The notes under the pieces are model-generated. The model searched no databases. It was not told the DNA's origin and saw only the letters and a list, made by a program, of their open reading frames with translations. A stretch of DNA of 64,000 nucleotides from an uncultured bacterium (lineage in GTDB: Bacteria; Omnitrophota; Omnitrophia; Omnitrophales; Aquincolibacteriaceae), in contig CAYLPP010000011.1 in NCBI GenBank assembly GCA_964385615.1, positions 19,508 through 83,507 on the forward strand, read 5' to 3'. Both the position numbers and the translations under genes were made by a program. Below are positions 1 through 64,000 of this stretch, one piece after another. Within the stretch, counting starts at the first letter, position 1, and every line of letters begins with the position of its first letter.

Positions 1-207
1 TAACACGAAACACATCGCCCGTTTCACCAGCTAAATCAAAAAGCAATCCGTCGTCACCTTGCGATCCGACTATAACACGAAGTCTGACTCCGACATTTCT
101 AACTTCATCGAAATTTAATTCACTATTAAATCTCTCGCACGCTGCCCTTAACAGGCTGGCGTGGCTTCTTAAGTCTTCTAACCTTTGGTCAAAATCTTTA
201 TTCATTT
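1..207 (-). CDS. Hypothetical protein, C-terminally truncated by the window edge (N-terminal 69 aa visible: MNKDFDQRLEDLRSHASLLRAACERF...)
   Basis: Read by hand from the reverse complement of nt 1-207; ATG at 207-205, ORF runs off the window start. Not in the ORF track because it is truncated. No recognisable family. Confidence 0.3.
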
Positions 208-352
208 TTTAGTTTTCTTACTGGACGGGCAAAAGGTTGTTTTAAGGCAACTCTCGCAGGCGTTTTGGGAGTCCAAAACGCCGAGAGTGTAGACGGACGT
301 TCCGAGAGGAACGGACCGACGGTGCCGGAAACAACTTTTGACCGTCCGAGCA

Positions 353-1198
353 TCAGAATTTTTTTAAAGCGGCTTCCAGAAGCTTGTCGAGCTTGGGGCC
401 GGCTTCGTTCGCGGTTTTGATGATTTCCTTGATGTCGCAGGGTTCCAGATGATCCGGGTCGCAAAGATCGGTGGCGATGCTCAGGCCCAGCACTTCCATG
501 CCCATGTGCACGGCCGTAATCACTTCAGGCACGGTCGACATGCCGACCAGGTCCGCTCCCCATCCGCGAAGCATGCGGTACTCGGCGCGGGTTTCGAGGT
601 TGGGGCCTGAAACGCCCACGTAAACGCCCTGGCGCACCGGCTGTTTGATTTCGCGCGCGGTGTCATCCACGATTTTGGCGAGGCGCGCGGAGTAAGGCGC
701 GCACATGTCCGGAAAACGGGGGCCAATGCGCTCGTCGTTGGGACCGATCAAAGGATTCACGCCCATGAAATTGATGTGGTCTTCAATGATCACGATTTCG
801 CCCTTGCGGTAGTTCAGGTTCATGGCGCCGGCGGCATTGGAGACCACCAGGATTTTCGCGCCCAGTTCTTTCATGACGCGCACGGGAAACACGACATCCT
901 GAATGTCGTAGCCTTCATAGAAATGAAAACGGCCTTCCATCACGACAACTTTCTTGCCGGAGAGTTCGCCGAAAAGCAGGTTGCCGGCGTGCGACTGCAC
1001 GGTGGAAACCGGAAAATTGGGAATGTCTTTATATGGAAGCTCGCAGTCTTTCTTGATCTTCGAGGCCAGGTTGCCCAGGCCGGTGCCCAGAATAATGGCG
1101 ACTTCGGGCTGAAGCTCGGTGTGTTTGCGGATATAAGAAACGGCTTCGCGGAGTTTTTCGAGTAAATCGGATTTTTGCTGAAAGCGGGTCATAGGCAT
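353..1198 (-). CDS. punA: Purine nucleoside phosphorylase, trimeric PNP-I / PunA type
   Basis: 281-aa ORF. Near-colinear match to my memory of B. subtilis PunA (ILGTGLG...DIPNFPVSTV..HAG.L..G.L.G..V..M.GRFHFYEGY....V.FPVRVMK.LG...L.V.NAAG..N.....G....I.DHINFMG.NPLIGPN......RFPDM...Y......GV..PEVI.A.H.GM.VLG). Confidence 0.85.
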   Translation of the reverse strand: MPMTRFQQKSDLLEKLREAVSYIRKHTELQPEVAIILGTGLGNLASKIKKDCELPYKDIPNFPVSTVQSHAGNLLFGELSGKKVVVMEGRFHFYEGYDIQDVVFPVRVMKELGAKILVVSNAAGAMNLNYRKGEIVIIEDHINFMGVNPLIGPNDERIGPRFPDMCAPYSARLAKIVDDTAREIKQPVRQGVYVGVSGPNLETRAEYRMLRGWGADLVGMSTVPEVITAVHMGMEVLGLSIATDLCDPDHLEPCDIKEIIKTANEAGPKLDKLLEAALKKF

Positions 1199-1503
1199 CA
1201 GGTTCCGGCTCCAAATTGAAGGGCGAGAGTGACCAGGATGCGGACCACCACGCGGTTAACAAAGAAAAGAAGCATGAAAGCAAGAAGCGGGGTCAGGTCG
1301 AGCATGCCGATCTGAAGCGGAACACGGCGCAGGGGCATGAGGATCGGGTCGGTGATCTGGTGAATAAACTGCACGACCGGATGATACGGCTCGACCGGGA
1401 ACCAGGAAATAATAATGCGGGCGACCAGAATCCAGTAAAGGATCTGGCAGATGGCATTGACCAAAAAAGCCAGACTGCTGAACATTTCTCCGATAATAAA
1501 CAT
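1198..1503 (-). CDS. YggT-family small integral membrane protein
   Basis: 101-aa hydrophobic ORF sitting in the canonical proC-yggS-yggT arrangement. Start overlaps the punA start region, indicating operon coupling. Confidence 0.55.
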   Translation of the reverse strand: MFIIGEMFSSLAFLVNAICQILYWILVARIIISWFPVEPYHPVVQFIHQITDPILMPLRRVPLQIGMLDLTPLLAFMLLFFVNRVVVRILVTLALQFGAGT

Positions 1504-1506
1504 GAT

Positions 1507-2310
1507 TTATCCTTTCGCTAATTCCTGACCGCGCTTGGTTGCAGCCTCAACCGCCTGACTGACAATGTCGGCCATCTTAAATTGCTCAAAAACTTTTAAA
1601 GCGGCTTCCGTCGTACCGCCCTTGGAAGTCACGCGCTTGCGAAGCTCTTCGGGCGAAACATCGGAGGCCGAAGCCAGAAGCCCGGCGCCCGCCGCTGTCT
1701 GCACCGCCAGAAGCCTTGCCTGCTCTTCAGTCAGGCCCTGCGCTTTGGCGGCTTTTTCCAGGAGTTCCATCAGAAGAAAAAAGTAGGCCGGACCACTGCC
1801 GGAAACCGCGGTGACCAGATCAAAGTGCTTTTCTTCGAGGCGGGTTATTTTACCGCATCCTGAAAAAATTTTCTCCGCAAAAGAAAAGGCCCTCTCTGAG
1901 GAGGCTGTCAGCGCCGTCACGGAAGCCCCCACCGTGGCCCCCAGGTTCGGCATGGCCCGGACCAGCTCCGCTTCTGGGAAAAGCGCGCGGAATTTCTCAA
2001 GCCGTGTGCCGGCCAGAATCGAAATTAAAACGTGCTGTCGGGTCACGCCCGGTTTCATTTCAGAAGCCGTGGAGGGCAGGTCCTGCGGTTTAACGGCGAT
2101 CAAAACGGCCGTGCTTTTGCGCGTTAAGTCTTCGTTGGAAGAAGCCAGCTGGGTTTTCCACTTGGCGCTGAACTCTTTGGCCTTGTCGGTCAGTTTGTCG
2201 AACACCACGACCTGCGAAGGCTGAATCAGCTGTTTCTTGAAAAGGCCTTCGACAATGGCCGTGCCCATGTTGCCCACGCCGATCAAACCGAGTGTTTCCT
2301 GAATTTTCAT
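1507..2310 (-). CDS. proC: Pyrroline-5-carboxylate reductase
   Basis: 267 aa. N-terminal Rossmann motif LIGVGNMGTAI and a P5CR-like C-terminal dimerisation region. Adjacent to yggS as in many bacteria. Confidence 0.85.
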   Translation of the reverse strand: MKIQETLGLIGVGNMGTAIVEGLFKKQLIQPSQVVVFDKLTDKAKEFSAKWKTQLASSNEDLTRKSTAVLIAVKPQDLPSTASEMKPGVTRQHVLISILAGTRLEKFRALFPEAELVRAMPNLGATVGASVTALTASSERAFSFAEKIFSGCGKITRLEEKHFDLVTAVSGSGPAYFFLLMELLEKAAKAQGLTEEQARLLAVQTAAGAGLLASASDVSPEELRKRVTSKGGTTEAALKVFEQFKMADIVSQAVEAATKRGQELAKG

Positions 2311-2311
2311 A

Positions 2312-3019
2312 TCATTCCCCTTTTGCCGGCCTGGGGCCGAAAACGGCCGAGCCGATTCTCAAAAGCGTTGCGCCTTCTTCAATCGCGATTTCGTAATCAC
2401 CGGACATTCCCATCGAAAGAATGCTCCAGTCGTAGCCTGAAAATTTCTGCTGAAGCTCATCCCGCAAATTTCTGACCGCGCGAAATGAAGCGCGGATTTT
2501 TTCCTGATCTTCCGTCAGCGGGCCGATCGTCATGAGCCCGCGGATGCGGATACGGCTTTTTTTCATGAGCGGGATCAAGTCAGCGACCCCGTCCAGCTCA
2601 AACCCGTGTTTGGTTTCTTCGCCCGAACTGTTGACCTGAATCAAACAGTCCACATAGCGGATGCCTCTGGCCGAGGCCTGCCGGTCGATTTCAACAGCCA
2701 AGTCGACGCTGTCCAGAGAATGAATCAGCGAAACTTCTCCGATGACCTGTTTGACCTTGTTGGTCTGCAGGTGGCCGATCATGTGCCATTGAATCGGCAG
2801 TTTGGCCAGAACCGGATCGCTTTTCTTGCTTAAAAGGTTCTGCACCCGGTTCTCGCCGAAAGCGCGCACTCCGGCGCGAAAAGCCTCCGCGACACGCTCC
2901 GGCTCCACCGTCTTGCTGACCGCGAGAAAAGAAATCTCGTCCGGACTGCGCCCGGCTTTTAAAGCGGCCAGACGAATGCCTTCACGAATTTGATCGAGCC
3001 GGACAGCAATATCGTTCAT
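2312..3019 (-). CDS. yggS: YggS-family pyridoxal-phosphate homeostasis protein (alanine-racemase-fold, single domain)
   Basis: 235 aa with the expected size and composition. Conserved position upstream of proC and yggT. Confidence 0.8.
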   Translation of the reverse strand: MNDIAVRLDQIREGIRLAALKAGRSPDEISFLAVSKTVEPERVAEAFRAGVRAFGENRVQNLLSKKSDPVLAKLPIQWHMIGHLQTNKVKQVIGEVSLIHSLDSVDLAVEIDRQASARGIRYVDCLIQVNSSGEETKHGFELDGVADLIPLMKKSRIRIRGLMTIGPLTEDQEKIRASFRAVRNLRDELQQKFSGYDWSILSMGMSGDYEIAIEEGATLLRIGSAVFGPRPAKGE

Positions 3020-4026
3020 GCGGTTTTTTGAGCTTCGGCTTCCGCTGCCGGCGGCTGTTCGGACTGATTTTCCAAAGCCATCGTTTCAAAAATCTGAAAG
3101 AGCTTGCGCACATTCTGGCGCGCGATCAGGAAATAAGCTTTGTCGCTGGCATTGTAAGCGATAAAAGAATCGCGCGTGGGCTCTTCTTCCCCAATCTTGA
3201 TTTCTTCAACTGTTTTGCCTTTATCCGTGCCCCACAGTCTGATCCACGGGCTGGTCAGGGTGAAACCTAGTTCAGCTTCGGGGCGCTTTTCATTATCGAG
3301 AAATTCCTTCACGTAAAGGTCGGCGTATTGGCTAACCAGCTGATCGACATATTTCTTTTCCAGCTGTTTGCCCAGCAGGTCGATAGGCTCAAGCCAGTAC
3401 CAGGTGTCTTCTTTTTTCTCGACTTCGTACTCCTTATCGAGCGTGCGGATGCGCATTTTGGTCACCTGGTTTAGAGGCGTGCGGAAAACCTGCTTTAACC
3501 GCAGGGAATAAAGGGAACGGGAAAAAGCTTTTTTAAAATCTTCAGAGATCAAAAAGTATTCAGACTCGCCTTCCCACCGCGCGTAATAATAAGTACCCAC
3601 GGGCGAATGATCGCCGATGCAAAGATAACGGCGGTGCCCCGGCTCGGTTTCCACGCCGATTTTCAAAGACGGCTTGAGAAGCCCGTACTCTTCCCAGATT
3701 TTTTCAGGCTTCATACGCTGGGAGCGGTTGGAAACCCGAAGGGCCGTGGCCAGGCCGTCAACCATGAATGTATCCGCGGGAGATTCCACCGGAAAGCGGA
3801 GCATCCAGGTCTCGCCTTTTTTTTCAAGCGTCAGAATCTGATTATTTTCCATGTTCTGAATCTGAAGCCAGCGCACCGGGGCTTTTTCATCCGCCGGCAT
3901 GATTTTTTCCATCACGGGCGCTTTGGGCTCGGAAATATTTTTGAGCGGTTGAGGCTCCCAGAGAAAGTAAGCCGCCATGACTGCCGCGAAAAGGGCCAGA
4001 ACGGAAAAAGTAACCGACGTTTTCAT
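3016..4026 (-). CDS. DUF4340-like periplasmic protein associated with GldG-type ABC transporters
   Basis: 336 aa with an N-terminal signal/anchor (SVLALFAAVMAAYF). Overlaps the upstream GldG-like gene by 4 nt. This gene order (ATPase-permease-GldG-DUF4340) is a known conserved module. Confidence 0.45.
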   Translation of the reverse strand: MKTSVTFSVLALFAAVMAAYFLWEPQPLKNISEPKAPVMEKIMPADEKAPVRWLQIQNMENNQILTLEKKGETWMLRFPVESPADTFMVDGLATALRVSNRSQRMKPEKIWEEYGLLKPSLKIGVETEPGHRRYLCIGDHSPVGTYYYARWEGESEYFLISEDFKKAFSRSLYSLRLKQVFRTPLNQVTKMRIRTLDKEYEVEKKEDTWYWLEPIDLLGKQLEKKYVDQLVSQYADLYVKEFLDNEKRPEAELGFTLTSPWIRLWGTDKGKTVEEIKIGEEEPTRDSFIAYNASDKAYFLIARQNVRKLFQIFETMALENQSEQPPAAEAEAQKTA

Positions 4027-5375
4027 ACGGTTTTTTTACGGTAAAAAATAATCACAAGGCCGGAAATTAAAAACACGCCGGGAATGATGCCCAGAATCCC
4101 GAACAGCATTTTGGAGCGCTGGGGCGTGGTCAGGAAAAGCGGTTTAAACTCGAGCTGGCGCGGAGGCAGTGTCACGAAACGGTCGTCTTTGACCAGCCAG
4201 CGGATCATACTTTCAGCCAGATTGAGGTTACCGGAAAGCTGAAGATAAGCGTCGGTCACAAAATCACTGTCGCCGACCACAATCATTCTCCCGCCTTTCT
4301 CCCCTTCTTGCTGAGCGGCTACGGCCATGCAGATGGGGCCCGCGATATCGGTCGCCGCGTCAAAAACCGCCTGGCCTTTTTCAAGGTCGGCCAGATTATT
4401 TTCCGCCCAACTGCCGGAACCCGAAAGCGCCAGAGGTATGACTTCAATGCCGGGAGCGCTATCCACGGAAGGCTGAACACTGCGGGACACCGGAAAGAAC
4501 GTGGTTTGGTTGAAACCGTTAGTCACGGGGTGATCGGTCACATACTGCGCCACCATCGGCACCAGGAAATCACCGCCGACCACACGGCTCATTTTATCCA
4601 CCACAACGTTATCGCCCAGATCAATGCTGAAAACCTTCATGAAGTCTTTGAAACTTTTACCGGTTCCCGGGTCCATCGGGTCGATTAAAAAAAGAATTCC
4701 CGTGCCGGTATTAAAACTCGCTTTGAGAAGATTGAGTTCTTCAGGCGCGAATTCCTGATGCGGGCCCGGAATAACCACCGCGTCGCAAAAGGGCGGGATT
4801 TTGTCGCGCGACAGGATAATTTCCTGAAGCTGATAATTTGAATTCAGAAGGTTCTGGCGCAGCTGTGAAAGGCTGTTGCGGTCCACGCCGTTGAGCAGGG
4901 CTTCACCGTGAGTCGTTGAAAAGCAGACGGAATACCGCTGGGGGTTGACCAATCGCATCAGCGCGTTGGTGAAGGTTTCTTCATTGGGCTCAGTCACCCT
5001 TTCGGTACGGCCCTGATACTGCACCACCACGGTGTAGAAGCGGTCGACGTGAAACCGTTTGGCCATGGAGGGCACGCGGTCGGGATCATAGAAAGTATAT
5101 TTAAAATCCGGATGATGCTGACGGCACTCTTTCAGGAAAACTTCGAAATTTTCACGCGCCGGATCGTCGTGGGGATAAAAAGCGAAAACTTCAATCTTCT
5201 CGCTTTTAAGTTTTTCAAGAAGACCGATGGTCTGCGCGGTCAGGGAATAAATTTTATCTTTGGTGAAATCCCAGCGTTTGTTGAAACGGCCGACCAGAAT
5301 CATGCCCAGCGCGAGCGTCACAAAGAGCACGATCGAAACCAGAATCAGCTGAAATCTCATGAAGAAATGTTTCAT
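4023..5375 (-). CDS. GldG-like ABC-transporter-associated protein (ABC-type uncharacterised transport system, auxiliary component)
   Basis: 450 aa with an N-terminal TM and a C-terminal TM (ILGIIPGVFLISGLVIIF). Located between the ABC-2 permease and the DUF4340 gene. Confidence 0.6.
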   Translation of the reverse strand: MKHFFMRFQLILVSIVLFVTLALGMILVGRFNKRWDFTKDKIYSLTAQTIGLLEKLKSEKIEVFAFYPHDDPARENFEVFLKECRQHHPDFKYTFYDPDRVPSMAKRFHVDRFYTVVVQYQGRTERVTEPNEETFTNALMRLVNPQRYSVCFSTTHGEALLNGVDRNSLSQLRQNLLNSNYQLQEIILSRDKIPPFCDAVVIPGPHQEFAPEELNLLKASFNTGTGILFLIDPMDPGTGKSFKDFMKVFSIDLGDNVVVDKMSRVVGGDFLVPMVAQYVTDHPVTNGFNQTTFFPVSRSVQPSVDSAPGIEVIPLALSGSGSWAENNLADLEKGQAVFDAATDIAGPICMAVAAQQEGEKGGRMIVVGDSDFVTDAYLQLSGNLNLAESMIRWLVKDDRFVTLPPRQLEFKPLFLTTPQRSKMLFGILGIIPGVFLISGLVIIFYRKKTV

Positions 5376-5378
5376 CGC

Positions 5379-6155
5379 CTACCCCTTCCAGTTCCGGGTT
5401 TCAATGGAACGGATGGTCAGAAACAGGAAATAAATATGAAAGAAAAGAAAATAAGCGATATTGCGCAGGTCCAGAACGCCGACCGTAAACTCGCGGAAAT
5501 GCGCCAAGGGTGAAATCGCGGCCAGGATTTTGGCGAACATTCCATCAGAGACGCCTACCGCCCAGTCCAGCACCCAGAAAAGAAGCAGGAGGCTAAAAGT
5601 GATAATCGCGCTGACAATCGGACTTTCGGAAATAGAAGAAACAAAAAGACCGAGTGAGAGATACGCCATGCCCAGCATCCAGAAGCCGACATACCCGCAG
5701 GCCAGCGGGCCCCAGTCCAATTCCCCGCCGATGCTGTGGACGAAAAAGGCGTAGAGAAGCGTGGGCAGAGTCAGCATTTCAAAAAACCAGACCAGCCCCA
5801 GAAATTTCCCCCAGACAATGTCAAAGTCGGAAAGCGGATAAGTGAAAAGAAGTTCGAGCGTTTCCTGACGGCGCTCTTCGGCGAACGCGCGCATGGTCAG
5901 AAGCGGAACAATAAAGACCAGCACGACCGCGGTATTAATAAAAAAAGAACCGAACACGAAGCGGGTCAGGCCCAAACCTTCGACCCCCTGGAAGGCTTGC
6001 TTGGCGGCGTCGAGAGAAATTTTGGCGTAACTGAGCACGAGCAGGGAGAAAAACATCCCGGCCGTCAGCAGAAAGAAAAAGAAAAGCAGAACGCCGGTCC
6101 AGGAATGAAAATAAGAGAGAAAATCTTTCCGGGCCAGCGCGAAAGCGTTTTTCAT
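5379..6155 (-). CDS. ABC-2 family transporter permease (GldF-like)
   Basis: 258 aa, about six predicted TM helices. Overlaps the ATPase gene by 4 nt. Confidence 0.6.
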   Translation of the reverse strand: MKNAFALARKDFLSYFHSWTGVLLFFFFLLTAGMFFSLLVLSYAKISLDAAKQAFQGVEGLGLTRFVFGSFFINTAVVLVFIVPLLTMRAFAEERRQETLELLFTYPLSDFDIVWGKFLGLVWFFEMLTLPTLLYAFFVHSIGGELDWGPLACGYVGFWMLGMAYLSLGLFVSSISESPIVSAIITFSLLLLFWVLDWAVGVSDGMFAKILAAISPLAHFREFTVGVLDLRNIAYFLFFHIYFLFLTIRSIETRNWKG

Positions 6156-7150
6156 GATCCGGTTCCTTCCGCGAGCCCGCCGCTCATCTGTTCGTTCACC
6201 ACGATTTTCATAAAAATCTCTTCAAGACTCAAACGGCCGGAGCGGATTTCCAGCAAAGGAATCTGATGCTCCACAAAAAGGCGCGTGATCGCGGGCCGGA
6301 GATCTTCTCCCTGACCCATCGTGAGACAGAAAGAAACCTGCGTGCCTTCTTCCTCAAAGCTAACGTGCTGAACCGCGCTGAAAGACCGTAAAATACTCAA
6401 CGCTTCATCGCTGCGCTGACGGTCGCCGATGACCACGTGAATTTCATGCGCTTTGGTCAGACCAGCTTCAAGTTCGCCGGTTGTACCGCTGGCCACCACT
6501 TTACCGTGATTCATAATCATCACGCGGTCGCAGACCATGCTGACTTCCGGCAGAATATGCGTGGAAAGAATCAGACTGCGTTCACGGCCGAGCTCACGGA
6601 TCAGCTTGCGGATTTCAATAATCTGTTTGGGGTCGAGACCGTTCGTAGGTTCGTCCAGAATCAGAATGTCGGGGTCACCGACCAGCGCCTGCGCCAGTCC
6701 CACTCGCTGTTTATAACCCTTGGAGAGACGGCCAATCAGGCGTTTGCGCATTTCCCAAAGCCCACAGCGCTCCATGATGTGTTCCAGATGTTTGCGCCGT
6801 TCACGGCTGGGAACACCTTTGAGGCTGGCGGCGAAATTCAAAAATTCTTCGGCGCGCATATCGGGATAAAGGCTGACCGACTCCGGCAGGTAGCCGATTT
6901 TCTTTTTGGCTTTCCGGGGATCTTTGAAAAGGTCGGAACCGCCCACGAAAACCCGGCCTTCGGAAGGCGGGAAAAAACCGGTCAGGATCCGCATGGTCGT
7001 GGTTTTGCCCGCGCCGTTAGGGCCGAGAAACCCGAGCACTTCGCCCTGCCTTAACTCAAATGAAACCTGATCAATCGCGCGGAATTTCCCGAAATCCTTA
7101 CACAAATTTTCAACCCGGACTTTCACGGGAGAAATGGGTTTATCCGCCAT
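6152..7150 (-). CDS. ABC transporter ATP-binding protein (GldA-like)
   Basis: Walker A GPNGAGKTTT, ABC signature LSKGYKQRVGLA, Walker B ILILDEP. I placed the start at MADKPISP (7150) rather than the ORF-track Met at 7255, because the latter would overlap tyrS by >100 nt. Confidence 0.8.
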   Translation of the reverse strand: MADKPISPVKVRVENLCKDFGKFRAIDQVSFELRQGEVLGFLGPNGAGKTTTMRILTGFFPPSEGRVFVGGSDLFKDPRKAKKKIGYLPESVSLYPDMRAEEFLNFAASLKGVPSRERRKHLEHIMERCGLWEMRKRLIGRLSKGYKQRVGLAQALVGDPDILILDEPTNGLDPKQIIEIRKLIRELGRERSLILSTHILPEVSMVCDRVMIMNHGKVVASGTTGELEAGLTKAHEIHVVIGDRQRSDEALSILRSFSAVQHVSFEEEGTQVSFCLTMGQGEDLRPAITRLFVEHQIPLLEIRSGRLSLEEIFMKIVVNEQMSGGLAEGTGS

Positions 7151-8345
7151 GTTTAACCTTCGCGAATTTTCTTTTACCGCACTGCACCAGCACTTCAGCG
7201 GTGATATCCACGTTGAGAGCAAGATCGGAAATTTTTTCCTGATTAATCCGCACACCGCCCTGCTCGATCAGGCGCTTGGCTTCACTTTTGGAGGGCGCCA
7301 GGCCGGCATCCACCAGCAGGGCCGTAATCCCGTAACTTTTCTGAGGAAGCTTCACGGTTTCAATTTCATCAGGCAAGCCTTTTTCCTTGAACATACGGTC
7401 GAATTCCGAGCGCGCGAGCTTGGCGTTTTCAGTACCCTGAAAAAACCCGGCGATTTTCTCCGCCAGATCGGCCTTGCCGTTACGGGGATCCTGTTTAAAT
7501 TTTTCAAGAAACGCGGAAAGCTCCTGCTCGCTCATTCCACTGGCATATTGAGCGAAAGACGGCGCGAGTTTATCGGGAATCGACATCAGCTTACCGAAAA
7601 TATCACGGGCTTCATCATTGATCGCGATCGCGTTACCAAGACTCTTGCTCATTTTCTTGACGCCGTCGGTACCTTCAATAATCGGAAGGGTCATAATCAT
7701 CTGCGGTTTCTTGCCCCAGATTTTCTGCAATTCACGGCCGACCAGCAGATTGAATTTCTGGTCGGTTCCGCCCAGCTCCAGATCGGAATCAATCACAACC
7801 GAATCATAGCCCTGAAGAAGCGGGTACAAAAACTCAATCAGCGCGATAGGCTGATTGGATTTATAGCGTTTGCTGAAATCGTCACGCTCAAGCAGACGAG
7901 CGACCGTGTATTGCGAAGTCAGGTGAAGAAAATCGGCCGGCGACATTTTGGCCAGCCATTCGGAGTTGTAACGGACTTCGGTCTTGGATTTATCGAGAAT
8001 TTTGAAAACCTGCTCCTGATAGGTTAGCGCGTTCTGCTTGATCTGCTCTTCAGAAAGCATGGGCCGGGTTTCACTGCGGTGCGAAGGGTCGCCGATACGG
8101 GCTGTGAAATCGCCGATGATAAAAACCACGAGGTGCCCGCAATCCTGAAATTGCCTGAGCTTGCGAAGCGGAACAGTATGACCCAGATGAAGGTCGGGGC
8201 TTGAAGGATCGGCTCCGTATTTAACGCGAAGGGGTTTTTTCTTTTCAAAAGAAGCCGATAGCCGGGTCTTGAGCTCCTCCGGCGCGACCATATCGACCGC
8301 GCCCTGGGTCAAAATCTTAAACTGGCTTTCCGGAGACTGAAACAA
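7140..8345 (-). CDS. tyrS: Tyrosine--tRNA ligase
   Basis: 401 aa with class-I HIGH-type motif (PDLHLGHTVPL), KMSKS motif (KMSKSLGN) and a C-terminal S4-like domain. Confidence 0.9.
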   Translation of the reverse strand: MFQSPESQFKILTQGAVDMVAPEELKTRLSASFEKKKPLRVKYGADPSSPDLHLGHTVPLRKLRQFQDCGHLVVFIIGDFTARIGDPSHRSETRPMLSEEQIKQNALTYQEQVFKILDKSKTEVRYNSEWLAKMSPADFLHLTSQYTVARLLERDDFSKRYKSNQPIALIEFLYPLLQGYDSVVIDSDLELGGTDQKFNLLVGRELQKIWGKKPQMIMTLPIIEGTDGVKKMSKSLGNAIAINDEARDIFGKLMSIPDKLAPSFAQYASGMSEQELSAFLEKFKQDPRNGKADLAEKIAGFFQGTENAKLARSEFDRMFKEKGLPDEIETVKLPQKSYGITALLVDAGLAPSKSEAKRLIEQGGVRINQEKISDLALNVDITAEVLVQCGKRKFAKVKHGG

Positions 8346-8444
8346 GTGCTATCCCTCTTTTTTACAAATAGTTGGAGCATTTTATCAGGCTTTCCCCCCC
8401 TGGGCAAGAAGGGTCTCGAGCCCCCTCATGCTATAATCCGCGCC

Positions 8445-9704
8445 ATGCAAATTAAAACAACTCCCCCCTCCGCGGTCACTTACCGGGAAGCTTTTTGGGT
8501 TTGGGTCCGGATCGCTTTGCTGAGTTTCGGCGGACCGGCCGGCCAAATCGCCGTCATGCATAAAATCCTGGTGGAAGAAAAAAAGTGGATTAATGAAAAC
8601 CGCTTTTTACACGCCCTCAATTACTGTATGTTTCTGCCCGGCCCGGAAGCTCAACAGCTGGCCACTTACATCGGCTGGGTACTTCACGGCACTCGCGGAG
8701 GCCTGACTGCCGGATTGCTTTTTATCCTTCCGGGTTTTATCTCCATTCTTATTTTGAGCGTCATTTTTGCTTTGTTTCATGAATTGCCCGCGATCGGCAC
8801 TGCTTTTTTTGTCCTTAAGGCGGCGGTACTGGCCCTGGTCATCGAAGCTATTTTGCGGATCGGGAAAAAAGCTTTAAAAAACGAGGTCATGCTGATTCTG
8901 GCCGTACTGGCTTTTTCCGCCCTTTTCTTTTTAAACGCTCCATTCCCCGCGGTCATCGCGTGCGCCGCGCTGACAGGCTATCTCGGCGGTAAAATTCTTC
9001 CGGAAAAATTTCATGTCATTAAACCTCGCGCGGTCGCGGATGAACCCGATCTTCCGGTTCACACAAAACCTTCATGGAGCCGTTCGTTTAAAGTGATTCT
9101 GATTTGGGGCGTGATCTGGTTCGCGCCGTTGGCCGGGCTCGCGTTAGGCTTGGGCCCGAATCACGTACTGGTTCAGGAAGCCTTGTTTTTCAGTAAGGCG
9201 GCGGTCGTGACTTTCGGCGGCGCTTATTCCGTGCTGGCTTATATCGCCCAACAGGCAGTCCACACGTTTCATTGGCTGAACGCGGGAGAAATGCTGACCG
9301 GCCTGGGCATGGCGGAAACCACGCCAGGGCCTCTGATTCAAGTGGTGCAATTCGTCGGTTTCATGGGTGCCTACCGCAATCCGGCGCCTTTCTCACCGCT
9401 GACATCCGCGGTACTGGGATCAATCGTGACAACCTGGATGACTTTCGCGCCCTGTTTTCTTTGGATTTTTCTGGGCGCTCCGCTGATTGAACATTTGCGC
9501 GAGAACAAGTCTGTCAGTACGGCCCTTTCGGGAATCACGGCCGCGGTCGTGGGTGTGATCGCCAACCTCGCGCTCTGGTTTTCCATGAATGTTTTATTCA
9601 CCCGCCCAGGCGATATCCGCTCGTTCAACCTGCCGGCTTTCCTGATCGCGGGCGGAACCCTGGCTGTCATGCATGTCATTGGCAGAAAAAAGAAAGTCGT
9701 GTAG
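8445..9704 (+). CDS. chrA: Chromate transporter, ChrA family
   Basis: Duplicated CHR domains and about 12 TM helices; LLSFGGPAGQIAVMH is a typical ChrA N-terminal motif. Start chosen at MQIKTT (8445); the ORF-track start at 8346 would abut the tyrS start. Confidence 0.7.
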   Translation: MQIKTTPPSAVTYREAFWVWVRIALLSFGGPAGQIAVMHKILVEEKKWINENRFLHALNYCMFLPGPEAQQLATYIGWVLHGTRGGLTAGLLFILPGFISILILSVIFALFHELPAIGTAFFVLKAAVLALVIEAILRIGKKALKNEVMLILAVLAFSALFFLNAPFPAVIACAALTGYLGGKILPEKFHVIKPRAVADEPDLPVHTKPSWSRSFKVILIWGVIWFAPLAGLALGLGPNHVLVQEALFFSKAAVVTFGGAYSVLAYIAQQAVHTFHWLNAGEMLTGLGMAETTPGPLIQVVQFVGFMGAYRNPAPFSPLTSAVLGSIVTTWMTFAPCFLWIFLGAPLIEHLRENKSVSTALSGITAAVVGVIANLALWFSMNVLFTRPGDIRSFNLPAFLIAGGTLAVMHVIGRKKKVV

Positions 9705-9705
9705 A

Positions 9706-10533
9706 ATGCCCGGCATGTCACCAATTCACCCTTCAGCCGTGATCGGCAAGAATGTTCAGATGGGCTCTGGAAACGTCATCGGCCCCAATGTGATCATTGA
9801 AGATGACGTTAAGATCGGCGACAACAACCAGTTTTTAGCCGGAGCTTATATCTGCTCCGGCACCGAAATCGGTGACGCGAATGTTTTTCATATGCACGCC
9901 ATCGTCGGCCACACGCCTCAGGATCTGGCTTTTAAATATGAACCGACCTTCACCCGGATCGGCAGTCACAATGTCATCCGCGAATTCGTGACCATTCACC
10001 GAGGAACCAAGGCCGGCACCTGGACCCAGATTGGCGATCACAATTACATCATGGCGTACTGCCATATCGCCCACAACTGCCGGCTCGGCAGCCACATCAT
10101 CATGGTCAACAATGCTTCGCTGACCGGTCATATCGAAGTTGAAGACCGGGCTTTTCTTTCCGGCATGACCGGTTTTCACCAGTTTACCCGCATCGGCACC
10201 TTGGCGATGGTCAGCGCGCTCTCGGCTTTCAACAAAGATATTCCCCCGTTCATCATGTGCGGAGGCAGACCGGGCGTGGCGCAGGGAATCAACGTGATCG
10301 GGATGAGGCGCGCGGGCATCAGCGCTCCGGTCCGGGAAGAAATCAAGAAATGCTACAAACTCCTCTACCGCTCAGGCCTGAATACTTCACAGGCCGTCGA
10401 AGAAATTAAAAAGCAGTTTTCCAGCCCCGAAGTTCAGCACTTGGTGAGATTTATTGAATCTTCTAAAAGAGGAATTATCCGCGGAGCGGATGCTTCGGAA
10501 GATACTCAGGAATCGGAAGAAGAACTGATCTGA
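9706..10533 (+). CDS. lpxA: Acyl-ACP--UDP-N-acetylglucosamine O-acyltransferase
   Basis: Left-handed beta-helix hexapeptide repeats (IHPSAVIGKNVQMGSGNVIGPNVIIEDDVKIGDNN...) and a C-terminal helical domain typical of LpxA. Start moved to the ATG at 9706, just after the chrA stop. Confidence 0.85.
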   Translation: MPGMSPIHPSAVIGKNVQMGSGNVIGPNVIIEDDVKIGDNNQFLAGAYICSGTEIGDANVFHMHAIVGHTPQDLAFKYEPTFTRIGSHNVIREFVTIHRGTKAGTWTQIGDHNYIMAYCHIAHNCRLGSHIIMVNNASLTGHIEVEDRAFLSGMTGFHQFTRIGTLAMVSALSAFNKDIPPFIMCGGRPGVAQGINVIGMRRAGISAPVREEIKKCYKLLYRSGLNTSQAVEEIKKQFSSPEVQHLVRFIESSKRGIIRGADASEDTQESEEELI

Positions 10534-11552
10534 AAACCGTTTGTTTCCTGCCACAGAAGATCTGCAACCCGCTTATGACCGGCCCGGTTCCAGTGGATGT
10601 CTTCCCGCAAGTAGTAACGGCTGACCGTTTCTTTCGGGTCTGAACCTTGCATAAACGCGGGGAAGAAATCAATAAACCGGACGTTTTTCTCACGGCACCA
10701 TTCTTTCCAAACGCTTTCCTGCTTCTGGTCCCTTTTCACGCTTAAAATCTGCACCGGCCACGGATAAACGGCAACCGTCATTTTGATATGATGCTTTTCC
10801 AATAAGGCGTACAGCTGATCCATGTGAGACCGTTCAAGCCTGAGTCCTTCCTGAACGGTAGGCAGAGAGTAAACCGAATCATCAAAACTCCACAAGTCCT
10901 GCAGACGGCGGTCTTCCGGCCGTTTTGTTTCGGAATGACTTTTCTTCCCAAAATAATCCTTCACACAAAAAAGAACGCGGACCAGAATGGAGTTATCCTT
11001 CAACGCTGATATCTGAAGGCTTCCCTTCCCCGGGTTCACGGCGTAATTGATCTCGTCGATAACATCTGAAGTATCAATAAAAACAAAAACCTCATCCGCT
11101 TCAAGCCCCAGGGTTTCAAGCAAGTACGCGGTTTTTCGCAGATAAAGCACGGGTGAATAAGAGCTGACACCGGCGTCGAGAACTTCAATGCCTAGAGGTT
11201 TAAGTTTCAGCGCGGTTTGCCCGGCAAAGGTTTCTTCGTAATCAACCCCAATGCCCTCCGTGAACGAATCCCCCACAAATAAAATCCTTCGTCCCGTTTT
11301 TTTCAGCTCGACGTTCCGTTTCGAAAAATCCCGGAGTCCGAGGGAGTTGGTCATTAACTTGTAAGAACTTCCGCCCCAGGACTCCATTGATTCAGCGTTA
11401 GGGTTAAAACCATGATGATAGGCGGAAGATGAAACGCGCACAGGGTCGGGAACGGGTTTAGGAACGCCGAAAGCCGTGTAAAGCCTGCCGGCGCAAAAAT
11501 CGAAGGCGAGAAAAGTCAGGAAGAAAAGAGTAACCCTCTTAAACTTTTCCAA
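10506..11552 (-). CDS. SGNH/GDSL-type hydrolase with N-terminal signal anchor
   Basis: 348 aa with block-I motif FVGDSFTEG and an N-terminal hydrophobic segment. Convergent with lpxA, with a short 3' overlap. Confidence 0.4.
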   Translation of the reverse strand: MEKFKRVTLFFLTFLAFDFCAGRLYTAFGVPKPVPDPVRVSSSAYHHGFNPNAESMESWGGSSYKLMTNSLGLRDFSKRNVELKKTGRRILFVGDSFTEGIGVDYEETFAGQTALKLKPLGIEVLDAGVSSYSPVLYLRKTAYLLETLGLEADEVFVFIDTSDVIDEINYAVNPGKGSLQISALKDNSILVRVLFCVKDYFGKKSHSETKRPEDRRLQDLWSFDDSVYSLPTVQEGLRLERSHMDQLYALLEKHHIKMTVAVYPWPVQILSVKRDQKQESVWKEWCREKNVRFIDFFPAFMQGSDPKETVSRYYLREDIHWNRAGHKRVADLLWQETNGFQISSSSDS

Positions 11553-12795
11553 GAATCAGGATGGAATTTTTACCGCCGAAACCGAAAGAATTTTTCATCG
11601 CCACTTCGATCTTGGCTTTCCTCGATTTATTTGGGACATAATCGAGGTCGCATTCAGGATCGGGCGTTCCGTAGTTGATGGTGGGGGGAATCTCTTCGTG
11701 CTTCATCGCCAGGATGGTCGCGATTAATTCCATCGCTCCCGCCGCGCCGATGAGGTGACCGATCATGGACTTCGTGGAAGACACCGGAATTTTGTAAGCG
11801 TGCGCGCCCAGCGCTTTCTTAATAATCATCGTTTCAGTCTTGTCGTTGAGCGGGGTTGAGGTGCCGTGGGCGTTAACGTAATCAATATCCTCCGGCTTTA
11901 CGCCCGCGTTCTGCATGGCCATTTTCATGGCGCGAACAGCTTCCGTACCTTCCGGGTCCGGCGCCGTCATGTGATAAGCGTCGGTCGTCATGCCATGCCC
12001 GAGAATCTCCGCGTAAATTTTTGCTCCACGTTTTCTCGCGTGCTCATATTCTTCCAGGACTAAAATCCCCGCTCCCTCGCCCAGCACGAAACCATCGCGG
12101 TCACGGCTGAACGGGCGTGAAGCACCGGTCGGATTATCATTGCGGGTCGACATCGCGCGCGCCACGCAAAACGCCGCCAGAATGCCAGGAAAGATCGAAG
12201 CTTCGGCACCGCCCATGATCAGAAAATCCATGGCTCCGTTGCGGATCGCGTCAAACGCGTAACCGCCCGCGTCGGAAGCCGAAGAACAAGCCGTGGAAAT
12301 AGAAAAGCTGGGGCCGGTAACTCCAAGCTCGATTGAAATATTGCTGGTGCAAGCATCGGGAAAACCCGCAAGCGCCGTAAAAGGATTGATGCGCATGGGG
12401 CCTTTTTCCATCAGCGTCGTATGCTGATTTAAAATGTACCCGTGGCCGGCCATGGAAGTCCCGATAATGACGCCGGTTCTTTCGCGCCCGCCGTTTTCCT
12501 GAAAATTCAGCCCGGCATCCTGGACCGCCATTTTCGCGGCGGCAACGGCAAGCTGGGAAGTGCGGTCCATGCGCTTGAGGCGCTTGGCGTCAATAAATTG
12601 GGCCGGGTCAAAATTCTTGATTTCACCGGCAAACTGGGTGGTAAAAGCGGAAGGGTCAAAAGCTTCGATTTTGGAAATTCCGGAACGCCCGTCTTTCAGG
12701 GCGTTCCAGAACTCATCTTTTCCAAAACCAATGGAAGAAACAACTCCAAGGCCGGTAACAACGACGCGCCGTTTTCCAGACTCTGAGGGAATCAC
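11539..12795 (-). CDS. fabF: 3-oxoacyl-ACP synthase II
   Basis: 418 aa. Active-site Cys context (STACSSAS), two His motifs (NAHGTST; GHLIGAAG) and a GFGG C-terminus. Confidence 0.9.
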   Translation of the reverse strand: MIPSESGKRRVVVTGLGVVSSIGFGKDEFWNALKDGRSGISKIEAFDPSAFTTQFAGEIKNFDPAQFIDAKRLKRMDRTSQLAVAAAKMAVQDAGLNFQENGGRERTGVIIGTSMAGHGYILNQHTTLMEKGPMRINPFTALAGFPDACTSNISIELGVTGPSFSISTACSSASDAGGYAFDAIRNGAMDFLIMGGAEASIFPGILAAFCVARAMSTRNDNPTGASRPFSRDRDGFVLGEGAGILVLEEYEHARKRGAKIYAEILGHGMTTDAYHMTAPDPEGTEAVRAMKMAMQNAGVKPEDIDYVNAHGTSTPLNDKTETMIIKKALGAHAYKIPVSSTKSMIGHLIGAAGAMELIATILAMKHEEIPPTINYGTPDPECDLDYVPNKSRKAKIEVAMKNSFGFGGKNSILILGKV

Positions 12796-12806
12796 GGCTT
12801 AAAAAC

Positions 12807-14369
12807 TTAGCGTGTTGAAACGGTTTCTTTGCAGCTCAGGGCGATTTTACGGGCTTCGTGATCAACGTTGAGAATGCTGACGTTGAGTGAATCGCCGGTG
12901 CGGAATTTTTTCTCAAGATCGGCAGACTGGGTTGCCGGAATTTCAGAAACGTGAACCAAGCCTTCCAACCCATTATCAAGCTCGACAAACAGGCCGAAGT
13001 TGACGATGCGGGTAATCTTCCCGGACATCGGCATCCCCGCCACGAGATTCTTGGTCAGCTGATCCCACGGATCTTCAGTCAACTGCTTCATGCCCAGGGA
13101 AATCTTCTGAGCTTCGGTGTCGATGGAAAGAACCATCACATCCACAGGCTCACCCTTTTTCAGGACATCGCTAGGTTTGTTGACTTTGTGGGTCCATGAA
13201 ATATCGGAGATATGCACAAGACCGTCAATGCCCGGCTCAAGTTCGATGAACGCGCCGTAGTCGGTCAAATTGCGGACCGTACCCTTAACCTTTTCACCGA
13301 TGCGGTACTTGTCGGAAACCTTGGCCCAGGGATTTTCCTGAGTCTGTTTCATACCCAGGGAGATCTTCTTGGCATCCTTGTCCATGTTCAGGATGATGAC
13401 TTCAACTTCATCACCAATCTGAAGCAGTTCGGAAGGATGGGTCACGCGCTTGGTCCAGGAAAGCTCGCTGATATGAACAAGACCTTCAACGCCCGGCTCA
13501 AGTTCCACAAACGCGCCGTACGGAAGGATATTCACAACCTTGCCCTTAACCTGGGTACCGCTGGAATAACGGCTTTCAACATTGCCCCAAGGATTGGCGC
13601 TTTTCTGTTTGAGACCCAGAGAAACTTTTTCATTGGTGCGGTCAATGCTGATGATCATGACATCAAGTTCATCACCCAGCTTAACCATTTCGGACGGATG
13701 GGACAAACGGCCCCAGCTCATGTCCGTGATATGAAGCAGACCATCAAGGTCGCCCAGATCCACAAACACGCCGAAGTCGGTGATGTTTTTCACGCGGCCG
13801 CGGATGACCTGGTTTTCCTGAAGCTCGGCAATTTTCTTACCGCGAGCCTGGGAACGTTCCTTATCGATGAAATCTTTGCGGGAGACCACCACGTTCTTGC
13901 GCTTATGGTTGATCTTGACGATGACAAACTTGCTTCCAAGACCCAGGAACTGGTCCAGATTGCGGGTCGGCTTGCTGTCGACCAGAGAAGCCGGCAGGAA
14001 AGCTTCCATGCCGATATCGACCATGAAACCGCCGCGGACTTTCTTGAAAATTTTGCCTTCGACAATACTGCCTTCTTCGGCATTGACGAGAAGGTCGTTC
14101 CAGGTACGCTGACGGTCGGCCTTTCTCTTGGAAAGAACCACGATGCCTTCTTCATCATTGAAAGATTCAAAGAGGACATCCATCTCAGCGCCAATCTGTA
14201 CTTCAGACTGATCCGGAAATTCATCCAGATGGAGAATGCCTTCAGCCTTGTATCCGATATCTACCAGAACCTCCCGGCCACGGATGGCGACAATCTTACC
14301 TTTTACTACTTCGCCTTCCTCAAAATTTTGGACAGTTTTTTCGTAAAGATCGGAAAATTGGGAACTCAT
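12807..14369 (-). CDS. rpsA: 30S ribosomal protein S1
   Basis: 520 aa with repeated S1 RNA-binding domains (recurring G.V...GAFV.L..G..GL.HISE. blocks). Confidence 0.9.
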   Translation of the reverse strand: MSSQFSDLYEKTVQNFEEGEVVKGKIVAIRGREVLVDIGYKAEGILHLDEFPDQSEVQIGAEMDVLFESFNDEEGIVVLSKRKADRQRTWNDLLVNAEEGSIVEGKIFKKVRGGFMVDIGMEAFLPASLVDSKPTRNLDQFLGLGSKFVIVKINHKRKNVVVSRKDFIDKERSQARGKKIAELQENQVIRGRVKNITDFGVFVDLGDLDGLLHITDMSWGRLSHPSEMVKLGDELDVMIISIDRTNEKVSLGLKQKSANPWGNVESRYSSGTQVKGKVVNILPYGAFVELEPGVEGLVHISELSWTKRVTHPSELLQIGDEVEVIILNMDKDAKKISLGMKQTQENPWAKVSDKYRIGEKVKGTVRNLTDYGAFIELEPGIDGLVHISDISWTHKVNKPSDVLKKGEPVDVMVLSIDTEAQKISLGMKQLTEDPWDQLTKNLVAGMPMSGKITRIVNFGLFVELDNGLEGLVHVSEIPATQSADLEKKFRTGDSLNVSILNVDHEARKIALSCKETVSTR

Positions 14370-14542
14370 ACGGGCTAAAGCCTCCTGAAAAATAAAAGAA
14401 TTACGATGGACATTGCGATACCCGGAAGTTCTAAAAGCCTGAACTGGAAAGGGTTATATCGGTCCAATCGAAGTGGAGGGATTATAGCATAAACGATCAG
14501 ATTGCCAAACAGAATTTAACCCGGCCTGGAAGGGCCGTCAAA

Positions 14543-15406
14543 TCAGGCGCGCAGGGCCTTTCGGAGCTTTGAAATACGGGCCAGAAATCGATGCAGACCG
14601 GCCTCGTCTTTCCTCATAACCAGCCGTTCAAAAGCCTTGATTTGAGCCGTAAAACGTTTGAACACAGGTTTGAGAGCTTGGCGGTTGGAGATAAAGATCG
14701 GAACCCAGACGGAGGGATCGGCTTGAGCGATACGGGTGGAGTCCATAAACCCGCCCGCGGCGAACGGAAACGACTTGGAGTCGGCCGAAGCCACCAAACA
14801 GACCGCCGAAGCGTGAGGCAGGTGGCTGATCTCAGCAGTCACACGATCGTGACGAACCGGATCGATTTCATAAATCCGCCCGGAAATCTTTTTCCAGAAA
14901 TCCCGGACTGCCGTGTAGCCTTTGGAAGCGCCGGAGCGGATGACAAACGTAAGATGCTTGTCGTAAAGACCAGGCTGACAGGCTTCAATCCCCCGCCGGT
15001 GCGAACCGGTCATGGGGTGAGCGCTGGTGAAGGAAATACGCTTGAGATTTTTGCGGGCCCAGGAGCAAATCTCCTGTTTGGTGCTGCCGACATCCGTGAC
15101 CAAAGTACCGGGTCTGGCTGAAGCCTCGATTTTTTTCAGGAGCGGTTTAAGTGTGTCCACCGGAGTGCAGAGAATAATCAGATCCGCGGAACTTGAAGCC
15201 TTCTTCAGATCAGAAGCTTCGTGAATCCATTTCTGGCTCAGGGCCCGGCGCACCGCCTGTTGATTACGGCTGACACCGGTGATCCGGGCTTGCGGAAACT
15301 TCTTCCGGCACGCCGCTGCCAGCGAGCCTCCCATCAATCCCAGACCTACGACCGTGATTTTTTTAAATTTCACGCCCCACGACTTGAGCAATCGCTCGAA
15401 GTTCAC
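14543..15406 (-). CDS. tyrA: Prephenate dehydrogenase
   Basis: 287 aa with an N-terminal Rossmann fold ([16 protein letters not shown]). Sits in the aromatic-amino-acid gene block. Confidence 0.75.
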
Positions 15407-16379
15407 CCATCATTTTCACGAACTGATCCGGAAGAAGCGACTGAGGACCGTCGCTCTTGGCCTGTTCGGGATTGGTGTGCACTTCCACCATGATGCCGTC
15501 ACAGCCCGCGGCCACAGCCGCGCGCGCGATCGGAGCCACATAAGAACGCTTACCCGTACCGTGCGAAGGATCCAGCAGAATCGGAAGGTGAGTTTCGGAC
15601 TTCACCACAGGAATAGCATTGATGTCGACAGTATTGCGGGTCGCGGTCTCGTAGGTACGGATGCCGCGCTCGCAAAGCATGACCTTAAAGTTACCCTTAG
15701 CCAGCAGGTATTCGGCGGAAAGAATCATTTCACTGATTGTTCCGGCAAGTCCCCGTTTGAGCAGTGTCGGCTTCTTGGACATCCCGCATTCACGCAGGAG
15801 GTCAAAGTTCTGGGTATTGCGCGCGCCGATCTGAAGCATATCCGCATATTTCGAAACGAGCTCGACGTTACGGGGGTCCATAACTTCAGTCACGACCAGA
15901 AGGCCGAATTTATCGCCGGCTTCACGCAGGTATTTTAAACCTTCTTCGCCCAGGCCCTGGAAAGCGTAGGGAGAGGTGCGGGGTTTGTAAGCGCCTCCGC
16001 GGAGGAAAGTCGCGCCGCCCTTCTTGACGGTCTCAGCAATTTTAAAAAGCATTTCACGGCTTTCCACAGAGCAAGGTCCAGCCATCACCACGATTTTCTT
16101 ACCGCCGACTTTGACACCGTTCCCCATATCAAACTCAGTGTTCTCCGGTTTGAAGTCACGGCTGGCCAGCTTGTAAGGTTTTTGAATCGGCACGACATTC
16201 TCAACACCCGGAAACGCTTCAAGCGGCTGAATGCGGAGTTTTTCTTCTTCACCGATTACACCGATAATGGTGCGGTCCACGCCGCGGGAAACCTGCGGAG
16301 TCAGACCCAGTTCCTTGACCTTTTCGCAGATGTGGTCAATCTGGTCGGGAGTTGCGGAGTGCTGCATGACGATAATCAT
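15363..16379 (-). CDS. aroF: 3-deoxy-7-phosphoheptulonate (DAHP) synthase, type I-beta with N-terminal ferredoxin-like regulatory domain
   Basis: 338 aa. N-terminal [26 protein letters not shown] regulatory domain followed by a KDO8PS/DAHPS TIM barrel (GPCSVES...KPRTSP). Confidence 0.85.
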
Positions 16380-16382
16380 TTT

Positions 16383-17474
16383 TTATGCTCCTTTGAGATA
16401 CAATTTTAAAAGTCGGTAAAACTGCGCGTTCTGACTGCGCCGCCCCACGGTGACGCGGATCCACGTGGGAAGCCGGTAGGCTTTCATGGAACGCACGATC
16501 AAGCCCTGTTTCAGGAGGGCTTTAAAAACCTCATCCGCGTCGCGGCCTGTGTCCACGAGCACGAAATTAGCCTGACTGGGCAAAGCCCTCAGACTGAGTT
16601 TGCGGAAGACGCGGTAAAGATATTTCCGGCCGCTTTTAACGAGATGCCGGGTCCGCCACAGGAAGAACTTATCATCCAGCGCCGCGGCCGCTCCGGCCTG
16701 CGCGATGGAATTCACATTAAACGGCTGACGAATCTTATGCAGGTAACCGATGACTTCCGGGGAAGCAACCCCGTAGCCCACCCTGAGCCCCGCAAGGCCG
16801 AAAGCCTTGGAAAAGGTCCTAAGAATAACGATATTCGGGTTTCTTTTCAAGTCATCTAGTGTGTCGGGAAAATCCCCTGCTTCCACGAAATCCACGTAGG
16901 CTTCGTCAAAACAGACCAGCACATGGTCTGGAACTTTGGCTAAAAAGTCCCGCACTTCAGTCTTTGTGACATAAGTTCCGGTCGGATTATTCGGATTAGC
17001 GATAAAAACCAGTTTCGTTTTATCCGTAATCGCGTTCAAAATCCCCGGTAGGTCGTAACGGTAATCCTTCATAGGTACTTCTATAAACTTGGCACCGCAA
17101 ACCTGGGTCAGAATCGGGTAAACCAAAAACGAAATCTCTGAAGAAACCACTTCATCGCCCGGCGACACGAAACCGCGCACCAACAGCTCGATAATTTCAT
17201 TGGAACCGTTGCCGATCACCAGCTGATTTTCAGGAACGCCAATCGTTTCCGAAAGTTTCTTAATCAGGTAGTGACAGCTGGATTCCGGATAAAGATGCAC
17301 TTCAGGAAGCGCGCGGCGCATGGCACGAAGCGCCTTGCGTGAAGGCCCCAGCGGATTTTCGTTGGAAGCCAACTTGATGATGCGCTTCAGACCAAGCTCG
17401 CGCTCTACTTCTTTAATAGGCTTGCCCGGTTCATACGGCTTCACAGAATGAATGTAATCTTTGAAAAGTTTCAT
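16383..17474 (-). CDS. hisC: Histidinol-phosphate/aromatic aminotransferase (class II PLP)
   Basis: KLASNENPLGPS motif and a fold-type-I aminotransferase body. Start placed at MKLFKDY (17474); the 61-aa upstream extension in the ORF track would overlap pheA by 170 nt. Confidence 0.8.
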   Translation of the reverse strand: MKLFKDYIHSVKPYEPGKPIKEVERELGLKRIIKLASNENPLGPSRKALRAMRRALPEVHLYPESSCHYLIKKLSETIGVPENQLVIGNGSNEIIELLVRGFVSPGDEVVSSEISFLVYPILTQVCGAKFIEVPMKDYRYDLPGILNAITDKTKLVFIANPNNPTGTYVTKTEVRDFLAKVPDHVLVCFDEAYVDFVEAGDFPDTLDDLKRNPNIVILRTFSKAFGLAGLRVGYGVASPEVIGYLHKIRQPFNVNSIAQAGAAAALDDKFFLWRTRHLVKSGRKYLYRVFRKLSLRALPSQANFVLVDTGRDADEVFKALLKQGLIVRSMKAYRLPTWIRVTVGRRSQNAQFYRLLKLYLKGA

Positions 17475-17487
17475 AATGCTTAACGGC

Positions 17488-18561
17488 TCAGCTTTCGCGG
17501 GCGGCTGTGGCGGGATAAGACCCGAGCACCTTAATGAACTTGACCTTCCCTTCCATCTCATGAAGCATTTTTTTGATGGCGGGCTTTTCAACGTGGCCTT
17601 CGAAATCGATGAAAAAATAATAGTCCCAGGCTTTTTTCTTACTGGGACGCGACTCAATTTTGGTCATATTAACTTTGTATTTGCGGATAGGCGAAAGCAT
17701 TTCATAAAGCGCTCCGACCTTGTCCTTCATGGAAACAAGAATGGAGGTCTTATCTTGACCGGACGGCGGCGGCAGCTGACGGGAAATAATCAGGAACCGT
17801 GTCACGTTCTGGGCAAAATCCTGAATATTCGAAGCCACAACCGGCAGGTTATAAAGAGTCGCGGCAAGTTTGGAACCGATAGCCGCGGAACCGTCTTCAT
17901 TCTGCGCGCGCTGGGCCGCGGCCGTGGTACTGGCCGTTTCCACCAGCTCAACATCCGGGAGATGGGACTCCAGCCACTGACGGCATTGACCGAACACTTC
18001 CGCTTTGGAATAAACACGTTTGATGCGTTTCTTGTCGGAATTCGACATCAAATAGTGCGAAACCTCAAACAAAATTTCAGAACAGATTTTAAGGTCGGAC
18101 TCGAAAAACATATCCAGCGTGTGACTGACCGCGCCTTCAATGGAGTTCTCAATCGGCACGACACCGTAATCGGCGTGCTTAAGATTCACTTCGTTGAAGA
18201 CTTGAGAAATACTGCTCGCGGGAAAATATTTCACGCTCGATCCGAATTTGGAAAGCGACGCCAGGTGCGTGAACGTAGCTTCAGGCCCCAGGTAAGCAAT
18301 CGTCAGAGGTTTTTCAATCGCCAGGGCGGCCGACATGATTTCGCGGTAAATCGATTTCAAAGAATCCTTGGGCAGAGGGCCCTTGGCTTCCTTGTCGATC
18401 TTCTGATAAATCTGGCTCTCCCGCTCCGGCGCGTAGATTTCCTTGCCGGTTTCGGTTTTCACCTTACCGACTTCCAGCGCCAGCTGGGTGCGTTCGTTCA
18501 GAAGCTGGATGATTTTGGCATCCAGCTCATCAATTTTACTGCGCAGATGACTCAGATTCAT
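17488..18561 (-). CDS. pheA: Bifunctional chorismate mutase / prephenate dehydratase (P-protein)
   Basis: N-terminal AroQ chorismate mutase (LRSKIDELDAKIIQLLNERTQLALEVGKVK), then a PDT domain and a C-terminal ACT domain. Start placed at MNLSHL to limit the overlap with scpB. Confidence 0.85.
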   Translation of the reverse strand: MNLSHLRSKIDELDAKIIQLLNERTQLALEVGKVKTETGKEIYAPERESQIYQKIDKEAKGPLPKDSLKSIYREIMSAALAIEKPLTIAYLGPEATFTHLASLSKFGSSVKYFPASSISQVFNEVNLKHADYGVVPIENSIEGAVSHTLDMFFESDLKICSEILFEVSHYLMSNSDKKRIKRVYSKAEVFGQCRQWLESHLPDVELVETASTTAAAQRAQNEDGSAAIGSKLAATLYNLPVVASNIQDFAQNVTRFLIISRQLPPPSGQDKTSILVSMKDKVGALYEMLSPIRKYKVNMTKIESRPSKKKAWDYYFFIDFEGHVEKPAIKKMLHEMEGKVKFIKVLGSYPATAARES

Positions 18562-19411
18562 TTTCCTCAGCCTGTTCGTTTTCAGAAGCGGACACGATTT
18601 CTTCTTCAATCTCAGCTTCCGTCACCGGAGCTTCAGCCTGCGTTTCTTCGGTTTCAGAAACGGCACCTTCAGCCCCCTCCGCGACCGTCACCATTTTCTG
18701 AGTGCCCAGAAGGTCTTCCTTCTTCACGGAGTTTTCCACAATGTTTTTGATTTCCTGAATATTCGGCAGTTCCTCAAGGGACTTCAGCCCGAAATGCTCC
18801 AGGAATTTCTCAGTCGTTCCGTACATGAAGGGCCGGCCCGGAACTTCCTTTTTGCCGACAATCTTAATGAATCCGCGCTCAGTCAGCGTGTTCACGACAC
18901 CGCTGGCATCCACTCCGCGAAGCTCTTCGATTTCCGCGCGCGTGATCGGCTGTTTGTAAGCCAGAATTGCGAGCGTTTCCAGAGCGGACTGGGTTACCTG
19001 CTTGGCTTTTTTCTGAAGTTCAACCTTGAAAATCCAAGGCGCGAATTCTTTTTTGGTGGCGATTTCATAACCGCCGGCAATTCCGACAATCTCAAAACTA
19101 CGGCCGTCGCGCACGTATTCGGCGCCCAGCTCAGTCACGATATTTTCAATATCCTTGATAGAAAAAGCTTTCAGAACACGGCGGATTTCCTGCGGAGTCA
19201 GGGGCTTGGCGGAAGCAAACAAAAGGGCTTCGATAATCCGCTTGGCCCGGTCCGCGTCCACGGCTTCGTCATTGATGCTCTGAACTTCGACGCGCGAGGG
19301 CTCATCCAGCATGACCGCGGGAAGCTGTTCTTCCAGCTTGTCCTCAAGCTCACGGCGGAGCTGTTTCATTTTTTCGGCCTGTTCTTTTTCTTTGTCTTCC
19401 TTTTTCCCCAT
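18536..19411 (-). CDS. scpB: Segregation and condensation protein B
   Basis: IIEALLFASAKPLTPQEI winged-helix N-terminus, the second winged helix, and an acidic C-terminal tail. Confidence 0.85.
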   Translation of the reverse strand: MGKKEDKEKEQAEKMKQLRRELEDKLEEQLPAVMLDEPSRVEVQSINDEAVDADRAKRIIEALLFASAKPLTPQEIRRVLKAFSIKDIENIVTELGAEYVRDGRSFEIVGIAGGYEIATKKEFAPWIFKVELQKKAKQVTQSALETLAILAYKQPITRAEIEELRGVDASGVVNTLTERGFIKIVGKKEVPGRPFMYGTTEKFLEHFGLKSLEELPNIQEIKNIVENSVKKEDLLGTQKMVTVAEGAEGAVSETEETQAEAPVTEAEIEEEIVSASENEQAEENESESSAQ

Positions 19412-19415
19412 TGAA

Positions 19416-20246
19416 TTAGGCTCCTATCGCTTCAGGCATTTGTTCGATGTAAATTTCGCCGTACTGTTTTTCCTGCACGACCCGGGCAATCTTGGTGCGC
19501 ACAATTTCAAGCACCGCGAGAAACGTCACGATCAAAAGATTGCGGGTCCACCCTGTCCGGAAAAGCTCAGAGAAAACGACTTTCTTGTTTTCCACCAGCC
19601 GGGTACGGATTTCCGACATTTTATCTTCAATTGAAACCACCTGCTCAAAAACTTCGTGAATCGCTTCATTCGCGCCTTTTGCCAGCACGCTCTGAAACGC
19701 GGTCAATAAATCAAAAAGGTTGGCGCTGAAGCTGTCGATTTCGACATCCGCCGCGTCCATTTCTGAAAGATAATACTCCGAAAGCTGGCGCGTGAAAACC
19801 TTTCCGCGCTCATCTTCCATCCAGCCCAGTTCCTTGGCCGCGTGCTTAAAAGCCTGGTACTCAAGCAGTTTGCGCACCAGTTCAGCGCGGGGATCACCGC
19901 CCTCATCATCCTCATCCGTATTATCCTGAGGAAGGAGCATTTTGGACTTAATATAAAGAAGGGTCGCCGCCATCACGATAAACTCACCCGCGATTTCCAG
20001 GTCGAGCTGTTTGATGCGGGCCAGATAGGCCAGATACTGGCTGGTAATTTCAGAAACCTGGATATTGTAAATATCCATTTCATTCTTCCGGATCAAGTCC
20101 AGAAGCAGATCCAGAGGACCATCATAAACGGCGATCTTAACGTGAAGAGGATTTTCAGCCTGCTGAATCTGCGCTTCAGCAGGAGCAAGAATCGATTCTT
20201 CCGCCGGCACTAACTCTTCCGGCTGATTGTTTTCGTTTTCGGTCAT
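19416..20246 (-). CDS. scpA: Segregation and condensation protein A (kleisin)
   Basis: 276 aa, ScpA-like helical protein immediately upstream of scpB; LDLLLDLI motif. Confidence 0.8.
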   Translation of the reverse strand: MTENENNQPEELVPAEESILAPAEAQIQQAENPLHVKIAVYDGPLDLLLDLIRKNEMDIYNIQVSEITSQYLAYLARIKQLDLEIAGEFIVMAATLLYIKSKMLLPQDNTDEDDEGGDPRAELVRKLLEYQAFKHAAKELGWMEDERGKVFTRQLSEYYLSEMDAADVEIDSFSANLFDLLTAFQSVLAKGANEAIHEVFEQVVSIEDKMSEIRTRLVENKKVVFSELFRTGWTRNLLIVTFLAVLEIVRTKIARVVQEKQYGEIYIEQMPEAIGA

Positions 20247-21226
20247 TTTCTAATTCCCATAGCTTTCATGGTTTCATCCAGCGTTTTCGAAGCGACTTCG
20301 CGCGCACGGTCACGGCCCTTATCAAGCACTTTACGGATTTCAGCCGGTTTCGCGGCCCATTCTTCACGCTTTTTGCGGATAGGGTCCAGAAAGGCGTTGA
20401 GCTTGCCCGCCATTTCCATCTTGCAGTCCACGCAGCCGCGTTTCGCTTCACGGCATTCCGAAGCAACCACCGTCACCTGATCCGCGTTAAAAAGCTTGTG
20501 GTGGTAAAAAACCGGGCAGACATCCGGGTTGCCCTTGTCTTCCCTGCGCTTGCGCGCGGGATCCGTCACCATCGCTTTAACTTTTTTCGCGACTGCATCC
20601 GCCGGATCGGAAAGGTAAATGCAGTTGTCGTAACTCTTGCTCATCTTCCGGCCGTCAAGCCCGGGCACTTTCGGTGTCTGGGTCATGATGGCTTCCGGTT
20701 CCGGAAAAATATCCGTTTTGTACAAAAACTTGAACCGCCGCAGAATTTCGCGCGCCAACTCAAGGTGAGGCAGCTGATCTTCGCCCACCGGCACCTTATT
20801 GGCTTTGTATAAAAGAATGTCCGCGGCCTGCAGGACAGGATAGCCCAGAAATCCGAAAGTGTGCAGGTCGCGCCCTTCAATTTCCTTGAGCTGATCTTTG
20901 TAAGTCGGATTGCGTTCCAGCCAGCCCAGCGGAGTCAGCATACCGAGCAAAAGCGCCAGTTCGGCGTGCTCCGGCACTTCACTCTGAATAAAAATCGTGC
21001 ATTTTTCAGGGTCCAGTCCGCTGGCCAGATAATCCAGCACCACTTCCTGAACCTGATCCGCGATTTTAGACGAAGCTTCGTATTCGGTAGTCAGCGCGTG
21101 CAGGTCAGCAATCATAAAGAAGGCATCCTGGCCCTGCAGCTTGGTGAAATTTTCAATAGCGCCTAAATAATTACCGAGATGCAGTTTTCCGGTGGGGCGC
21201 GTACCACTCAAAACACGGGTTGGCAT
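20243..21226 (-). CDS. trpS: Tryptophan--tRNA ligase
   Basis: 327 aa with a HIGH-type motif (TGKLHLGNY) and KMSKS. Confidence 0.9.
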   Translation of the reverse strand: MPTRVLSGTRPTGKLHLGNYLGAIENFTKLQGQDAFFMIADLHALTTEYEASSKIADQVQEVVLDYLASGLDPEKCTIFIQSEVPEHAELALLLGMLTPLGWLERNPTYKDQLKEIEGRDLHTFGFLGYPVLQAADILLYKANKVPVGEDQLPHLELAREILRRFKFLYKTDIFPEPEAIMTQTPKVPGLDGRKMSKSYDNCIYLSDPADAVAKKVKAMVTDPARKRREDKGNPDVCPVFYHHKLFNADQVTVVASECREAKRGCVDCKMEMAGKLNAFLDPIRKKREEWAAKPAEIRKVLDKGRDRAREVASKTLDETMKAMGIRK

Positions 21227-21326
21227 TCAGTCGATCCGCTTCCTTTTTAAACAAAATCAGAGTCTAAAGCGGGCATAGTATAGCGGAAGGCTAGAGGGAT
21301 ATAAACAGCAATTTTTGAGGAAAAAA

Positions 21327-21965
21327 TCAGGAACCGATGGAAACGGCTTCGGCAGTGGTCTTGCGGAGAGGTTTGGCGGCCTGGTTCTCAATGGATGTCG
21401 CGGCGCTGGCCGTTTTCTCAAGCACGACTACGGCGGCTTCGGCACTTGAGGCGACGGTCACGGCGGAAAGATCAGGGGCCGCGTACTTTTTAGCTTCTTC
21501 AGCTTTAATTAAATCTTCAAGGTCCTGAATTTCCTGCTTCAGAACGTCACGGGAAAGCTTGAAGCGGTTATCCGGAAATTTGACCCAAATCAGGTTTCCA
21601 CCCGCGGAAACATTGCACCATTTCATAATCCACTGCTCAACCGTTTCTTTGCGGTAATTCTGGGCCAGAAAGAACTTGGCTAGCTGAGCCCCAAAGGCCG
21701 CTTTGTAATAATGGCCGTCATATACGACTTCGATCTTGCTGGAGCCGAAGCGGTCAATCAGATAAATCAGCTTGGAAAGGTCGGAAACCGGCCGGGTTTT
21801 AAACTGCTGGTAAGCCCGGCTCTCTTCCATAGGAGGAAAATCAGCGGAAAGGTTTTTATCTTTTTCAGCAGCCTGAACGGACTGCGTTAAAAACAGGGGT
21901 AAAAATAAAAAGGCGGCAAGAATCAACCCCGTGAACATTGGTATTCTTGCCGCTCTTTTAAACAT
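21327..21965 (-). CDS. Hypothetical secreted protein (signal peptide, then Ala/Ser-rich C-terminus)
   Basis: Start placed at MFKRAARIPMFTGLILAAFLFLPLFLTQSVQA (signal peptide). No recognised domain. Confidence 0.4.
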   Translation of the reverse strand: MFKRAARIPMFTGLILAAFLFLPLFLTQSVQAAEKDKNLSADFPPMEESRAYQQFKTRPVSDLSKLIYLIDRFGSSKIEVVYDGHYYKAAFGAQLAKFFLAQNYRKETVEQWIMKWCNVSAGGNLIWVKFPDNRFKLSRDVLKQEIQDLEDLIKAEEAKKYAAPDLSAVTVASSAEAAVVVLEKTASAATSIENQAAKPLRKTTAEAVSIGS

Positions 21966-22118
21966 ACCGACCTCTGTTGCCCCTCGCTGGAAGGGGGTGA
22001 AGTTTGTGTACAATAAAAAACTAACAGATGGTTTTATGCTTTGCAATATCCGGGCGTTATTTTACTGAAAAAAGTTTCAGAATCCAGTCAAAATCTTAAA
22101 AAAACGATCTGAAAAGGG

Positions 22119-22349
22119 TTACCGGGAACGGCGGAAATAGCCCAGGAGCGTAACTCCGACCCAGGTTCCTTCCAAAAGGACGAACCCAAACTGGTCGGTT
22201 GTAAGGGCGGCCAATAGAAGAAGAAAACCCCCTGTAAAATTCAGGTGGAGGTAGGTCAAATCGGTTTCCCGGACCTTCTTGGTCTGGAGGAGGAAATAGC
22301 CAAACAGGACGCAACAGGCGCCGACAAAAGAAGCTATTTGGCTTAACAC
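22119..22349 (-). CDS. Hypothetical small membrane protein (76 aa, two predicted TM helices) directly downstream of sulfite reductase
   Basis: Hydrophobic ORF 3 nt after the sulfite reductase stop. It competes with an overlapping 108-aa Pro/Arg-rich ORF in another frame (22096-22422), which I consider less protein-like. Confidence 0.3.
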   Translation of the reverse strand: MLSQIASFVGACCVLFGYFLLQTKKVRETDLTYLHLNFTGGFLLLLAALTTDQFGFVLLEGTWVGVTLLGYFRRSR

Positions 22350-22351
22350 GA

Positions 22352-24067
22352 TTAGAGGCCGGCCGAGGCGGTTTTGAGGTGTTCGAGTCCCGCCCGGTGA
22401 CAGAAGTCGCCAAACCCCTCATTTCCCCGCTTCTCTTTTTTATAGAGTTTAAGAAGGGGCAAAAGGGTGCTGGACAGGTCTTTCAGGGGTACCTTTTCGG
22501 CATAAAGGACGTTCAAACGGTCGCCAATCAGGCTCCCGCCTACATAGATATTGTAGGTACCAACGCTTCGTCCGATAAACGAGATTTCCGCGTTGTAGGG
22601 CCGGGCGCATCCATTAGGGCAGCCGGTCATCCGGGCCATAATCCTCTGGCCGGAAAGCCCCAAATCCGCGATATGCTTTTCAAGCTCCCCGATCACGTCC
22701 GGGAAAACACGCTCAGATTCGGCAATCGCCAGCCCGCAGGTCGGCAGAGCCACGCAAGCCATGGAATCTTTGCGGATATTGGAAAACTGCTCCTGAAGAG
22801 GGATTCCATAAGAGGTCAAAAAAGCTTCAACTTCTTTTTTCTGGTTTTCACTAAAACCGGAAAAAAGAATGTCCTGCTGAGCGGTCACGTAAATCATCGG
22901 GCGGTATTTTTCGACAAGAGCGCGGAAGCCGGATTTCATCCGGAAACTGCCTTCATCTTTGATGCGTCCGTTTTGAATTGGAAGCCCCAGAAACCATTTT
23001 CCGTTTCCTTCTTCATGCCAGCCCAGGTGGTTATAAATACCATCCCATTTAAGCGGACGCGGATCTTCCGTTTTTTTACCGAAACGCTTTTCGACTTCTT
23101 CGCGGAACTTGGCAAGCCCCATCCGGTCGATGGTGTATTTCAAACGCGCCGTTTTGCGGTCTTCACGGTTTCCGAAATCACGCTGAGTCAAAACCACGGC
23201 TTCGGCAATCTTGACCAAATCTTCCGGTTTCACGAAGCAAAGAGGACTGCCCAATCGCGGATAAGTTGTTTTCACGCCATGAGTCGTGCCGAATCCCCCG
23301 CCCGCGAGAATGGTAAACCCAAGCAGCTTTTCATCTTTGATCTCGGGAACGATTCCAAGATCGTTGGAATAAACGTCAACGCAGTTGTCATCGGGAAAAG
23401 CGAAAGCGATTTTGAATTTACGGGGCAAAAAAGTCTTGCCGTAAATCGGCTCAACTTCTTCAGGGCTTTTGGTCTCAACCCCTTTGATCCTTTCACCATC
23501 CAGCCAGATTTCTTCGTAAGCTCCGCCCTTGGCCAAAAAATGATTGGATACCTTCACAGCGTACTCAAAAATTCCATACTTTGCGCGATCATGAAAAGGC
23601 GCGGGGCAGTAAAGCACGTTGCGGACATTGTCTCCGCAGGCACCCTGTGTGCTGGACTGAGCCTTATGGACGGCCTGCATGAATTTTTTAAGATTCACTT
23701 TCTTAATGGAGTAGAACTGAAAGGTCTGCCGGGTCGTAGCGCGCAAAGTGTGATTGCCGAACTGGTCGGCAATTTCATCAAACTGAATGTATTGCTCAGG
23801 AAAGAGTTTCCCGCCGGTTGTCCGGAGCCGGGCCATCATACCGTAAGCAGGTTCTTTCTTTTCCGCCAGAAGCTTCTGGCGAAGATCACGGTCATCCTGC
23901 TCATAAGTCCCGTGAGACTTCAGAAGAATATTGTCTTCTTTGCCGAAATGGGTCGTGTCTTTTGCGAGCTCTTCAGCAATGGTTCCGCGAAGATAAAGGC
24001 TCTTCTCTTTGGCAACTTCGTTAGGAGTGGGTCTTCCAGGCTCAGGCATAGACGGGAATTTTATCAA
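22352..24067 (-). CDS. Assimilatory sulfite/nitrite reductase hemoprotein (siroheme-[4Fe-4S])
   Basis: 571 aa with duplicated nitrite/sulfite reductase ferredoxin-like halves and a Cys cluster (TGCPNGCARP; ACVALPTCGLA). Confidence 0.8.
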   Translation of the reverse strand: MIKFPSMPEPGRPTPNEVAKEKSLYLRGTIAEELAKDTTHFGKEDNILLKSHGTYEQDDRDLRQKLLAEKKEPAYGMMARLRTTGGKLFPEQYIQFDEIADQFGNHTLRATTRQTFQFYSIKKVNLKKFMQAVHKAQSSTQGACGDNVRNVLYCPAPFHDRAKYGIFEYAVKVSNHFLAKGGAYEEIWLDGERIKGVETKSPEEVEPIYGKTFLPRKFKIAFAFPDDNCVDVYSNDLGIVPEIKDEKLLGFTILAGGGFGTTHGVKTTYPRLGSPLCFVKPEDLVKIAEAVVLTQRDFGNREDRKTARLKYTIDRMGLAKFREEVEKRFGKKTEDPRPLKWDGIYNHLGWHEEGNGKWFLGLPIQNGRIKDEGSFRMKSGFRALVEKYRPMIYVTAQQDILFSGFSENQKKEVEAFLTSYGIPLQEQFSNIRKDSMACVALPTCGLAIAESERVFPDVIGELEKHIADLGLSGQRIMARMTGCPNGCARPYNAEISFIGRSVGTYNIYVGGSLIGDRLNVLYAEKVPLKDLSSTLLPLLKLYKKEKRGNEGFGDFCHRAGLEHLKTASAGL

Positions 24068-24098
24068 AAACCGCGGAAATTGTGTAAAAAAGCTTGGC

Positions 24099-26204
24099 TT
24101 ACCGCAGGAAGGCTTCCCGAACTCCCCCGTCCACGCTCAGCACACAGCCGGTCGTTTTGGAGGATTCCGGAGAAATTAAAAAAGCGGCGGCTTCCGCGAC
24201 ATCTTCCGGAAGGACCGGGGTTTTCATCAAGTTGCGGTTCTGATAGAACTTTTCAAGCTGTCCGGACGCGATGCCGTAACTTTTCGCCCGGCCCGGCCCG
24301 ATTTTTTCCCAAAGACCGGAATCTTCAAAAACACCGTCGGGATTAATCATATTCACGCGAATCCCCTGACCGCCATTTTCAATCGCAAGCACGCGGGCCA
24401 GCTGAGCCTGAGCAGCCTTGGAAGCGCTGTAAGCGCCAAAATCCTTGCCGGGTGCCGGTACATTTTTGGTTACGACAAACACAATGGACCCGCCGAGCTT
24501 TTGTCTCTGCATGACCTTAACGGTTTCACGCGCGGCCAGAAAATGCCCGGTCGCATTGACCGCGAGGCATTTTTCCCAGTCTTCAAGTTTCAGCTGATCA
24601 ATGGAGGAAACATGGGCAAGGCCCGCGTTTGAAACCAGAAAATCAATCCCTCCGAATTTCAAAACAACATCCTCCACGCAGCGGCGTACGCTTTCCTGAC
24701 TGGTCACATCCATGCGGGCGGCAACAACACGCGAAGCTTTGATTTTTCCATTAATTTCTTCAGCCGCTTTTTGGGCGGCAGGCAGATTGATATCCGTCAG
24801 AAATACATGAGCGCCTTTAGCCGCCATTTTCTCAGCGATCGATTTACCGATACCCCGCGCGGCGCCGGTCACAAGCCCGATCTGCCTGGAAAAACGGGCT
24901 TCCGGCGGAGCCAGCGAAAGTTTGTAAAGCTCCATAGGCCAGTAATCCATTTCGAAGGCCAGCTTTTCGGAAAGGGATTTATAGGAATCCAGAGACGAAG
25001 CATTTTTCATAACCGAAACAGAATGCTCGTAAATCTCCGAAACAATCTTCGCGCTTTTCAGATCCAGGCCGGTCGAAACAATCCCGATACCGGGAAGAAG
25101 AATAACTTTCGGATACGGGTCCAGCATTTTACGGTGAGCTTCGGGAAGCAGGTGTTTGTGACGGTCAAAATATGCCTGATGGCTGTCCGCGTAAGCTTGA
25201 ATCTGACGGGCAAGACTCTCCGAAGTCACCCGGCCTTTGGCATCCGGCTTCACATAAAGCGGAACCCGGCGAGTGCGCAGCATATGATCCGGCGTGGCCG
25301 GACCCTGCTGAGAGATTTCCGGAGTATTGCGGGCATTGACGAAATCCATGACCTCAGGAGAATCGTTAAAATGAAGAATGACTTTTTTATGACCGCTGAC
25401 GGATTTACGGATCACCGGGAGATTTTCCAGAAGCCATGCGCGTTTCTCGGCGGTACCGGCCGTTTTGTATTTCGCGGGGCTCCACTTTTTCTTTTTGCGC
25501 GCCGCGGCCAGATACTTTTCAGCGCGCGTAACCATTTCAATCGTCAGACTGTAACTGGTTTTAGCATCCGGCGCCCAGGTAATTAAACCGTGCTTTTCCA
25601 TAATCAGGCCTTTGGCTTTTTTATTCTTTTGGTACGCCTCGCCAACCCACTTGGCCAGCGTGAACCCCGGCTTCACATAAGGAACCCAGAGCAGTTCATC
25701 TCCGAAAATTTTACGCGCGATTTCACGCCCGCGGGTGTTGTTGGTTATCGCGAGAATCGCGTCGGCGTGCGTGTGATCGATATCTTTCTGATCCACAAAC
25801 GCGTGAAGCAGAACTTCAATGGAAGGCCGGGGGGCTTTGGGCTCAAGAAGACACTTGGAAACGTAATCCACCATCTCCTCGTCAGTCATATTTTCAATCT
25901 TGAAAGCTTCCTGCAGATCTTCAAGAAGCACGGGGGGATAATCTTTACGGGTAGATGATTTCAGATCGGAACCGCTGCCTTTGATGCACAGCGCGCGGCG
26001 CTTACGCCCGCGATGATCGACCCAGTCCATTTTTGTGGAGGTATTGCCTCCGCCCCAGACACAAAGGTCGGCGGAACTTCCAATCAGGCGTGAGCGGTAA
26101 ACAAGCAGGTCAAGAGCGTCTTTGCACTTACCGGCCTCTTTGTCATTCCATAAATTTTTCACAGCGTATCGATGCCTTTTGACATAGGCCGGGTATGATA
26201 TCAC
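24099..26204 (-). CDS. Bifunctional class-II aldolase (rhamnulose-1-phosphate aldolase-like) / short-chain dehydrogenase
   Basis: 701 aa. N-terminal class-II aldolase/adducin domain; C-terminal SDR with TGAARGIGKSIAEK Rossmann motif and a YSASKAA catalytic motif. Confidence 0.8.
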   Translation of the reverse strand: MISYPAYVKRHRYAVKNLWNDKEAGKCKDALDLLVYRSRLIGSSADLCVWGGGNTSTKMDWVDHRGRKRRALCIKGSGSDLKSSTRKDYPPVLLEDLQEAFKIENMTDEEMVDYVSKCLLEPKAPRPSIEVLLHAFVDQKDIDHTHADAILAITNNTRGREIARKIFGDELLWVPYVKPGFTLAKWVGEAYQKNKKAKGLIMEKHGLITWAPDAKTSYSLTIEMVTRAEKYLAAARKKKKWSPAKYKTAGTAEKRAWLLENLPVIRKSVSGHKKVILHFNDSPEVMDFVNARNTPEISQQGPATPDHMLRTRRVPLYVKPDAKGRVTSESLARQIQAYADSHQAYFDRHKHLLPEAHRKMLDPYPKVILLPGIGIVSTGLDLKSAKIVSEIYEHSVSVMKNASSLDSYKSLSEKLAFEMDYWPMELYKLSLAPPEARFSRQIGLVTGAARGIGKSIAEKMAAKGAHVFLTDINLPAAQKAAEEINGKIKASRVVAARMDVTSQESVRRCVEDVVLKFGGIDFLVSNAGLAHVSSIDQLKLEDWEKCLAVNATGHFLAARETVKVMQRQKLGGSIVFVVTKNVPAPGKDFGAYSASKAAQAQLARVLAIENGGQGIRVNMINPDGVFEDSGLWEKIGPGRAKSYGIASGQLEKFYQNRNLMKTPVLPEDVAEAAAFLISPESSKTTGCVLSVDGGVREAFLR

Positions 26205-26227
26205 AACACGCCGTAATTTTCGAACAA

Positions 26228-28096
26228 TCAGGACGGCTGGATAATGTCGTTCTCGAGCCAGGAGTACTTGGACTCCAGAGCATTCTGAGCGATCTTATAG
26301 GCAAACTTATCGCTATTAATGAAGAGGTGTTTAAAATCCCTTTCGATGCGTCCGCGAGCCTGCCGGCAGAAAAGATCGGCCAGTTCAACCGGGCCCTTAT
26401 CGGAAGGATTATCCTGAGCGTGTTTAATCGCCCGTGAGCACGTCGCCGCGATGGCAAAAAGGTCCGTACCGACATTGACCAGACGGCTCATCAACTGCTG
26501 TTTGGCTTCAAGCCCCTGCTGGTAAATCATCATGGCGTGAAAAAGAGAACGCGCGAGCTTGTGCGCGGTACGCCCGGCATAAGCCATATGGCCTTTAAGT
26601 TCCGCGGGAATATTCACGCCGGAAGGAAGCTGAGAGCCGTAGAAAAGCTGTTTGGGATACCAGCCCGCGTAAAAAGCCGTTGAAGAAAAAAGTTTGGAAA
26701 ACCGTTCTCCCATTTTGGTTTTAGGAGAAACAATCGGCATGATGCGCTGAACATGAGAATCCATGGCTTCGCGCGCGATAAAAAGACGCATGATCTGGCT
26801 GGTACCTTCAATGATCGTATTGATACGCGCGTCACGCATGATACGCTCAACCGCCCAGCCTTTTTCACCGCGGGCTTTGAGTGAAGGTCCGGTTTCATAC
26901 CCGCGCCCTCCGCGGATCTGAATGGTGCCGTCCACAATGTGCCAGCTGGCTTCCGTGCAGGAAAGCTTGGCCATCGCGGCTTCAAGGCGGATATCATTTT
27001 TCTTATCATCCGCCATCTGTGAAGCAAGATAGGTCACGGCATCCATCGCGTAAACCGTGGCAGCCATCGATGCAATTTTGTTGGCGACCGCCTCATGCTT
27101 GCCGATGACATTCCCCCACTGCGTGCGTTCATTAGCCCAGAGACGCGCGACTTTCAAACACCACTTTGAAGCGCCGGTCACGGCGGCCGGCATCGTCAGC
27201 CGGCCCGTGTTCAAAGTCGTAAGCGCGAGCTTCAACCCTTTGCCTTCACCCAGGAGAATATTTTCACGGGGCACTTTCACATTTTTGAAACGAAGCAGAC
27301 CGTTTTGAATCCCTTTCAAGCCCATGAAACTGCAGCGGTGAATCACTTCCACGCCCTGCATTTCCTTGCGGTCCACAATAAAAGCCGTGATCTGCTGTTT
27401 CTCACGGCCCTTCACCATTTTTCCGGGTGTCTGAGTCATGACCACGAGAAGCTCGGCCACGGGGCCGTTGGTGCACCACAGCTTCTCACCATTAATAATG
27501 AAGTATTTGCCGTCCTCAACCGGTTCGGCTTTGGTCTTCATGCGCGCCGGATCAGAACCGACTTCAGGCTCCGTCAGGGCAAACGCGGAAATCGCACCGC
27601 CGGCAAAACGGGGCAGGTATTTTTTCTTCTGTTCTTCGGTACCGAACATCATAAGGGGTTTAGGCACACCGATAGACTGATGCGCGGAAAGCCACACGGC
27701 GGTCGAAGAGCAGTAACTCGCGACTAAATGGCAGGCGCGGTTGTAATTGACCTGAGAAAGACCCAGCCCGCCGTATTCTTTCGGGATGCGCAGGGCAAAA
27801 GCCTTCATATCGGCCAGAGCTTTCAAAGCGTTCGGGGGAATGTCTCCGGTACGGTCGACTTCATCCGGATTGATATGTTCTTTAAGGACGGCTTCCAATT
27901 TTCTGAGGTACTCATCGCCGATTTTCTTGTCTTCGGCGCTCTGGACGGGGTAAGGCAGGATCAAATCCCAGCGCAAACGGCCCTGAAAAAGCTCGGCCAC
28001 AAAACTGGGCTGTTTCCACTCTTCACGCGAATCTTCCGCGAGTTCAAGCGCCTTGACTTTGCCTTCGCCTAATTTCTTTTCATCCAGAATATCCAT
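26228..28096 (-). CDS. Acyl-CoA dehydrogenase family protein (long form with C-terminal extension)
   Basis: 622 aa with the ACAD N-, middle beta-barrel and C-terminal helical domains. Confidence 0.7.
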   Translation of the reverse strand: MDILDEKKLGEGKVKALELAEDSREEWKQPSFVAELFQGRLRWDLILPYPVQSAEDKKIGDEYLRKLEAVLKEHINPDEVDRTGDIPPNALKALADMKAFALRIPKEYGGLGLSQVNYNRACHLVASYCSSTAVWLSAHQSIGVPKPLMMFGTEEQKKKYLPRFAGGAISAFALTEPEVGSDPARMKTKAEPVEDGKYFIINGEKLWCTNGPVAELLVVMTQTPGKMVKGREKQQITAFIVDRKEMQGVEVIHRCSFMGLKGIQNGLLRFKNVKVPRENILLGEGKGLKLALTTLNTGRLTMPAAVTGASKWCLKVARLWANERTQWGNVIGKHEAVANKIASMAATVYAMDAVTYLASQMADDKKNDIRLEAAMAKLSCTEASWHIVDGTIQIRGGRGYETGPSLKARGEKGWAVERIMRDARINTIIEGTSQIMRLFIAREAMDSHVQRIMPIVSPKTKMGERFSKLFSSTAFYAGWYPKQLFYGSQLPSGVNIPAELKGHMAYAGRTAHKLARSLFHAMMIYQQGLEAKQQLMSRLVNVGTDLFAIAATCSRAIKHAQDNPSDKGPVELADLFCRQARGRIERDFKHLFINSDKFAYKIAQNALESKYSWLENDIIQPS

Positions 28097-28220
28097 AATT
28101 CCCCCGCTGCGGGCCGGGGTTGCTCCAAACGGAGGACCGGCCGACGTTATGAGTGTACCTGACGAATAATGTTACGGCTAGTTTTGGGAAGTCTTTATGG
28201 CCGGCGATAGCGCACCAGCA

Positions 28221-29234
28221 CTAATCGACGATGCAGAGAAGGCCTTTGAGGTATTCGCCTTCGGGGTGAAAAATATTGATAGGATGGTCAAACGAGTGAG
28301 ATGTTTTCTGAATGATCTTCAGGGAGCGCCGGACATCTTTGGCCGCTCCAAAAATGATTTTCTGGAAAAGGTCCGGGTCAATATAAGAAGAGCAGGACGC
28401 CGTATAAAGAAGTCCGCCCGGCGCCAGATGCTTAAGCGCGTACATATTAATATCTTTGTAGCCCCGGGAAGCCTGGTTAATCTGACCTTTATTTTTGCAG
28501 AACGCCGGCGGATCGAGAATAATCATGTCGAATTCCTGGCGGGTATCCCTCAGGTATTGAAAAACGTCGGTGCAGACCTGCGCGTGCTGTTTATCTGAAA
28601 ACCCGTTCTTCTCCAGATTGATTTTCGCGGTATTCAGGGCCGGCTGGGAGGAATCGATGCTGACGGTTTCCATGGCCCCGCCCGCAGCTGCGTAAATTGA
28701 AAACCCGCCTGTGTAGGAAAAACAATTCAGAACCCGCTTGCCCCGGCTGACACTGCCGATCAGCCTGCGGTTTTCACGCTGATCCAGGAAAAACCCGGTT
28801 TTCTGCCCCTGATGAATGTCGACTAAAAAAGAGTGCCCGTTCTCGCGGACTTCCACGAAATCGGGAGGTTCATCCCCCGCCAATTTACCGATACGCTCGG
28901 GAAGCCCTTCCCATTCACGGGCTTCCGAATCGTCTTTTTCAAAAATCCCGCGGAATAAAAGCTCTTTCTGGAAAATATCGACAATAGTTTCTTTCCATTT
29001 TTCCATTCCAGCAGTCAGAAATTGCACAACCAGAAAGTCGGCGTAACGGTCCACGATCAAACCCGGAAGCCCGTCGCCTTCAGAATGAATCATACGGCAG
29101 CAGTCGGTTTCTTCGGGCATAAACCGGTCGCGCAAACGGACCGCGTTGCGGATTTTTCGCTCAAAAAAAGCCCGGTTGATTTCAGACTCGTCAAAAGTCA
29201 GCATGCGGATAGCGATCTGCGAACGCGGATTCAA
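28221..29234 (-). CDS. Class I SAM-dependent rRNA (cytosine-C5) methyltransferase, RlmI-like
   Basis: 337 aa with an N-terminal PUA-like region and a C-terminal methyltransferase (LNCFSYTGGFS, DPPAF). Confidence 0.65.
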   Translation of the reverse strand: MNPRSQIAIRMLTFDESEINRAFFERKIRNAVRLRDRFMPEETDCCRMIHSEGDGLPGLIVDRYADFLVVQFLTAGMEKWKETIVDIFQKELLFRGIFEKDDSEAREWEGLPERIGKLAGDEPPDFVEVRENGHSFLVDIHQGQKTGFFLDQRENRRLIGSVSRGKRVLNCFSYTGGFSIYAAAGGAMETVSIDSSQPALNTAKINLEKNGFSDKQHAQVCTDVFQYLRDTRQEFDMIILDPPAFCKNKGQINQASRGYKDINMYALKHLAPGGLLYTASCSSYIDPDLFQKIIFGAAKDVRRSLKIIQKTSHSFDHPINIFHPEGEYLKGLLCIVD

Positions 29235-29395
29235 ATAGCCAGTACCCAGAAATTTTTCCTGCGAGGAATAAACCTTGATCAGATCGCCGGTTTTATAGTC
29301 GTCATCAATCCGGTCGATGGCGCCTGAAAAAACCCAGGGGTGGAAACCTTCAAGCGGTTTTTCTTTCTCAGGCTTGAGGTAACAGCGGATGGTCT

Positions 29396-30457
29396 TCAGA
29401 GGTGGACTTCCATTTTACGGTCCTTAAGCGCCTGCACGATACTGCGGATGGACTCGCTTTTGGACTTGGGGCAAATCAGAACCGCGTCGTCAGTATCAAC
29501 GACTACAAAATCCTTCACGCCGATCATGGCGACCAGGCGTTTTTCGGACTTCACGATATTATTTTCACTTTCAAGAAGCACCGCCCGCCCGCGCACAGAA
29601 TTTCCATCCGCGTCTTTTTCCCAGAACTCCTCAAATGCGAGCCACCCTCCCAGGTCGTGCCAGCCGATATCCACGGGAAGCGTAAGAATATTTCCGGCCA
29701 TTTTTTCCATCAAACCGTAGTCGATGGAAATATTAGGCATCTTCTTGTAGAGATTGTTCAGGCTCTTATTCAGGCCCAGACTCATGATTTTCATGGAAAG
29801 CTCGTAAGCTTCAGGGAGGTGTTTTCTCGCGGTCTCCAGCATTTTATCCGCGCGCCAGACAAACATACCGCTGTTCCAGAGGAAACGCCCGCTTTTCACG
29901 AACTTCTTGGCTTTCGCGGCGTCAGGCTTCTCATGAAATCTTTTCAAACGAAAAACATTCAGTCCCTGACTTTTGGAAAATTTCGGCCCCATTTCCAGAT
30001 AACCGTAACCGGTATTGGCAAACGCGGGCTTGATGCCGAAAGTGACGGGCAACCCGGTCTGCTCGGTGAATTTGGACGCGGCACTCAGCGCTTTGCGGAA
30101 TAACGCTTCATTGGCGATCCGGTGATCAGAAGGAAGAATCGCGATGACCGCTTTCGGATCACGCTTAAGAAACATAGCCGCGGCGAGCACAGCACAGGGC
30201 GCGGTGTTACGGCCGACCGGCTCGCCGACAATCTGGCCGGAAGAAAGCTTCAGAAGTTTGCCGGCAAGTTTTACGTGCTGTTTGTTGGTAATGACCAGCA
30301 CGCGGGAAGAAGGAATCACGGGATGCAGACGGTTAACCGTCTGTTCGATCAAAGTTTTTTTTCCGAAGATGGAGAGAAACTGTTTAGGTTTGAGGCTGCG
30401 GCTTTCGGGCCAAAAGCGGGTGCCCGATCCGCCTGCCATGATCAGAGACCAGAGCAT
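29396..30457 (-). CDS. manC: Mannose-1-phosphate guanylyltransferase
   Basis: 353 aa. N-terminal nucleotidyltransferase motif LIMAGGSGTRFWP...KPKQF. Confidence 0.8.
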   Translation of the reverse strand: MLWSLIMAGGSGTRFWPESRSLKPKQFLSIFGKKTLIEQTVNRLHPVIPSSRVLVITNKQHVKLAGKLLKLSSGQIVGEPVGRNTAPCAVLAAAMFLKRDPKAVIAILPSDHRIANEALFRKALSAASKFTEQTGLPVTFGIKPAFANTGYGYLEMGPKFSKSQGLNVFRLKRFHEKPDAAKAKKFVKSGRFLWNSGMFVWRADKMLETARKHLPEAYELSMKIMSLGLNKSLNNLYKKMPNISIDYGLMEKMAGNILTLPVDIGWHDLGGWLAFEEFWEKDADGNSVRGRAVLLESENNIVKSEKRLVAMIGVKDFVVVDTDDAVLICPKSKSESIRSIVQALKDRKMEVHL

Positions 30458-31816
30458 TTAGATTTTCTGCCTTATTTCTTTGATCGTGTTTTCGATCAAA
30501 TTACGGATTTCCGTCAGGCGTTTCTCACTGGTGGCTTCAAACCGGGTGACAAGCACAGGCTGTGTGTTGGAAGCGCGGACCAATCCCCAGCCGTCCGGGA
30601 ACTCAACGCGGGCGCCGTCAATATCCACCACTTTGTACTGAGCCTTCAGCGTCTGCACGGCTTTTTTAATCACGTCAAACTTCACTTCATCCGGACACTC
30701 AATGCGGATTTCAGCCGTAGCGTAAGTGTTGGGAACATCCTTCAGAAGTTCCGGGATGGTTTTATTTTCACGGTCCAGAATCTCAAGCATCCGGCAGGCC
30801 GAATAAATCCCGCTGTCAAAACCAAACCAGCGGTGTTTAAAAAAGATATGCCCGCTCATTTCGCCCGCCAGCAAAGCGCCTTCTTCTTTCATCTTGGCTT
30901 TGATCAGCGAGTGACCTGTCTTCCACATAATTCCTTTTCCGCCGTGCTTTTCAATATCCTGAAAAAGAAGGTTGGAGCATTTCACGTCGGCCAGAATCGT
31001 CGCACCCGGATTTTCTTTGAGAATCGGGCGGGAATAAAGAATCATCATTTTATCGCCGGGAATAATATTGCCCAGATGGTCAATCACGCCGCAGCGGTCG
31101 CCGTCACCGTCAAACGCAAGACCGATGTCGGCTTTATTTTTCTTCACAGCTTCAATACAGTCGTGCAGATTTTCAGGCTCGCTGGGATCCGCGGGGTGAT
31201 TCGGGAAACGTCCGTCCGGTTCGGTGTAAAGCTTAATGACCTCATGCCCAAATTTCTCGAAAAGCTTCGGAGCGATCAAGCCGGTCATCCCGTTACCGCA
31301 GTCCACCACAATCTTGAGCTTACGTTTGAACTGAAATCCTTTAAACAGGTACTCAAAATAATCAGGAACAATCTCACGGGTGGTGAGTTTTCCTTCACCC
31401 TTGAGAAAATCCTGCTTCTGAATCATGGAAAGGAGTGTTTGAATCTGCGGGCCATGAAGGCTGGAAGTCCCGATATTCATTTTCAGACCGTTCTGATCGG
31501 GCGGATTGTGCGAACCGGTGATCATGATACCGCCGTCCGTGGCGAAATAATGCACGGCGAAATAAAGACACGGCGTGGTGGTCAAACCCAGGTCAGTCAC
31601 ATGGAGGCCGGTGGAAAGAATGCCCTTGATCAGCGCGTCATGAATGCGGGGCGAACTGACACGGCAGTCACGGCCGATCACAATATGATATTTCTTATCA
31701 CGCTTAAGGAAAGTTCCGTAAGCCTTCCCGATATTTTCGACCACTTCGCTGGTCAAATCACGTTCAGCTACGCCGCGGATGTCATACTCACGAAAAATTG
31801 AAATCGGAAGGTTCAT
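30458..31816 (-). CDS. manB: Phosphomannomutase / phosphoglucomutase
   Basis: 452 aa with phosphoserine loop TGSHNPP, Mg loop FDGDGDR and a sugar-binding loop. Directly abuts manC. Confidence 0.8.
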   Translation of the reverse strand: MNLPISIFREYDIRGVAERDLTSEVVENIGKAYGTFLKRDKKYHIVIGRDCRVSSPRIHDALIKGILSTGLHVTDLGLTTTPCLYFAVHYFATDGGIMITGSHNPPDQNGLKMNIGTSSLHGPQIQTLLSMIQKQDFLKGEGKLTTREIVPDYFEYLFKGFQFKRKLKIVVDCGNGMTGLIAPKLFEKFGHEVIKLYTEPDGRFPNHPADPSEPENLHDCIEAVKKNKADIGLAFDGDGDRCGVIDHLGNIIPGDKMMILYSRPILKENPGATILADVKCSNLLFQDIEKHGGKGIMWKTGHSLIKAKMKEEGALLAGEMSGHIFFKHRWFGFDSGIYSACRMLEILDRENKTIPELLKDVPNTYATAEIRIECPDEVKFDVIKKAVQTLKAQYKVVDIDGARVEFPDGWGLVRASNTQPVLVTRFEATSEKRLTEIRNLIENTIKEIRQKI

Positions 31817-31963
31817 GTGAATTTGGTCTCTTAATTTTAATTAGAAAAATTAGGAAAGAGGACTTGGCTCTTTCGAGAAGATCCTCAAATTCCTTTATTT
31901 TGAAATGCGTTCATCGGACGCGGCATTCCTTAAGCCGCGCCGATGACGTACCAATCACAGGAT

Positions 31964-32048
31964 TGGTGCGAGCGAGAGGACTTGAACCTCCAACCCTTGC
32001 GGGACATGATCCTTAGTCATGCGCGTATGCCAATTCCGCCACGCTCGC
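31964..32048 (-). tRNA. tRNA-Leu (class II, long variable arm); anticodon reads AAG by my manual fold
   Basis: Reverse complement GCGAGCGTGGCGGAATTGGCATACGCGCATGACTAAGGATCATGTCCCGCAAGGGTTGGAGGTTCAAGTCCTCTCGCTCGCACCA. 7-bp acceptor stem, D-loop with GG, anticodon stem CATGA/TCATG with loop CTAAGGA, variable-arm hairpin CCCGCAAGGG, T-loop TTCAAGT, encoded CCA. Confidence 0.75.
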
Positions 32049-32061
32049 GTAAAAATTAAAA

Positions 32062-32415
32062 CTATTTTCCGGACTTAAGCCGCTGCTTCTCTTTTTCAAG
32101 AGCAACTTCGACTTGCGCCAGCTCCACATCCAACTTTTGAGTTTCCTCGATCAACGTCTTGATCTCAGCGTCATTCACGGAGATTTCCTCACCCTTCCGC
32201 TGGGCTTTTTCATAAATCTTACTGCCAAGCTGGGCGAATTTCTTACTCACGCGGTGCTCCAGGCCGGCCTTTTCAATCAAAAGCTTGGTTACCAGGGCCG
32301 CTTCTCCCGCTTTTTCGGAAACAGTCTTGACGGACTGCTTCGCGGTTTCAAAAGCACTGTTAATGGCTTTTTCCGCTTTTTCGTACAACGAATCATTTTC
32401 CATATTATTTTCCAT
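32062..32415 (-). CDS. Hypothetical coiled-coil protein (phasin-like composition)
   Basis: 117 aa, Lys/Glu/Ala-rich amphipathic helices. No catalytic motif. Confidence 0.35.
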   Translation of the reverse strand: MENNMENDSLYEKAEKAINSAFETAKQSVKTVSEKAGEAALVTKLLIEKAGLEHRVSKKFAQLGSKIYEKAQRKGEEISVNDAEIKTLIEETQKLDVELAQVEVALEKEKQRLKSGK

Positions 32416-33430
32416 TCACCACGTTTTCCGGATTTCCTTCCAGAAAACGCCGTATGTTACCCACCGTTGTATCAAGGATGCGTGTCACCGCTTCCTTTGA
32501 ATAAAATGCCATGTGAGGCGTGTAAATAACGTTCCCGCGGCTTAACAAGTCCTGATTTTTCTTCATCAGGTCTTTTTTTTCCGCGTCCTGAGTGTTTAAA
32601 AACCGTTTCTCCTCGAGAATCAGCTCTTCACCTTCGAGCACATCCAGCCCCGCTCCGGAGAAAATACCTTCGTTCAGACCTTTAAGCAGGGCTTCGGTTT
32701 CAACCAGACCGCCCCGCGCGGTATTCACCAGGACTGAACCGCGCTTTATTTTAGACAGGTTAGCCTGATTAATCAAATGATGAGTTGCCTTCATATACGG
32801 GACATGAAGTGAAAGAATATCCGCTTTGCCCAGCAATTCATCGAAGGGCGCGTATTTGAACCCCATGACTTCCGCGAGAAAGTGATTGGGCTTTACATCA
32901 AAGGCAAGCACTTCCATACCGAATCCCCGTGCCATGCGGATAACGTGAAGACCGATATGACCCGTTCCAATCACGCCGATTGTTTTGCCGTAAAGGTCAA
33001 AACCCATCAGGCCGGTCAGAGAAAAGTCATTATCACGGATTTTGTAATACGCTTTGCGCAGACTGCGCGAAAGCGAAAGGATCAGCGCGAAGGTGTGTTC
33101 GGCCACAGTGTTTTCACCGTAGACAGGCACATTGGAAACCTTGATGCCCTTGTCCGCGGCCGCTTTAGGATCAATATGATCAAACCCGGTGGACCGGGTC
33201 GCGATGAGTTTCAAATCCGGAAATAAGGCTATCTCTTTGGCGCCGATCCGTGAATTCACAAAAGGCGAAAGCACGGTGACTCCGGGATATTTTTTTTTCA
33301 AATCCTGCACATTCTCATTTTCAAAGATCAAGCTGGCGCCTTGAAACCGCGAGGCAAGGTAATCCGCCTGCCATTTTTCCTGCATTTCCGCAAACAGAAT
33401 CCTGTCGGAAGTAAGAAGCGCCTCATTCAT
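32405..33430 (-). CDS. D-isomer-specific 2-hydroxyacid dehydrogenase (NAD-binding)
   Basis: 341 aa. GVIGTGHIGLHV Rossmann motif and a catalytic His/Glu/Arg arrangement typical of D-2-HDH (LVNTARGGLV). Confidence 0.75.
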   Translation of the reverse strand: MNEALLTSDRILFAEMQEKWQADYLASRFQGASLIFENENVQDLKKKYPGVTVLSPFVNSRIGAKEIALFPDLKLIATRSTGFDHIDPKAAADKGIKVSNVPVYGENTVAEHTFALILSLSRSLRKAYYKIRDNDFSLTGLMGFDLYGKTIGVIGTGHIGLHVIRMARGFGMEVLAFDVKPNHFLAEVMGFKYAPFDELLGKADILSLHVPYMKATHHLINQANLSKIKRGSVLVNTARGGLVETEALLKGLNEGIFSGAGLDVLEGEELILEEKRFLNTQDAEKKDLMKKNQDLLSRGNVIYTPHMAFYSKEAVTRILDTTVGNIRRFLEGNPENVVNGK

Positions 33431-33481
33431 AAGAGCGGGAATTTTACCAGAAAACGCTGAAAAAGGCAGGTCTTTTTACGC

Positions 33482-36400
33482 TTAGGCCGAAGCGGCGGTC
33501 CGCAGGGCCTGCATCCGGTAACGGCTGAGCTCTTGAATCGCCGCGGCCATCGCTGAGAGGGCTTCAGCGCTTTTAACGCGCTCACGGTCTTCACGGCCGT
33601 CCACTTGCGCCAGAAAATCCACGGTTTTCTTGGAAAGAGCCACAAGCCCGGCCGTTAAAACCCTGGCCGGAAGATTCTCGCCGTCCTTCGCGCCATAATC
33701 CAGTTCCTGCCCGTCGCCATAGCGGTCGGAAAGCAGCATCCGGATATTTTCAGGCACGGAGCCGATGACCAGGTCAGGCGATTGATCCAGACGGCCTTGC
33801 ATTGACTGATGATAAAAACTGACACTGCCTCCCGCCTTCTCAATTTCCAGAATGTCACGCTTGTTATGGTCAGCAACTTTGAGCAGATCGCGGACACGCT
33901 GAGGCACCTTCACTTGAATCACAATATTTTTATTTATTGAAACCGCGTCATGCGCGGCCTGGAGAAGTGCGCGGAGCGCTTCTTCCGCTTTCCCGCCCAA
34001 CTGAGCCAGATCCTGCTCGGAAATTTGATACCTCACATAAACCGGCTTATCGACCGCCCGAATAGCCTCCGCGTATTCCATCCCGGCTTTTAAAATCTCC
34101 GCGTCTTCTTTGAGCGCTTCCGACTCAACCGCGGCTTGCACTTCCGGAATAAACGCGTCAAGATTTCCGGCGGCAGCCCGGACAATTCCTGGAATATCCA
34201 GACTCCCCGGACTGTTCGTCCGGAACGCGTTTACGAGATTTTCAGCCGCCAGCCTCAATTCAGAGCGGGGAGTATCCGCTTTTGAAGACTGGGGTCTTAT
34301 CTCAACCTGAATAATACGCGCCTTGTCTTCTTTTAAATCTTTTTCCGTGTCCGCGTAAACAAGCCAGACGCGTGAAACTTCACTTAAAGGAAACTGTTTT
34401 AGGTCATGCCAGTTTATATCCGTGGATTTCCGGTATTTCCGCATAACAGCTTCCGGAATTTCCAAAAGCACCCCCAGTGTTTTTGAAAGGTAATTTTCAC
34501 CGTAGGGCGAATCGGTATACGTATGAAGATGCGCTTCGCTCAAATCCGCGGTCCACCGTGTTGGGGCGCGGCCAATGTTCTTAACTTTTCCGGAATTGAT
34601 CCAATCTTCAAGTACTTCTTTACCGTAAACTCCCCGGTAATAAAACCCGGTCCGGAAATCTTCAGGGAAGGCTTCGCTAAATTTACGTACAGGAGCCTGC
34701 CGGGCAATCCGGAGCGCGCCGGAGTAGGAACGAATGCCCGGTAAACGCACTTCAGAACGGGCAGGCTTGTCGGTTTTGGGGTTGGGGCCGGTTTTTTTCC
34801 TGGGAATGAATTTCTTAAAGCGTTTGTCCAGCGCCTCAAACGCAACACGGCTTTTTTGAATACTTTGAATGCTGGATTGCGGATGCGCCGCGAAAGCTTC
34901 ATGAACCGGCCCGGCAGCCTGTCTTTTTTTATTGGCCCGCAAAAATACGCGGGCCTGCGCAAGATAATCCCGGATGAAAAATTTATCCTGAGAACCCAAG
35001 GTCGAATCGTTTAAAAGCTGTTCGGCTGCATCAATCTCGTTTAGAAGCTGCTGTTTTTCCGAAATTTTCTTCGCTCTGACTTCTGAGCGGGAAGCCGGTT
35101 GATAGTTATCTAAATTAACCTCGATCATCCGGATCTTCTGCGCGGAATGCCGGAGAAGCGCGTTTTCCAGCTCCTCAGGGCTTGAGATCGTATAAATCGC
35201 GGTGGGTTCATAGACAGGGCCTTCGTCTGACGGATAAAACGCTATTCTGGTAACTGCCCGCGGATTCTCCTGAAGCATTCGTCTTTGGAAATTCTGAGCG
35301 CCGATGTCCTTGTGAATTCCCCCCAAACTCGAGGACCCGATAACCAGGTACTGAACTTTAAGCTTGAGGCGGGTAAAAAGCTCATCCCTGAGAATGGAGC
35401 CGTATTTTTTTCGGCGCAAATCTTCTCCAGCTCCCGCGTCAAAAACATAGATTCCATTTCCAAAAGCGCGGTTCGACCCACTGTTAACCTGATAAGCATA
35501 CGCTGCCAAAGGAAATCCGCGAAAACGCTGTTCATCAGTCACCTCAAAACCTTCCGGAAAATCTTTACGAAAAAGAATGAGCGCGTCTTCTTTTTTTCCG
35601 TTCCACCGGGTGTAGAGTTCATCACTCCACATACGGCGGAGCAGCCAATCCACAGGGCCGCGAATCTCATCCGGCCCCAATTCGGAGAACAAACGGAAAG
35701 AGACATTCTCAACGCGCGCCTCGGAACGCCCCCAGACGGGCACCGCCTTCTTTAAAGCATGAAGAGCGTCATTCGCATCCCGGGTTCCGTCAAAAAAATC
35801 ATTTACAAGATTCATATGGGGCTTAAAAGCCTTCATCAAATGAAGCAAGTTCACTTGCCGGCGAATCGGCTCAAGACCGTTTGTGTATTCCTGAAACAAA
35901 CGCAAGCGGTCCGGGTCAAAACCGCCCTGCCGCAGGAACTCGGGATTACCGCTGGTATGAAACCGATAAACCGCATCGCGGCCCGCCTGAGCGCCGATTT
36001 TCGAGAAAATCTCGTTAATGAAAAACTGGTTTTTGAACGGAAGCAAAACGCCAAAATGCCGCCGGATGAAGTCGGTAGCCAGATATTCCGTGGTTCCTTC
36101 CCTCAATATCCAGAGAAGTCCATTCTGCGTAATTTCACCCAAAGCTTCCGCGAACCCATCGGCCTGTTCAATATGATAACGCTCATGCGCGTAGGTTCTC
36201 GCCATATTCAGCGTTTCAAAGTCTTCACGAATCCACAGATGCACAAATGTCAGAATCTCTCCCTCGGGCAGCTTGATTTGCTGCATGAAACCAAAAGGTG
36301 TTTCAGACAACTCCAACGCTTTCAAGATAGGATCGATCCAGTAACCCGTCGCAGAAACAGGCAGAACGCTCAGGTTCTCAGGGTCGCGGTCCCCCGGCAT

Positions 36401-39400
36401 TCTGAAATAAAAAGTCCTGTCCGGCACAGCCAGCTCGCCGGCAGCATCGATTTTGGCGATCGCTTCACGAAGATTCGCATCAGGCTCAGCCGCGAAAAGT
36501 TTGTTTTCTTCTTCGACAAACCTGATTAAATCTTCTTTCGTCTTCACCTGCTTCATTTTTTCAAACCGCCCGCGCCAGTAAGCAAAAAGCTCGTTTTTAT
36601 CCGCTGTCCCGTAAATTCTTCTGAGTTCCGCAGCGCGTTCGGGGCTTTCTTCGGAGAATGTCTGATTCCAGAGTTTCTCCAGACCTGTGATATTTTTTTC
36701 CGCCTTAGCAATCATATCAACCCAGGGTTTGACTAACAAGTCACGCACTTCAGAGCGGGGCGTCGTAAAAAACGATTCTTGATCCATCCGGCTTACCGCC
36801 CAGTCCGGTACATCCGCTAAATCATAAAACCCGTAGAGAGTCCCTTGCTTGTAAAAAAAATATTGCTCCTCTTGAGGACGGCCCGTAAGCCAGGTCCGGA
36901 ATTCCGGAGTCACGGTCACTGCTTGCAGGGCACCCCGGAGAATATCAAACCCATCTATGTATTCTCCAATATTCCATCCGGCAATTTCGTCGATATCTTC
37001 GGCGCTCTTAATTTCCTCAGGAAGTTTTCCGGAATAAGCTTTTAGAGTTTGAGCAAGTATTGAAAACTCTTCCCTGAGCCGGGCTTCTTTTTCCCTATTC
37101 TTGTATGGATTATTTCCCCACTTTTCCCGGCCCGGAATCACGTATCCCTTTTTGTGGTATTTCGCGGACGCGAGTTCCGGTTTAGTCCCGTCGCCGGAAG
37201 GGTAAATAACGCCTTCCATCCATTGCCGTTCCAGCCTGAGGCTGGGGGTACCAGGAGGTCTTGTCATTGAAAACGGGAAATGCATGGCGGGAAAACTGCT
37301 GTAAAGGATGCCGTTATCATCCAGGGCTTTGAGAAAAGTATCCATCAAAAATCCTCGACTGGATTCTTCAAGGTACTGAAAAACCTGCCGGAAGAAAATG
37401 AAGTCCGGGTGAAGCTTTTCCAACCCAAGAGCCTGCACGCTTTCGCGCTGATTAAAATTGAGAACTGCCAGCTGAAAGAGAGCGTGTTTTTCCGGCTTCA
37501 GGCGGTAACCACGGGGCGTTTTGTCGAAATATTTCGCGGTCGGAATTCCGGAAAGACGGGCTTCCCGAATATCCTGAGGATCATAATAAATCTCATTGGC
37601 CATGAATTTTTCCATCAAAGAAGCTTGCCCTCCAAGCCCAGCGACCAAAACTTTCGCTTCAATTCCCTTGAACCGTTCAAGAGCGGAAAGCACTTCAATG
37701 GGTTCCTGAAAAAACCCGGGACCGCCGACAAAAGCGCGGAAAGCCTGACGCTCTTTTCTTTTTCCGGGCGCGCGGAGTCTGGTTTCACGGCGAAAATCTC
37801 CCAGATAGTCGGGTTCACGCAGAGCTTCAGAACCTGAATACCGCCCGAAGCGTCCCATAGACTGCCATGCGGGTACCAACAGCCGAAGAAAACGCTCCGT
37901 GGGAGAATTCTCCTGCCCGAAATTTTTAAGCTGGGCCGGCCAAAGAGACGGCGTATCCCCAAGTATTTCAGTAATTTCATCCCAGTAAGTGCGCACGAAA
38001 TTCTTCAGCGTAATGGTTTCCACTTCATTCTGATTACTTGAAAAAATCCGGTTTTGACGGACGTAAGTTTCGGGAAGTTTTTTAATAAATGTCAGGATCA
38101 CGGCCGCCGCCTTGTTAACCTCGAGGTCAAAATGGGCCGGCACGGCGCGGACTTCAGAACGCGCGCTCTCTTGTTTCGCTTTGTAAAGAATCGACGTGAG
38201 CTTCGCAACCAGCAGATCACGCTTCTGGGGCACCACCCTTTTACCCTTCTTCAGCAAGTCCGCGGCACCCGCCTTGATCTGTCCTTGATCCAGCGGAAGA
38301 GCGGCGATTTTCAAAAGTTTTTCACTGATTGTGGACCAATCAATAAGATCATCCTCTTGGTCGGAAATCCCCCGGCTGATAAGCCCGCGCATTTTTTTGG
38401 CCAGCTCCCGGGCCGCCTCCGCTTGAGGGCTGAAAGACTTCAGGTCTACGGCTTGCGGCGATTGAGGCTTCTGCTTTGCAATCAACGATTCAAGATCCGC
38501 CAGGTATCCCGCGAACATTTCTTCGAGAAAATCCCGCGCCCCCGCCCGGCGATGCGCTAATTCCGGATCCGTTTGAACCATTTTAAGATTTTCCTGCAGA
38601 ATGGTTTTCAAGTTCCGGAGATCGTTTTCCGGAACACGAAGACGCAGGATCTCGCTCAGGGAAAGGTTATTGAGTTCATAAACCCATCTCAATAAGCCGG
38701 CTTCTTTATCAGAAATCGCCGGGAAGAGAGATTCGGGCACCGCCTCCGATTCGGACTGCGTTTCTCCCCCAAGAACCACGCCGTAAGCGATCGGAGCACC
38801 TTTCGAGTCATAAAAAACGGTCACTTCGGCGGCCAAACCGTGACGCCGGAAAAAAGCTTTAACCTCATCGGCCGTCGTGAACAGCCCGGCAAGAAATTTT
38901 TCCAGATTGTAGATATCGAGATAAATTCGAAGCGTATCCCCGTAAATGGCGCCGATTGCCTGCCCAGCCGCCGGAGTCTGAAGAAGCGCGATCATTCTTT
39001 CAACATGTTCAATATACTTCTCCTGCCCCCCTAGGGCATAAGGGTCGCGTGGAAGAGCAGCCATTTTCCGCCGAACTCCCGCAAGCCCCTGGAAACTACC
39101 CGCGTGGACCATGGAAATCAGCTCGTGATAAATATCCAGCATCCGGTAATCCAGCATCAGGGCGGAGCGGTCATTGACCGTAACCTGGGATTGCGGGTGA
39201 TGCAGCTGAAGCACCGCTTTACCTGATTTCATGATCCGTTTTAGTTCTTCAACGGAACGCTCCTTATCGGTATAGTCCAGCGCGTACATGGAGATCACCG
39301 CATCCATGGAATGGTCCGCGAAACCGGTATTTTCGGCGGACGCCTGTTTAAAGGTGATCCCCTGGACCGGCTCTTTGGGAACCACCGGGTCCAGCGCGGT

Positions 39401-42400
39401 TAAATCCAAATCCCTGCGGCGCTCGGCAAGTTTGCGGGTTACATACAAATCCCCGGCACCCAAATCCAGAACCTTCGGTTTCTCCCCCGCCCTGGCGGGA
39501 AGCAGGCGATCCAGCCGCTGATAAAGAAATTCAAGGAGTGCCGTCGGGTAATGATTTCCCCAGGAACCCTGACGCTCCGTTTGCGAAGCATCAAGAGTTT
39601 CCCAATGCATTTTCCAGTATTGCACGGACAATTCGTCATTGCTCATTCCCGGGCCCTGAATATTCGGGGCTATAACGCGCATGAAACTCGCCGCGTCAAG
39701 GCCTCTTGCCAATGGCCGCGCGGTATTAATATCCGTTCTTCCGTTTTGAGCGGCAACTTCACGCGAAACCCACGAGTTCTTGAGCTGGCGCAAAAGCAGA
39801 GCGGTCCGGGGATCCGGAACCTCATTATCACGAACGGGTTCAAGCCGGTTAACCAGCCGATAGAAACCAGCCAGGGCTGTTGAATCCGGAAAAACTCCGT
39901 TTTGCTCCATCCAGCTTTTAATTTCCACGGTGCCGATCGACTTTGGGAAAGTGACCGCCCTCAGCTCGGAACGCCCCCTGGCGGAGAGAGCCTCTCGAAT
40001 GCCTTCGTCAATTTCATTCGTATCGTAAGGAAGCTCCGTGTCTTCACGGCGGATCAGAGACAGCACGACTTCTTTAAGGAAGGCGGGGTCATACCCCTTG
40101 AATCCCGGTTCATTAATTTTCTTCACACCCTCCCGGTTAACCAAAATAAGCTGGCCGAACTCAACGCTGAAAGCTTCCGGGTTCAATCCTTCTGTGGACC
40201 CCGCGGCCAAGCCATAAAGGGTAAATCCTTTATCCTGAAAATCTAAAATAAGATTCGTTAATTCCCCGGCTGTTTTTTTAAGTTTTCCGGGCTCCACATT
40301 CTTAAAAAGATGCTCCTTCAATGAGTTCCCATAAGAAAAAAGCCGGTGATTGTCACTGGTTCCTTTGTTGACCATAGGATTAAAAATATCATTTTGATAC
40401 GAAACCCAACGGTCAGAACCGTCTTTAAAAACTACGTAATACTTGTAACCGCCATCCACGGCTTTAACCGGAATCGATGCCCGCCAAACTCCATCTTCAA
40501 AAGTCATCGGGAAACCGGGAGACGCCCACCCATTGAAATCGCCCCGGACATAGACCGCGGAAATTTCTTCATTTTGAATTGGAGGCCGCGGCTCGAAAAT
40601 AAAAGCGCTGGCCGGTTTGTAAGGCGGCTTAGGCACTTTGGAAATAAAAGTCAAAAAGTAAGGGGTGTCTTCCCTGACGGCTTTCAGAATCTCCGGGAGG
40701 CGGTCCCATTCAGCAGGCAGACTGCCGTCTGAAACATTCACATTATCATTAATTAAAACCTGCGCGCCATTCGCGGGGTTCAGAAAGAAACGAAGCATTT
40801 CTTCGGTATCGCCGGAAGCCAGCAGGCTTTGGATTTGCGCCCGCTTTTCAACGGGAAACTGCTCCATCGGAACAGTCCAGAAAATAAAAAAACTCTGAGG
40901 CGTCAAGACCGCCTGAGTTGCCGGATCAAAAATGCGGTAAAGCCCCGCTAACGAGAAAATAAATTGGTGCCCCAGGGATGAAACGCCAACCTGGGTCGTC
41001 ACTGTGAGCTGGCGCCCGTCCTTTTCAGGAAGATTTCTTTGTTTAAGCGGTTGATAAGCCACCGTTGGAGGCCAGACACCCGGCTCATTTTTCGAAAGAG
41101 GAAACCCCATACTGTTAACAGTAAAATCTTTCTTGCGGTAGCTCTCAATCCTGTAACCCGACCTGACAGCCTTCGAAGCCGGATGAATATCCTCCGGCCA
41201 TATCGGAATCTGTTCAGGCGCGTAAGTTCGGTAATAGCCTGAGGCATCTACGATTGTTCCCTTTTCCGTTCTGGCTACGGCGTGCTGGAGTTCCATTTCA
41301 TAATCCACCGGACTTGGACTCCGGGGCAAACCGCGCAAACGGTCTTCCAGAGTTTCCCAGCTTGAAACATCTAAAAGATCGCCGGTCTCAACCGGACGAA
41401 AAGAAAACCGGTTAGGAATTTTAATGCGGTGGACGGAAGCCTTAATCCCGTGCGCGTTTAAAACCCGCGCGGACACGCATGATCCGACCGTACACTCGCC
41501 CCATTCGGCTTCCTCGCCAGGAACTCCCTGGATAGTCAGCTCATATTCATCCTCAATATCCAAGCCGAAAATATCTCTAGCCGGACTCCATGCGTAAGTA
41601 CCCGTTTCGATCAGATGGTAAAGTCCGTAGGTTTTGATTTGAGCGCTCATAAGCGGGTAGAGTTCAAGAGCCCTGCGGAGATCTTCTTCCTTTTCAACGG
41701 GTGAGGTTTCGGCCCTAACCTCAGACCGCGCTTCAGGAACAGACGCGATACGCTCCAATAAAAGTTCCATCCGGCCTACTTGATCTGCGGTCGGATTGCT
41801 TTTCTTCAAATACTCCGTGACCTGCTGTTTAAAACGCCGTTTCACCCAGACAACGAAAGTCCATTCGGTTGAAACACCGCTCGACCGGGATTTCACTTTT
41901 ACGGGACTACGGTCAAATAAATGCCCGGAGGCCCGCAGTGCTTCTAGCGAGGAAACAGCTTCTGCCGCGGATTGCCCGAATACCTCAACAGGCGGCACGA
42001 AAATTGAAAACTCTCCGCCAAGAAGGGAGTTCCAAAGCGCCATTCTCCGTAGAATTTCCTTGATATTTCCTTCAAGCGTTTCGGGGTCAGCGGGAGTTTC
42101 ATCTTCCGTGAGTTCCGTTTCTGAGCGGAGTTCAGAACGCCCGTGGGTTTCGAAATTTCCCGAAGTTTCCGGGGAGCGATATTGAAAAGTTTCGAAAATG
42201 GTCACCAGGAGAACAACTGTTACGGATAATCCCATCAGGCCAAGTCCGCCCCAGATCAAAAGATCACCGGGAGAAACCAGGTAATGGTTTGTCAGAGGAA
42301 TGTAGTCGGCAACGCCGTGAAACAGGAATGCATCAACCACGTTCATCAGCACTCCAGAAAAATAAATCAAGAGACCTGCGGTAAAAATCCGCTGAAAAAT

Positions 42401-44821
42401 TCTTTCGGCTTTCGCGATAAAGGAAAACCGGAATGCCGCCTGCGGTTTGTAATACCAATTGAAAAGAGCCATTTTTAATTTGCGGATAACCGCCGATCCA
42501 ATTCTGAACCCCAGATAAACCGCCAGCCAGCTTCCCGGCCCTGTATATAAAACCCGGCTCAGACGCCCCTGGTCCGCAACGAAATGGAAAATAAAATTCC
42601 GGGGCGTATTCCTGTTTTCCTCTGTTCCCTGAACCAGAATTTTGAGACCGTCAGGATGGTTATGAGCCATCCCCTCATAGGCGCGCTGTGCCTCCGGCAC
42701 TTGTTCAGGAAGATCCACCCCCACCAGCACCCGGCTTATATTGGAAAGAAAGAAATGAATAACAATTTGATTGAGCAGAATTAAAACAAAAACGGCGCTG
42801 AGATAAAGAGCGGCAAGTTTCAGACCTTTCCAAGCTCTTGCCCGAAAATTTTCCGGAGATTCCGGCAATAACTTAACCTTCTTGACGGCTTCTTCTCTAT
42901 CGGAACCGGCAGCGCGGACTTCGGAACGCGCTCTGCGCGCGGGCACTTCTTGATTCATCCAGGCCGAAAGCTGAAGCACGGCGGGACCGCCCGTTTCCGT
43001 CACAATGTTGACGGGTTTTAAAAGGGCCGCAATGTTTGATTCCGTGAGTTTTCCGGAAGACTCAAGTCCCCGCAGGCCTTCCAGAAACCGGCTGATTTTT
43101 TCCTGCCAGGGATACCTGGAAATTTTCTTTTCTTCCGGCTTCAGAACTTCGTCTAGAAACCGGGTATAACTCCACGCTTCCGAAACTCTTTCTTGAGCGA
43201 TCAGATCACGGATCAGCTGATCGCGCCATTCTTTCAGATCCCCCGACTCGAGAAGCCGGTCACGGACAGAACGGATGAACGCGGGATAAAGAAAAATACG
43301 CCCATTTTCCGGATGAAAGTAATTTTTCCAGGAAACCTCACGGTTCATCTGCGCGAGATAGGCTGCCTGACCGGATAAGTCATGGATTTCAGGAGTGACG
43401 AGCAGGTAGGAAATGCCGGCCTGGCGGAAAAGACGCATTAATTCCTGAGAGTGAAAACCTCCGGCAATCATCATAATTTCCGGATGCTGATCCGTCATGA
43501 GCCGTTGAATCTTCTCAAAAAAGACGCCGTCTCTTTTTTCCGCATTCCGGTAAAATTCGGAAAAGACACGAAGGCTTCCTGCAAGAGCAGGTAGATTCCG
43601 GGCTTTAAGCTGGATCCATTCATCCCGGCTCAACTCCAGCTTGGCCAGTTTTTCGCAGAGGCGTAAACCCCGGCTTTTGCGGTCCGCTTCTTTTTCTTCC
43701 GGAGTTTTTAAAAGCCGCCTTTTAACGGTGTTTGAATAAATTTTAAACTCTCTGAAAAAATCCGTTCCTTCAATCGCCTGAATTTTTCGGTGGTTGCGCA
43801 AGGATTCCCGCAATTCCGGAGAAAACCGGGCATGATAAGTTTCCAGAAAAACCGCGAATTCGACTGCTGAAAGGCGGGAGGTTTGAAAGGCCTGATATTT
43901 GTCATGAAAAACGGCGGGCGCGGGTCCGGATTTCAAAATCCTTTCGGCTTCAGATTTAACTTCAGCCTGAATCTGAACGGAGTCTTTCTCATCACGCCTG
44001 ATTTCTTTCAGAACAGACGCCAGAGCCGAATCCGGACGCGGTTCATTTTCCTGAGCGAGCAGGAGCATCACCCGCGAGAAATCCGTTTCTCCTTTTTCAA
44101 ATTCAGTCAGCGCCCGGTCCACCGCCAGAAGGCGCGGAGAAAAAACGGTTTGTTTCTGTTTATTGAGGCGGGTTTGTAATTTATAAATCCGGGGAAGAAT
44201 TTCCTTCTGCCGTTCAAGCGCCTGCCGGTAAAGATCTAAGCCTTCCTGATACAGGCTCCAGTCCTCCACGCCAATAAATTCACCGGGAGATTTATTTAAG
44301 ATAGCCGCCGCCGCGGCTCCGGACAGCTCCCCTTTTTCAGTGTAACTTTCAAGCGCCTTCTCCAACGCACTGTGGTCCGGGAAACTTCTTAGAATTCCCG
44401 CGTCCAGTTTTTCGGAAGCCCCTTCCACCGCCGTTGTCCGGATTTGGTATTCGGTCTGAAAGTAATCGATTATTTTTTGGATATTGCGCTGACCATCCGC
44501 GATCGCGTGAGCGTCCTGAACTAAAACAACCGCCCGCCCGTTTTTTTCACCTCGGAAAAATTCCTGAATCTTCCCGGTTTCATTGGGTAATTCAATTTCA
44601 GAAAGGGTTTTAAAAAGATTTTTCTTCGCGGGTAAAAAATTTTTCTCTTCCGCACACACCCGGGGCGGAACTGGCGGAGTCAAAATAAAAACGACCGCAA
44701 GAAAAGCGGAAATCAGTTTAAAGTAAAACTTGAGGTATCTGCTTGTCATGTAATTGGTTAGACCACAAGAATACCCTATAGCCATCCTGGAGGCAAAAGG
44801 TTGCTTATAGTGATATAGCAA
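33482..44821 (-). CDS. Giant (~3,750 aa) multidomain membrane-anchored protein of unknown function: signal peptide, helical N-terminal region, 4-TM bundle, CBM48/E-set-like module, embedded class-I SAM methyltransferase domain, HExxH motif, ten RSE[VLA]R motifs
   Basis: Uninterrupted 11,340-nt ORF on the minus strand; only short ORFs on the opposite strand. The more likely start is MTSRYLKFYFKLISAFLAVVFIL (ATG at 44749), giving a signal peptide with a VCA|EE cleavage-like site. Internal motifs read directly: VLDLGAGD...DAVISMYALDY (MTase motifs I and post-I), YVRGDFNGWASPGF...YKYYVVFKDG (CBM48-like), AHERYH. Codon usage and GC match the flanking genes. Confidence 0.85.
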   Translation of the reverse strand: MLYHYKQPFASRMAIGYSCGLTNYMTSRYLKFYFKLISAFLAVVFILTPPVPPRVCAEEKNFLPAKKNLFKTLSEIELPNETGKIQEFFRGEKNGRAVVLVQDAHAIADGQRNIQKIIDYFQTEYQIRTTAVEGASEKLDAGILRSFPDHSALEKALESYTEKGELSGAAAAAILNKSPGEFIGVEDWSLYQEGLDLYRQALERQKEILPRIYKLQTRLNKQKQTVFSPRLLAVDRALTEFEKGETDFSRVMLLLAQENEPRPDSALASVLKEIRRDEKDSVQIQAEVKSEAERILKSGPAPAVFHDKYQAFQTSRLSAVEFAVFLETYHARFSPELRESLRNHRKIQAIEGTDFFREFKIYSNTVKRRLLKTPEEKEADRKSRGLRLCEKLAKLELSRDEWIQLKARNLPALAGSLRVFSEFYRNAEKRDGVFFEKIQRLMTDQHPEIMMIAGGFHSQELMRLFRQAGISYLLVTPEIHDLSGQAAYLAQMNREVSWKNYFHPENGRIFLYPAFIRSVRDRLLESGDLKEWRDQLIRDLIAQERVSEAWSYTRFLDEVLKPEEKKISRYPWQEKISRFLEGLRGLESSGKLTESNIAALLKPVNIVTETGGPAVLQLSAWMNQEVPARRARSEVRAAGSDREEAVKKVKLLPESPENFRARAWKGLKLAALYLSAVFVLILLNQIVIHFFLSNISRVLVGVDLPEQVPEAQRAYEGMAHNHPDGLKILVQGTEENRNTPRNFIFHFVADQGRLSRVLYTGPGSWLAVYLGFRIGSAVIRKLKMALFNWYYKPQAAFRFSFIAKAERIFQRIFTAGLLIYFSGVLMNVVDAFLFHGVADYIPLTNHYLVSPGDLLIWGGLGLMGLSVTVVLLVTIFETFQYRSPETSGNFETHGRSELRSETELTEDETPADPETLEGNIKEILRRMALWNSLLGGEFSIFVPPVEVFGQSAAEAVSSLEALRASGHLFDRSPVKVKSRSSGVSTEWTFVVWVKRRFKQQVTEYLKKSNPTADQVGRMELLLERIASVPEARSEVRAETSPVEKEEDLRRALELYPLMSAQIKTYGLYHLIETGTYAWSPARDIFGLDIEDEYELTIQGVPGEEAEWGECTVGSCVSARVLNAHGIKASVHRIKIPNRFSFRPVETGDLLDVSSWETLEDRLRGLPRSPSPVDYEMELQHAVARTEKGTIVDASGYYRTYAPEQIPIWPEDIHPASKAVRSGYRIESYRKKDFTVNSMGFPLSKNEPGVWPPTVAYQPLKQRNLPEKDGRQLTVTTQVGVSSLGHQFIFSLAGLYRIFDPATQAVLTPQSFFIFWTVPMEQFPVEKRAQIQSLLASGDTEEMLRFFLNPANGAQVLINDNVNVSDGSLPAEWDRLPEILKAVREDTPYFLTFISKVPKPPYKPASAFIFEPRPPIQNEEISAVYVRGDFNGWASPGFPMTFEDGVWRASIPVKAVDGGYKYYVVFKDGSDRWVSYQNDIFNPMVNKGTSDNHRLFSYGNSLKEHLFKNVEPGKLKKTAGELTNLILDFQDKGFTLYGLAAGSTEGLNPEAFSVEFGQLILVNREGVKKINEPGFKGYDPAFLKEVVLSLIRREDTELPYDTNEIDEGIREALSARGRSELRAVTFPKSIGTVEIKSWMEQNGVFPDSTALAGFYRLVNRLEPVRDNEVPDPRTALLLRQLKNSWVSREVAAQNGRTDINTARPLARGLDAASFMRVIAPNIQGPGMSNDELSVQYWKMHWETLDASQTERQGSWGNHYPTALLEFLYQRLDRLLPARAGEKPKVLDLGAGDLYVTRKLAERRRDLDLTALDPVVPKEPVQGITFKQASAENTGFADHSMDAVISMYALDYTDKERSVEELKRIMKSGKAVLQLHHPQSQVTVNDRSALMLDYRMLDIYHELISMVHAGSFQGLAGVRRKMAALPRDPYALGGQEKYIEHVERMIALLQTPAAGQAIGAIYGDTLRIYLDIYNLEKFLAGLFTTADEVKAFFRRHGLAAEVTVFYDSKGAPIAYGVVLGGETQSESEAVPESLFPAISDKEAGLLRWVYELNNLSLSEILRLRVPENDLRNLKTILQENLKMVQTDPELAHRRAGARDFLEEMFAGYLADLESLIAKQKPQSPQAVDLKSFSPQAEAARELAKKMRGLISRGISDQEDDLIDWSTISEKLLKIAALPLDQGQIKAGAADLLKKGKRVVPQKRDLLVAKLTSILYKAKQESARSEVRAVPAHFDLEVNKAAAVILTFIKKLPETYVRQNRIFSSNQNEVETITLKNFVRTYWDEITEILGDTPSLWPAQLKNFGQENSPTERFLRLLVPAWQSMGRFGRYSGSEALREPDYLGDFRRETRLRAPGKRKERQAFRAFVGGPGFFQEPIEVLSALERFKGIEAKVLVAGLGGQASLMEKFMANEIYYDPQDIREARLSGIPTAKYFDKTPRGYRLKPEKHALFQLAVLNFNQRESVQALGLEKLHPDFIFFRQVFQYLEESSRGFLMDTFLKALDDNGILYSSFPAMHFPFSMTRPPGTPSLRLERQWMEGVIYPSGDGTKPELASAKYHKKGYVIPGREKWGNNPYKNREKEARLREEFSILAQTLKAYSGKLPEEIKSAEDIDEIAGWNIGEYIDGFDILRGALQAVTVTPEFRTWLTGRPQEEQYFFYKQGTLYGFYDLADVPDWAVSRMDQESFFTTPRSEVRDLLVKPWVDMIAKAEKNITGLEKLWNQTFSEESPERAAELRRIYGTADKNELFAYWRGRFEKMKQVKTKEDLIRFVEEENKLFAAEPDANLREAIAKIDAAGELAVPDRTFYFRMPGDRDPENLSVLPVSATGYWIDPILKALELSETPFGFMQQIKLPEGEILTFVHLWIREDFETLNMARTYAHERYHIEQADGFAEALGEITQNGLLWILREGTTEYLATDFIRRHFGVLLPFKNQFFINEIFSKIGAQAGRDAVYRFHTSGNPEFLRQGGFDPDRLRLFQEYTNGLEPIRRQVNLLHLMKAFKPHMNLVNDFFDGTRDANDALHALKKAVPVWGRSEARVENVSFRLFSELGPDEIRGPVDWLLRRMWSDELYTRWNGKKEDALILFRKDFPEGFEVTDEQRFRGFPLAAYAYQVNSGSNRAFGNGIYVFDAGAGEDLRRKKYGSILRDELFTRLKLKVQYLVIGSSSLGGIHKDIGAQNFQRRMLQENPRAVTRIAFYPSDEGPVYEPTAIYTISSPEELENALLRHSAQKIRMIEVNLDNYQPASRSEVRAKKISEKQQLLNEIDAAEQLLNDSTLGSQDKFFIRDYLAQARVFLRANKKRQAAGPVHEAFAAHPQSSIQSIQKSRVAFEALDKRFKKFIPRKKTGPNPKTDKPARSEVRLPGIRSYSGALRIARQAPVRKFSEAFPEDFRTGFYYRGVYGKEVLEDWINSGKVKNIGRAPTRWTADLSEAHLHTYTDSPYGENYLSKTLGVLLEIPEAVMRKYRKSTDINWHDLKQFPLSEVSRVWLVYADTEKDLKEDKARIIQVEIRPQSSKADTPRSELRLAAENLVNAFRTNSPGSLDIPGIVRAAAGNLDAFIPEVQAAVESEALKEDAEILKAGMEYAEAIRAVDKPVYVRYQISEQDLAQLGGKAEEALRALLQAAHDAVSINKNIVIQVKVPQRVRDLLKVADHNKRDILEIEKAGGSVSFYHQSMQGRLDQSPDLVIGSVPENIRMLLSDRYGDGQELDYGAKDGENLPARVLTAGLVALSKKTVDFLAQVDGREDRERVKSAEALSAMAAAIQELSRYRMQALRTAASA

Positions 44822-44844
44822 CGGCTAGCAATAGATAGTTCGGA

Positions 44845-45780
44845 TTAAATCCCGGAAACAGTCAGAATTTCGAGGACCTGCTTAATTCCTGCGGTTAAAT
44901 CCCCTTGGTAGGAAAACCCTTCCTTTTCAAGCCTCAAGGGAGAAACCCCGTAAGAAAAATCATTCATGGCGGGAGAATCCACTTCCTGAATTTCAAGTGA
45001 AGTGACATTTTTTTTGAGAGCGCTTAAAATCTGCCGTACTGTTGCATTCAAAGTCACCGCGTTGTAAACCTGTCCGTCAAAAAGCCTCTTCGCCGTCAAA
45101 AATAAAATCACTTCAACCGCGTCGGTCAAATCCAGATAAGCGCGGGTTTGATCCAGCGCGGTCCGCCAAACCGTCACAGGCTTATGCTCCGCCGCTTGTT
45201 TGCAGAATTTATTAACCGCGGTATTAAAACGCATTCCGGGCGAAGGGCCGAAAACCGTCCCAAAACGGGCGATTGAAAACCGGAGTTTTTTAAAAATTTC
45301 AGAGCGAAGCAGGTTTTCCGCTTTAAGTTTGGAGTCCGCGTACGGACTCTGAGGAATGAGTTCCTCCGGGGGACCGTCTTCAAAAGCCGTTCCGTTTTCT
45401 TTTCCGTAAACGCTCGTGGTGGACGGAAAAAAAAGCGCGGCGCCGGATTCAAGACAGGCTTCAGCAACACGCGCAGTTCCCAAAATATTAACACGCTCCG
45501 TTTCTTCCGGATTTTTAAAGCTTTCGGCGGGGTCGCTGAGCGCGGCCAGATGAATCACAGTGTCTGCCCCTTTAAAAAAAGGCCCCAGATCCAAATCCAG
45601 AATATCGCCTTCCGTGAAAAAATACCGGCCTTCCTTCGGCAGATTTTCCAAAGAGGCGCGATGCCCGGAGGGATCACGGTCAATCATCACAATTTCACAG
45701 CCGGGAAACCGGGCTGGAATTTCACGGATCAGCCTGGAACCGATATACCCCAGAGCCCCCGTCACAACGATCTTTTTCAT
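44845..45780 (-). CDS. NAD-dependent epimerase/dehydratase (extended SDR, UDP-sugar 4-epimerase-like)
   Basis: 311 aa. N-terminal VVTGALGYIGSRL glycine-rich NAD motif, YxxxK region. Confidence 0.75.
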   Translation of the reverse strand: MKKIVVTGALGYIGSRLIREIPARFPGCEIVMIDRDPSGHRASLENLPKEGRYFFTEGDILDLDLGPFFKGADTVIHLAALSDPAESFKNPEETERVNILGTARVAEACLESGAALFFPSTTSVYGKENGTAFEDGPPEELIPQSPYADSKLKAENLLRSEIFKKLRFSIARFGTVFGPSPGMRFNTAVNKFCKQAAEHKPVTVWRTALDQTRAYLDLTDAVEVILFLTAKRLFDGQVYNAVTLNATVRQILSALKKNVTSLEIQEVDSPAMNDFSYGVSPLRLEKEGFSYQGDLTAGIKQVLEILTVSGI

Positions 45781-46754
45781 TTCTTAGCCCCGGCTCCGCT
45801 CACAGGTAAATCCATTACATAAAGGGTTTTTCGAAGACCAGATTCCAGATCATACTCCGGCTTCCAGCCCGTCAAACCGCGAAGTTTCTCAGATGTAAAC
45901 ACGGCGTCTTCCACTTCAATTTTTCGCCTCTGATCGGGCCACTGGGTGAATTCCACCCGCCCTTTTCCAATAACACGGACTACCGTCTGTGCGATTTCGC
46001 GGACTGAAAAATGCCAGGGGCCGGTGGCCAGAAACACGCCTCCGCGTAACGCTTCGTGCCCGGCTGAGCGCAAAAGAATCTCCGCGGCATCTTCAGCGTA
46101 GAGGACATTACGAAGTTGGTTCCCCGTCCCAAAAATCTTTAGAGGCTGATCTTGAACCGCTAAACCAATGAAGTAATTGATAAAACCAAAATCGGGGCTC
46201 GTTTTTCCGTAGGGTCCGTACAAATTCGCGAAACGCAGAGTGACCGTATCCAGCCCATACAGACTGGAATAAATCCGGTAATATTTTTCCGCCGCGCCTT
46301 TGTTAGCCGAATAAATGCCCGCGGGTTTTTCCGGATGCTCTTCATCCGCTTCTCCAAACACTTTTCCGGCAGCGGTCGTCGTTGAAGCATAAACCACGGA
46401 CGCGCGCGGATTAAAAAGACGCACCGCTTCGAGCAGTTTCAAACTGCCGAGAACATTGATCTCAGCGCAGTGAAGCGGATCTTGAATCGACAGCGTGTGC
46501 GAAGACTGAGCCGCGAGATTAAAAATCACGTCATGCCCTGGAACCATTTCCGCGAGCAGTTTTTCATCACGGATATCTCCCCTTACAAAACGGATCGCGT
46601 CACTGACTTCCTCAAGGGATTGCATTGAAGACATAAAACGGGGATCGAGAGAATCCAGAACGGTCACTTCCACCCCCGGCTCAGCAAGACAGCGGCGGAC
46701 CAGATGCGCACCCAGGAAACCGGCTCCTCCTAAAATCAAAACTTTGGATGCCAT
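45777..46754 (-). CDS. NAD-dependent epimerase/dehydratase (NDP-sugar 4,6-dehydratase/decarboxylase-like)
   Basis: 325 aa with LILGGAGFLGAHLV motif and a YSANKGAAE catalytic YxxxK. 4-nt overlap with the downstream gene. Confidence 0.75.
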   Translation of the reverse strand: MASKVLILGGAGFLGAHLVRRCLAEPGVEVTVLDSLDPRFMSSMQSLEEVSDAIRFVRGDIRDEKLLAEMVPGHDVIFNLAAQSSHTLSIQDPLHCAEINVLGSLKLLEAVRLFNPRASVVYASTTTAAGKVFGEADEEHPEKPAGIYSANKGAAEKYYRIYSSLYGLDTVTLRFANLYGPYGKTSPDFGFINYFIGLAVQDQPLKIFGTGNQLRNVLYAEDAAEILLRSAGHEALRGGVFLATGPWHFSVREIAQTVVRVIGKGRVEFTQWPDQRRKIEVEDAVFTSEKLRGLTGWKPEYDLESGLRKTLYVMDLPVSGAGAKK

Positions 46755-46756
46755 AT

Positions 46757-47752
46757 CTAAAAACTCCTTTCCACGCCTTCTCGAAAACCCGTCAAAGGTT
46801 TCCAGCCGGTTTTTTCCGAGAAATTTCCGAAATCAGCAACGAAGTTCCGCGCGTCAATCTGGGGCCGGCCAGGAGGAGGCTCCACAAATTCAACCGAAAC
46901 GGATTTTCCGGTGCGGATTTCCGCGCATTCCCGGATCATTTGAAAAGCATCGCGGATCATTTGCCCCTGCCCGCTTCCAATCATGAAATGCTTTCCCGCG
47001 AGCTCGTCCGCGTGAACACCCGCGAGCAAAAAAGCTCTAACCGCGTCTGTGATAAATAAATAGTCCCGGATCTGTCTTCCTTCACCATAAACCGTGAGCG
47101 CCTGCCCAGCCAGCGCCCGGCGGATCATTTGATTGAGAACGCCGCGGTCCACGCTTGAAACCTGCCGGCCAGGGCCGTAAACATTGGCGAGCCGGAGGCA
47201 AACTCCGGGAGCGCCTGTTTGCCGTGAATAGTTTTTTAACTCGTCTTCCGCGGTCTGTTTGTGGCGGTCATAAACAGTCAGCGGGTTTGAAGGCGCGGAT
47301 TCATCCGCCGGAAGTTTTTCGGGAATTCCAGCCTGAGTCACCGTTCCGGAAAAAATCACAGCCGGTTTCAGGTTTTTCCGCCGGCAGACTTCAAGCATCA
47401 CGGTAAGAGGCCGGACATTGGCCTGAAAATCCCGGTCAGGATGCGTTTCGGCTTCCGCCGCGCTGGTTTGACCGGCGAAGTGAAAAACAAAGTCCGTTCC
47501 CGGAAGCACGCGCTCCCAGAATTTTCCGTCATCATAAACAGCTTTTTCAAAAATAAATTCCGCCCGGCCTTTGGCTTTTGGAAATATTCCGCTTCGGCTC
47601 AGGCAGATCAGACGGCAGGAAATACCGCTTAAAATGTCAATCAGTGCCGACCCCAGGAAACCGCTGGAACCTGTTACCGCCACCCGTTTCCCTTGATAAA
47701 AATTTTTAACTTTTTCAAACTCTTCCGGTGTCAGGATTTTTTCATCCATCAT
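46757..47752 (-). CDS. NAD-dependent epimerase/dehydratase
   Basis: 331 aa with VAVTGSSGFLGSAL motif and YDRHKQTAE (YxxxK). Confidence 0.7.
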   Translation of the reverse strand: MMDEKILTPEEFEKVKNFYQGKRVAVTGSSGFLGSALIDILSGISCRLICLSRSGIFPKAKGRAEFIFEKAVYDDGKFWERVLPGTDFVFHFAGQTSAAEAETHPDRDFQANVRPLTVMLEVCRRKNLKPAVIFSGTVTQAGIPEKLPADESAPSNPLTVYDRHKQTAEDELKNYSRQTGAPGVCLRLANVYGPGRQVSSVDRGVLNQMIRRALAGQALTVYGEGRQIRDYLFITDAVRAFLLAGVHADELAGKHFMIGSGQGQMIRDAFQMIRECAEIRTGKSVSVEFVEPPPGRPQIDARNFVADFGNFSEKTGWKPLTGFREGVERSF

Positions 47753-48993
47753 GACTGGCCGGCTCCCAAAATCTGCACCTCAGGAACAAAAAGAATCCAC
47801 TGCCCGCCTCCGCGGGAAAATTCGGCTTCCTTGGCGAAAATTTCCTGCCGGTGATTCCAGGCGAACAGAAGCGCGTAATCCGGATTATTTTTCTTAAAAT
47901 CTTCATAAGGCACTACGGGAATATGCGCTCCCGGACTTAGTTTTCCCTGCTTGGCAGGCGTTGTATCGCAAATTGATTCGAGCAGGCCGGGCGTAATTCC
48001 GCAATAATTAAGAACGGTCGTGCTTTTGGAAGTAGCCGCGTAGCCCATTACCCGTTTTCCCTTTTTTTTGAGATCTTCCAAAAGATTTTTTAAAGCGTCT
48101 CTCGACTCCTCAACCCGCCGGCGGAACTGGTGAAAGGTTTCCGCCTTATCCAGACCTCTTTGCGTTTCAACGGCCAGCGCCTCGTCAACCCGCGGGGAAA
48201 CCGGCTTACTGCCTTTGAAATTGACGGTAAACCGCATGGAGCCCCCATGAACCGGAACCGGCTCCAGATCACTGACTTCCATTCCATGCCTGCGGGCCAG
48301 CCCCATAACCGCTCGAACCGAAAAGAGAAAGACGTGCTCGTCATAAATCTGATCATAAGCCGTGCCGGATAGCACGTCTCCGAGGTAAGGATCCTCAAAA
48401 ATAAAAACTCCGGCCGGCTTAAGCAGACGGGAAACCCCTTCAAACACAGAATGAAGGTTCGGCATATGGCACATAACATTGGCGGCAAAAATCACATCCG
48501 CCCTGCCGTCCTGCCCCGCAAGGTCACTTGCCGATCCAGCATCAAAAAAAGACGGCACCGTCTGAACCCCTTGTGCCCGGGCGATTTCAGCCGGCCCGCC
48601 GGCAGGCTCAAAACCGGCGTGCCTGACGCCGTGACGGGTGAAGTGAGAAAGAAAGGTTCCGTCGTTGCTCCCAATCTCAACGATGAAAGGATCGGACGAA
48701 GGCGGGTATTTCGCGAGAATCTTCAAAGCCTGTTTTTCAAAATGGTTTTTCATGAACTGCGAGGACCCGGTAAAAAAAGGATACTCCGCGTGAAACATTT
48801 TTTCACAGGCCGGCTGTTCCAAAAGCTGAACCATCCCGCAATCCAGGCAAAACGCGGCGGCCAGGTCAAAAAAAGACTCCTGCCCCAGCTCTTCAGGCCT
48901 TAGAAAAGCATTCGCCAACGGCATTTTCCCTAGATCCAGGAAACGGTCGAGCGTACTTTCGCAAATCCGGCAGCGTGTGACCATATCAGTCAA
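47749..48993 (-). CDS. NDP-hexose C-methyltransferase-like enzyme (N-terminal Cys4 zinc-ribbon + class I SAM MTase + C-terminal C-MT domain)
   Basis: 414 aa. The N-terminus CRICESTL...CLDCGMVQL is the putative zinc-binding domain characteristic of TylC3-type sugar C-methyltransferases. MTase motif I VEIGSNDG. Confidence 0.65.
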   Translation of the reverse strand: MTDMVTRCRICESTLDRFLDLGKMPLANAFLRPEELGQESFFDLAAAFCLDCGMVQLLEQPACEKMFHAEYPFFTGSSQFMKNHFEKQALKILAKYPPSSDPFIVEIGSNDGTFLSHFTRHGVRHAGFEPAGGPAEIARAQGVQTVPSFFDAGSASDLAGQDGRADVIFAANVMCHMPNLHSVFEGVSRLLKPAGVFIFEDPYLGDVLSGTAYDQIYDEHVFLFSVRAVMGLARRHGMEVSDLEPVPVHGGSMRFTVNFKGSKPVSPRVDEALAVETQRGLDKAETFHQFRRRVEESRDALKNLLEDLKKKGKRVMGYAATSKSTTVLNYCGITPGLLESICDTTPAKQGKLSPGAHIPVVPYEDFKKNNPDYALLFAWNHRQEIFAKEAEFSRGGGQWILFVPEVQILGAGQS

Positions 48994-49726
48994 ACCGGAT
49001 TAAAAGACTGGGGCGGTTAGCATAAATCGAAACGCTTTGATCGATTATTTCCGCGTTGAGGTCCATTTTCTGTATCCATGCCTGAATCTGCTCGCGCGTA
49101 AATAAATGGGCTTTGAACTTTTTTGAAGAATTCCGGTAGCCATCGGCCCCAAAAAGCAGGCTCCAGGCGGTCTGAATGAATACCGTGAAATACTTTTCTT
49201 TTACGGCAAACGCGATGGAATCCATGACATCACGAAAAAATCCGGCTGCATTTCTTTTCATCGGCAAATCCGCAATCAGCATCCGGGCTCCGGGCAAAGC
49301 GGACTGGCGGGCAGAACGGATTAAAGCCTCCACATCTTCCAGCGTTTCATAATATTGAACCACGCTGACGCAAAGAAACACTGAGAAGCGCCCTAAACCG
49401 CTGAGGTCTGTGTAATTCCGGCTTAAAAGCGAAGTCCGGACGTTCGTCAAGGCTGAACACCTTGAAGCGCAAAGAGAAACCAGGTTTTCCGAAGTATCCG
49501 CGGCACAGATTCCTGAAACAAGGGGGGCAAGCAACTGCTCCAAATGACCGGGACCGCAGCCGATGTTCAGGACAGAATCGGTTTTTAAAAATCTAACGAC
49601 GGGTTCCGCTCGGCGTAAAAAAATCTCCGCGTTTTTCTCCCAGATTTTATTCCCGGTCCAGAAACGGTCGCGATTCCAATAATCGATCCAGGAATTGCGG
49701 GAGGTATCCGGCGAAGCTCCCGTCAT
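48986..49726 (-). CDS. Class I SAM-dependent methyltransferase
   Basis: 246 aa; motif I VLNIGCGPGHL. Overlaps the neighbouring genes at both ends (operon). Confidence 0.55.
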   Translation of the reverse strand: MTGASPDTSRNSWIDYWNRDRFWTGNKIWEKNAEIFLRRAEPVVRFLKTDSVLNIGCGPGHLEQLLAPLVSGICAADTSENLVSLCASRCSALTNVRTSLLSRNYTDLSGLGRFSVFLCVSVVQYYETLEDVEALIRSARQSALPGARMLIADLPMKRNAAGFFRDVMDSIAFAVKEKYFTVFIQTAWSLLFGADGYRNSSKKFKAHLFTREQIQAWIQKMDLNAEIIDQSVSIYANRPSLLIRFD

Positions 49727-51111
49727 GCCTTAACCCCTAGATAATCCCGAACCAGTCTTTTGGAAAGATCCAGAGCCCGGCGAACGCACTGATCAGCATC
49801 CATGTAATGAAATTCTCCGCCCCGTCCCAACGTTGAAAAACCCGGAATATCCTCGACCACTTTTAAAACCCGGCGCAGGTGTGTTTCGTACCCCTTACGA
49901 TAAACCGGATACGCGTGGGCTGCTTTAACCAGAAAAAGACGGGAGACTTCTTCCCTCTTCAGAGAAATGTCCTTCTCCAGACCGGGAAGGCATTGTTCAA
50001 AAAGGTCCTCCTTACAGGCATTCCAGATTTCGGAACCGTAACGGCAAGGGATTTCCACTGCCAGGATATTTTCTCCGGCAGGACTTAGGGCCGGGCTGAA
50101 TTTATTAAATTCCGTGATCCGGTTGTAAGGGCGGCCGAGCGTGTAGATATAATCCGCGCTCAGTACATTCTGACGGCGCAGAGCCATACCCAGCATTAAA
50201 AAAGGTCTGAATTCCAGCTTTTCCGCTGAAGACAAGACTTCAGGAGGCAATGAGGGACGAATCATGCCGGCAAAAATAGAAATCGGCAGGGTTGAAATCA
50301 CATGATCCGCTTCAGCTTCATGCCTTTCAGAACCTTTTAAATAAACAACCCGGGATGTGCCGTCAGAATGCCGGTTTAAAGATTCCACCCGGCAGGAAAA
50401 ATGAATCTCTCCTCCCGCGGAGGAAAACCGCTCCGCAATCTTTTCCGAGATTTCACCGTACCCTTTTTTAGGATAGTAAGTAGGGAGTTTCTCACGGTCA
50501 ATCTGACTGGAGGCGCCTTTCGTCCGCGTTTTCCTCAAAATGGACTGTAACGCGTTGGCGAAACTCAGCTGGGTGTGAGTTGGAATCGCCCGGGCCGAAA
50601 GTTCAGCGCATGGAATCTGCCAAAATTGCTCGGTGTAAGGTTTGAAGAAGCTTTCGTAGAGATGCCTTCCGAAACAGGCCGGAACCCAGTCTTCGACACT
50701 CAAATCCTCCTGCCTGCCGGACGGCAGCGGCTTAGGAGAAATTTTTGCTTTCAATAAATCGAGGAGAACCGCGGTGGAGAATGGCAATCCCATTTGGGAT
50801 AAAACGGAAACCGCGGTGAAGGGATAATCCAACCACCTTCCCTGGAAGTGAAGTTTAACCCGTCGGGACTTGGCCTCCAGGCTTTCCTGAGGACCAAAAA
50901 GGCTTAAAACCATTTCACGCACTTCAGAATCTTCGGTGAAAAATGAATGAGGCCCGATATCCAGAGAGTAACCATCCTGACGAAACGTACCCGCTAAACC
51001 TCCGGCGGACGGAGCGCTTTCAAAAATCCGGACATTCATACCCGCTTCAGCCAGCTTCCAGCCGAGTGTCAGACCAGAAACACCCGCGCCGATAATGACG
51101 ACTTTCGGACT
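49723..51111 (-). CDS. FAD/NAD(P)-binding oxidoreductase (amine-oxidase / phytoene-desaturase / UDP-galactopyranose-mutase superfamily)
   Basis: Dinucleotide-binding motif KVVIIGAGVSGLTLGWKLAEAGMNVRIFE at the chosen start (MHSPK, 51111). The ORF-track start at 51327 adds 72 aa with no domain. Confidence 0.65.
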   Translation of the reverse strand, partial: SPKVVIIGAGVSGLTLGWKLAEAGMNVRIFESAPSAGGLAGTFRQDGYSLDIGPHSFFTEDSEVREMVLSLFGPQESLEAKSRRVKLHFQGRWLDYPFTAVSVLSQMGLPFSTAVLLDLLKAKISPKPLPSGRQEDLSVEDWVPACFGRHLYESFFKPYTEQFWQIPCAELSARAIPTHTQLSFANALQSILRKTRTKGASSQIDREKLPTYYPKKGYGEISEKIAERFSSAGGEIHFSCRVESLNRHSDGTSRVVYLKGSERHEAEADHVISTLPISIFAGMIRPSLPPEVLSSAEKLEFRPFLMLGMALRRQNVLSADYIYTLGRPYNRITEFNKFSPALSPAGENILAVEIPCRYGSEIWNACKEDLFEQCLPGLEKDISLKREEVSRLFLVKAAHAYPVYRKGYETHLRRVLKVVEDIPGFSTLGRGGEFHYMDADQCVRRALDLSKRLVRDYLGVKA

Positions 51112-51439
51112 ATGCATACCCGATTTTAGATGATTAACTCTAAAAAACAAAGCAGGAATCAGAATACGGAAGGAAGCGGGCTTTTGATTTAATCTTACAG
51201 AAATGGCTGCCCGACCGCCACTCCCAGACGACCTACTTTCAGCATTGAGATACCAATTCTGCTGTATCGCATTCGTAAGGGTGAATGGAAGATTAAGAGC
51301 GCCGGAAGCGAAGATCAAGCGAAACAATACAAAGAACGTAAGATTGTGTCAAAAACTGTCCGAGCGCCCTATCCCTCATGGCAGGAGGAAATGCTACCAA
51401 AAAGGATTCCCTGAGTCCAAACTTTTAAAATTAAACCCG

Positions 51440-51468
51440 AAGTGTAGAGGCGAAGGGTCTACACTTGC
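51440..51468 (-). terminator. Putative intrinsic terminator (perfect 9-bp stem AAGTGTAGA/TCTACACTT, 9-nt loop, U-rich tail on the minus-strand transcript)
   Basis: Seen directly in the sequence ~45 nt downstream of the yhcG-like stop on the minus strand. It coincides with the shift to AT-richer DNA. Confidence 0.4.
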
Positions 51469-51513
51469 TCCTTCATTAAATACTTTTCGCAATGATAAAG
51501 GGCATGAATAAAC

Positions 51514-52659
51514 TTACTCTCGTTTAGAATGTTCTAATCGTTGCTGTGTCCGTTTAAGTTCTTCAGCTAATTTATGTTCATCGGGTAGTGCTGTCCGATA
51601 CTCAGCCGCAAGGATCTTGTTAGGCAATCCTGCCAAAGCATATTTTGCGACTGCTTCGTTTTTCTCTGCGCAAAGAATCAAACCTACGGGCGGATTTTCT
51701 TCTGGGTGAGCCCAATGTTCACGTGCGTAATTCAAATAGAGATGCATCTGCCCAGCATCGGCATGCGTGAATTTACCCATCTTCAAGTCGATCAGAACAA
51801 GACACCGCAAAACCCGATGGTAGAATACAAGATCAACGCGATACCATTCATTTCCAACACGAAGCCGTTTCTGCCGGGCCACGAAAGTAAAATCTCCGCC
51901 AAGCTCCAGAAGAAAAGTTTCGAGATGCCGAATCAAAGCTTCTTCCAAATCGCTTTCCGAATATTCATCTTTAAGATCCAGAAACTCCAAAACATAAGGA
52001 TCTTTAATTTCTTCTTCCGCTGTCATCCGATCCGTGGCCTTCTTGACGGCACCCTTTTTAAGCATGGCAGCTTTATCACGTGAAAGAGCCACACGCTCAT
52101 AAAATTGAGACCCGATTTGACGGTCAAGCTGACGAACTGACCATCCACCGCGCAATGCTTCTGCCTCATAAAATTTACGAGCATGTTCACTTTTTACAGA
52201 AAGCAACCGAGCATAATGGGACCAGGAAAGAGGAAAACCGTTAGCTAAAGCTTCCACGTCGAATTTCCTCGACACTGTCGAGGATTTCTTGGATGTCAGA
52301 CTTAATTCCCTCGACATCGTTGAGGGAATTGAAGCATTCCGGTGCTGCAAGTAAAAGATACGAAAACGTTCTAAATTAGGCACCGCAAACCCACGGCCGA
52401 TTTTTCGCGTGAGATCCTGAGACAAACGCTTTAACAGTTCTTCCCCATATTCAGCTCTAGCTTTTCCGCCCTGATCATATTCCACAATCCGGCGACCGAC
52501 TTCCCAATAAGTAGCTGTCAATATGGCGTTAACAGCTCTCGCAGCCTGGCTCCGAGCTTGATGAAGAAGGCTCTGAATCCCAGAGACAAAGCTAGCATAG
52601 TTTTGATCTTTTGAAATTGCAGGGTCTAATTTCTTCATAGAATTTTCTAATTTTAACAT
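51514..52659 (-). CDS. YhcG/DUF1016-family protein with C-terminal PD-(D/E)XK nuclease-like domain
   Basis: 381 aa. N-terminal DUF1016 helical region (YWEVGRRIVEYDQGG..AEYGE.LLK.LS.DL). C-terminal ...VDLVFYHRVLRCLVLIDLKMGKFTHADAGQMHLYLNY block typical of the YhcG nuclease-like core. Confidence 0.7.
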   Translation of the reverse strand: MLKLENSMKKLDPAISKDQNYASFVSGIQSLLHQARSQAARAVNAILTATYWEVGRRIVEYDQGGKARAEYGEELLKRLSQDLTRKIGRGFAVPNLERFRIFYLQHRNASIPSTMSRELSLTSKKSSTVSRKFDVEALANGFPLSWSHYARLLSVKSEHARKFYEAEALRGGWSVRQLDRQIGSQFYERVALSRDKAAMLKKGAVKKATDRMTAEEEIKDPYVLEFLDLKDEYSESDLEEALIRHLETFLLELGGDFTFVARQKRLRVGNEWYRVDLVFYHRVLRCLVLIDLKMGKFTHADAGQMHLYLNYAREHWAHPEENPPVGLILCAEKNEAVAKYALAGLPNKILAAEYRTALPDEHKLAEELKRTQQRLEHSKRE

Positions 52660-52721
52660 AATTCCTCCGAGGCTACTTTGGATTTTTCTTAGTTAAGAAC
52701 TCGCACAAGTAGTGCGAGTTT

Positions 52722-54419
52722 TCATGTCCCGTCCTCACGCGGTTTCAAGTCTTCGATAATGTCCAACGCGCTTACATCATAATCGGGCAATACGCCTTTG
52801 CTCCCTGTTGCAAGTTTCCGAAGATTAAGCATATCTGCCGGTTTAAACCGCCGCTGATACGGCTCGTATTCCATTGCCCCTTTTGTCCAAGGCGGAATAT
52901 GGAACCAAGAAAAGTTTGCCTCATAGGGGTAATCACCAAAACGGAAAAGACCCAAAGCCTCCTGCGGCCGAAGTTCATTAGCCACTAATTCGGCAGCGCG
53001 GAATGCCTCTTCATTGATAATCAATTGGAAATCATTACTGTTTTTCAATTGCTCCATTTCCTTTTTAACTTCTTTCATAAAGGGAGATCGCCGCCGAAGT
53101 ACCTTTTCGCTCGCAGAGCTGGAAAGACAAATGACGTTCCATCGAGAAGGCGTGTAGGAATAACACGGCTGCGCTGAAAAAACTCGCAGCACAGAGTTTA
53201 CGTTAAAATCATCAAGGGAATACTTGTCTGCCCACCTCTCCGGATAGAGCAAATAAATAAAAGGGCTGCTTGAACGGCCATAGCTACAAATTTCTTTCTT
53301 CAAATGCCAGAGCAAAAAATCCGTCAAAGGATTTTTCTTAGGCTCAAGTTCCAAATAAAGATGTTTTTTAGACTTCAGGATATCCGGAAGATTCAGAGGA
53401 AAAGCGCTTACAAAGAGCTCTTGATCCAGTCTCAGATTTTTACCAAAACTGATTAATTTTAATTTGAGGGCCCGGCGGTGTTTCGCTAAGGATTCAAACT
53501 CCCGAATATACCTATGAATAAACCTGCTCTCATGAATCGAGAAGGCTATATTTTTCTTTTCCAGAAGTGCAACCAAATCATCGATCCCGAATGGTTTACC
53601 TAAACTCTTTAAAGACTGGATAAGCCATCCTAATATCACTCCTTCTTTACTGAAATCTCGAAGCTCTAACCAAGATTCCAAAAAACGGACAATATCATTT
53701 TCATCCGTTCCCCAAAACGGGGAATAACTGGCTGAGAGAGCTTTATTGTTAGAGGAGTAATAGAAAAAAGAACGAATTTCCTCTTGCTTTCGTTCCCTTA
53801 AAACCATAGTCACTTCTTCCAGTAAATCTTTTTCTTCATCAGGAGCAAGAATAATAATCGTTTTCCCTCTCTGGGCATCGGCTTCCAGAAAACGCATCAT
53901 AATGTTTCGCATCAACGGACCTTCGCCAATGATTTCCACCGGTAATTCTTCCGCATAGTTTTTAGTCTGCATTGAGTTGCCTGTAATAAGATTTAACCCC
54001 AGGCATTCGGCATCAAAATTTTGATCCATGCTTTGTTTTGCCGTCATCGTTATTCTGCTTTTCTTTTTTATGGCATAAAAAGAAATACCCGAGTAAATCA
54101 ATAAAAGGTGTGCCTCGAACCGGAAAAAGAAAATGAGAATCCCACGCCAGCCGAAGATTTTCAATACCCGATCAACTTCACATATGAGAAATGGCCCATT
54201 GCACGAGGATGAATAGTATGTCCACAAACTAAGAGCCCAATCTGCAAAGAACGGCGTAATAATTATCCCATAATAGACATAACTATTTAACCCCGCTTCA
54301 AATGCCTGATGCGCCACCAAAAATCGAGCGGCTTTGTAAGGCCAAACAAAGAACCACTCGTAAAAAGAAACGCCGATATCCCTGAAAGGACGAAATGACC
54401 CACCTTGGCCGTTGCTCAT
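52722..54419 (-). CDS. Hypothetical protein, N-terminal membrane segments plus a large cytoplasmic domain
   Basis: 565 aa; hydrophobic helices in the first ~120 aa, no canonical Walker A. 4-nt overlap with the upstream wHTH gene (translational coupling). Confidence 0.45.
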   Translation of the reverse strand: MSNGQGGSFRPFRDIGVSFYEWFFVWPYKAARFLVAHQAFEAGLNSYVYYGIIITPFFADWALSLWTYYSSSCNGPFLICEVDRVLKIFGWRGILIFFFRFEAHLLLIYSGISFYAIKKKSRITMTAKQSMDQNFDAECLGLNLITGNSMQTKNYAEELPVEIIGEGPLMRNIMMRFLEADAQRGKTIIILAPDEEKDLLEEVTMVLRERKQEEIRSFFYYSSNNKALSASYSPFWGTDENDIVRFLESWLELRDFSKEGVILGWLIQSLKSLGKPFGIDDLVALLEKKNIAFSIHESRFIHRYIREFESLAKHRRALKLKLISFGKNLRLDQELFVSAFPLNLPDILKSKKHLYLELEPKKNPLTDFLLWHLKKEICSYGRSSSPFIYLLYPERWADKYSLDDFNVNSVLRVFSAQPCYSYTPSRWNVICLSSSASEKVLRRRSPFMKEVKKEMEQLKNSNDFQLIINEEAFRAAELVANELRPQEALGLFRFGDYPYEANFSWFHIPPWTKGAMEYEPYQRRFKPADMLNLRKLATGSKGVLPDYDVSALDIIEDLKPREDGT

Positions 54420-55183
54420 CTTTTGAGTACCGCCTTGATTTTAAATTCCCGTTCCGGGTGGGTAGCCTTAAAAACGGTCTCCGCTTGGAGCTTGATAAAG
54501 TCCTCGTAAAGGGCAAAGCAATAAACCTTACGGCTGTACTCTTCCGTTAATTTCATAATCTTCTCCATTAATGCAAGACTTCCGCAAAGATAAAAAATGT
54601 AATGAGTTTTCGGGTCATCTGCATAGACCTGAAAAATCTTGCGGTAGGTCTCCGACTTCTTGGGGTGTAGCTCCAACTCAACGGCAATCCCTCTTCCGTT
54701 TCTTGTAAAAAAACCGTCCGGAACTTTCCTTTCTCCCTGTGTTCCCATCCTCAGCATTTTTTCGCTTTTCCAGTCTTTGAAAAACCCCAGCGTTTTGAAA
54801 AGGAACATTGCTTCCGCCATCTTAAAATCGTGCTCGTAGGTCGCAAGCTCAATAAAATTTTGTGGTGCCGGTAAACCAGAATTTCCTGCTCCCACCAGAT
54901 AACCCACCCTTCTTAGAGCCTCTACACCTTTGCCCGACAGCAGATAACTTTCAGGCTGCCCCACCAGAATCTGGACACCTTTCAGATAACCGAATTTCTT
55001 TAACTTTCGAAGCCTAACCGCCGCATAGCTTTCATTGCCGTTAAAAATCCATTTAATCGCAAGATCCCTTTTCAAAAATTTTTGTATCAGAATTATCTTA
55101 AACAACAAAAGATCTCTTTCCCCGATTTCAACATATTGCCAATTTTGCTTCTTACCTTTTTTAGTTAGAAGTGTAGATTCCAT
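54416..55183 (-). CDS. Winged-helix DNA-binding protein, replication-relaxation-like family (full length)
   Basis: 255 aa. N-terminal wHTH (GERDLLLFKIILIQKFLKRDLAIKWIF...AAVRLRKLKKFGYL) paralogous to the ORF at 55686-55979. C-terminal VPDGFF...IAVELELHPKK block. Confidence 0.4.
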   Translation of the reverse strand: MESTLLTKKGKKQNWQYVEIGERDLLLFKIILIQKFLKRDLAIKWIFNGNESYAAVRLRKLKKFGYLKGVQILVGQPESYLLSGKGVEALRRVGYLVGAGNSGLPAPQNFIELATYEHDFKMAEAMFLFKTLGFFKDWKSEKMLRMGTQGERKVPDGFFTRNGRGIAVELELHPKKSETYRKIFQVYADDPKTHYIFYLCGSLALMEKIMKLTEEYSRKVYCFALYEDFIKLQAETVFKATHPEREFKIKAVLKR

Positions 55184-55685
55184 TAGTTATCTCTTCTCTT
55201 CTTTCGCGCTATCACAAACTCCACCGAGTGAAGCCACCGAAGACCACCATCTCCTCGTACCATTAAGGGAGAGGGTGGTCTTCGGGAACTGCGGCCAAAA
55301 GCCGCAGTGGCGGAACGAGGTGGGTAAATGAGATAGCGCGAATTTCCATCTTTTCGGTATATACGAGGGCCTCCGCATATACCTTGGCAATGCTTGGACA
55401 TGCGAAACAAACTCAATTTCGACGCTCTTTCCTTTAAAAAATATTTATTTTTTTTAAAAGCAAAAAAATAAAAATTCTTTCTGAGGGGTAGAGTTTGTTT
55501 TGTCATTTTAAGCAGCATCCTTTATTTGACCTGGGCATAAAAGGGCTTCCTCTTTTTGCTTCTTGAGAAGCCCCCGTTTTTCAGCAAGTCTCAGGACTCC
55601 CAAAGCTAGAAGTTCACATGCCTGATCAATTCTTTCTTCTTCGCTGAGATGCGCAAAAACCCGGGAAGCCGGACTTCGGAGATTT

Positions 55686-55979
55686 TCATTTTTTAGATTG
55701 AGCATTGGGCTCTACCCCCGTGGTAGATTTTTTCGCCAATACCTCTTTGGCTTTCTCAGTCAGATAAAGAAGCTTTGGATTTCCATGTTCCAAAAATCCA
55801 GTATCAACAAGTCGCCGAAGACGCTGAAAAGCGGCATGAGCTTTTTGGGATTTCTCATTCCAGAAATGCCTGGAAAGGTCCGCCGAAGTCTTGGCTCCAT
55901 CCGAACGGATCAGCCTAAAAATCTCAAAGTCACGATCATTCAACTGAATGGGGTATTTACCCCGAAAGTTGTCGGTCAT
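55686..55979 (-). CDS. Winged-helix DNA-binding protein, N-terminal-domain-only paralogue of the 54416-55183 product
   Basis: Start at MTDNFRGKYPIQLNDRDFEIFRLIRSDGAKTSADLSRHFW...AFQRLRRLVDTGFL, same wHTH pattern as its neighbour. ~98 aa; could be a standalone regulator or a truncated duplicate. Confidence 0.35.
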   Translation of the reverse strand: MTDNFRGKYPIQLNDRDFEIFRLIRSDGAKTSADLSRHFWNEKSQKAHAAFQRLRRLVDTGFLEHGNPKLLYLTEKAKEVLAKKSTTGVEPNAQSKK

Positions 55980-56804
55980 CGTGTAGTACCTCCTAAAATA
56001 GAAATACCTGCGAATGGACAGAGTCCACCCGTCAGGTTTTTCCCATTTTTTATCTAGGCAGGGAGAGCCTTTCACAAGTGTGGGTGTCCTGTCCCACGGG
56101 ACAGCCGGTTTTGGAACCGGACTACGACTTACCCTCTCTCACACGGACTCTCTGAGAACGCTTTCACGGAAGGAACTCTCTAGCGTTCTGGTAAGGTCTT
56201 TCTAAAATACAGCCTTTAACCGCATCTCCTATGTTTTCTTGAAAGTTCCCAAACAAGAACTTCCAAACGAAACACAGACAAATCACGCGGTGCCAATTTT
56301 GACGGCAATCCGAGTCTAAATATTCAAAGCTTCCAAGTCAGTCGGACATGAAATCTCATATTTATCCCCTCATAGTATGGGGAGATTATGCCCTGCTTGC
56401 TTCTGCTCCAAAATAAATTAGCTTTGATCGCGCTTGCTATTCATTTTCGAATGTTTTTTCAGTCAAATTTTTCAAAACCTGCCGAGCAGGTTAAGTTTTG
56501 ACCCATAAAGTTATTTCTTGAGAGAATAAACTATCAAAATCCGAAAAAGCATTATTCGAGAAAAATTTTGTCAACCATCAGGAGAAGAAGAGCGGAAATT
56601 GGGGCTTGTGGTGAGAAAACTACGACAGGAGAAGCTTCCGTGACACTCCACAAGATTTAGCTTATAGCTAAGAGTTTCGGAATGACTGAATAGAACTTCT
56701 CAAAGAAGTCAAAGCTAAAACAATTTAGTCGCTTACCTCTTCTTCTCTTAAAATTTAACACTCCCAATCATTCTCACTCTTATAGAAAATAGGCGCCGCT
56801 AAAT

Positions 56805-58175
56805 TTATGCGCGAATGCAACTTATCCGATTAACATCAAAATTCTCTCCCAATGAAATCTTATTCTTTACGGTTACTCTGTATTTCTGAGAAAATTCTAT
56901 TAATGAATTGATCCCGGCGGACGAATAAAATATAAGCACAAAGATCACGGGCGTTTCGAGGCGCGTGCTTGTCCAATAAAACAGCGAATAAAGTGCGGCA
57001 AAGTACAAGAGAAGCCCCGTCATCGGAAGATCCTCCCGGAAAAGAAATGACCTTCGTAAAAACATCCCCGCCAGGGCCGTGATTAGAATGAACCCATAAG
57101 CCGCCGCATGAATCATCACCCAATATGTCTGGCGCCAAGGCTGGTTTAAATTATTAGGCACAATGCGGCCTTCTGTGCCATTGATTTCTACATGACCGTC
57201 CGCAAGCGAATAAAAAGGGACCACCCAAGGACAAAAAAAGTAAATTAAATTTTCAATCTTAAGCTGCAAAATACGGCCGGGGTTCTTCTTTACAAAATCC
57301 CAAGCTTTATCTGCAAAAAACCGGTCAATTTCTTTTGGACTTTTGTGCTCATAATCCGGCATTTCCTTTCTTGCCAATTCCTGAGCATAAGGGACCAATA
57401 AATCAAGGTGATATTCCGGCCTGAGCAAATCCGTAAATTCGCAATTGGCTATAAAAAGATTGATTCCCGATCGCGTCGGCAATATGGCCTGATCAACGCG
57501 ATAATTGTGAATCATCATCGGAGTCATGATTATCAAAACAGTACCGGTAAAAAGAAGCCATTGTCTGTAATATTTTTTCACTAGCAGAAACAACGACGCA
57601 ATACCGACAAAAGGAAGCAACATGCTGCGCGTAATTAGGATAAACCCAAAAGCAACTCCAGATAGGAGTGCATATCGCGGATTGGCCGCTTTCCGGATGG
57701 TATAGATCGCCCCGATAAGAAGCGGGACCAAAAGAAACGTGACTCCAATTTTCAAAGACCGCCGGATCGCATACGGATAGAAAGCGTAAAGGACAGAAGC
57801 TATCCAGGCGGTGCGAGGGTTCGAGGTGAAAGATAAAACAAGTTTATAGAAGAGAACATTTCCCAATGAATACACAGCAATCTGAATAAAAAGCACAAAC
57901 CAGTAATTGTCGGCGCTGATAAATCTTAAAAATGCCAAAAGAATAGGATAAAAAGGCTCGACATAGGTGGTCGCCTTTCCATCAAGAGAGAAGCCGGCTC
58001 CGTGGAGGATGGAGGTTGCAATATGCCAGTAAGTTCTTGGCATATCATCAATGATGAGGCCTTTGTATTTCCAGTGAAGAAATAAATAAAAAGCCCTGGG
58101 CAGAAATGCCAATAAAAAGACTTTTAAGAATGTTTTCATTTTCATTCCCGGTTCCAAAGAATTAATTTCTTTCAA
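56805..58175 (-). CDS. PMT_2 / GT39-GT83-like polytopic glycosyltransferase (protein O-mannosyltransferase / ArnT-like)
   Basis: 456 aa with ~10 TM helices, an N-terminal loop with an acidic DD motif (LIIDDMPRTYWH) and an aromatic-rich first periplasmic loop, characteristic of polyprenol-phosphate-sugar-dependent GT-C enzymes. Confidence 0.6.
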   Translation of the reverse strand: MKEINSLEPGMKMKTFLKVFLLAFLPRAFYLFLHWKYKGLIIDDMPRTYWHIATSILHGAGFSLDGKATTYVEPFYPILLAFLRFISADNYWFVLFIQIAVYSLGNVLFYKLVLSFTSNPRTAWIASVLYAFYPYAIRRSLKIGVTFLLVPLLIGAIYTIRKAANPRYALLSGVAFGFILITRSMLLPFVGIASLFLLVKKYYRQWLLFTGTVLIIMTPMMIHNYRVDQAILPTRSGINLFIANCEFTDLLRPEYHLDLLVPYAQELARKEMPDYEHKSPKEIDRFFADKAWDFVKKNPGRILQLKIENLIYFFCPWVVPFYSLADGHVEINGTEGRIVPNNLNQPWRQTYWVMIHAAAYGFILITALAGMFLRRSFLFREDLPMTGLLLYFAALYSLFYWTSTRLETPVIFVLIFYSSAGINSLIEFSQKYRVTVKNKISLGENFDVNRISCIRA

Positions 58176-58539
58176 GAACAGCTCTTAGATCTGTTGTTGT
58201 GAAGGGCTTCATCAAACAATCGACAGCACCTTCTCTAAGCGCAGCATCCAATCGCTCTTGAGACGCATTACCCGTCATGACAATAACCGTAATTTCAGGT
58301 TGAAGTTTTTTAAGTTCCCGAAGCGTATCCAAGCCGTCCATTCCCGGCATTTGCATATCGGTAAAAACACCATCAAAAGTCATTTGCTTAGCCAGTTCAA
58401 CGGCTTTTTCCCCATTTTCTGCCGTATAGATTTCGTGGATCTCCTCAATGATAGTCCGAAGCATTTCGGTTAAGACGCCTCGGACCGCTTCGTCATCATC
58501 CACAATCAATAGCTTTTTAATAGATTGATCGTTTGACAT
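58162..58539 (-). CDS. Single-domain response regulator (CheY-like receiver)
   Basis: KKLLIVDDDEAVRGVL (acidic pocket), phospho-acceptor Asp context GVFTDMQMPGMDG, and T/K residues (VIVMTG...K). 14-nt overlap with the GT gene start. Confidence 0.7.
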   Translation of the reverse strand: MSNDQSIKKLLIVDDDEAVRGVLTEMLRTIIEEIHEIYTAENGEKAVELAKQMTFDGVFTDMQMPGMDGLDTLRELKKLQPEITVIVMTGNASQERLDAALREGAVDCLMKPFTTTDLRAVLERN

Positions 58540-58668
58540 ATCGCACATTTTATCGTTTTTGCACAATTTTAAGGGCGGTATAATCATCGGCTCGGCTTGA
58601 AGGAATCTTAATGGACAGGCCAGTTGGGTGGTGGCAGTTATGTGGTGACATTTCTAGAATTCAACCAC

Positions 58669-58884
58669 ATGGCAAAAGAAATCCGGTTCAAATTTGGCAA
58701 GAAGCTGCGACAGCTGCGGAAAAAGCACAAATGGACTCAAGAGCAGTTGGCGGAATACGCCGATATCGCTTACAAGCATGTGCAAAGACTCGAAGGCAAG
58801 CACCCCTCCCCTGTAAAAATTGATACCGTTGAAAAACTGGCCAAGGCTTTCAAAATTAAGATCTCAAAGCTAATGGATATTTAA
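58669..58884 (+). CDS. XRE-family helix-turn-helix transcriptional regulator
   Basis: FGKKLRQLRKKHKWTQEQLAEYADIAYKHVQRLE is a classic Cro/C1-type HTH. Start placed at MAKEIRF. Divergent from the response-regulator/GT operon. Confidence 0.7.
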   Translation: MAKEIRFKFGKKLRQLRKKHKWTQEQLAEYADIAYKHVQRLEGKHPSPVKIDTVEKLAKAFKIKISKLMDI

Positions 58885-59105
58885 ATTTGAGATTGTCCTG
58901 CGTGGCATGGCTTTTCAAAGTAACAAAAACATTAAACTCTTTCACAATATCCAGTCGTATTGCATTTTCCAAATGACCTATTCCCCTATTCCAAAAAAAA
59001 GAGTCTGCACTCCACAAATTAGCCCCAGTTTTAATACCGTCCGCAAGTTCAATTTCATAGAAGAGCGAAGCCGCCTAGACAAAGCGGCTTCGCTCTTGAC
59101 TAATC

Positions 59106-59486
59106 TTATTTCATTTTTGACATTTTTTTTGCAGTTCGATCTGCTCTTTTCGTGAGACCTGCCGCAAGCTCCGGCTTCGACGCTTGCAAAGCAGCCGCCG
59201 AATCCCTCAGGAGCTTCAAATGCGCGGCTCGGCGAGCCTGTCTTTCCGGCGTATTCTTTTCTTTCGGCTCCTCTTTTCCTTCTTTTTCATTGGCTTCTTC
59301 ATTTGCAAACGCAGTCAGATCAGCCGAAAGAGACGGCTGAGAAGATTGAAGGGCTGCCGCCGAAGACTGTAAAAGTTTTACAAACGCAGCATCATCATGT
59401 CCTTCATGCGCGAATAACACTGATGACGATGAAAAACTTAAACCCAACACAAGAAAACCCAACATCAAACTTTGTGACAATTTCAT
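59106..59486 (-). CDS. Hypothetical periplasmic protein with signal peptide and an internal tandem duplication
   Basis: Signal peptide MKLSQSLMLGFLVLGLSFSSSSVLFA. Two ~25-aa repeats (LLQSSAAALQSSQPSLSADLTAFA / LLRDSAAALQASKPELAAGLTKRA). Lys/Glu-rich linker. Confidence 0.4.
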   Translation of the reverse strand: MKLSQSLMLGFLVLGLSFSSSSVLFAHEGHDDAAFVKLLQSSAAALQSSQPSLSADLTAFANEEANEKEGKEEPKEKNTPERQARRAAHLKLLRDSAAALQASKPELAAGLTKRADRTAKKMSKMK

Positions 59487-59572
59487 GACTCCTCCATTGG
59501 TTGATTTATAATGTGAAAAATTATCTTTGATTTTGATCGCGGCAAACGCCTCCCTGGCTTGTTAAATTAATC

Positions 59573-60517
59573 TTATACTGGCATAAGGGCCTCATGCTTT
59601 TCGATTTCAATCAATGCTCGTTTGATTCTTTGAGTTTCGTCCGAAAATTGCGCTGCAATAATCCGGGCATTCTTTGCTCTCTTTAAATCCCAAACCAACC
59701 CAAGCTTAGCCAGCCCTGCAATAATCCATTTGCTAGGGTCCCAATGATACCAGCGCACTCCATTGCGGTAATCATACGGAAATCGATGGTGAAAATTGTG
59801 ATACCCCTCGCCAAAAGTAATCAGGGCAGCCAACCAATGGTCCTTTGCGGAAGAATTTCTGTCATAAGTAGCCTGCCCAAACATATGGCAAAATGAATTG
59901 ATACAAAAAGTCGCATGATAAACCAACGTAATTCTTGTGCAAACGCTAAATAAAAGCGCTCCCAACCAATGACCGGTTAGCCCACCTATCGCGATTGGCA
60001 GAAGAACTCCACTCATAACAGCCCAAAGACGGTAATGCTGATGTTGATGCATGATAAGGCGGCTCTTCTGAAGATCCTTTACGTTCTCGTAGCAGGTTTT
60101 ATGCTTCCAAAAAATCAGCCAGCCTATATGGGCGTAGAAAAATCCCCTTTTGATATTGTAGGGATCAAGGTCCGTATCGACATAGCGATGATGATCCCTA
60201 TGTTGAGATGCCCATTTAAGCGCCGACTGTTCAAAGGCCGCAGCACCGAAAAACAGAATAATAAAACGAACTAACGGCTTTGCCTTAAAAGTCGCATGGG
60301 CAAATAAGCGATGGTAGCCCATCGTGATGCTTAATGGAGTGATAATCATGTAAAACACAAAAAGAAGAACTTCCGGCATCGAAAGGCCAAAGCGGTGGAT
60401 ATAAAGGGGCGTACCAATCACACCGAGAATAGTAGTGATCGTAAAAAAAGCAATATTGTTCCACATCATCTTTTTCACAGGGGCTGATCTCTCAGAAATC
60501 ATGGCGGCACCTTTCAT
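59573..60517 (-). CDS. Acyl-CoA (stearoyl-CoA-type) delta-9 fatty-acid desaturase
   Basis: Three His boxes: HRLFAH, HRDHHRY, HNFHHRFP. Four TM helices. Confidence 0.8.
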   Translation of the reverse strand: MKGAAMISERSAPVKKMMWNNIAFFTITTILGVIGTPLYIHRFGLSMPEVLLFVFYMIITPLSITMGYHRLFAHATFKAKPLVRFIILFFGAAAFEQSALKWASQHRDHHRYVDTDLDPYNIKRGFFYAHIGWLIFWKHKTCYENVKDLQKSRLIMHQHQHYRLWAVMSGVLLPIAIGGLTGHWLGALLFSVCTRITLVYHATFCINSFCHMFGQATYDRNSSAKDHWLAALITFGEGYHNFHHRFPYDYRNGVRWYHWDPSKWIIAGLAKLGLVWDLKRAKNARIIAAQFSDETQRIKRALIEIEKHEALMPV

Positions 60518-60522
60518 CTTTT

Positions 60523-61206
60523 TTAAATTTCAAGCTGCTCAAAGAAACTTTGAACCTCCAGGAGAGATTCAAAATTTATGCAGGATCGCCCCCGCTCTTT
60601 AAAATGCTCGGAAAGTCTCCCCTTAGCAAAAACGATATCAGCATGCTCAGCTGGGCAAATATCAGAGAGGCCATCGCCAACGTAGACCGTAATTTTATCC
60701 GCTGCGTTAAGCACATGTCTTTTTTTACAATGAGCGCAACGCGAGCAGTCCGCACTTAAAAATGGGAACGAAGGGATCAACTGATCTCCGCGGAATTCCA
60801 GTTCGTTAGCATAGACCGGGACGTTATCAATTCCATGATGATTCAAAATCTCGCGAATAAAAAAAGAAAAACTGTCACTGACGATAAGGGTTTTTATCCC
60901 CCAATCTTTAAAAAAGATTAGCAGCTTCTTAAAGTGCGGGTCGAGCTTGATCTCGGACAGATATTCGGACAGAGTTTGTTGAGTAACTCGAAGGGACTGA
61001 AGCTGTCCCTCTAAGCATTGTTTAGATCCGATCCTGCCGGCCTGCCAATCATTTTCAAATTTTATCCAGTCGGTATTGATTGAAAACTTCTGAATGATTG
61101 AATCAAGAACATCAAATTCTGTAAGGGTATTATCAAAATCAAAGAATACAACATGCTCCCGCTTTTCCGGAAAATTATCCAGAGATCGCCTTAATGGCGC
61201 GTTCAT
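60523..61206 (-). CDS. HAD-superfamily phosphatase (phosphoserine-phosphatase / MtnX-like subfamily)
   Basis: Motif I FFDFDNTLT (DxDxT), motif III K, motif IV GDGLSD. Confidence 0.65.
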   Translation of the reverse strand: MNAPLRRSLDNFPEKREHVVFFDFDNTLTEFDVLDSIIQKFSINTDWIKFENDWQAGRIGSKQCLEGQLQSLRVTQQTLSEYLSEIKLDPHFKKLLIFFKDWGIKTLIVSDSFSFFIREILNHHGIDNVPVYANELEFRGDQLIPSFPFLSADCSRCAHCKKRHVLNAADKITVYVGDGLSDICPAEHADIVFAKGRLSEHFKERGRSCINFESLLEVQSFFEQLEI

Positions 61207-62111
61207 GTTTTTATCTCGCTTTGCAGCACGCCTTCTTCTACGGGAACTCGGCTAAAAAAATCAGCCACCTTCTCAGCAACAGTTTCCCGCTCCTGATCCG
61301 CCGTAATTACATGATAGGAGTCATGGAGCAGAAAAATCTCTTTCATTTCTGAAGCAATCTGGTCATGGATAAACTGAGAATTCTTAATGCTAGTCATATC
61401 GTCTTCGGCGGCCTGAATAAGCTGGACAGGGAGATGAACATTTGACAGCTTGGAACACACACGTTTAATTAACTGATTCATTTCAGCAAATAGCGCCACG
61501 GGGAAATAGGGATACCCGTATTTTTCAACATCCCTCAAATCATCCAGTCCCGCGGAACTGTAATACTCATGAATCCGTTTTCGAACGGCTAAATTTTTAA
61601 TCCCATATGGAGATTCTTCTTTAAAATAAATGAAGTACTTCAAAGGGGTACAAGAAGCTAACGGCAGTAAATGCCTGCTCCAGGGAACATTCCAACCATC
61701 ATAGAAAAGGGTTGGCGAAAGGCAACTCACGCCTGAAATTTTATTCGGAAATTCTTCTGCGAGCAGTAACGCAAGAAGAGCCCCCATAGAAAGGCCGCCA
61801 ACAAAAACCGGGCCACTATGCTGATTATCTAAATTTAAAAAAGTAGTGCGGACTGAATCGTAGAAATCCTGCCACTTGGCCTTCTTCAAAATCTCCAAAG
61901 GCTCCCCATGATAAGCCAATCGGGGACAGTAAACCGAATAGCCCTGACGATGCAGATAATGGGCTATGAATTTCATTTCATTTGGCGTCCCCGTTAGTCC
62001 ATGAATTAAAATGACGGTTCCACGCGTGGCACCATTGAGTGAAAAACCTTCCGGCTTTGAAACGGATTTCGCAGGTTTCTTGAAAGAAAAATGAAATTCG
62101 ACAGGCATCAA
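61203..62111 (-). CDS. Alpha/beta-hydrolase (esterase/lipase-like)
   Basis: 302 aa with HGLTG oxyanion region and nucleophile elbow GLSMG. 4-nt overlaps at both ends. Confidence 0.65.
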   Translation of the reverse strand: MMPVEFHFSFKKPAKSVSKPEGFSLNGATRGTVILIHGLTGTPNEMKFIAHYLHRQGYSVYCPRLAYHGEPLEILKKAKWQDFYDSVRTTFLNLDNQHSGPVFVGGLSMGALLALLLAEEFPNKISGVSCLSPTLFYDGWNVPWSRHLLPLASCTPLKYFIYFKEESPYGIKNLAVRKRIHEYYSSAGLDDLRDVEKYGYPYFPVALFAEMNQLIKRVCSKLSNVHLPVQLIQAAEDDMTSIKNSQFIHDQIASEMKEIFLLHDSYHVITADQERETVAEKVADFFSRVPVEEGVLQSEIKT

Positions 62112-63532
62112 ATAGTCCTTTTTGTTTTCTTAATAATTTGATCAAGGAGATCATGTGCGAGATCCATTTCCTCATAACTAATTTCCAGAGACGGGGCAAG
62201 ATTGACCACATTTTTATAATATCCGCCCACATTCAATACAAGACCGAGCTTGCGGCCATGACTGTTCAAGTCTCCCTTAAGTCCTGTCTGGAACATCCGG
62301 TCAAGCATCAACCGATTAGGCGTAACGCCGTCAGCTTCGCAAATTTCCATTCGCAGCGCCAAACCAAGTCCATCCACATTTCCAATCTCCGGATGAACTT
62401 TCTGGAGGTCTTTTAAAAGCCCCAGAAAATAAGCACCTTTTTCTGTAACCATTTTCCCGTAGTCTTTTTCTGAAAATATCTTCATCACTTCAAGACCTGC
62501 AGCAGTACCGATGGTATTTGAAGAATAGGTTGAATGCGTAGAGCCGGGTCCAAACTTTTCCGGACTTATCAGTTCTTCGCGTGCCCAAATTCCGGAAAGC
62601 GGATTAAGTCCATTAGTAAGCGACTTCCCGAAAATAATAATGTCGGGCTTTACGCCGGAGTGCTCAATCGACCACAATTTACCCGTCCGATAAAGTCCCA
62701 TTTGCACTTCATCAGCTACAACCAAAATTCCGTGATCCTGACACGCTTTAGCGATACGCTGCAAATATCCAGCAGGCGGAATGATATAACCGCCGGTCCC
62801 CTGGACTGGTTCAATAAAAAAAGCACCGAATTCTGAATGCCCCGTTTTCGGGTTCCAAAAACCAGAAAACTCGTGTTTGAATTTTCGCTCAAACTGCTGG
62901 GCACAATAAAGCTCACAGCTCTCACGTTTTTTATCGTAAGGGCAACGAAAACAATACGGATAAGGCTCAAAATGAGCCCGTTCTGGAAACTCACCGAAAG
63001 GCTCACGGTAACGGTAAGAAGAAGTAATCGAGGAAGCTCCCAAAGTCCGGCCGTGATAGCCACCTTCAAAAGCAAGCATTCGCTGCCGCCCAGTATTTCT
63101 TCGCACAATTTTTAGAGCATCTTCCACAGCTTGGGCTCCACCAACATTAAAATGCACACGGCCTTTTAAACCAAAACGTTCCTCGATGCTTCTTCCTATA
63201 TGCGCCGCGAGTTCTATCTTTTCACGGTGAAGATATTGACTTGCCAGTTGGGGGAGTTTATCCATCTGCCTTTTAACAGCATCGCTAACCCGAGGATTGG
63301 CGTATCCAAGATTGGCCGTGGAATACCACATTTGCAAATCAAGGTAAGGTGTGTCCTCGGCATCATAAAGAAAACTCCCGCTGCATCGCTCAAAAATTTT
63401 AGGCACTGCGGCATAGTGAACCGTGTCTCCGTAAGAACAAAAGCGACTCTCTAAAGCAAGCAGCTCCGCCTCTTCATGAAAAATATCTTCGGATTTCGTC
63501 TCTTCATCTATTTTAAGAATATTTGGGTTCAA
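62108..63532 (-). CDS. Class-III (omega-type) PLP-dependent aminotransferase
   Basis: 474 aa; glycine-rich loop VGGAQAVEDALK; ADEVQMG; Schiff-base lysine context FGKSLTNG. Confidence 0.75.
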   Translation of the reverse strand: MNPNILKIDEETKSEDIFHEEAELLALESRFCSYGDTVHYAAVPKIFERCSGSFLYDAEDTPYLDLQMWYSTANLGYANPRVSDAVKRQMDKLPQLASQYLHREKIELAAHIGRSIEERFGLKGRVHFNVGGAQAVEDALKIVRRNTGRQRMLAFEGGYHGRTLGASSITSSYRYREPFGEFPERAHFEPYPYCFRCPYDKKRESCELYCAQQFERKFKHEFSGFWNPKTGHSEFGAFFIEPVQGTGGYIIPPAGYLQRIAKACQDHGILVVADEVQMGLYRTGKLWSIEHSGVKPDIIIFGKSLTNGLNPLSGIWAREELISPEKFGPGSTHSTYSSNTIGTAAGLEVMKIFSEKDYGKMVTEKGAYFLGLLKDLQKVHPEIGNVDGLGLALRMEICEADGVTPNRLMLDRMFQTGLKGDLNSHGRKLGLVLNVGGYYKNVVNLAPSLEISYEEMDLAHDLLDQIIKKTKRTI

Positions 63533-63550
63533 GATAATCTCCTTATCGTT

Positions 63551-64000
63551 CTAATTGAAATTTCTAACCATTTTCGGATTCATCCCTAATTTACTTCCAG
63601 ATTTAAGTTCTTTGTAACGCTCATATCCTTTCCAGCGGCGGTGCGTCCAAAGCCATTGCTCTGGGTAGGCCAAGATTTGCTTTTCGAGCAAATGATTGAG
63701 CTTGAGAGTTGTTTGCTCTTCCCAATTATCTTCATTCCCTTCGATAGAAACTTCCTCTTTAATTTGAATCTCATATTGTCCAAATCCCTTTCTCACACAA
63801 TAAGCCGGAATAAGCGCAGCTCCTGTCCGTTTTGCTAAACGCACAGGGATAGATGTTGTCGAGGTGGGCTCTCCAAAGAAATCCACCCAAATCCCGTCAC
63901 CACCTGCCCACTGGTCGATCAAGATAGCGACTAAATGATTCTTATGCAGCGCTGAAAGAATGGCCCGAATCGACTTTTTATTCTCAAGAGACTTGAGCCC
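63551..64000 (-). CDS. Lysophospholipid/lipid A acyltransferase (LpxL/HtrB-like LPLAT), N-terminus beyond window end
   Basis: The reading frame continues past 63922 to the window edge (..AILSALHKNHLVAILIDQWAGGDGIWVDFFG.., the substrate-pocket region of LPLATs). The HX4D motif is expected upstream, outside the window. Confidence 0.55.
   Translation of the reverse strand, partial: GLKSLENKKSIRAILSALHKNHLVAILIDQWAGGDGIWVDFFGEPTSTTSIPVRLAKRTGAALIPAYCVRKGFGQYEIQIKEEVSIEGNEDNWEEQTTLKLNHLLEKQILAYPEQWLWTHRRWKGYERYKELKSGSKLGMNPKMVRNFN

Follow-up and report, generated by a model that had tools for sequence, protein, structure and literature searches.

Ten RSExR motifs divide a giant Omnitrophota reading frame into modules: a candidate cellular polyprotein

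Introduction

The giant genes of the Omnitrophota are a recognized puzzle. One such gene lies in the window analysed here (the whole stretch of DNA, 64 kb), and it raises the question of whether its single reading frame encodes one protein or several. In a preliminary description, the product was regarded as a mosaic membrane protein. Post-translational cleavage of Omnitrophota giant proteins has already been suspected; one preprint states that the cleavage points are unknown and that the N-terminal regions have no identifiable domains, and the other is silent on cleavage, motifs and polyproteins (bioRxiv 10.1101/2023.11.21.568195; bioRxiv 10.64898/2026.06.07.730766). In this study, the open reading frame (ORF) is almost certainly assigned to an Omnitrophota family with a punctuated modular architecture. 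Whether it is a cellular polyprotein that is cut after the last Arg of the motif, with the N-terminal domain (N-domain) as the candidate peptidase, is an evenly balanced question, and the evidence on both sides is presented below.

Results and discussion

Reading frame and authenticity

The ORF runs without interruption on the minus strand, from TTG at 44821 to the stop codon at 33482–33484 (Table 1). The preliminary description, which had not given the strand, was right about the uninterrupted giant frame and about its origin from an uncultivated diderm lineage, namely the Omnitrophota. The ATG at 44785 (M13) is likely the start codon. It gives a 3,767-aa product, identical to that of a public NCBI record (P0029). 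In the alignment, the closest homologue begins at the alternative ATG, 44749 (M25). In the window, the gene is surrounded by a sugar-nucleotide operon.

The 11.3-kb gene is genuine, and there is no sign of a chimeric join, a possibility that had been raised in the preliminary description. The GC content along the gene is uniform at 0.49–0.53, three modules correspond end to end to those of the relative P0030, and frames of like kind longer than 3,000 aa are present in dozens of related loci (80 Omnitrophota loci, dozens of independent MAGs). The probability that the frame is an artefact, either a chimeric assembly or ordinary genes fused through sequencing errors, is close to nil. The sequence is of metagenome type and single in-frame stops are present in some related loci, but the identical protein stands in a public record, the architecture is shared by the independent MAGs, and the junctions of this stop-free frame carry a conserved peptide motif instead of stop, intergenic and start remnants.

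Table 1. Coordinates of the ORF and its features in the window
Feature	Position	Strand	Remarks
Whole ORF	33482..44821	-	3,779 codons + stop; probable start 44785 (M13) or 44749 (M25)
Sec-type signal-peptide-like N-terminus	44651..44749	-	aa 25–57; sequence and hydropathy
Family-defining N-domain	42962..44650	-	aa 58–~620; predicted alpha/beta core + ~250-aa helical insertion
Motif 1, RSEVR	42914..42928	-	aa 632–636; low-confidence linker past N-domain
Module 2	42140..42913	-	aa 632–894 including motif; all internal TM segments
Motif 2, RSELR	42125..42139	-	aa 895
Motif 3, RSEVR	41714..41728	-	aa 1032
Module 4	39974..41713	-	aa 1032–1616; full-length homology with P0030 residues 3264–3840
Motif 4, RSELR	39959..39973	-	aa 1617
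Class I SAM methyltransferase core, module 5	39221..39469	-	aa 1785–1867
Motif 5, RSEVR	38147..38161	-	aa 2221
CheR-like methyltransferase region, module 6	37301..37822	-	aa 2334–2507
Motif 6, RSEVR	36743..36757	-	aa 2689
HERYH (HExxH), module 7	36173..36187	-	aa 2879; ...LREGTTEY downstream
Motif 7, RSEAR	35714..35728	-	aa 3032
Motif 8, RSEVR	35075..35089	-	aa 3245
Motif 9, RSEVR	34745..34759	-	aa 3355
Motif 10, RSELR	34253..34267	-	aa 3519; opens C-terminal module
Conserved C-terminal module (module 11)	33485..34252	-	aa 3519–3779 including motif

The RSExR motif

The sequence RSE[VLA]R occurs ten times in the ORF against 0.11 expected (Poisson P ~7e-17), and RSE.R was counted at most three times in the shuffled ORF (20,000 shuffles). 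Elsewhere in the window, just two RSE.R matches are present, both in other frames. The ten motifs divide the ORF into 11 modules. This organizing feature had been overlooked in the preliminary description.

The motif is a property of the family. In 139 relatives (471,341 aa), 742 motifs are found, 60-fold above expectation, and RSE.R is the sole multi-copy one among the enriched gapped 5-mers. At least one RSE.R is present in 125 of these proteins and the others carry RAE.R, KSE.R or RTE.R, so that the motif generalizes to [RK][SAT]ExR. Position 4 is taken by the class of hydrophobic or small residues, and the residues flanking the motif are nearly information-free. In the 80 Omnitrophota loci, the family ORFs have 1.32 motifs per 1,000 aa against 0.027 expected, and the remaining matches fall chiefly in adjacent long ORFs. 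The first motif is located at median aa 664, directly past the N-domain, and the following ones are spaced by a median of 342 aa (interquartile range 214–534), with up to 18 junctions in one protein. The ends of homology blocks lie within 5–10 aa of a motif about ten times more often than at randomized positions.

The last Arg of the motif is encoded by both CGN and AGR codons, which indicates selection at the protein level. A DNA-level repeat was ruled out, as the copies use different codons. A Ser-nucleophile autoproteolysis site or a phosphosite was also ruled out, as the Ser is replaced by Ala or Thr across whole proteins.

The Omnitrophota family

At E<=1e-3, a phmmer search with the N-terminal ~570 aa retrieved no fewer than 7,087 cluster representatives, of which 646 lie at E<=1e-30. 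The matches to the N-domain are always N-terminal (approximately residues 40–620 of the targets), in proteins of roughly 500–8,000 aa, and the identity to the listed relatives is 21–51%. All named sources and loci are Omnitrophota. Each genome has several paralogues, which are chromosomal. The statement in the preliminary description that no overall family is recognizable is therefore incorrect, and the members also have the C-terminal module and the -[AS]A end in common.

The members share one architecture: a signal peptide, the hydrolase-like N-domain of ~570 aa, variable unrelated modules of enzyme size, and a C-terminal module ending in -[A/S]A. All module junctions bear [RK]-[SAT]-E-x-R. 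The modules are units that are shuffled among the family members. P0030 (5,015 aa) matches modules 4, 6 and 11 motif to motif, with modules 4 and 6 in reversed order; the full module 6 corresponds to its residues 2258–2711. The C-terminal module, an alpha/beta fold without known relative, stands last in at least 21 family proteins. The sequence ends with AA or SA in 119 of the 139 relatives, and the end of the ORF (...RTAASA) fits this pattern, which had likewise escaped the preliminary description. No TM-like segment is present past the signal peptide in 48 of the 139. Proteins that usually stand alone, such as CsrA, adenylate kinase and a receiver domain, are found among the cargo of the relatives.

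No conserved neighbour genes were found beside the family members in the 80 loci, besides a split arrangement of N-domain and cargo. At locus L081, the N-domain gene (P0013) has one RAEVR, and the next gene starts 160 nt downstream. This second gene encodes more than 3,279 aa without an N-domain and has 12 motifs (11 RAExR and one RSELR). The split locus links the N-domain functionally to the motif-bearing chain.

Modules of the ORF

According to hydropathy, TM-like segments are present only at aa 30–48, 674–704, 808–834 and 855–873, with none past aa 894; a weaker TM-like stretch near aa 772–790 was noticed by eye. Besides the signal peptide, they are confined to module 2, which thus accounts for the 4-TM bundle noted in the preliminary description. 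The term membrane protein fits this one 263-aa module, but not the rest of the chain. Module 2 has a K/R-rich segment ahead of its first TM segment. It may be related to signal peptidase II (LspA): Peptidase_A8 gives a weak match at aa 806–849 (E=0.49), E. coli LspA gives a weak pairwise BLASTP match (E=0.013) in the preceding collinear stretch, and by eye NVVD and SPGD stand at the places of the two catalytic Asp motifs of LspA. The related module of P0111 has no Pfam match, and neither has module 3 (aa 895–1031).

Module 5 holds a class I SAM-dependent methyltransferase domain, as proposed previously. Methyltransf_11 of Pfam matches aa 1785–1867 above its gathering score (E=5.7e-9, 36.9 bits against a cut-off of 21.2), and motif I reads LDLGAGD, from aa 1785. 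The CheR-like region of module 6 scores 24.7 bits, below its cut-off of 27. The CBM48 module of the preliminary description corresponds to a match in module 4 (aa 1422–1473, nt 40403–40558), which is borderline at 21.5 bits against 22.4 (E=3e-4); in the PDB, this stretch weakly resembles the N-terminal part of GlgB (E=0.013). The HExxH motif noted earlier is present in module 7, which is possibly a gluzincin, and neither Pfam nor PDB sequences matched the HERYH region or the module.

PDB sequence searches with modules 2, 3–4, 6, 7 and 8–10 gave nothing significant. Together with the Pfam and NCBIfam searches, they agree with the earlier picture of a mosaic largely without curated matches. Its unusual mixture of domains is present too, but is better read as a series of individual proteins sharing a frame than as the parts of a single enzyme with many functions. 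Word-index searches with modules 4 and 11 found no homologues; as local phmmer gives clear relatives, these nulls probably reflect the limits of the index, not a lack of relatives.

Signal peptide and N-domain

The N-terminus is signal-peptide-like in sequence and hydropathy, in line with the cleavable-looking signal peptide of the preliminary description. It has MTSRYLKFYFK followed by a hydrophobic core and VCA/EE, and comparable AxA-type signals are present in most homologues.

The following ~570 aa had been taken for a helical segment. In the AF2 model (pLDDT 84.9, below 50 for the linker ahead of motif 1), they instead form an alpha/beta core, like that of TIKI, TraB and Ere proteins, with the helical insertion. 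Across 27 sequences, D103-x-H105, E133 and G454-G-F-H457 are invariant, and R430 is also an invariant residue of the domain. The N-domain is a candidate TIKI/TraB/ChaN/erythromycin-esterase-like hydrolase-like domain. As in this superfamily, which also includes PrgY, HopBA1 and RRSP, an acid-x-His is followed by a Glu 28 residues on and by a second His after a beta-strand. The spacing of 28 residues between His105 and Glu133 is equal to that in Bcr135 (H85/E113) and RRSP (H3902/E3930), where these are the His/Glu pairs of a 2His/2Glu site (PMC6254334). The N-domain matches this constellation as a sequence pattern with Asp instead of Glu as the first acid (PMC6254334); RRSP has E-x-H whereas the N-domain has D-x-H. 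Many members of the superfamily work outside the cytoplasm. The N-domain differs from them in the ~250-aa helical insertion, and in being invariably fused to, or beside, a motif-punctuated cargo chain.

Sequence and structure searches did not detect this relationship. No curated model of the superfamily (TraB/PrgY/GumN, Erythro_esteras, ChaN) matches: the region of aa 25–631 has no Pfam hit at E<=10 and none in NCBIfam. In addition, a profile search against PDB sequences gave nothing, and Foldseek against the PDB gave E>0.7, which is not significant.

Possible processing at the motif

Proteolysis may process the chain at the motif, most probably by a cut past its last Arg; we slightly favour this reading over its negation. 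Cutting would free the TIKI-like hydrolase, an LspA-like 4-TM protein, two methyltransferases, a CBM48-like product, a zincin-like product and several unknown ones, and each product could then be sorted via its own signals. Residue +1 past the motif is the sole position at which Met is enriched, 2-fold (32 of 940 against ~17 expected). In P0035, KSEAR is followed directly by MLVLERKIGEEVVIGD, the native start of CsrA. In several relatives, canonical Tat signals, a lipobox (LAG/C) or Sec-like signals start directly after motifs. Such signal-like starts follow 4.3% of the motifs against 2.0% of random positions; they are a minority, which weakens the cleavage reading.

The foremost candidate peptidase for this processing is the N-domain, which is universally attached and retains the 2-His/2-acid active-site pattern. 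It might cut the chain to which it is fused or, when encoded by a separate gene, work in trans. The TIKI superfamily also takes in esterases and haem binders, beyond peptidases, which weakens this assignment, and we consider it somewhat doubtful that the N-domain is the processing protease. The side of the membrane on which cutting would take place is also in conflict: its signal peptide would export the N-domain to the side opposite a cytoplasmic cut, whereas the Tat and lipoprotein signals inside the chains point to cutting in the cytoplasm.

Three other explanations were weighed against proteolytic processing. The chain could stay uncleaved, as a single membrane-anchored multi-enzyme scaffold at the envelope, with the motif as a conserved element of the inter-domain linkers, either a helix cap or a docking site for one shared partner. 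This is unlikely, though it has some plausibility: the preprints cited above treat the long Omnitrophota proteins as intact, membrane-anchored assemblies, and motif 10 is modelled by AF2 as the first turn of a confident helix (pLDDT ~82), so that a structural role of the motif could apply. However, the same 5-mer between unrelated folds is unexpected of a mere structural cap, the residues beside it are nearly free of information, and the order of the modules is permuted freely. Moreover, the motif stands directly ahead of the CsrA initiator Met and of Tat, lipobox and Sec signals, and these depend on a free N-terminus. It is rather unlikely that the full chain is a MARTX-like multi-effector protein, exported by Sec and cut beyond the cytoplasm, with modules acting on the envelope or on prey or a host. 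The Sec-type signal of most members, the relatives without TM-like segments past it and the fold class common to the N-domain and the MARTX effector RRSP are consistent with such a role; the Omnitrophota are regarded as predators or as dependent on a host, with giant proteins as surface effectors, and the prey cytoplasm would suit SAM-dependent enzymes. On the other hand, neither RTX repeats nor a cysteine protease domain was found with Pfam (E up to 1), the CsrA, adenylate kinase and receiver-domain cargo has a housekeeping look, Tat signals inside the chain function from the cytoplasm only, the K/R-rich segment of module 2 suits the cytoplasm, and the gene lies within a sugar-nucleotide operon.

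The codons of the motif bear on a further explanation, in which no protease is involved and the motif is an mRNA processing site or the site of a codon-dependent ribosomal event. Arg1 is encoded by CGY in 83% of the motifs (41% in Arg-Ser pairs elsewhere) and Ser2 by TCN in 97% (57% elsewhere), whereas Glu3 and Arg5 follow the background usage. The CGY preference is synonymous, hence outside protein-level selection, and the bias at the first two residues argues against a pure protein-level explanation and hints that translation itself may take part in the splitting. A signal acting solely at the level of nucleic acid or translation is nevertheless very improbable. Variation persists at third positions, position 4 is conserved as a residue class, and the variants RAExR, KSExR and RTExR preserve the amino-acid character, not the nucleotides. 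The Glu codon is mainly GAA, without a Shine-Dalgarno-like core, and Met follows merely 3.4% of the motifs; an internal Shine-Dalgarno sequence with re-initiation was ruled out on these grounds.

A non-viral polyprotein system across the Omnitrophota, in which operon-like sets of enzymes, regulators (CsrA among them) and exported proteins, the last with Tat, Sec or lipoprotein signals of their own, would be made as one chain behind a TIKI-fold leader peptidase and split at [RK][SAT]ExR into independent products, is conceivable but falls somewhat short of probable. If it is true, the phylum routinely encodes protein sets as polyproteins, a previously unrecognized organization of gene expression that would explain its giant genes, and very long metagenome ORFs should be annotated as strings of proteins, not as single multifunctional enzymes. 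The motif at the module boundaries provides concrete candidate cut sites for giant proteins and a rule for slicing them in silico into foldable units, and the N-domain offers a candidate protease in which particular residues can be chosen for mutation.

Comparison with known systems

The giant Omnitrophota proteins called Archaeovorins come from the same phylum as the ORF (bioRxiv 10.1101/2023.11.21.568195; bioRxiv 10.64898/2026.06.07.730766). Both have a signal peptide and/or TM segments, and a methyltransferase and other enzyme domains amid unannotated sequence. However, Archaeovorins exceed 30 kaa (West-Roberts et al.), whereas the ORF has 3,779 aa and shares just the methyltransferase of their domain set. 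The C39 and S8 peptidases proposed in these preprints were not detected in the ORF, and neither text mentions the -[AS]A terminus, the TIKI-like N-domain or a punctuation by RSExR.

MARTX toxins resemble the ORF in being very long, with conserved ends and exchangeable enzyme modules inside. They are exported by type I secretion, their repeats are glycine-rich, and their cysteine protease domain, which is activated by inositol phosphate, makes its cuts after Leu; their modules are freed by cleavage between them. The TIKI fold is present in one MARTX effector, RRSP (PMC6254334). Membership in this group was rejected for the ORF, as the whole protein has neither the repeats nor the cysteine protease domain (Pfam/NCBIfam, E<=1). 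The ORF has a Sec-type signal and a 5-residue motif instead, and its relatives carry housekeeping-like cargo.

In polymorphic toxins, VENN (CdiA) and DPxGL (Rhs) mark the boundary between conserved and exchangeable parts, and the Rhs motif is cleaved. These toxins have one junction each and a toxin–immunity logic, in contrast to the many junctions of the present family, and no immunity genes were noticed here.

The polyproteins of picorna-, poty-, nido- and alphaviruses consist of unrelated proteins in one frame, which are separated at short consensus sites by a protease of the same chain. The ORF differs from them in that it belongs to a chromosomal bacterial family with several paralogues, and the fold class of the candidate protease is another one. 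As in viral polyproteins, unrelated units stand in one frame with a short consensus between them, at which the chain of the ORF would be processed.

The giant ORF and its family

As the preliminary description had proposed, the giant ORF is a single uninterrupted frame; it comprises 3,779 codons, and GC is even along it (0.49–0.53). The earliest possible start is TTG. The ATG at 44785 gives a 3,767-aa protein with a verbatim match in a public collection (P0029), and the closest homologue begins in alignment with the ATG at 44749. The signal peptide claimed earlier is borne out by a basic N-terminus, a hydrophobic core of 12–13 residues and VCA followed by EE, which resemble a Sec-type signal. 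Of the claimed four-helix membrane bundle, three hydrophobic segments stand (aa 674–704, 808–834 and 855–873), and the fourth, near 772–790, is weaker. According to hydropathy, no hydrophobic segment is present beyond the signal-like N-terminus and module 2 (aa 632–894), which houses every internal TM segment. The SAM methyltransferase was detected as Pfam Methyltransf_11 (aa 1785–1867, above the gathering score), and a second, CheR-like methyltransferase region (aa 2334–2507) scores just below the Pfam cut-off. The HExxH motif is HERYH at aa 2879. The CBM48 module is borderline (21.5 bits against a cut-off of 22.4); the stretch also has a weak match in the GlgB N-terminal region.

The protein had been thought to have no recognisable overall family. 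However, when the N-domain, the N-terminal ~570 aa, was used in an exhaustive phmmer search, 7,087 cluster representatives passed E<=1e-3 and 646 passed E<=1e-30. In every case the aligned part covers approximately residues 40–620 of the target, and the targets range from 510 to 7,984 aa. The first 881 aa retrieved Omnitrophota proteins of 23–47% identity, which are alike over the first ~600 aa and wholly divergent after; many have RSExR where the similarity stops. A locus scan with one genome per species gave 126 loci, and 80 were kept. The named sources among the 80 are Omnitrophota MAGs without exception, often with 4–6 paralogues per genome, and most family frames extend past the 10-kb flank. 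The giant ORF is real, and its length and mosaic make-up are ordinary for its phylum.

At five loci, the family gene is directly followed by a second N-domain paralogue (IYIQDAHDSLEAQ...) that is more divergent, which indicates that family members occur in tandem. Single in-frame stops in long family frames were observed at five loci (four TAG and one TAA), some within the N-domain. Possible explanations are pseudogenisation of paralogues, errors in the assemblies and read-through.

Features and their coordinates (window positions in nucleotides; protein positions in residues; L, genomic locus with family genes; P, family protein)
Feature	Sequence	Position	Strand	Remark
Giant ORF	window	33482–44821	minus	stop at 33482–33484
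RSE[V/L/A]R copies	giant protein	632, 895, 1032, 1617, 2221, 2689, 3032, 3245, 3355, 3519		
RSETR	window	7143–8348	minus	frame overlaps longer opposite-strand ORF
RSETR	window	19415–19726	plus	frame overlaps longer opposite-strand ORF
Cluster around giant gene	window	28221–33430 and 44845–51327	minus	
tRNA-Leu, anticodon AAG	window	31964–32048	minus	only tRNA in window
YhcG-type PDDEXK nuclease gene	window	51514–52659	minus	GC shift starts just after
Low-GC part	window	51500–64000		
Match to giant-protein module 4	P0030	3264–3840		motif to motif
Match to giant-protein module 6	P0030	2258–2711		motif to motif
Match to giant-protein module 11	P0030	4754–5014		motif to motif
Two tandem CsrA domains	P0035	4236–4400		Met start right after KSEAR
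Adenylate kinase module	P0044	2018–2240		begins after RSEMR
Divergent N-domain paralogue	L012	19968–21950		
In-frame stop	L001	4258–4260		
In-frame stop	L021	1021–1023		
In-frame stop	L041	1277–1279		
In-frame stop	L070	5523–5525		
In-frame stop	L072	2273–2275		
Separate N-domain gene (P0013)	L081	10001–12613		870 aa
Separate gene without N-domain	L081	12775–22613		>3,279 aa

A motif at module junctions

RSE[V/L/A]R occurs ten times in the giant protein, and 0.11 copies are predicted from composition (Poisson probability ~7e-17; maximum of 3 in 20,000 shuffles). The motif splits the protein into 11 modules of 110–631 aa. Elsewhere in the 64-kb window RSE.R has only two matches, both RSETR in other frames and probably due to chance. 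The codons vary among the copies, the final Arg being CGN or AGR. Therefore the signal is at the protein level, and a DNA repeat is ruled out as the source.

In 139 representatives (471,341 aa), 742 copies of RSE.R were found, a 60-fold enrichment, and it is the sole enriched gapped 5-mer with many copies per protein. The first motif is located at a median of aa 664, and the median spacing is 342 aa. The density in family ORFs of the 80 loci is 1.32 per 1,000 aa against 0.027 expected; the few copies outside these ORFs are nearly all in adjoining long ORFs. The flanks are low in information, with small residues before the motif and small or acidic residues after. Fourteen representatives without RSE.R have RAE.R, KSE.R or RTE.R, giving the general form [RK][SAT]ExR. 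Given these variants, the motif is unlikely to work through a nucleophilic serine or to be a phosphosite.

Internal BLAST homology blocks shared by different family members have their starts and ends within 5–10 aa of a motif, at ~10 times the frequency seen with randomised positions. Three modules of the giant protein are matched from motif to motif in the family protein P0030, and the order of modules 4 and 6 is swapped between the two proteins. The chains end in -AA or -SA in 119 of the 139 representatives and in the giant protein (...TAASA); the other 20 are probably truncated. Many family tails are a motif copy plus three residues, such as ARAEVRKAA.

Module 2 resembles signal peptidase II weakly in two collinear stretches (Pfam E=0.49; pairwise BLASTP against E. 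coli LspA, E=0.013), with NVVD and SPGD at the positions of the catalytic Asp motifs of LspA. This possible likeness is no more than a lead. For modules 3 and 7–10, Pfam and PDB sequence searches gave no significant match.

The motif as a putative cut site

Met is two-fold enriched at a single position, the first residue past the motif (32/940). In P0035, KSEAR is directly followed by MLVLERKIGEEVVIGD, the beginning of a CsrA domain at the native N-terminus of CsrA. Canonical Tat signals stand immediately past the motif in P0041, P0060, P0082, P0086 and P0126, a lipoprotein signal with LAG followed by C in P0116, and Sec-like signals in P0135 and P0038. Hydrophobic segments that begin no more than 10 residues from a motif are three times as frequent as those at random positions. 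The cargo modules of the relatives include adenylate kinase, receiver domain, CsrA and HEAT repeats, which are normally made as separate proteins. From the post-motif Met, the CsrA start, the export signals and the stand-alone cargo, the motif is read as a cut site. The sequences suggest that the modules are independent precursors, or were so until recently, each needing a free N-terminus right after the final Arg; the cut would fall right behind this Arg and free the N-terminus of the next module. In the giant protein, a K/R-rich stretch precedes the first TM segment of module 2. This stretch is predicted to be cytoplasmic, whereas it would be periplasmic if the N-domain is exported, and cleavage would resolve the conflict. 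We infer proteolytic processing at the motif with about even confidence.

The N-domain is a candidate for the processing protease because it is the sole constant partner of the motif-bearing chains and no other conserved neighbour gene was found near family members in the 80 loci. The split arrangement at locus L081 also counts toward this role. There the N-domain is encoded separately, in a protein (P0013) with one RAEVR and the end ...QQPAP, not -[AS]A; 160 nt downstream lies a gene without the N-domain, with TM segments at its start and 12 RAExR-type motifs (11 RAExR and one RSELR). However, if the N-domain is exported by its signal peptide, it could not act in the cytoplasm, and it is there that cutting would have to free the internal Tat signals. 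Alternatively, the uniform -[A/S]A tail might recruit a tail-recognising protease, a lead from general knowledge. The motif also shows a codon bias. In 272 RSE.R motifs (family ORFs of L001–L080 and the giant ORF), the first Arg is CGY in 83% against 41% in Arg-Ser pairs elsewhere, and Ser is TCN in 97% against 57%. The bias is limited to these two codons; Glu3 and Arg5 follow background usage. Purifying selection can fix the serine codon family but does not account for the synonymous CGY preference; an RNA- or translation-level component might contribute.

Genomic surroundings

The giant gene lies within a co-directional, tightly spaced array of the sugar-nucleotide/deoxy-sugar type, with gaps of 24–60 nt upstream and 51 nt downstream of the ORF. 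Upstream are three NAD-dependent sugar epimerase/dehydratases, a sugar C-methyltransferase with a zinc-binding N-domain, a methyltransferase and an amine oxidase. Downstream are a 2-hydroxyacid dehydrogenase, tRNA-Leu, phosphomannomutase and mannose-1-phosphate guanylyltransferase (ManC). As the neighbours vary among other loci, this context is given little weight. The tRNA-Leu is located between the phosphomannomutase and 2-hydroxyacid dehydrogenase genes, a short way downstream of the giant ORF; leucine tRNAs with A34 are uncommon in bacteria. GC drops from ~0.51 to ~0.43 and stays low to the window end. The low-GC genes include a fatty-acid desaturase, a HAD phosphatase, an alpha/beta hydrolase and a class-III aminotransferase, and three ORFs of this part have no Pfam match. 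The low-GC part is possibly an island, either acquired or variable.

Comparison with known systems

The giant ORF has a three-part organisation: a TIKI-like leader domain, [RK][SAT]ExR wherever two modules meet, and the conserved terminal -[A/S]A. The statistics behind this punctuated organisation are very strong. No mention of the motif was found in the full text of open-access papers and bioRxiv, nor was a description of the organisation found in this searchable literature. One of the two Omnitrophota giant-protein preprints (bioRxiv 10.1101/2023.11.21.568195 and 10.64898/2026.06.07.730766) considers cleavage possible, with the cut points unknown and N-terminal regions without identifiable domains; the other has no word of cleavage, motifs or polyproteins. 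The three-part organisation makes an open question approachable at the bench.

Foldseek gave no significant match to the N-domain, the same entries recurring among the top non-significant ones, and the curated sequence models of Pfam and NCBIfam and a PDB profile search gave none. D103-x-H105, E133 (spacing 28), R430 and G-G-F-H457 are invariant in the family. The N-domain is probably an active TIKI/TraB/Ere-type hydrolase. For that superfamily the published catalytic pattern is 2His/2Glu, in which 28 residues separate the Glu from the first His (PMC6254334), and the distance from His105 to Glu133 in the N-domain is the same.

Follow-up and report, generated by a model that had tools for sequence, protein, structure and literature searches.

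RSE-phi-R, a repeated pentapeptide that delimits the modules of a giant-protein family in Omnitrophota, as a candidate protease cleavage signal

A short peptide, RSE-phi-R, was found to be a family-wide delimiter of giant proteins in Omnitrophota and not a quirk of one gene. An earlier note, made from one stretch of DNA, had proposed that ten copies of this peptide in a single giant protein mark where a protease recognises or cleaves a polyprotein, or else serve for docking or modification. The first of these is still the best reading, and we infer with moderate confidence that the peptide is most likely a site-specific protease cleavage signal.

Ten RSE-x-R sites in one giant open reading frame

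The window analysed here is a stretch of 64,000 nucleotides whose minus strand holds a giant open reading frame. An identical protein is present in the public gene call (P0015, 3767 aa), where it starts from the ATG at 44785. Scanning the translation of the whole frame gave exactly ten RSE.R sites, all of them of the form RSE[V/L/A]R. The frame and its sites are as follows.

33482..44821, minus strand: giant open reading frame, 3779 codons from TTG (translation of the window)
42914..42928, minus strand: motif 1, A-RSEVR-A, aa 632-636, in a linker of pLDDT<50 past the N-terminal domain
42125..42139, minus strand: motif 2, G-RSELR-S, aa 895-899 (translation scan)
41714..41728, minus strand: motif 3, A-RSEVR-A, aa 1032-1036, at the start of module 4
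39959..39973, minus strand: motif 4, G-RSELR-A, aa 1617-1621 (translation scan)
38147..38161, minus strand: motif 5, A-RSEVR-A, aa 2221-2225, at the start of module 6
36743..36757, minus strand: motif 6, P-RSEVR-D, aa 2689-2693 (translation scan)
35714..35728, minus strand: motif 7, G-RSEAR-V, aa 3032-3036 (translation scan)
35075..35089, minus strand: motif 8, S-RSEVR-A, aa 3245-3249 (translation scan)
34745..34759, minus strand: motif 9, A-RSEVR-L, aa 3355-3359 (translation scan)
34253..34267, minus strand: motif 10, P-RSELR-L, aa 3519-3523, immediately before the conserved C-terminal module

Each of the ten sites lies inside one of the intervals that the earlier note had given for its tenfold recurrence, and the enrichment beyond chance that it claimed was borne out, as only 0.11 sites are expected in the 3779 codons from the composition of the protein itself. 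The residues x-R follow in 10 of the 11 RSE tripeptides of the protein, and the preceding residue is A, G, P or S at all ten sites. No RSE.R was found in the 39 other non-overlapping open reading frames of the window (14,167 aa), and the remaining six-frame matches are either off-frame or interrupted by stops. The codons differ between copies, where third positions show a mean pairwise identity of 0.38 compared with 0.31 in the flanks, which agrees with the earlier suggestion that selection acts on the peptide and not on a DNA repeat. The DNA 'repeats' at the sites are stretches of 18-29 nt only and are accounted for by the common peptide; together with the differing codons, this rules out a DNA repeat as the source of the motif.

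Conservation of the motif across the family

The family set consists of 153 relatives with a common signal peptide and an N-terminal domain of about 560 aa, and all the named source genomes belong to Candidatus Omnitrophota. The layout of the signal peptide (n-region, h-region and small-x-small) is common to 115 of the 121 relatives with complete N-termini. Several paralogs were observed per genome, also in tandem.

In an unbiased count over 147 relatives, the most frequent pentamers outside the N-terminal domain were RSELR (242), RSEVR (117), RSEAR (110) and RSEMR (105). RSE[VLMI]R was observed 497 times in the same regions of these relatives where 2.4 occurrences are expected and permuted controls gave 1-3. 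At least one motif is present in 120 of the 122 complete relatives, the exceptions being P0013 and P0103, and a single protein can hold up to 24 motifs. The earlier note had proposed looking for an equal density in unrelated proteins; 332 ordinary open reading frames that adjoin family genes (118,883 aa, 80 loci) hold none, like the rest of the window, and the family or giant frames of related loci hold 235 motifs in 234,337 aa. A compositional artefact is ruled out by the permuted controls and by these empty neighbouring frames.

The consensus of the motif is [R>K]-[S>A>P>T]-E-[L/V/A/M]-R, flanked preferentially by small residues and followed by an acidic stretch. The last arginine is replaced by lysine at 0.3% of sites, the glutamate by aspartate at 2% and the first arginine by lysine at 6%, and only aliphatic residues are seen at position 4. 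Alanine or proline takes the place of the serine at about 20% of sites. The peptide is conserved between paralogs of about 37% identity whose flanks are only about 20% identical, with lysine and aspartate excluded, a pattern that in these alignments points to purifying selection at the amino-acid level of the motif. The first two motif codons carry an unexplained bias (CGY 86%, TCN 97%) and the codons of the glutamate and of the last arginine follow background usage.

Location of the motif at module boundaries

The sites fall between domain- or protein-sized segments, as the earlier note had put forward, since homology segments (HSPs) of the relatives end at the motifs, the motif is an island of conservation and motif 1 lies in a linker. 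A motif lies within 5 aa of 30% of the starts and 55% of the ends of HSPs, compared with 2% of random positions. The median position of the first motif in the 153 relatives is aa 655, just past the N-terminal domain, and only one motif of the whole set occurs within aa 1-560. The median spacing between motifs is 334 aa, and the Receiver, Adk and CsrA domains begin 5-25 aa past a motif. The dip in hydrophobicity around the motif is limited to positions -5 to +9, giving a short, hydrophilic spacer of about 15 residues. Identity between paralogs is 0.47-0.58 at the R, S, E and R positions but only about 0.20 in the flanks, so that the island stands in the least conserved stretch. Motif 1 is the sole site within a confident structure model; the AF2 model of aa 3340-3779, which holds motifs 9 and 10 and the C-terminal module, has a pLDDT of 46 and is too poor for use.

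The modules that are separated in this way include methyltransferases, kinases, NUDIX, adenylate kinase, CsrA and receiver domains, HEAT/WD40 scaffolds and membrane segments, and they are mutually unrelated. The same short consensus is found at the junctions of protein-sized units, as in a polyprotein. The following parts were recognised in the giant protein.

44648..44749, minus strand: Sec-type signal-peptide-like N-terminus, aa 25-58 (hydropathy scan and the same layout in relatives)
43019..44644, minus strand: conserved N-terminal domain, aa 60-601, with an alpha/beta core of the TIKI/TraB/EreA/ChaN type and a large helical insertion
42140..42913, minus strand: module 2, aa 637-894, with 3-4 transmembrane-like segments
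39221..39469, minus strand: SAM-dependent methyltransferase domain (Methyltransf_11, Pfam), aa 1785-1867, in module 5
37301..37741, minus strand: weak match to a CheR-like methyltransferase, aa 2361-2507, E 2.8e-4, under the Pfam cut-off
36173..36187, minus strand: single HExxH (HERYH), aa 2879-2883, in module 7, not conserved in the family
33485..34252, minus strand: conserved C-terminal module, aa 3524-3779, ending ...RTAASA-COOH (homology to relatives)

The signal-peptide-like stretch reads MTSRYLKFYFK / LISAFLAVVFILT / PPVPPRVCA-EE. Judging from the homology matches, modules are shuffled between paralogs as motif-bounded units. As an example, module 4 (aa 1032-1616) has a 42%-identical homolog in P0016 that runs exactly from motif to motif. 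The homolog of module 6 (aa 2221-2688) is located upstream of the module-4 homolog in P0016, and the module order is therefore swapped with respect to the giant protein. A word-indexed homolog search with aa 2689-3779 and module 4 as queries gave no matches, although this P0016 homolog exists. The C-terminal module is homologous to that of 13 relatives, where it often begins exactly at the last motif. In the relatives, the last module has a median length of 286 aa and no invariant polar residue, and the chain ends in [AS]A in 122 of 153.

The N-terminal domain as a candidate protease

In the structure model, the core of the N-terminal domain has the alpha/beta fold of the TIKI type, built on a parallel beta-sheet, into which an all-helical insertion of about 250 residues is placed. 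Residues D103-x-H105 (44507-44515), E133 (44423-44425) and H457 (43451-43453), which correspond to the 2His/2Glu set located where core strands end, are invariant in 15/15 and 13/13 aligned relatives, and R430 is also invariant. The spacing between His and Glu is 28, the same as in Bcr135 (H85/E113) and RRSP (H3902/E3930), where the 2His/2Glu set is catalytic (PMC6254334). The domain differs from the TIKI/TraB/PrgY/erythromycin-esterase/ChaN superfamily in its helical insertion and in the first acidic residue of the catalytic set, which is Asp and not Glu. The Pfam models of this superfamily (PF04187, PF01963 etc.) gave no match at E<=1 on the domain of the giant protein, and PF04187 matches 2 of 15 relatives with a best E of 2e-4. 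A profile of the domain gave no match among PDB sequences, and a Foldseek search against the PDB, whose result is dominated by the helical insertion, gave nothing significant.

On the structure model and the invariant residues, this TIKI-like putative hydrolase is a better protease candidate than the HExxH of module 7, which the earlier note had raised as a possible processing protease. The single HExxH was confirmed as HERYH. However, module 7 (aa 2689-3031) has no Pfam match, no NCBIfam peptidase match and no homolog among 152 relatives that use the motif, so it is not the common processing enzyme of the family; one bare HExxH is also no surprise in a chain of 3779 residues, and we regard processing of the motif sites by this module as very improbable. 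We suggest only tentatively that the N-terminal domain itself, acting in cis or in trans, is the enzyme that cleaves. The superfamily also holds esterases, a haem-binding protein and non-enzymes, and the fold therefore does not prove peptidase activity. Furthermore, the catalytic residues are intact in P0013 and P0103, which hold no motif, so the activity of the domain is not strictly tied to the motif. The transmembrane-like segments of module 2 may also put the nine downstream motifs across a membrane from the N-terminal domain.

Cleavage signal and alternative explanations

The family is large, specific to Omnitrophota and made up of exported multi-module proteins. Its architecture consists of a Sec-type signal peptide, a TIKI-superfamily-like hydrolase domain of about 560 aa, a variable linker, n repeats of RSE-phi-R plus a protein-sized module, and a last RSE-phi-R followed by a C-terminal module of about 286 aa that ends in [A/S]-Ala. 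On the favoured reading, a site-specific endopeptidase would recognise RSE-phi-R and cut the chain into separate proteins, as in a bacterial polyprotein. To judge from the strict arginine that closes the motif and from the small residue next to it, the cut would come after the second arginine (RSE-phi-R | A/S/T). A candidate linker for an MBP/GFP reporter substrate is AVPEARSEVRAETSP.

The boundary position, the conservation island and the stringent residues would fit any sequence-specific protein-peptide recognition, and the spacer of about 15 residues would also suit a docking motif. On this less probable reading, RSE-phi-R would stay uncleaved and recruit a common partner to each junction, or bind the N- or C-terminal domain to organise the chain. 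Such a partner might be a chaperone, a scaffold, part of the envelope or a factor for export or translocation. Furthermore, 19 of 122 relatives carry a motif-like sequence so near the C-terminus (3 or 5 residues away) that cleavage would free a tiny peptide only. However, it is hard to explain why unrelated modules of all kinds should need such a partner between them at the spacing of ordinary proteins, and such enzymes and regulators as CsrA, adenylate kinase, NUDIX and receiver domains usually work as proteins of their own. The gene neighbourhood offers no partner either: among 80 loci the best flank cluster was seen in only 9, with no conserved transporter, protease or partner gene adjoining.

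Modification of the serine or of an arginine in R-S-E-phi-R (by phosphorylation, ADP-ribosylation, glycosylation or methylation), which would mark the junctions, is unlikely. It would account for the stringent context around one serine and two arginines, and methyltransferase or kinase-like modules are present in many members including the giant protein, but what all members share is limited to the N- and C-terminal domains and includes no modifying enzyme. As about 20% of sites carry alanine or proline, the serine cannot be an obligatory acceptor, and modification alone leaves the confinement of the sites to module boundaries unexplained. The same substitutions, with the location of the motif in linkers and not in a strained fold, rule out self-cleavage by an N-to-O acyl shift at the serine. 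Motifs of the Tat, sortase and 14-3-3 type have other consensus sequences and occur once per protein, and are ruled out here on both counts. Even less probable than modification is that the pentapeptide has no function of its own and is a scar of module shuffling by recombination at short linkers. The exchange of motif-to-motif cassettes with changes of order, the several and partly tandem paralogs per genome and the codon bias at the first two positions can be read in this way. Against it, 15 nt with variable third positions are too short and degenerate for homologous recombination, the bias does not extend to the codons of the glutamate and last arginine, and the peptide is kept between divergent paralogs with the replacements by lysine and aspartate excluded.

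Comparison with known systems

MARTX toxins are similar in having unrelated modules that lie between linkers and are shuffled between relatives; their linkers are processed, as those of the Omnitrophota family would be. MARTX linkers are cut after Leu and have no strict pentapeptide, whereas the delimiter in Omnitrophota is the stringent R-S-E-phi-R with up to two dozen copies per protein. The MARTX marker Peptidase C80, the InsP6-activated cysteine protease domain, had no Pfam or NCBIfam match in the giant protein and was absent from the top families of 13 relatives. Neither database gave glycine-rich/RTX repeats in the giant protein, and the family shows no sign of type I secretion but has a Sec-type signal peptide instead.

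Viral polyproteins (flavivirus NS2B-NS3 with dibasic sites, picornavirus 3C with Q|G) also have a short consensus at each junction of unrelated protein-sized units, a candidate protease in the same chain and a small residue after a basic one. The Omnitrophota set differs in that its genes are cellular, number in the thousands and occur as several paralogs in a genome, and its candidate protease is TIKI-like and not chymotrypsin-like. In polymorphic toxins, a short conserved peptide likewise separates a conserved region from exchangeable modules. VENN (CdiA) and PxxxxDPxGL (Rhs) occur once per protein, ahead of a single C-terminal toxin, whereas RSE-phi-R recurs at each junction, between modules that do not look like obvious toxins.

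The 'multi-enzyme' proteins of Omnitrophota come from the same phylum as the RSE-phi-R family (West-Roberts et al. 2023; 10.64898/2026.06.07.730766) and have the same content (methyltransferase, NUDIX, receiver, kinases and HEAT) with a signal peptide and with or without transmembrane helices. The giant protein, with many domain families on one chain, belongs to the long 'multi-enzyme' class 1 of 10.64898/2026.06.07.730766, although at 3.8 kaa it falls below the tier of at least 10 kaa that is stressed there. Cleavage of the giant proteins has been suspected, with the cleavage points stated to be unknown (10.1101/2023.11.21.568195), and C39 and S8 peptidase domains have been named as possible processing enzymes (10.1101/2023.11.21.568195; 10.64898/2026.06.07.730766). 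Both studies classify the long proteins by Pfam content and topology, and RSE-phi-R, the TIKI-like N-terminal domain and the conserved C-terminal module are absent from them. No description of the motif was found in the searchable literature, where a search with the peptide string gave unrelated matches only.

Implications for Omnitrophota

The Omnitrophota are ultra-small bacteria, probably predatory or parasitic, and form a widespread phylum that is marked by giant and very long proteins. The motif provides the first concrete candidate cut sites for these proteins, in hundreds of proteins and in a testable form, together with a candidate enzyme and a rule for splitting the long chains for prediction of structure and function. 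If RSE-phi-R is a docking motif instead, it would still set the grammar of the family: signal peptide, TIKI-like domain, delimited modules and a C-terminal module that ends in [A/S]-Ala. If cleavage does take place, it would be a bacterial polyprotein strategy with a new sequence-specific protease that may be useful as a tool.

A more speculative and, in our view, rather doubtful extension is that Omnitrophota place cytoplasmic-type enzymes and regulators in one Sec-exported chain, which would be cut by its TIKI-fold N-terminus at RSE-phi-R; the freed products would then work away from the cell that made them, for instance as effectors that reach host or prey cells. Should such an exported polyprotein exist, a whole bacterial phylum would have an equivalent of the polyproteins of viruses. 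The protease would have a new specificity, and the long chains could easily be parsed into their functional units.

Ten copies of the motif in the giant protein

The giant protein and its C-terminus were read from the translation of the window as follows.

33482-44821, minus strand, giant ORF of 3779 codons
33485-33502, C-terminus of the giant protein (...RTAASA), ending in ASA

Exactly ten copies of RSE.R were found in this protein, at residues 632, 895, 1032, 1617, 2221, 2689, 3032, 3245, 3355 and 3519, where 0.11 would be expected from its own composition. These positions match in full the ten plus-strand intervals listed in an earlier note, whose judgement that the recurrence is far beyond chance is borne out. 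Of the eleven RSE tripeptides in the protein, ten continue with x-Arg, and all ten sites are preceded by A, G, P or S. Six-frame translation of the window gives a few further matches to RSE.R, all of them out of frame or broken by stop codons, and the motif is absent from the 39 other non-overlapping ORFs. Synonymous positions vary among the copies (third-position DNA identity 0.38 vs 0.31 in the flanks) and the only DNA repeats at the sites are stretches of 18-29 nt accounted for by the common peptide, in agreement with the earlier view that the peptide and not a DNA repeat is shared. The feature is real and highly non-random.

Occurrence in the family

The first relatives, obtained by a homolog search with residues 1-1031, come from Candidatus Omnitrophica MAGs and carry RSE[V/L/M]R directly behind the conserved N-terminal domain. 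Used as a phmmer query against the full library, this domain (residues 60-625) matched 7070 cluster representatives at E<=1e-3; at E<=1e-30 the number was 644. The 150 highest-ranking matches are 0.5-8 kaa long, with the domain always at about residues 45-620. When all pentamers outside the N-terminal domain were counted without bias in 147 of these 150 relatives (390,617 aa), the most frequent were RSELR (242), RSEVR (117), RSEAR (110) and RSEMR (105). RSE[VLMI]R was observed 497 times against 2.4 expected, and permuted controls occurred 1-3 times.

A locus scan with one genome per species returned 80 loci, the named ones all from Omnitrophota save one contig labelled Planctomycetales. Family or giant ORFs of these loci hold 235 motifs in 234,337 aa whereas the 332 neighbouring ordinary ORFs (118,883 aa) hold none, so genome composition does not account for the motif, an artefact that the earlier note had considered. 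Several MAGs have 4-5 paralogs, some adjoining one another. Furthermore, the ORFs directly upstream of the family gene at four loci (L059, 3-9536; L044, 1-3960; L055, 3-4709; L024, 3-2921) are themselves 3' parts of family genes, with up to 12 motifs and an [AS]A end, and tandem arrays are therefore present.

Anatomy of the motif

Residues observed at the five motif positions
Position 1: R; K at 6%
Position 2: S, then A (about 15%), then P, then T
Position 3: E; D at 2%
Position 4: L > V > A > M > T > I; aromatic, charged, G and P absent
Position 5: R only; K at 0.3%

In a logo of 860 sites the information is confined to the five motif residues, with A/S/P/G weakly preferred on the N-terminal side and A/S/T on the C-terminal side, the latter followed by an acidic stretch. 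Hydrophobic content is lowered only at -5 to +9, which indicates a short spacer, and motif 1 of the giant protein falls within the pLDDT<50 tail of an otherwise confident model of the N-terminal region. Paralog pairs aligned across the motif show identities of 0.47-0.58 at R, S, E and R against about 0.20 in the flanks (alignment average 0.37); judged from these alignments, the motif is therefore a short stretch under purifying selection where the chain is otherwise least constrained. Among 236 sites at the 80 loci (L001-L080), the Arg1 codon is CGY at 86% (background 42%) and the Ser codon TCN at 97% (background 67%); Glu and Arg5 codons follow background usage, so that the bias is limited to the first two codons. 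The TCN bias fits the Ser/Ala/Pro alternation at position 2.

Motifs at module borders

Across 153 proteins only one motif was found within residues 1-560. The first motif has a median position of residue 655, typically 30-60 residues past the last helix of the N-terminal domain. The number of motifs scales with protein length, up to 24 per protein, and the median distance between them, 334 aa, is comparable to the length of a typical bacterial protein. When all the proteins were compared with one another, a motif or the C-terminus was within 5 aa of 30% of HSP starts and 55% of HSP ends; for random positions the share is 2%. For example, modules 4 and 6 of the giant protein (residues 1032-1616 and 2221-2688) have 42%-identical counterparts in the relative P0016, exactly from motif to motif and in reversed order. 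A receiver domain occupies a 151-aa motif-to-motif unit; the distance from a motif to the start of the next domain is 25 residues for adenylate kinase and 5 for CsrA. The motif is almost certainly a selected inter-module delimiter.

The modules of 13 relatives are of many kinds, most of them cytoplasmic in type (HEAT, FHA, methyltransferases, PPDK_N, WD40, CsrA, receiver, adenylate kinase, NUDIX, APH and RNA polymerase alpha CTD). Pfam gave a SAM-methyltransferase domain (residues 1785-1867), a weak CheR-like match (residues 2361-2507) and nothing else in the giant protein, and NCBIfam gave no further match. Segment-versus-segment comparison of its eleven inter-motif segments revealed no mutual similarity.

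The constant ends

D103-x-H105, E133, R430 and H457 are invariant in the N-terminal domain of aligned relatives. The His-to-Glu spacing of 28 equals that in Bcr135 and RRSP, proteins in which the 2His/2Glu set carries out catalysis (PMC6254334). PF04187 matched the domain weakly in two relatives; sequence profiles found no match for it in the PDB, nor did Foldseek, where a helical insertion dominated the search and hid the core. This all-helical insertion of ~250 residues in the TIKI-like core (window 43490-44260, residues about 188-441; model residues 129-382) has invariant residues of its own and may be a substrate-binding cap. We conclude that the domain is a putative hydrolase of the TIKI superfamily, divergent but with its active site intact, and a candidate peptidase. 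The N-terminus resembles a Sec signal peptide in the giant protein and in 115 of 121 relatives whose N-terminus is complete.

At the other end, a motif lies 180-340 aa before the terminus in 109 of 122 complete relatives, and the last module (median 286 aa) has no invariant polar residue. An [A/S]-Ala C-terminus, preceded by an amphipathic helix, was observed in 122 of 153 family proteins; 19 of these 122 have R[S/A]ExR 3 or 5 residues before the end, against about 2 expected. The C-terminal Ala may act as a degron-like tag, PDZ ligand or export signal.

Genomic setting of the giant gene

28221-33430 and 44845-51327, same strand as the giant gene, nucleotide-sugar/polysaccharide genes: mannose-1-P guanylyltransferase-like NTP transferase, phosphomannomutase, 2-hydroxyacid dehydrogenase, three NAD-dependent epimerases/dehydratases, C-methyltransferase, another methyltransferase and amine-oxidase-like flavoprotein
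51514-52659, YhcG/DUF1016 PDDEXK nuclease
52722-54419, 54416-55183 and 56805-58175, three ORFs without Pfam match

The polysaccharide neighbourhood is not kept at other family loci. G+C falls from about 0.50 to about 0.43 at about 51000-64000, a stretch which holds the nuclease, the three unmatched ORFs, a fatty-acid desaturase, a HAD phosphatase, an alpha/beta hydrolase and a class-III aminotransferase and which may be a horizontally acquired island.

Possible function of the motif

The simplest reading is that the motif would be a processing site of a polyprotein, because a stringent family-specific peptide signal lies between independently evolving protein-sized units that include small proteins normally acting alone. 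The earlier note had proposed such a site; the proposal stands as the best available, with the motif at module borders, while cleavage itself is what we infer, and we give it an even chance. Strict Arg (not Lys) followed by a small residue is typical of a P1-Arg/small-P1' protease site, suggesting a cut after Arg5, and the motif-like sequence near many C-termini would then give all products the same C-terminal end. An uncleaved docking motif is possible but doubtful, a modification site improbable and a recombination scar more improbable still.

If the chain is processed, the TIKI-like domain would be the best candidate enzyme, since no other catalytic domain is shared by all members and its superfamily includes sequence-specific endopeptidases. 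This assignment is tentative and is tempered by the esterases of the same superfamily and by two complete relatives, P0013 (1331 aa) and P0103 (2224 aa), which keep the domain, its catalytic residues and the [AS]A C-terminus but lack any RSE-x-R-like motif beyond residue 560; these may be an ancestral or unprocessed form, or use another signal. In addition, the second segment of the giant protein has 3-4 transmembrane-like stretches, which may place later motifs across the membrane from the domain. The earlier note had instead pointed, tentatively, to the HExxH of module 7 (HERYH, residues 2879-2883); we reject this protease as very improbable, since none of 152 relatives has a counterpart of that module.

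Nearly all members carry a Sec-type signal peptide, yet many modules, such as SAM methyltransferases, adenylate kinase, NUDIX, CsrA and receiver domains, need cytoplasmic cofactors or partners. This paradox would be resolved if the site of action of the modules is within a different cell.

In the way it works, the family most resembles MARTX toxins and viral polyproteins, but the cysteine protease domain, RTX repeats and type I secretion of MARTX are all absent. A 2026 preprint (10.64898/2026.06.07.730766) describes a class of long 'multi-enzyme' proteins in Omnitrophota, and the family falls within it. The motif, the TIKI-like domain and the C-terminal module all go unmentioned in that preprint, in West-Roberts et al. 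2023 and in Seymour et al. 2023, and a literature search for the motif peptide strings gave nothing relevant; the literature that could be searched holds no description of the delimiter. Processed multi-module proteins as such are known, and what is new here is the motif and the candidate protease. The cleavage points of Omnitrophota giant proteins have been called unknown (West-Roberts et al. 2023, 10.1101/2023.11.21.568195); whether and where these proteins are cut becomes directly testable with existing proteomic data (PXD025008) and simple biochemistry.

What the first reader, a model, noticed from the sequence alone, without database searches (positions are those of the whole stretch)
51400..64000. 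Abrupt shift to AT-richer DNA from ~51.4 kb onward, beginning at a terminator hairpin: candidate acquired island
By eye the first 51 kb is GC-rich, with a GCG/CGC-rich codon style. From the perfect hairpin at 51440-51468 onward, runs of A/T become frequent (e.g. 55430-55480) and codon style changes. The first genes in the AT-rich part are the kind found in mobile or defence islands: a YhcG/DUF1016 PD-(D/E)XK nuclease, an uncharacterised membrane protein translationally coupled to a winged-helix replication-relaxation-like protein, and a second truncated paralogue. I saw no integrase, transposase or flanking direct repeats, so the mobilisation mechanism, if any, is not evident.
Basis: partly seen in the sequence, partly recalled or inferred. 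Interest (0 to 1): 0.55.

Follow-up and report, generated by a model that had tools for sequence, protein, structure and literature searches.

The report
Genomic island end at tRNA-Gln site
The AT-rich DNA from 51.2 kb onward is one end of a foreign island that entered a tRNA-Gln site using a large serine recombinase whose own gene contains the attachment site, so integration detaches the last ~65 codons of that gene.

Summary
The GC shift is real and sharp: 51.2% before ~51.2 kb, 43.2% after. GC3 is 0.57 versus 0.43, and 1-kb GC windows do not overlap. The GC-rich side carries core genes (rpsA, trpS, scpAB), so the AT-rich side is the atypical one.

The boundary is not the hairpin. It is a 13-nt block at 51204-51216 (TGGCTGCCCGACC), the reverse complement of the 3' end of tRNA-Gln. 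Next to it lies a conserved ~265-nt unit. This unit is the detached C-terminal tail of a large serine recombinase (LSR) gene.

In two complete related elements (L088, L094) the LSR body runs antisense into an intact tRNA-Gln at one end. The tail sits 10-12 kb away at the other end. Body and tail join in frame, and one database protein (P0160) carries them contiguously.

So 51.2 kb is an attR-type island junction. Inside it lies a conserved core module (small wHTH proteins, a wHTH+PD-(D/E)XK "replication-relaxation" protein, u565) with defence cargo (YhcG). Lipid-modification genes with identical composition follow. The recombinase body and tRNA-Gln must lie beyond 64 kb.

The island reading is supported and the mobilisation mechanism is identified. 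Whether the whole 12.8 kb is one element remains inferred.

The parts
51204..51216 (-). att identity block GGTCGGGCAGCCA (minus-strand reading), the 3' end (acceptor stem + CCA) of tRNA-Gln. It is the island/chromosome junction (attR-type).
   Evidence: It is unique in the window and 100% identical to positions 62-74 of the L088 tRNA-Gln. The same block ends the recombinase body in L088 and L094 and starts every tail copy. Homology between all loci stops here.
51205..51414 (+). Detached 3' tail of a large-serine-recombinase ORF: GCPTATPRRPTFSIEIPILLYRIRKGEWKIKS...KRIP*. It has no start codon. The open frame begins after a TAA at 51190-51192.
   Evidence: There are 11 copies in related loci, with synonymous third-position changes, and all are cut at the same residue. 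P0160 carries the tail contiguous with the zinc-ribbon and coiled-coil part of a serine recombinase. The tail joins the L088 and L094 recombinase bodies in frame.
51440..51466 (.). Perfect 9-bp inverted repeat AAGTGTAGA-N9-TCTACACTT between the convergent recombinase tail and YhcG. It is a probable shared, weak terminator.
   Evidence: Sequence seen. Fold energy is -10.5 kcal/mol, z=-0.7. The scan does not call it a terminator. The CTACACT arm and hairpin are conserved in unit copies.
51514..52659 (-). YhcG/DUF1016 PD-(D/E)XK nuclease, the variable defence-type cargo gene in the slot next to the att end.
   Evidence: PF06250 2e-59 and PF17761 3e-40. PADLOC PDC-S02 2e-141. The slot holds AlbA_2/HATPase_c_4 in L083, L090 and L094, and AbiEi/AbiEii in L088.
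52722..54419 (-). u565, a 565-aa protein of unknown function belonging to the element core module. It overlaps u255 by ATGA.
   Evidence: Only two homologues in 5.8e9 proteins. Further copies exist in L085, L090, L092, L093 and L095. No Pfam, PHROG or PADLOC hit. The apparent Walker A is not conserved. The AF2 model is unusable, pLDDT 38.
54416..55183 (-). u255, a winged-helix + PD-(D/E)XK nuclease-fold protein ('replication-relaxation' family-like). It is the hallmark gene of the element family.
   Evidence: The family has 25 clusters. Five have precomputed PF13814, and one is named 'replication-relaxation family protein [Candidatus Omnitrophica bacterium]'. AF2 pLDDT is 87.7. Foldseek matches MarR/PadR/MecI winged helices plus Hjc, R.BspD6I, SfsA and Cdn1 nuclease domains. 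P155-D156...E169-x-E171...K175 is invariant.
55183..55401 (-). u72, a small conserved ORF upstream of u255.
   Evidence: tblastn gives 41-54% identity in L090, L092, L093 and L095 at the same position.
55508..55705 (-). u65, a small conserved ORF homologous to the 79-aa gene of L088.
   Evidence: tblastn with the L088 79-aa protein: 68% identity over 41 aa at 55583-55705. The gene is present in L085, L087, L090, L093, L094 and L095.
55686..55979 (-). u129s, a ~97-aa winged-helix protein (real start probably the ATG at 55979). It is the first gene of the core module.
   Evidence: 49-62% identity to 93-98-aa genes in L085, L087, L088, L090, L093, L094 and L095. Weak HTH_20/HTH_24 hits. Nucleotide similarity to relatives begins at ~55,946.
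56584..56728 (+). Pseudogene of an XRE/HTH_31 regulator, with a 76-nt internal deletion and a 1-nt indel. Homology to the L090 element ends ~8 nt after its stop codon, at ~56,735.
   Evidence: tblastn pieces are 82-95% identical to the L090 75-aa HTH_31 protein, in different frames. Nucleotide alignment.
56736..64000 (-). The rest of the AT-rich segment, inferred to be island cargo. It holds a 456-aa polytopic membrane protein, a response regulator, an XRE ORF (+), a 126-aa secreted-type protein, a fatty-acid desaturase, a HAD phosphatase, an alpha/beta hydrolase, a class-III aminotransferase and the C-terminal part of a lipid A-type acyltransferase.
   Evidence: Pfam results. GC is 0.433 versus 0.431 for the defined element. 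GC3 is 0.39-0.46. The tetranucleotide signature is the same as the element's. No tRNA-Gln or recombinase body occurs in the window.

Best explanation
The AT-rich segment is the attR-proximal part, at least 12.8 kb long, of an integrative genomic island inserted at the 3' end of a tRNA-Gln gene in a ~51% GC, probably Omnitrophota, chromosome. The donor pool has ~43-46% GC, like all related loci.

The integrase is a large serine recombinase (LSR) whose attP lies inside its own ORF, about 40-65 codons before the stop. In the circular form the ORF is intact. Recombination takes place within the block shared by attP and the tRNA-Gln 3' end (GGTCGGGCAGCCA). It leaves the LSR body at one end of the island, where it now reads antisense through a restored tRNA-Gln and acquires a different ~23-aa C-terminus. 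It leaves the original tail, with a 13-nt tRNA-Gln repeat, at the other end.

The window contains this tail end at 51204-51414. Behind it come, in order: a defence cargo slot (YhcG); the family's core module (u565, u255 wHTH+PD-(D/E)XK, u72, u65, u129s); a decayed regulatory gene (HTH_31 pseudogene, with the CI-like repressor lost); and metabolic cargo (a lipid-modification cluster).

Shown: the composition step, the att block, the coding nature and truncation of the tail, and the body/tail/tRNA geometry in two complete relatives. Inferred: that 56.7-64 kb belongs to the same island, and that the LSR body and tRNA-Gln lie beyond 64 kb. Speculative: any role of the tail swap in controlling recombination direction.
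For: Composition. Core genes on the GC-rich side.

Module and unit. The conserved module and its terminal unit occur in L082, L083, L085, L087, L088, L090, L092, L093 and L094; L095 carries the module but no unit. They lie in different chromosomal contexts. The unit is found only at these elements and not in ~1.3 Mb of other loci or elsewhere in the window. It codes for a peptide under purifying selection, but it lacks a start codon and is cut at one residue.

Recombinase link. P0160 joins this peptide to a serine-recombinase zinc-ribbon/coiled-coil region. The L088 LSR has Resolvase+Recombinase+Zn_ribbon_recom domains. Its body ends in AATGGCTGCCCGACC and then runs antisense through tRNA-Gln; the tail is 10.1 kb away, next to core genes. 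L094 repeats this geometry over 12.2 kb with a 72%-identical LSR. The joins are in frame. The 13-mer is unique in the window at 51204-51216.

Extent. Large family members exist: L093 exceeds 20.7 kb. L085 shows the same asymmetric GC pattern, 0.40-0.45 through and upstream of the module and 0.48-0.50 beyond the tail. GC is identical on both sides of 56,735.
Against: The far end is not in the window, so the size and unity of the island are unproven. Homology to the nearest element (L090) stops at 56,735, and the element shows decay there (HTH_31 pseudogene, no CI-like gene). A 5.5-kb remnant next to something else therefore remains possible. In L090 an aminotransferase-hydrolase-lipid A acyltransferase set lies outside the element, next to tRNA-Leu/PGM, which suggests such genes can be chromosomal in this lineage. 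No empty attB site or circular junction was observed. The source is a metagenomic contig, and coverage could not be checked.
Confidence: 0.66

Rival explanations
1. Only the ~5.5-kb element remnant (51,203-56,735) is the recombinase-borne insertion, and it has lost its recombinase/tRNA-Gln end by deletion. The 56.7-64 kb lipid-gene region is a separate entity, either an older island or resident low-GC DNA, that happens to adjoin it.
For: Homology with L090 ends at 56,735, immediately after a pseudogenised HTH_31, and the CI-like repressor seen in L085 and L090 is missing. An aminotransferase-hydrolase-acyltransferase set is chromosomal, next to tRNA-Leu/PGM, in L090. Tandem accretion of elements at this att site is documented in L092 and L087.
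Against: GC (0.431 vs 0.433), GC3 and tetranucleotide signature are indistinguishable across 56,735. No second tail unit or att block lies in 56.7-64 kb. Cargo upstream of the regulatory genes is variable and long in relatives (L085, L090, L093). Even under this rival, the 7.3 kb remains compositionally foreign to the host.
Confidence: 0.2
2. The contig is an assembly chimera. Two related organisms (51% and 43% GC) both carry such an element at the same locus, and the assembler crossed over in the conserved tail/att repeat.
For: The step sits exactly at a sequence that is 78-87% conserved between genomes and repeated within genomes. Related populations with such elements co-occur in one sample (L082 and L090 both come from JGI 3300027835). 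Relatives' contigs tend to break at the element.
Against: The junction has exactly the structure expected of a real attR: host flank, 13-nt tRNA block, tail. The GC-rich flank leads to 2-hydroxyacid dehydrogenase/tRNA-Leu/PGM, as do the flanks in L082, L083 and L090. L085 and L088 show comparable GC steps at their element ends. A chimera is not needed to explain anything seen.
Confidence: 0.08
3. This is native compositional heterogeneity, with no transfer: the low-GC block is an ordinary chromosomal region under a different mutational or selective regime.
For: GC3 already declines gradually along the left side, from 0.64 to 0.52. Many genes in 56.8-64 kb are ordinary metabolic genes.
Against: There is an abrupt GC3 drop of ~0.1 between adjacent genes at a recombination junction. 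Mobile-element core genes lie right at the boundary. The tetranucleotide signature differs.
Confidence: 0.04

Closest known systems
tRNA-gene-integrated genomic islands and integrative elements (classical attL/attR with a repeat of the tRNA 3' end)
   Same: Insertion is at the 3' end of a tRNA gene. The element restores the tRNA. A short direct repeat of the tRNA 3' end marks the distal junction. Composition deviates from the host. Cargo is defence, TA and metabolic genes. Elements accrete in tandem.
   Different: From my own knowledge, islands at tRNA genes are mostly described with tyrosine integrases; here the enzyme is a large serine recombinase. My literature searches found no description of a serine integrase with a tRNA target. 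This is absence in a limited library, not proof of novelty.
SSV-type 'suicidal' tyrosine integrases of archaea (attP inside the int ORF; PMC7253208, PMC8371274)
   Same: The attachment site lies within the integrase coding sequence and matches a tRNA gene. Integration splits the gene into a body and a detached part at opposite ends of the element. [quoted passage not shown]
   Different: The catalytic family differs (serine, not tyrosine) and so does the domain of life (bacterial). The split is near the 3' end, so only ~40-65 C-terminal residues are detached and all recognisable catalytic and DNA-binding domains stay on the body. The integrated gene is therefore probably not inactivated but tail-swapped. 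From my own memory, not checked here, Myxococcus phage Mx8 intP/intX is a similar tail-altering case for a tyrosine integrase.
Large serine integrases of phages and ICEs (phiC31, Bxb1, A118, SPbeta SprA, TndX)
   Same: The L088 and L094 enzymes have the Resolvase + Recombinase + Zn_ribbon_recom architecture with a coiled-coil. The gene sits at the element edge next to att.
   Different: In the characterised examples I know, attP is intergenic or beside the gene, and the targets are protein-coding genes or intergenic sites. Here attP is intragenic and the target is tRNA-Gln.
Replication-relaxation family (Pfam PF13814)
   Same: u255 homologues carry weak PF13814 hits and an NCBI name. u255 has a winged helix followed by a PD...ExE...K nuclease-like domain.
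   Different: The window protein itself does not reach any Pfam threshold. The function of the family is unknown, so the name explains little.
Integron gene cassettes / attC arrays
   Same: A repeated conserved unit follows successive cargo blocks in L092 and L087.
   Different: The unit is ~265 nt and protein-coding, being a recombinase tail. It is not a 57-141-nt imperfect palindrome. No IntI-type integrase is present. This option was rejected.

Membership tests
tRNA-integrated genomic island | Composition deviates from the host chromosome. | tested here: met
   GC 0.432 vs 0.512, GC3 0.43 vs 0.57, distinct tetranucleotide usage. Core genes lie on the GC-rich side.
tRNA-integrated genomic island | The junction carries a direct repeat of the 3' end of the target tRNA gene. 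| tested here: met
   The 13-nt block GGTCGGGCAGCCA at 51204-51216 is identical to the tRNA-Gln 3' end and unique in the window. The same block occurs at both ends of the L088 and L094 elements.
tRNA-integrated genomic island | An intact target tRNA gene and an integrase gene lie at the other end. | not testable with these tools
   Neither is in the window. The remainder of the 89-kb source contig could not be fetched. The feature is met in relatives L088 and L094.
tRNA-integrated genomic island | Presence/absence polymorphism: an empty site in relatives. | tested here: inconclusive
   Every relative recovered through the element genes carries an element. Cargo and flanks differ. No empty tRNA-Gln site was seen, because searches were seeded with element proteins.
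Large serine recombinase integrase | Resolvase catalytic domain + Recombinase domain + zinc ribbon with coiled-coil. | tested here: inconclusive
   The window holds only the C-terminal tail, which has no Pfam hit. The body in L088 has PF00239+PF07508+PF13408. The L094 body is 72% identical to it. P0160 links the zinc-ribbon/coiled-coil region to the tail.
SSV-type split ('suicidal') integrase | attP lies inside the integrase ORF, and integration separates the gene into two parts at the element ends. | tested here: met
   Body end and tail end share AATGGCTGCCCGACC and join in frame in L088 and L094. The contiguous form is seen in P0160.
SSV-type split ('suicidal') integrase | Tyrosine recombinase catalytic fold; archaeal host; both halves inactive. 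| tested here: not met
   The enzyme is a serine recombinase. Relatives are annotated as bacterial (Omnitrophica). Only the last ~40-65 residues are detached.
Replic_Relax (PF13814) | Significant match to the Pfam model. | tested here: not met
   No hit for u255 even at E<=10. Five homologues have precomputed hits, flagged weak where shown. The fold is compatible with the family.
YhcG/DUF1016 nuclease (PADLOC candidate system PDC-S02) | DUF1016_N + YhcG_C PD-(D/E)XK domains. | tested here: met
   PF17761 3e-40 and PF06250 2e-59, both above the cut-offs. PDC-S02 2e-141.
Structured ncRNA (first hypothesis for the conserved unit) | An Rfam match, or covariation supporting a fold. | tested here: not met
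   No Rfam hit at E<=1. The RNAalifold covariation term is -0.25 kcal/mol on 4 sequences. The substitution pattern is that of a coding frame on the opposite strand.

The most novel reading that the evidence does not exclude
This is a bacterial family of large serine integrases that target a tRNA gene and carry attP inside their own ORF. The enzyme made from the circular element has the conserved ~40-65-aa tail. The enzyme made from the integrated element has an unrelated ~23-aa end encoded by antisense tRNA-Gln. The tail swap acts as a built-in switch of activity or directionality: integration-competent only when episomal, or excision-competent only with the altered end. In that case the state of the DNA would itself encode which reaction the recombinase can perform. 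The tail's conservation under purifying selection across at least 11 integrated copies is what suggests it matters.
Probability: 0.2. Interest if true: 0.72.

Novelty: new variant of a known kind. Interest (0 to 1): 0.5.

Why it matters
As a compositional island the finding is ordinary, but it resolves into a precisely delimited junction with an unusual integration system. A large serine recombinase inserts at a tRNA gene, and its attachment site sits within its own coding sequence. The precedent I could find for intragenic attP is the archaeal SSV-type tyrosine integrases. Serine integrases are the main tools for unidirectional DNA insertion. A natural family that targets a conserved tRNA 3' end, and whose C-terminus changes with integration state, would therefore interest researchers studying directionality control and tool builders. 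The work also defines a family of Omnitrophota integrative elements: a core module of three small proteins, including a winged-helix one, plus a wHTH-PD-(D/E)XK protein, with swappable integrases and defence/TA cargo. It further warns that 'conserved synteny' next to a tRNA hotspot can reflect repeated site-specific insertion rather than vertical inheritance.

Tried and rejected
1. E. coli origin: no match.

2. Fetching the rest of the source contig by exact-protein look-up failed for four proteins. The source genome is not among the GTDB representatives.

3. 'The GC-rich side is the foreign part' was rejected because it carries rpsA, trpS, scpAB and DAHP synthase.

4. 'Conserved synteny refutes the island' was considered. 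It was abandoned when the module turned up in other contexts and the att logic explained the shared locus.

5. u565 as a P-loop coupling protein: the Walker-A-like motif is not conserved.

6. The conserved unit as a ncRNA: no Rfam hit and no convincing covariation.

7. The unit as a transposon end or attC-like cassette site: no partner inverted or direct repeat, and the unit proved to be coding.

8. The + strand ORF 51203-51511 (MAARPPLPDD...): wrong frame, because its substitutions are non-synonymous.

9. The unit in viral contigs: no exact match.

10. A Pfam match for the tail peptide: none.

12. A CI-like repressor, serine recombinase or tRNA-Gln remnant in the window: only the HTH_31 pseudogene was found.

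13. Taxonomy of the host could not be established directly. 'Omnitrophota' rests on the annotation of one u255 homologue, on the closest gene-order matches of the aminotransferase cassette, and on the giant ORF typical of the phylum.

Full report
OBSERVATION. The compositional shift is real. GC is 0.512 for 1-51,400 and 0.432 for 51,401-64,000. One-kb windows give 0.512+-0.019 (minimum 0.470) on the left and 0.432+-0.017 (maximum 0.461) on the right, so the two sets do not overlap. A two-segment model places the change point at 51,090-51,130 and gains 133 nats over a single segment. Third-codon-position GC is 0.50-0.70 in all 34 genes on the left and 0.38-0.46 in all 12 genes on the right (Mann-Whitney p=3e-7). 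Tetranucleotide usage, corrected for base composition, separates the same two domains.

However, it is energetically unremarkable (-10.5 kcal/mol, z=-0.7) and the terminator scan does not call it. The shift also begins some 240-350 nt to its left.

WHICH SIDE IS FOREIGN. The AT-rich side carries ordinary-looking genes: a class-III aminotransferase, an alpha/beta hydrolase, a HAD phosphatase, a fatty-acid desaturase, a response regulator and a lipid A-type acyltransferase. I therefore first asked whether the GC-rich side might be the insertion. It is not. It carries ribosomal protein S1, TrpS, ScpA/ScpB, DAHP synthase and sulfite reductase at 50-55% GC. About 51% GC is thus the composition of this chromosome's core genes, and the right-hand block is the outlier.

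RELATIVES AND AN APPARENT REFUTATION. The 565-aa protein next to YhcG has only two homologues among 5.8 billion proteins. Their contigs (L081/L082 and L083) show a u255-like gene, a u565-like gene and YhcG (or an AlbA_2/HATPase gene). These are followed by tRNA-Leu, PGM/PMM, ManC, a methyltransferase, TrpS and ScpA/B, or by the 2-hydroxyacid dehydrogenase. All of these are the genes on the window's GC-rich side. Identities look vertical: TrpS 65%, u255 43-46%, YhcG 41%, u565 36%. The relatives have a uniform GC of about 0.45.

Further relatives changed the picture. The module u129-u255-u565-YhcG occurs in L085 between a CI/LexA-like repressor with polyamine genes and a two-component system. 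In L087 it lies among a reverse transcriptase, MqsRA and Fic in a 55-60% GC background. It occurs again in L088, L090, L091/92, L093, L094 and L095 with yet other flanks and cargo: AbiE, type I R-M, AlbA_2-HATPase, CHAT and HigB-like TA. The copies are mosaic. L090 is 92% identical to L085 over the repressor region and 84% identical to L083 over u565-AlbA_2.

THE BOUNDARY ELEMENT. L085 and L082 are 93% identical over 4 kb, and the identity stops abruptly ~350 nt downstream of YhcG. At that point all loci share a ~265-nt unit that is 78-87% identical at the DNA level, although the neighbouring proteins are only 36-50% identical. The window's copy is at 51,197-51,473, at the GC change point. A profile search finds the unit only at the end of module-bearing loci and always in the same orientation. 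It occurs three times in L092 and twice in L087. It is absent from the rest of the window and from ~1.3 Mb of unrelated loci.

It is not a known RNA (Rfam E<=1: nothing), and four-sequence covariation was negligible. Read on the opposite strand, one frame gives a conserved peptide, (N)G(C/S)P..TP.RP.F.(I/V)E(I/F).I.LYR..KG.WK..., with synonymous third-position changes between divergent copies. Almost no copy has a start codon, and all are cut at the same residue, where homology between loci ends.

An exhaustive HMMER search of 1.84 billion representatives found only 11 relatives. One of them, P0160, is the C-terminal part of a large serine recombinase (zinc-ribbon YFYYRC...C, then coiled-coil). 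It continues in frame into ...FDKERNGSPKHSPQRPFFEVEFPIALYRVLKGAWKI.... The unit is therefore the detached 3' tail of a large-serine-recombinase gene.

THE MECHANISM, SEEN IN TWO COMPLETE RELATIVES. In L088 a 617-aa Resolvase+Recombinase+Zn_ribbon_recom protein lies 5 kb upstream of the u129/u255 pair. Its ORF ends ...SNGCPT and then runs antisense through an intact tRNA-Gln gene. The shared sequence AATGGCTGCCCGACC is the reverse complement of the tRNA-Gln 3' end, GGTCGGGCAGCCA. The tail unit lies 10.1 kb away, next to spoVG-ispE-hisG core genes. Joining body and tail across the shared block is in frame. L094 repeats this geometry with a 72%-identical recombinase and a tail 12.2 kb away.

The attP therefore lies inside the recombinase ORF and matches the 3' end of tRNA-Gln. 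Integration restores the tRNA, gives the recombinase body a new ~23-aa end encoded by antisense tRNA, and leaves the original tail plus a 13-nt tRNA repeat at the other junction.

In the window the 13-mer TGGCTGCCCGACC occurs once, at 51204-51216. It is 100% identical to tRNA-Gln positions 62-74 and is followed directly by the tail ORF (51205-51414). The GC step thus sits on an attR-type junction.

This also explains the shared synteny. Different lineages carry elements at the same tRNA-Gln site, which lies close to tRNA-Leu/PGM/TrpS in this group. Between the tail and tRNA-Leu the content varies: a TA pair in L082; small genes and the dehydrogenase in L083; RR/HK and the aminotransferase set in L090; and a 17.7-kb sugar-modification cluster in the window.

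ANATOMY IN THE WINDOW. All element genes are on the minus strand except the tail and the HTH_31 pseudogene (both on +). The parts run as follows:
- att block, 51204-51216
- recombinase tail, 51205-51414 (+)
- inverted repeat, 51440-51466
- YhcG, 51514-52659 (PF06250/PF17761; PADLOC PDC-S02 2e-141)
- u565, 52722-54419
- u255, 54416-55183, which overlaps u565 by ATGA
- u72, 55183-55401
- u65, 55508-55705
- u129s, 55686-55979
- an HTH_31 pseudogene, 56584-56728 (+), with a 76-nt deletion and an indel

The pseudogene pieces are 82-95% identical to the intact L090 gene, and homology to L090 ends ~8 nt after the pseudogene's stop, at ~56,735. The CI-like repressor present in L085 and L090 is absent.

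u255 models confidently (pLDDT 87.7). It is a winged helix plus a PD-(D/E)XK nuclease fold, matching Hjc, R.BspD6I, SfsA and Cdn1, with P155-D156...E169-x-E171...K175 invariant. Five homologues carry PF13814 hits and one carries the NCBI name 'replication-relaxation family protein [Candidatus Omnitrophica bacterium]', but the window protein itself has no Pfam hit.

The 'truncated paralogue' is a distinct, conserved small winged-helix gene. Its similarity to u255 is only 28% over 76 residues (E=0.002).

HOW MUCH IS ISLAND. By homology, 51,203-56,735 (~5.5 kb) is element DNA. Several observations argue that the remaining 7.3 kb is cargo of the same island.
- GC is 0.433 versus 0.431 for the element. 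GC3 and tetranucleotide usage are also the same.
- The window holds no second tail unit, att block, tRNA-Gln or recombinase remnant, so the body end must lie beyond 64,000.
- Family members can be large: in L093 the tail is 10 kb downstream of u255 and no recombinase lies within 10 kb upstream.
- Cargo upstream of the regulatory genes is long and variable: polyamine genes in L085, Kdp/permease in L090, type I R-M in L093.
- L085 shows the same asymmetric profile, 0.40-0.45 through and upstream of the module and 0.48-0.50 beyond the tail.

Two observations argue against it. L090 has an aminotransferase-hydrolase-acyltransferase set outside its element, next to tRNA-Leu/PGM. The window's element is also visibly decaying at 56.6-56.7 kb. 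I give 0.66 to a single island of at least 12.8 kb and 0.20 to a 5.5-kb remnant adjoining another low-GC block.

An assembly chimera at the conserved repeat gets 0.08. The unit is the kind of repeat that misleads assemblers, and related populations co-occur (L082 and L090 come from one sample). However, the junction has the exact attR structure, and its GC-rich flank is the expected host flank.

COMPARISON WITH WHAT IS KNOWN. Islands at tRNA genes with a repeat of the tRNA 3' end are textbook. Two things differ here: the enzyme family (serine, not tyrosine) and the position of attP inside the recombinase ORF. The precedent I could find for intragenic attP is the SSV-type 'suicidal' tyrosine integrases of archaea, which also target tRNA genes (PMC7253208; review PMC8371274). 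In that family the gene is split into two inactive parts. Here only the last ~40-65 residues are detached and all recognised domains stay on the body.

My searches of the held literature found no serine integrase described with a tRNA target or an intragenic attP. The sources checked include a large LSR discovery study and an integrase/att bioprospecting paper. This is absence of evidence in a limited library. I file the finding as a new variant of a known kind.

WHAT REMAINS UNKNOWN. Several points are open:
- the far end of the island;
- the host taxonomy, where Omnitrophota is inferred;
- the roles of u565, u255 and the small proteins;
- whether the tail swap has any regulatory meaning;
- whether the element is still active.

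The tail ORF is intact in the window and 83% identical to another database copy, but a regulatory gene is dead.

Noticed in passing
window 33482-51117: A 17.7-kb sugar-modification cluster holds three NAD-dependent epimerases/dehydratases, a C-methyltransferase, another methyltransferase, an FAD amine oxidase and a 3779-aa ORF with a single methyltransferase domain. It lies between the att junction and the 2-hydroxyacid dehydrogenase/tRNA-Leu. It is absent from that position in L082, L083 and L090. Its GC3 (0.50-0.55) is lower than that of the core genes further left (0.57-0.70). It may be an older insertion at the same hotspot. Very long proteins are reported as typical of Omnitrophota (preprint 10.64898/2026.06.07.730766).
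   Followed up: partly
window 60523-63532 (and L001-L080): The class-III aminotransferase, alpha/beta hydrolase and HAD phosphatase form a three-gene cassette found in many phyla, with aminotransferase identity of 61-73%. The same gene order and the best hydrolase/HAD identities (60-63% and 51-55%) occur in the Omnitrophota MAGs L009, L010 and L013. Its function is unknown, and its context here suggests lipid or amino-lipid modification.
   Followed up: partly
L092 3873-4095, 9436-9668, 10598-10878; L087 13258-13351, 15275-15363: Several recombinase-tail units lie in direct orientation, each after a different cargo block. This suggests tandem accretion of elements, or their remnants, at one att site.
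   Followed up: partly
L095 8967-14560: The same core module (u129-like, small ORFs, a frameshifted u255, a u565-like gene) is carried with a tyrosine integrase next to tRNA-Lys instead of the serine recombinase at tRNA-Gln. The integration module has been exchanged between elements.
   Followed up: no
L088 3052-3133: In the integrated state the serine recombinase ORF overlaps the whole tRNA-Gln gene in antisense. Its last ~23 residues (WTRTKNLASKGRCVTITPSGNI) are a translation of antisense tRNA. L094 shows the same sequence up to its contig end.
   Followed up: partly
L085 13690-13728: A degenerate copy of the 3' half of tRNA-Gln (…CCTTTGGCGGAGAATCCAGGTCGGGCAGCCA) lies 0.8 kb beyond the tail unit. 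It may be a relic of an earlier integration.
   Followed up: no
L081, L082, L083 (contig ends): Three relatives' contigs end inside or just upstream of the u255-like gene. The break points differ, which suggests assembly fragmentation caused by strain-variable or repeated element DNA.
   Followed up: no
Its RNA fold is -15.6 kcal/mol with z=-2.0. The Rfam 'miRNA' hits there are chance matches (E~0.9).
   Followed up: partly
window 1-51000: GC3 of genes declines gradually toward the island: about 0.64 at 0-10 kb, 0.60 at 10-20 kb, 0.57 at 20-32 kb and 0.52 at 33-51 kb. Cumulative GC skew is monotonic, and all large genes but two are on the minus strand.
   Followed up: no
window 58624-58884 (+): An intact XRE-type HTH ORF lies on the opposite strand between the response regulator and the 126-aa secreted-type protein. 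It is 30% identical to the L090 HTH_31 protein.
   Followed up: no
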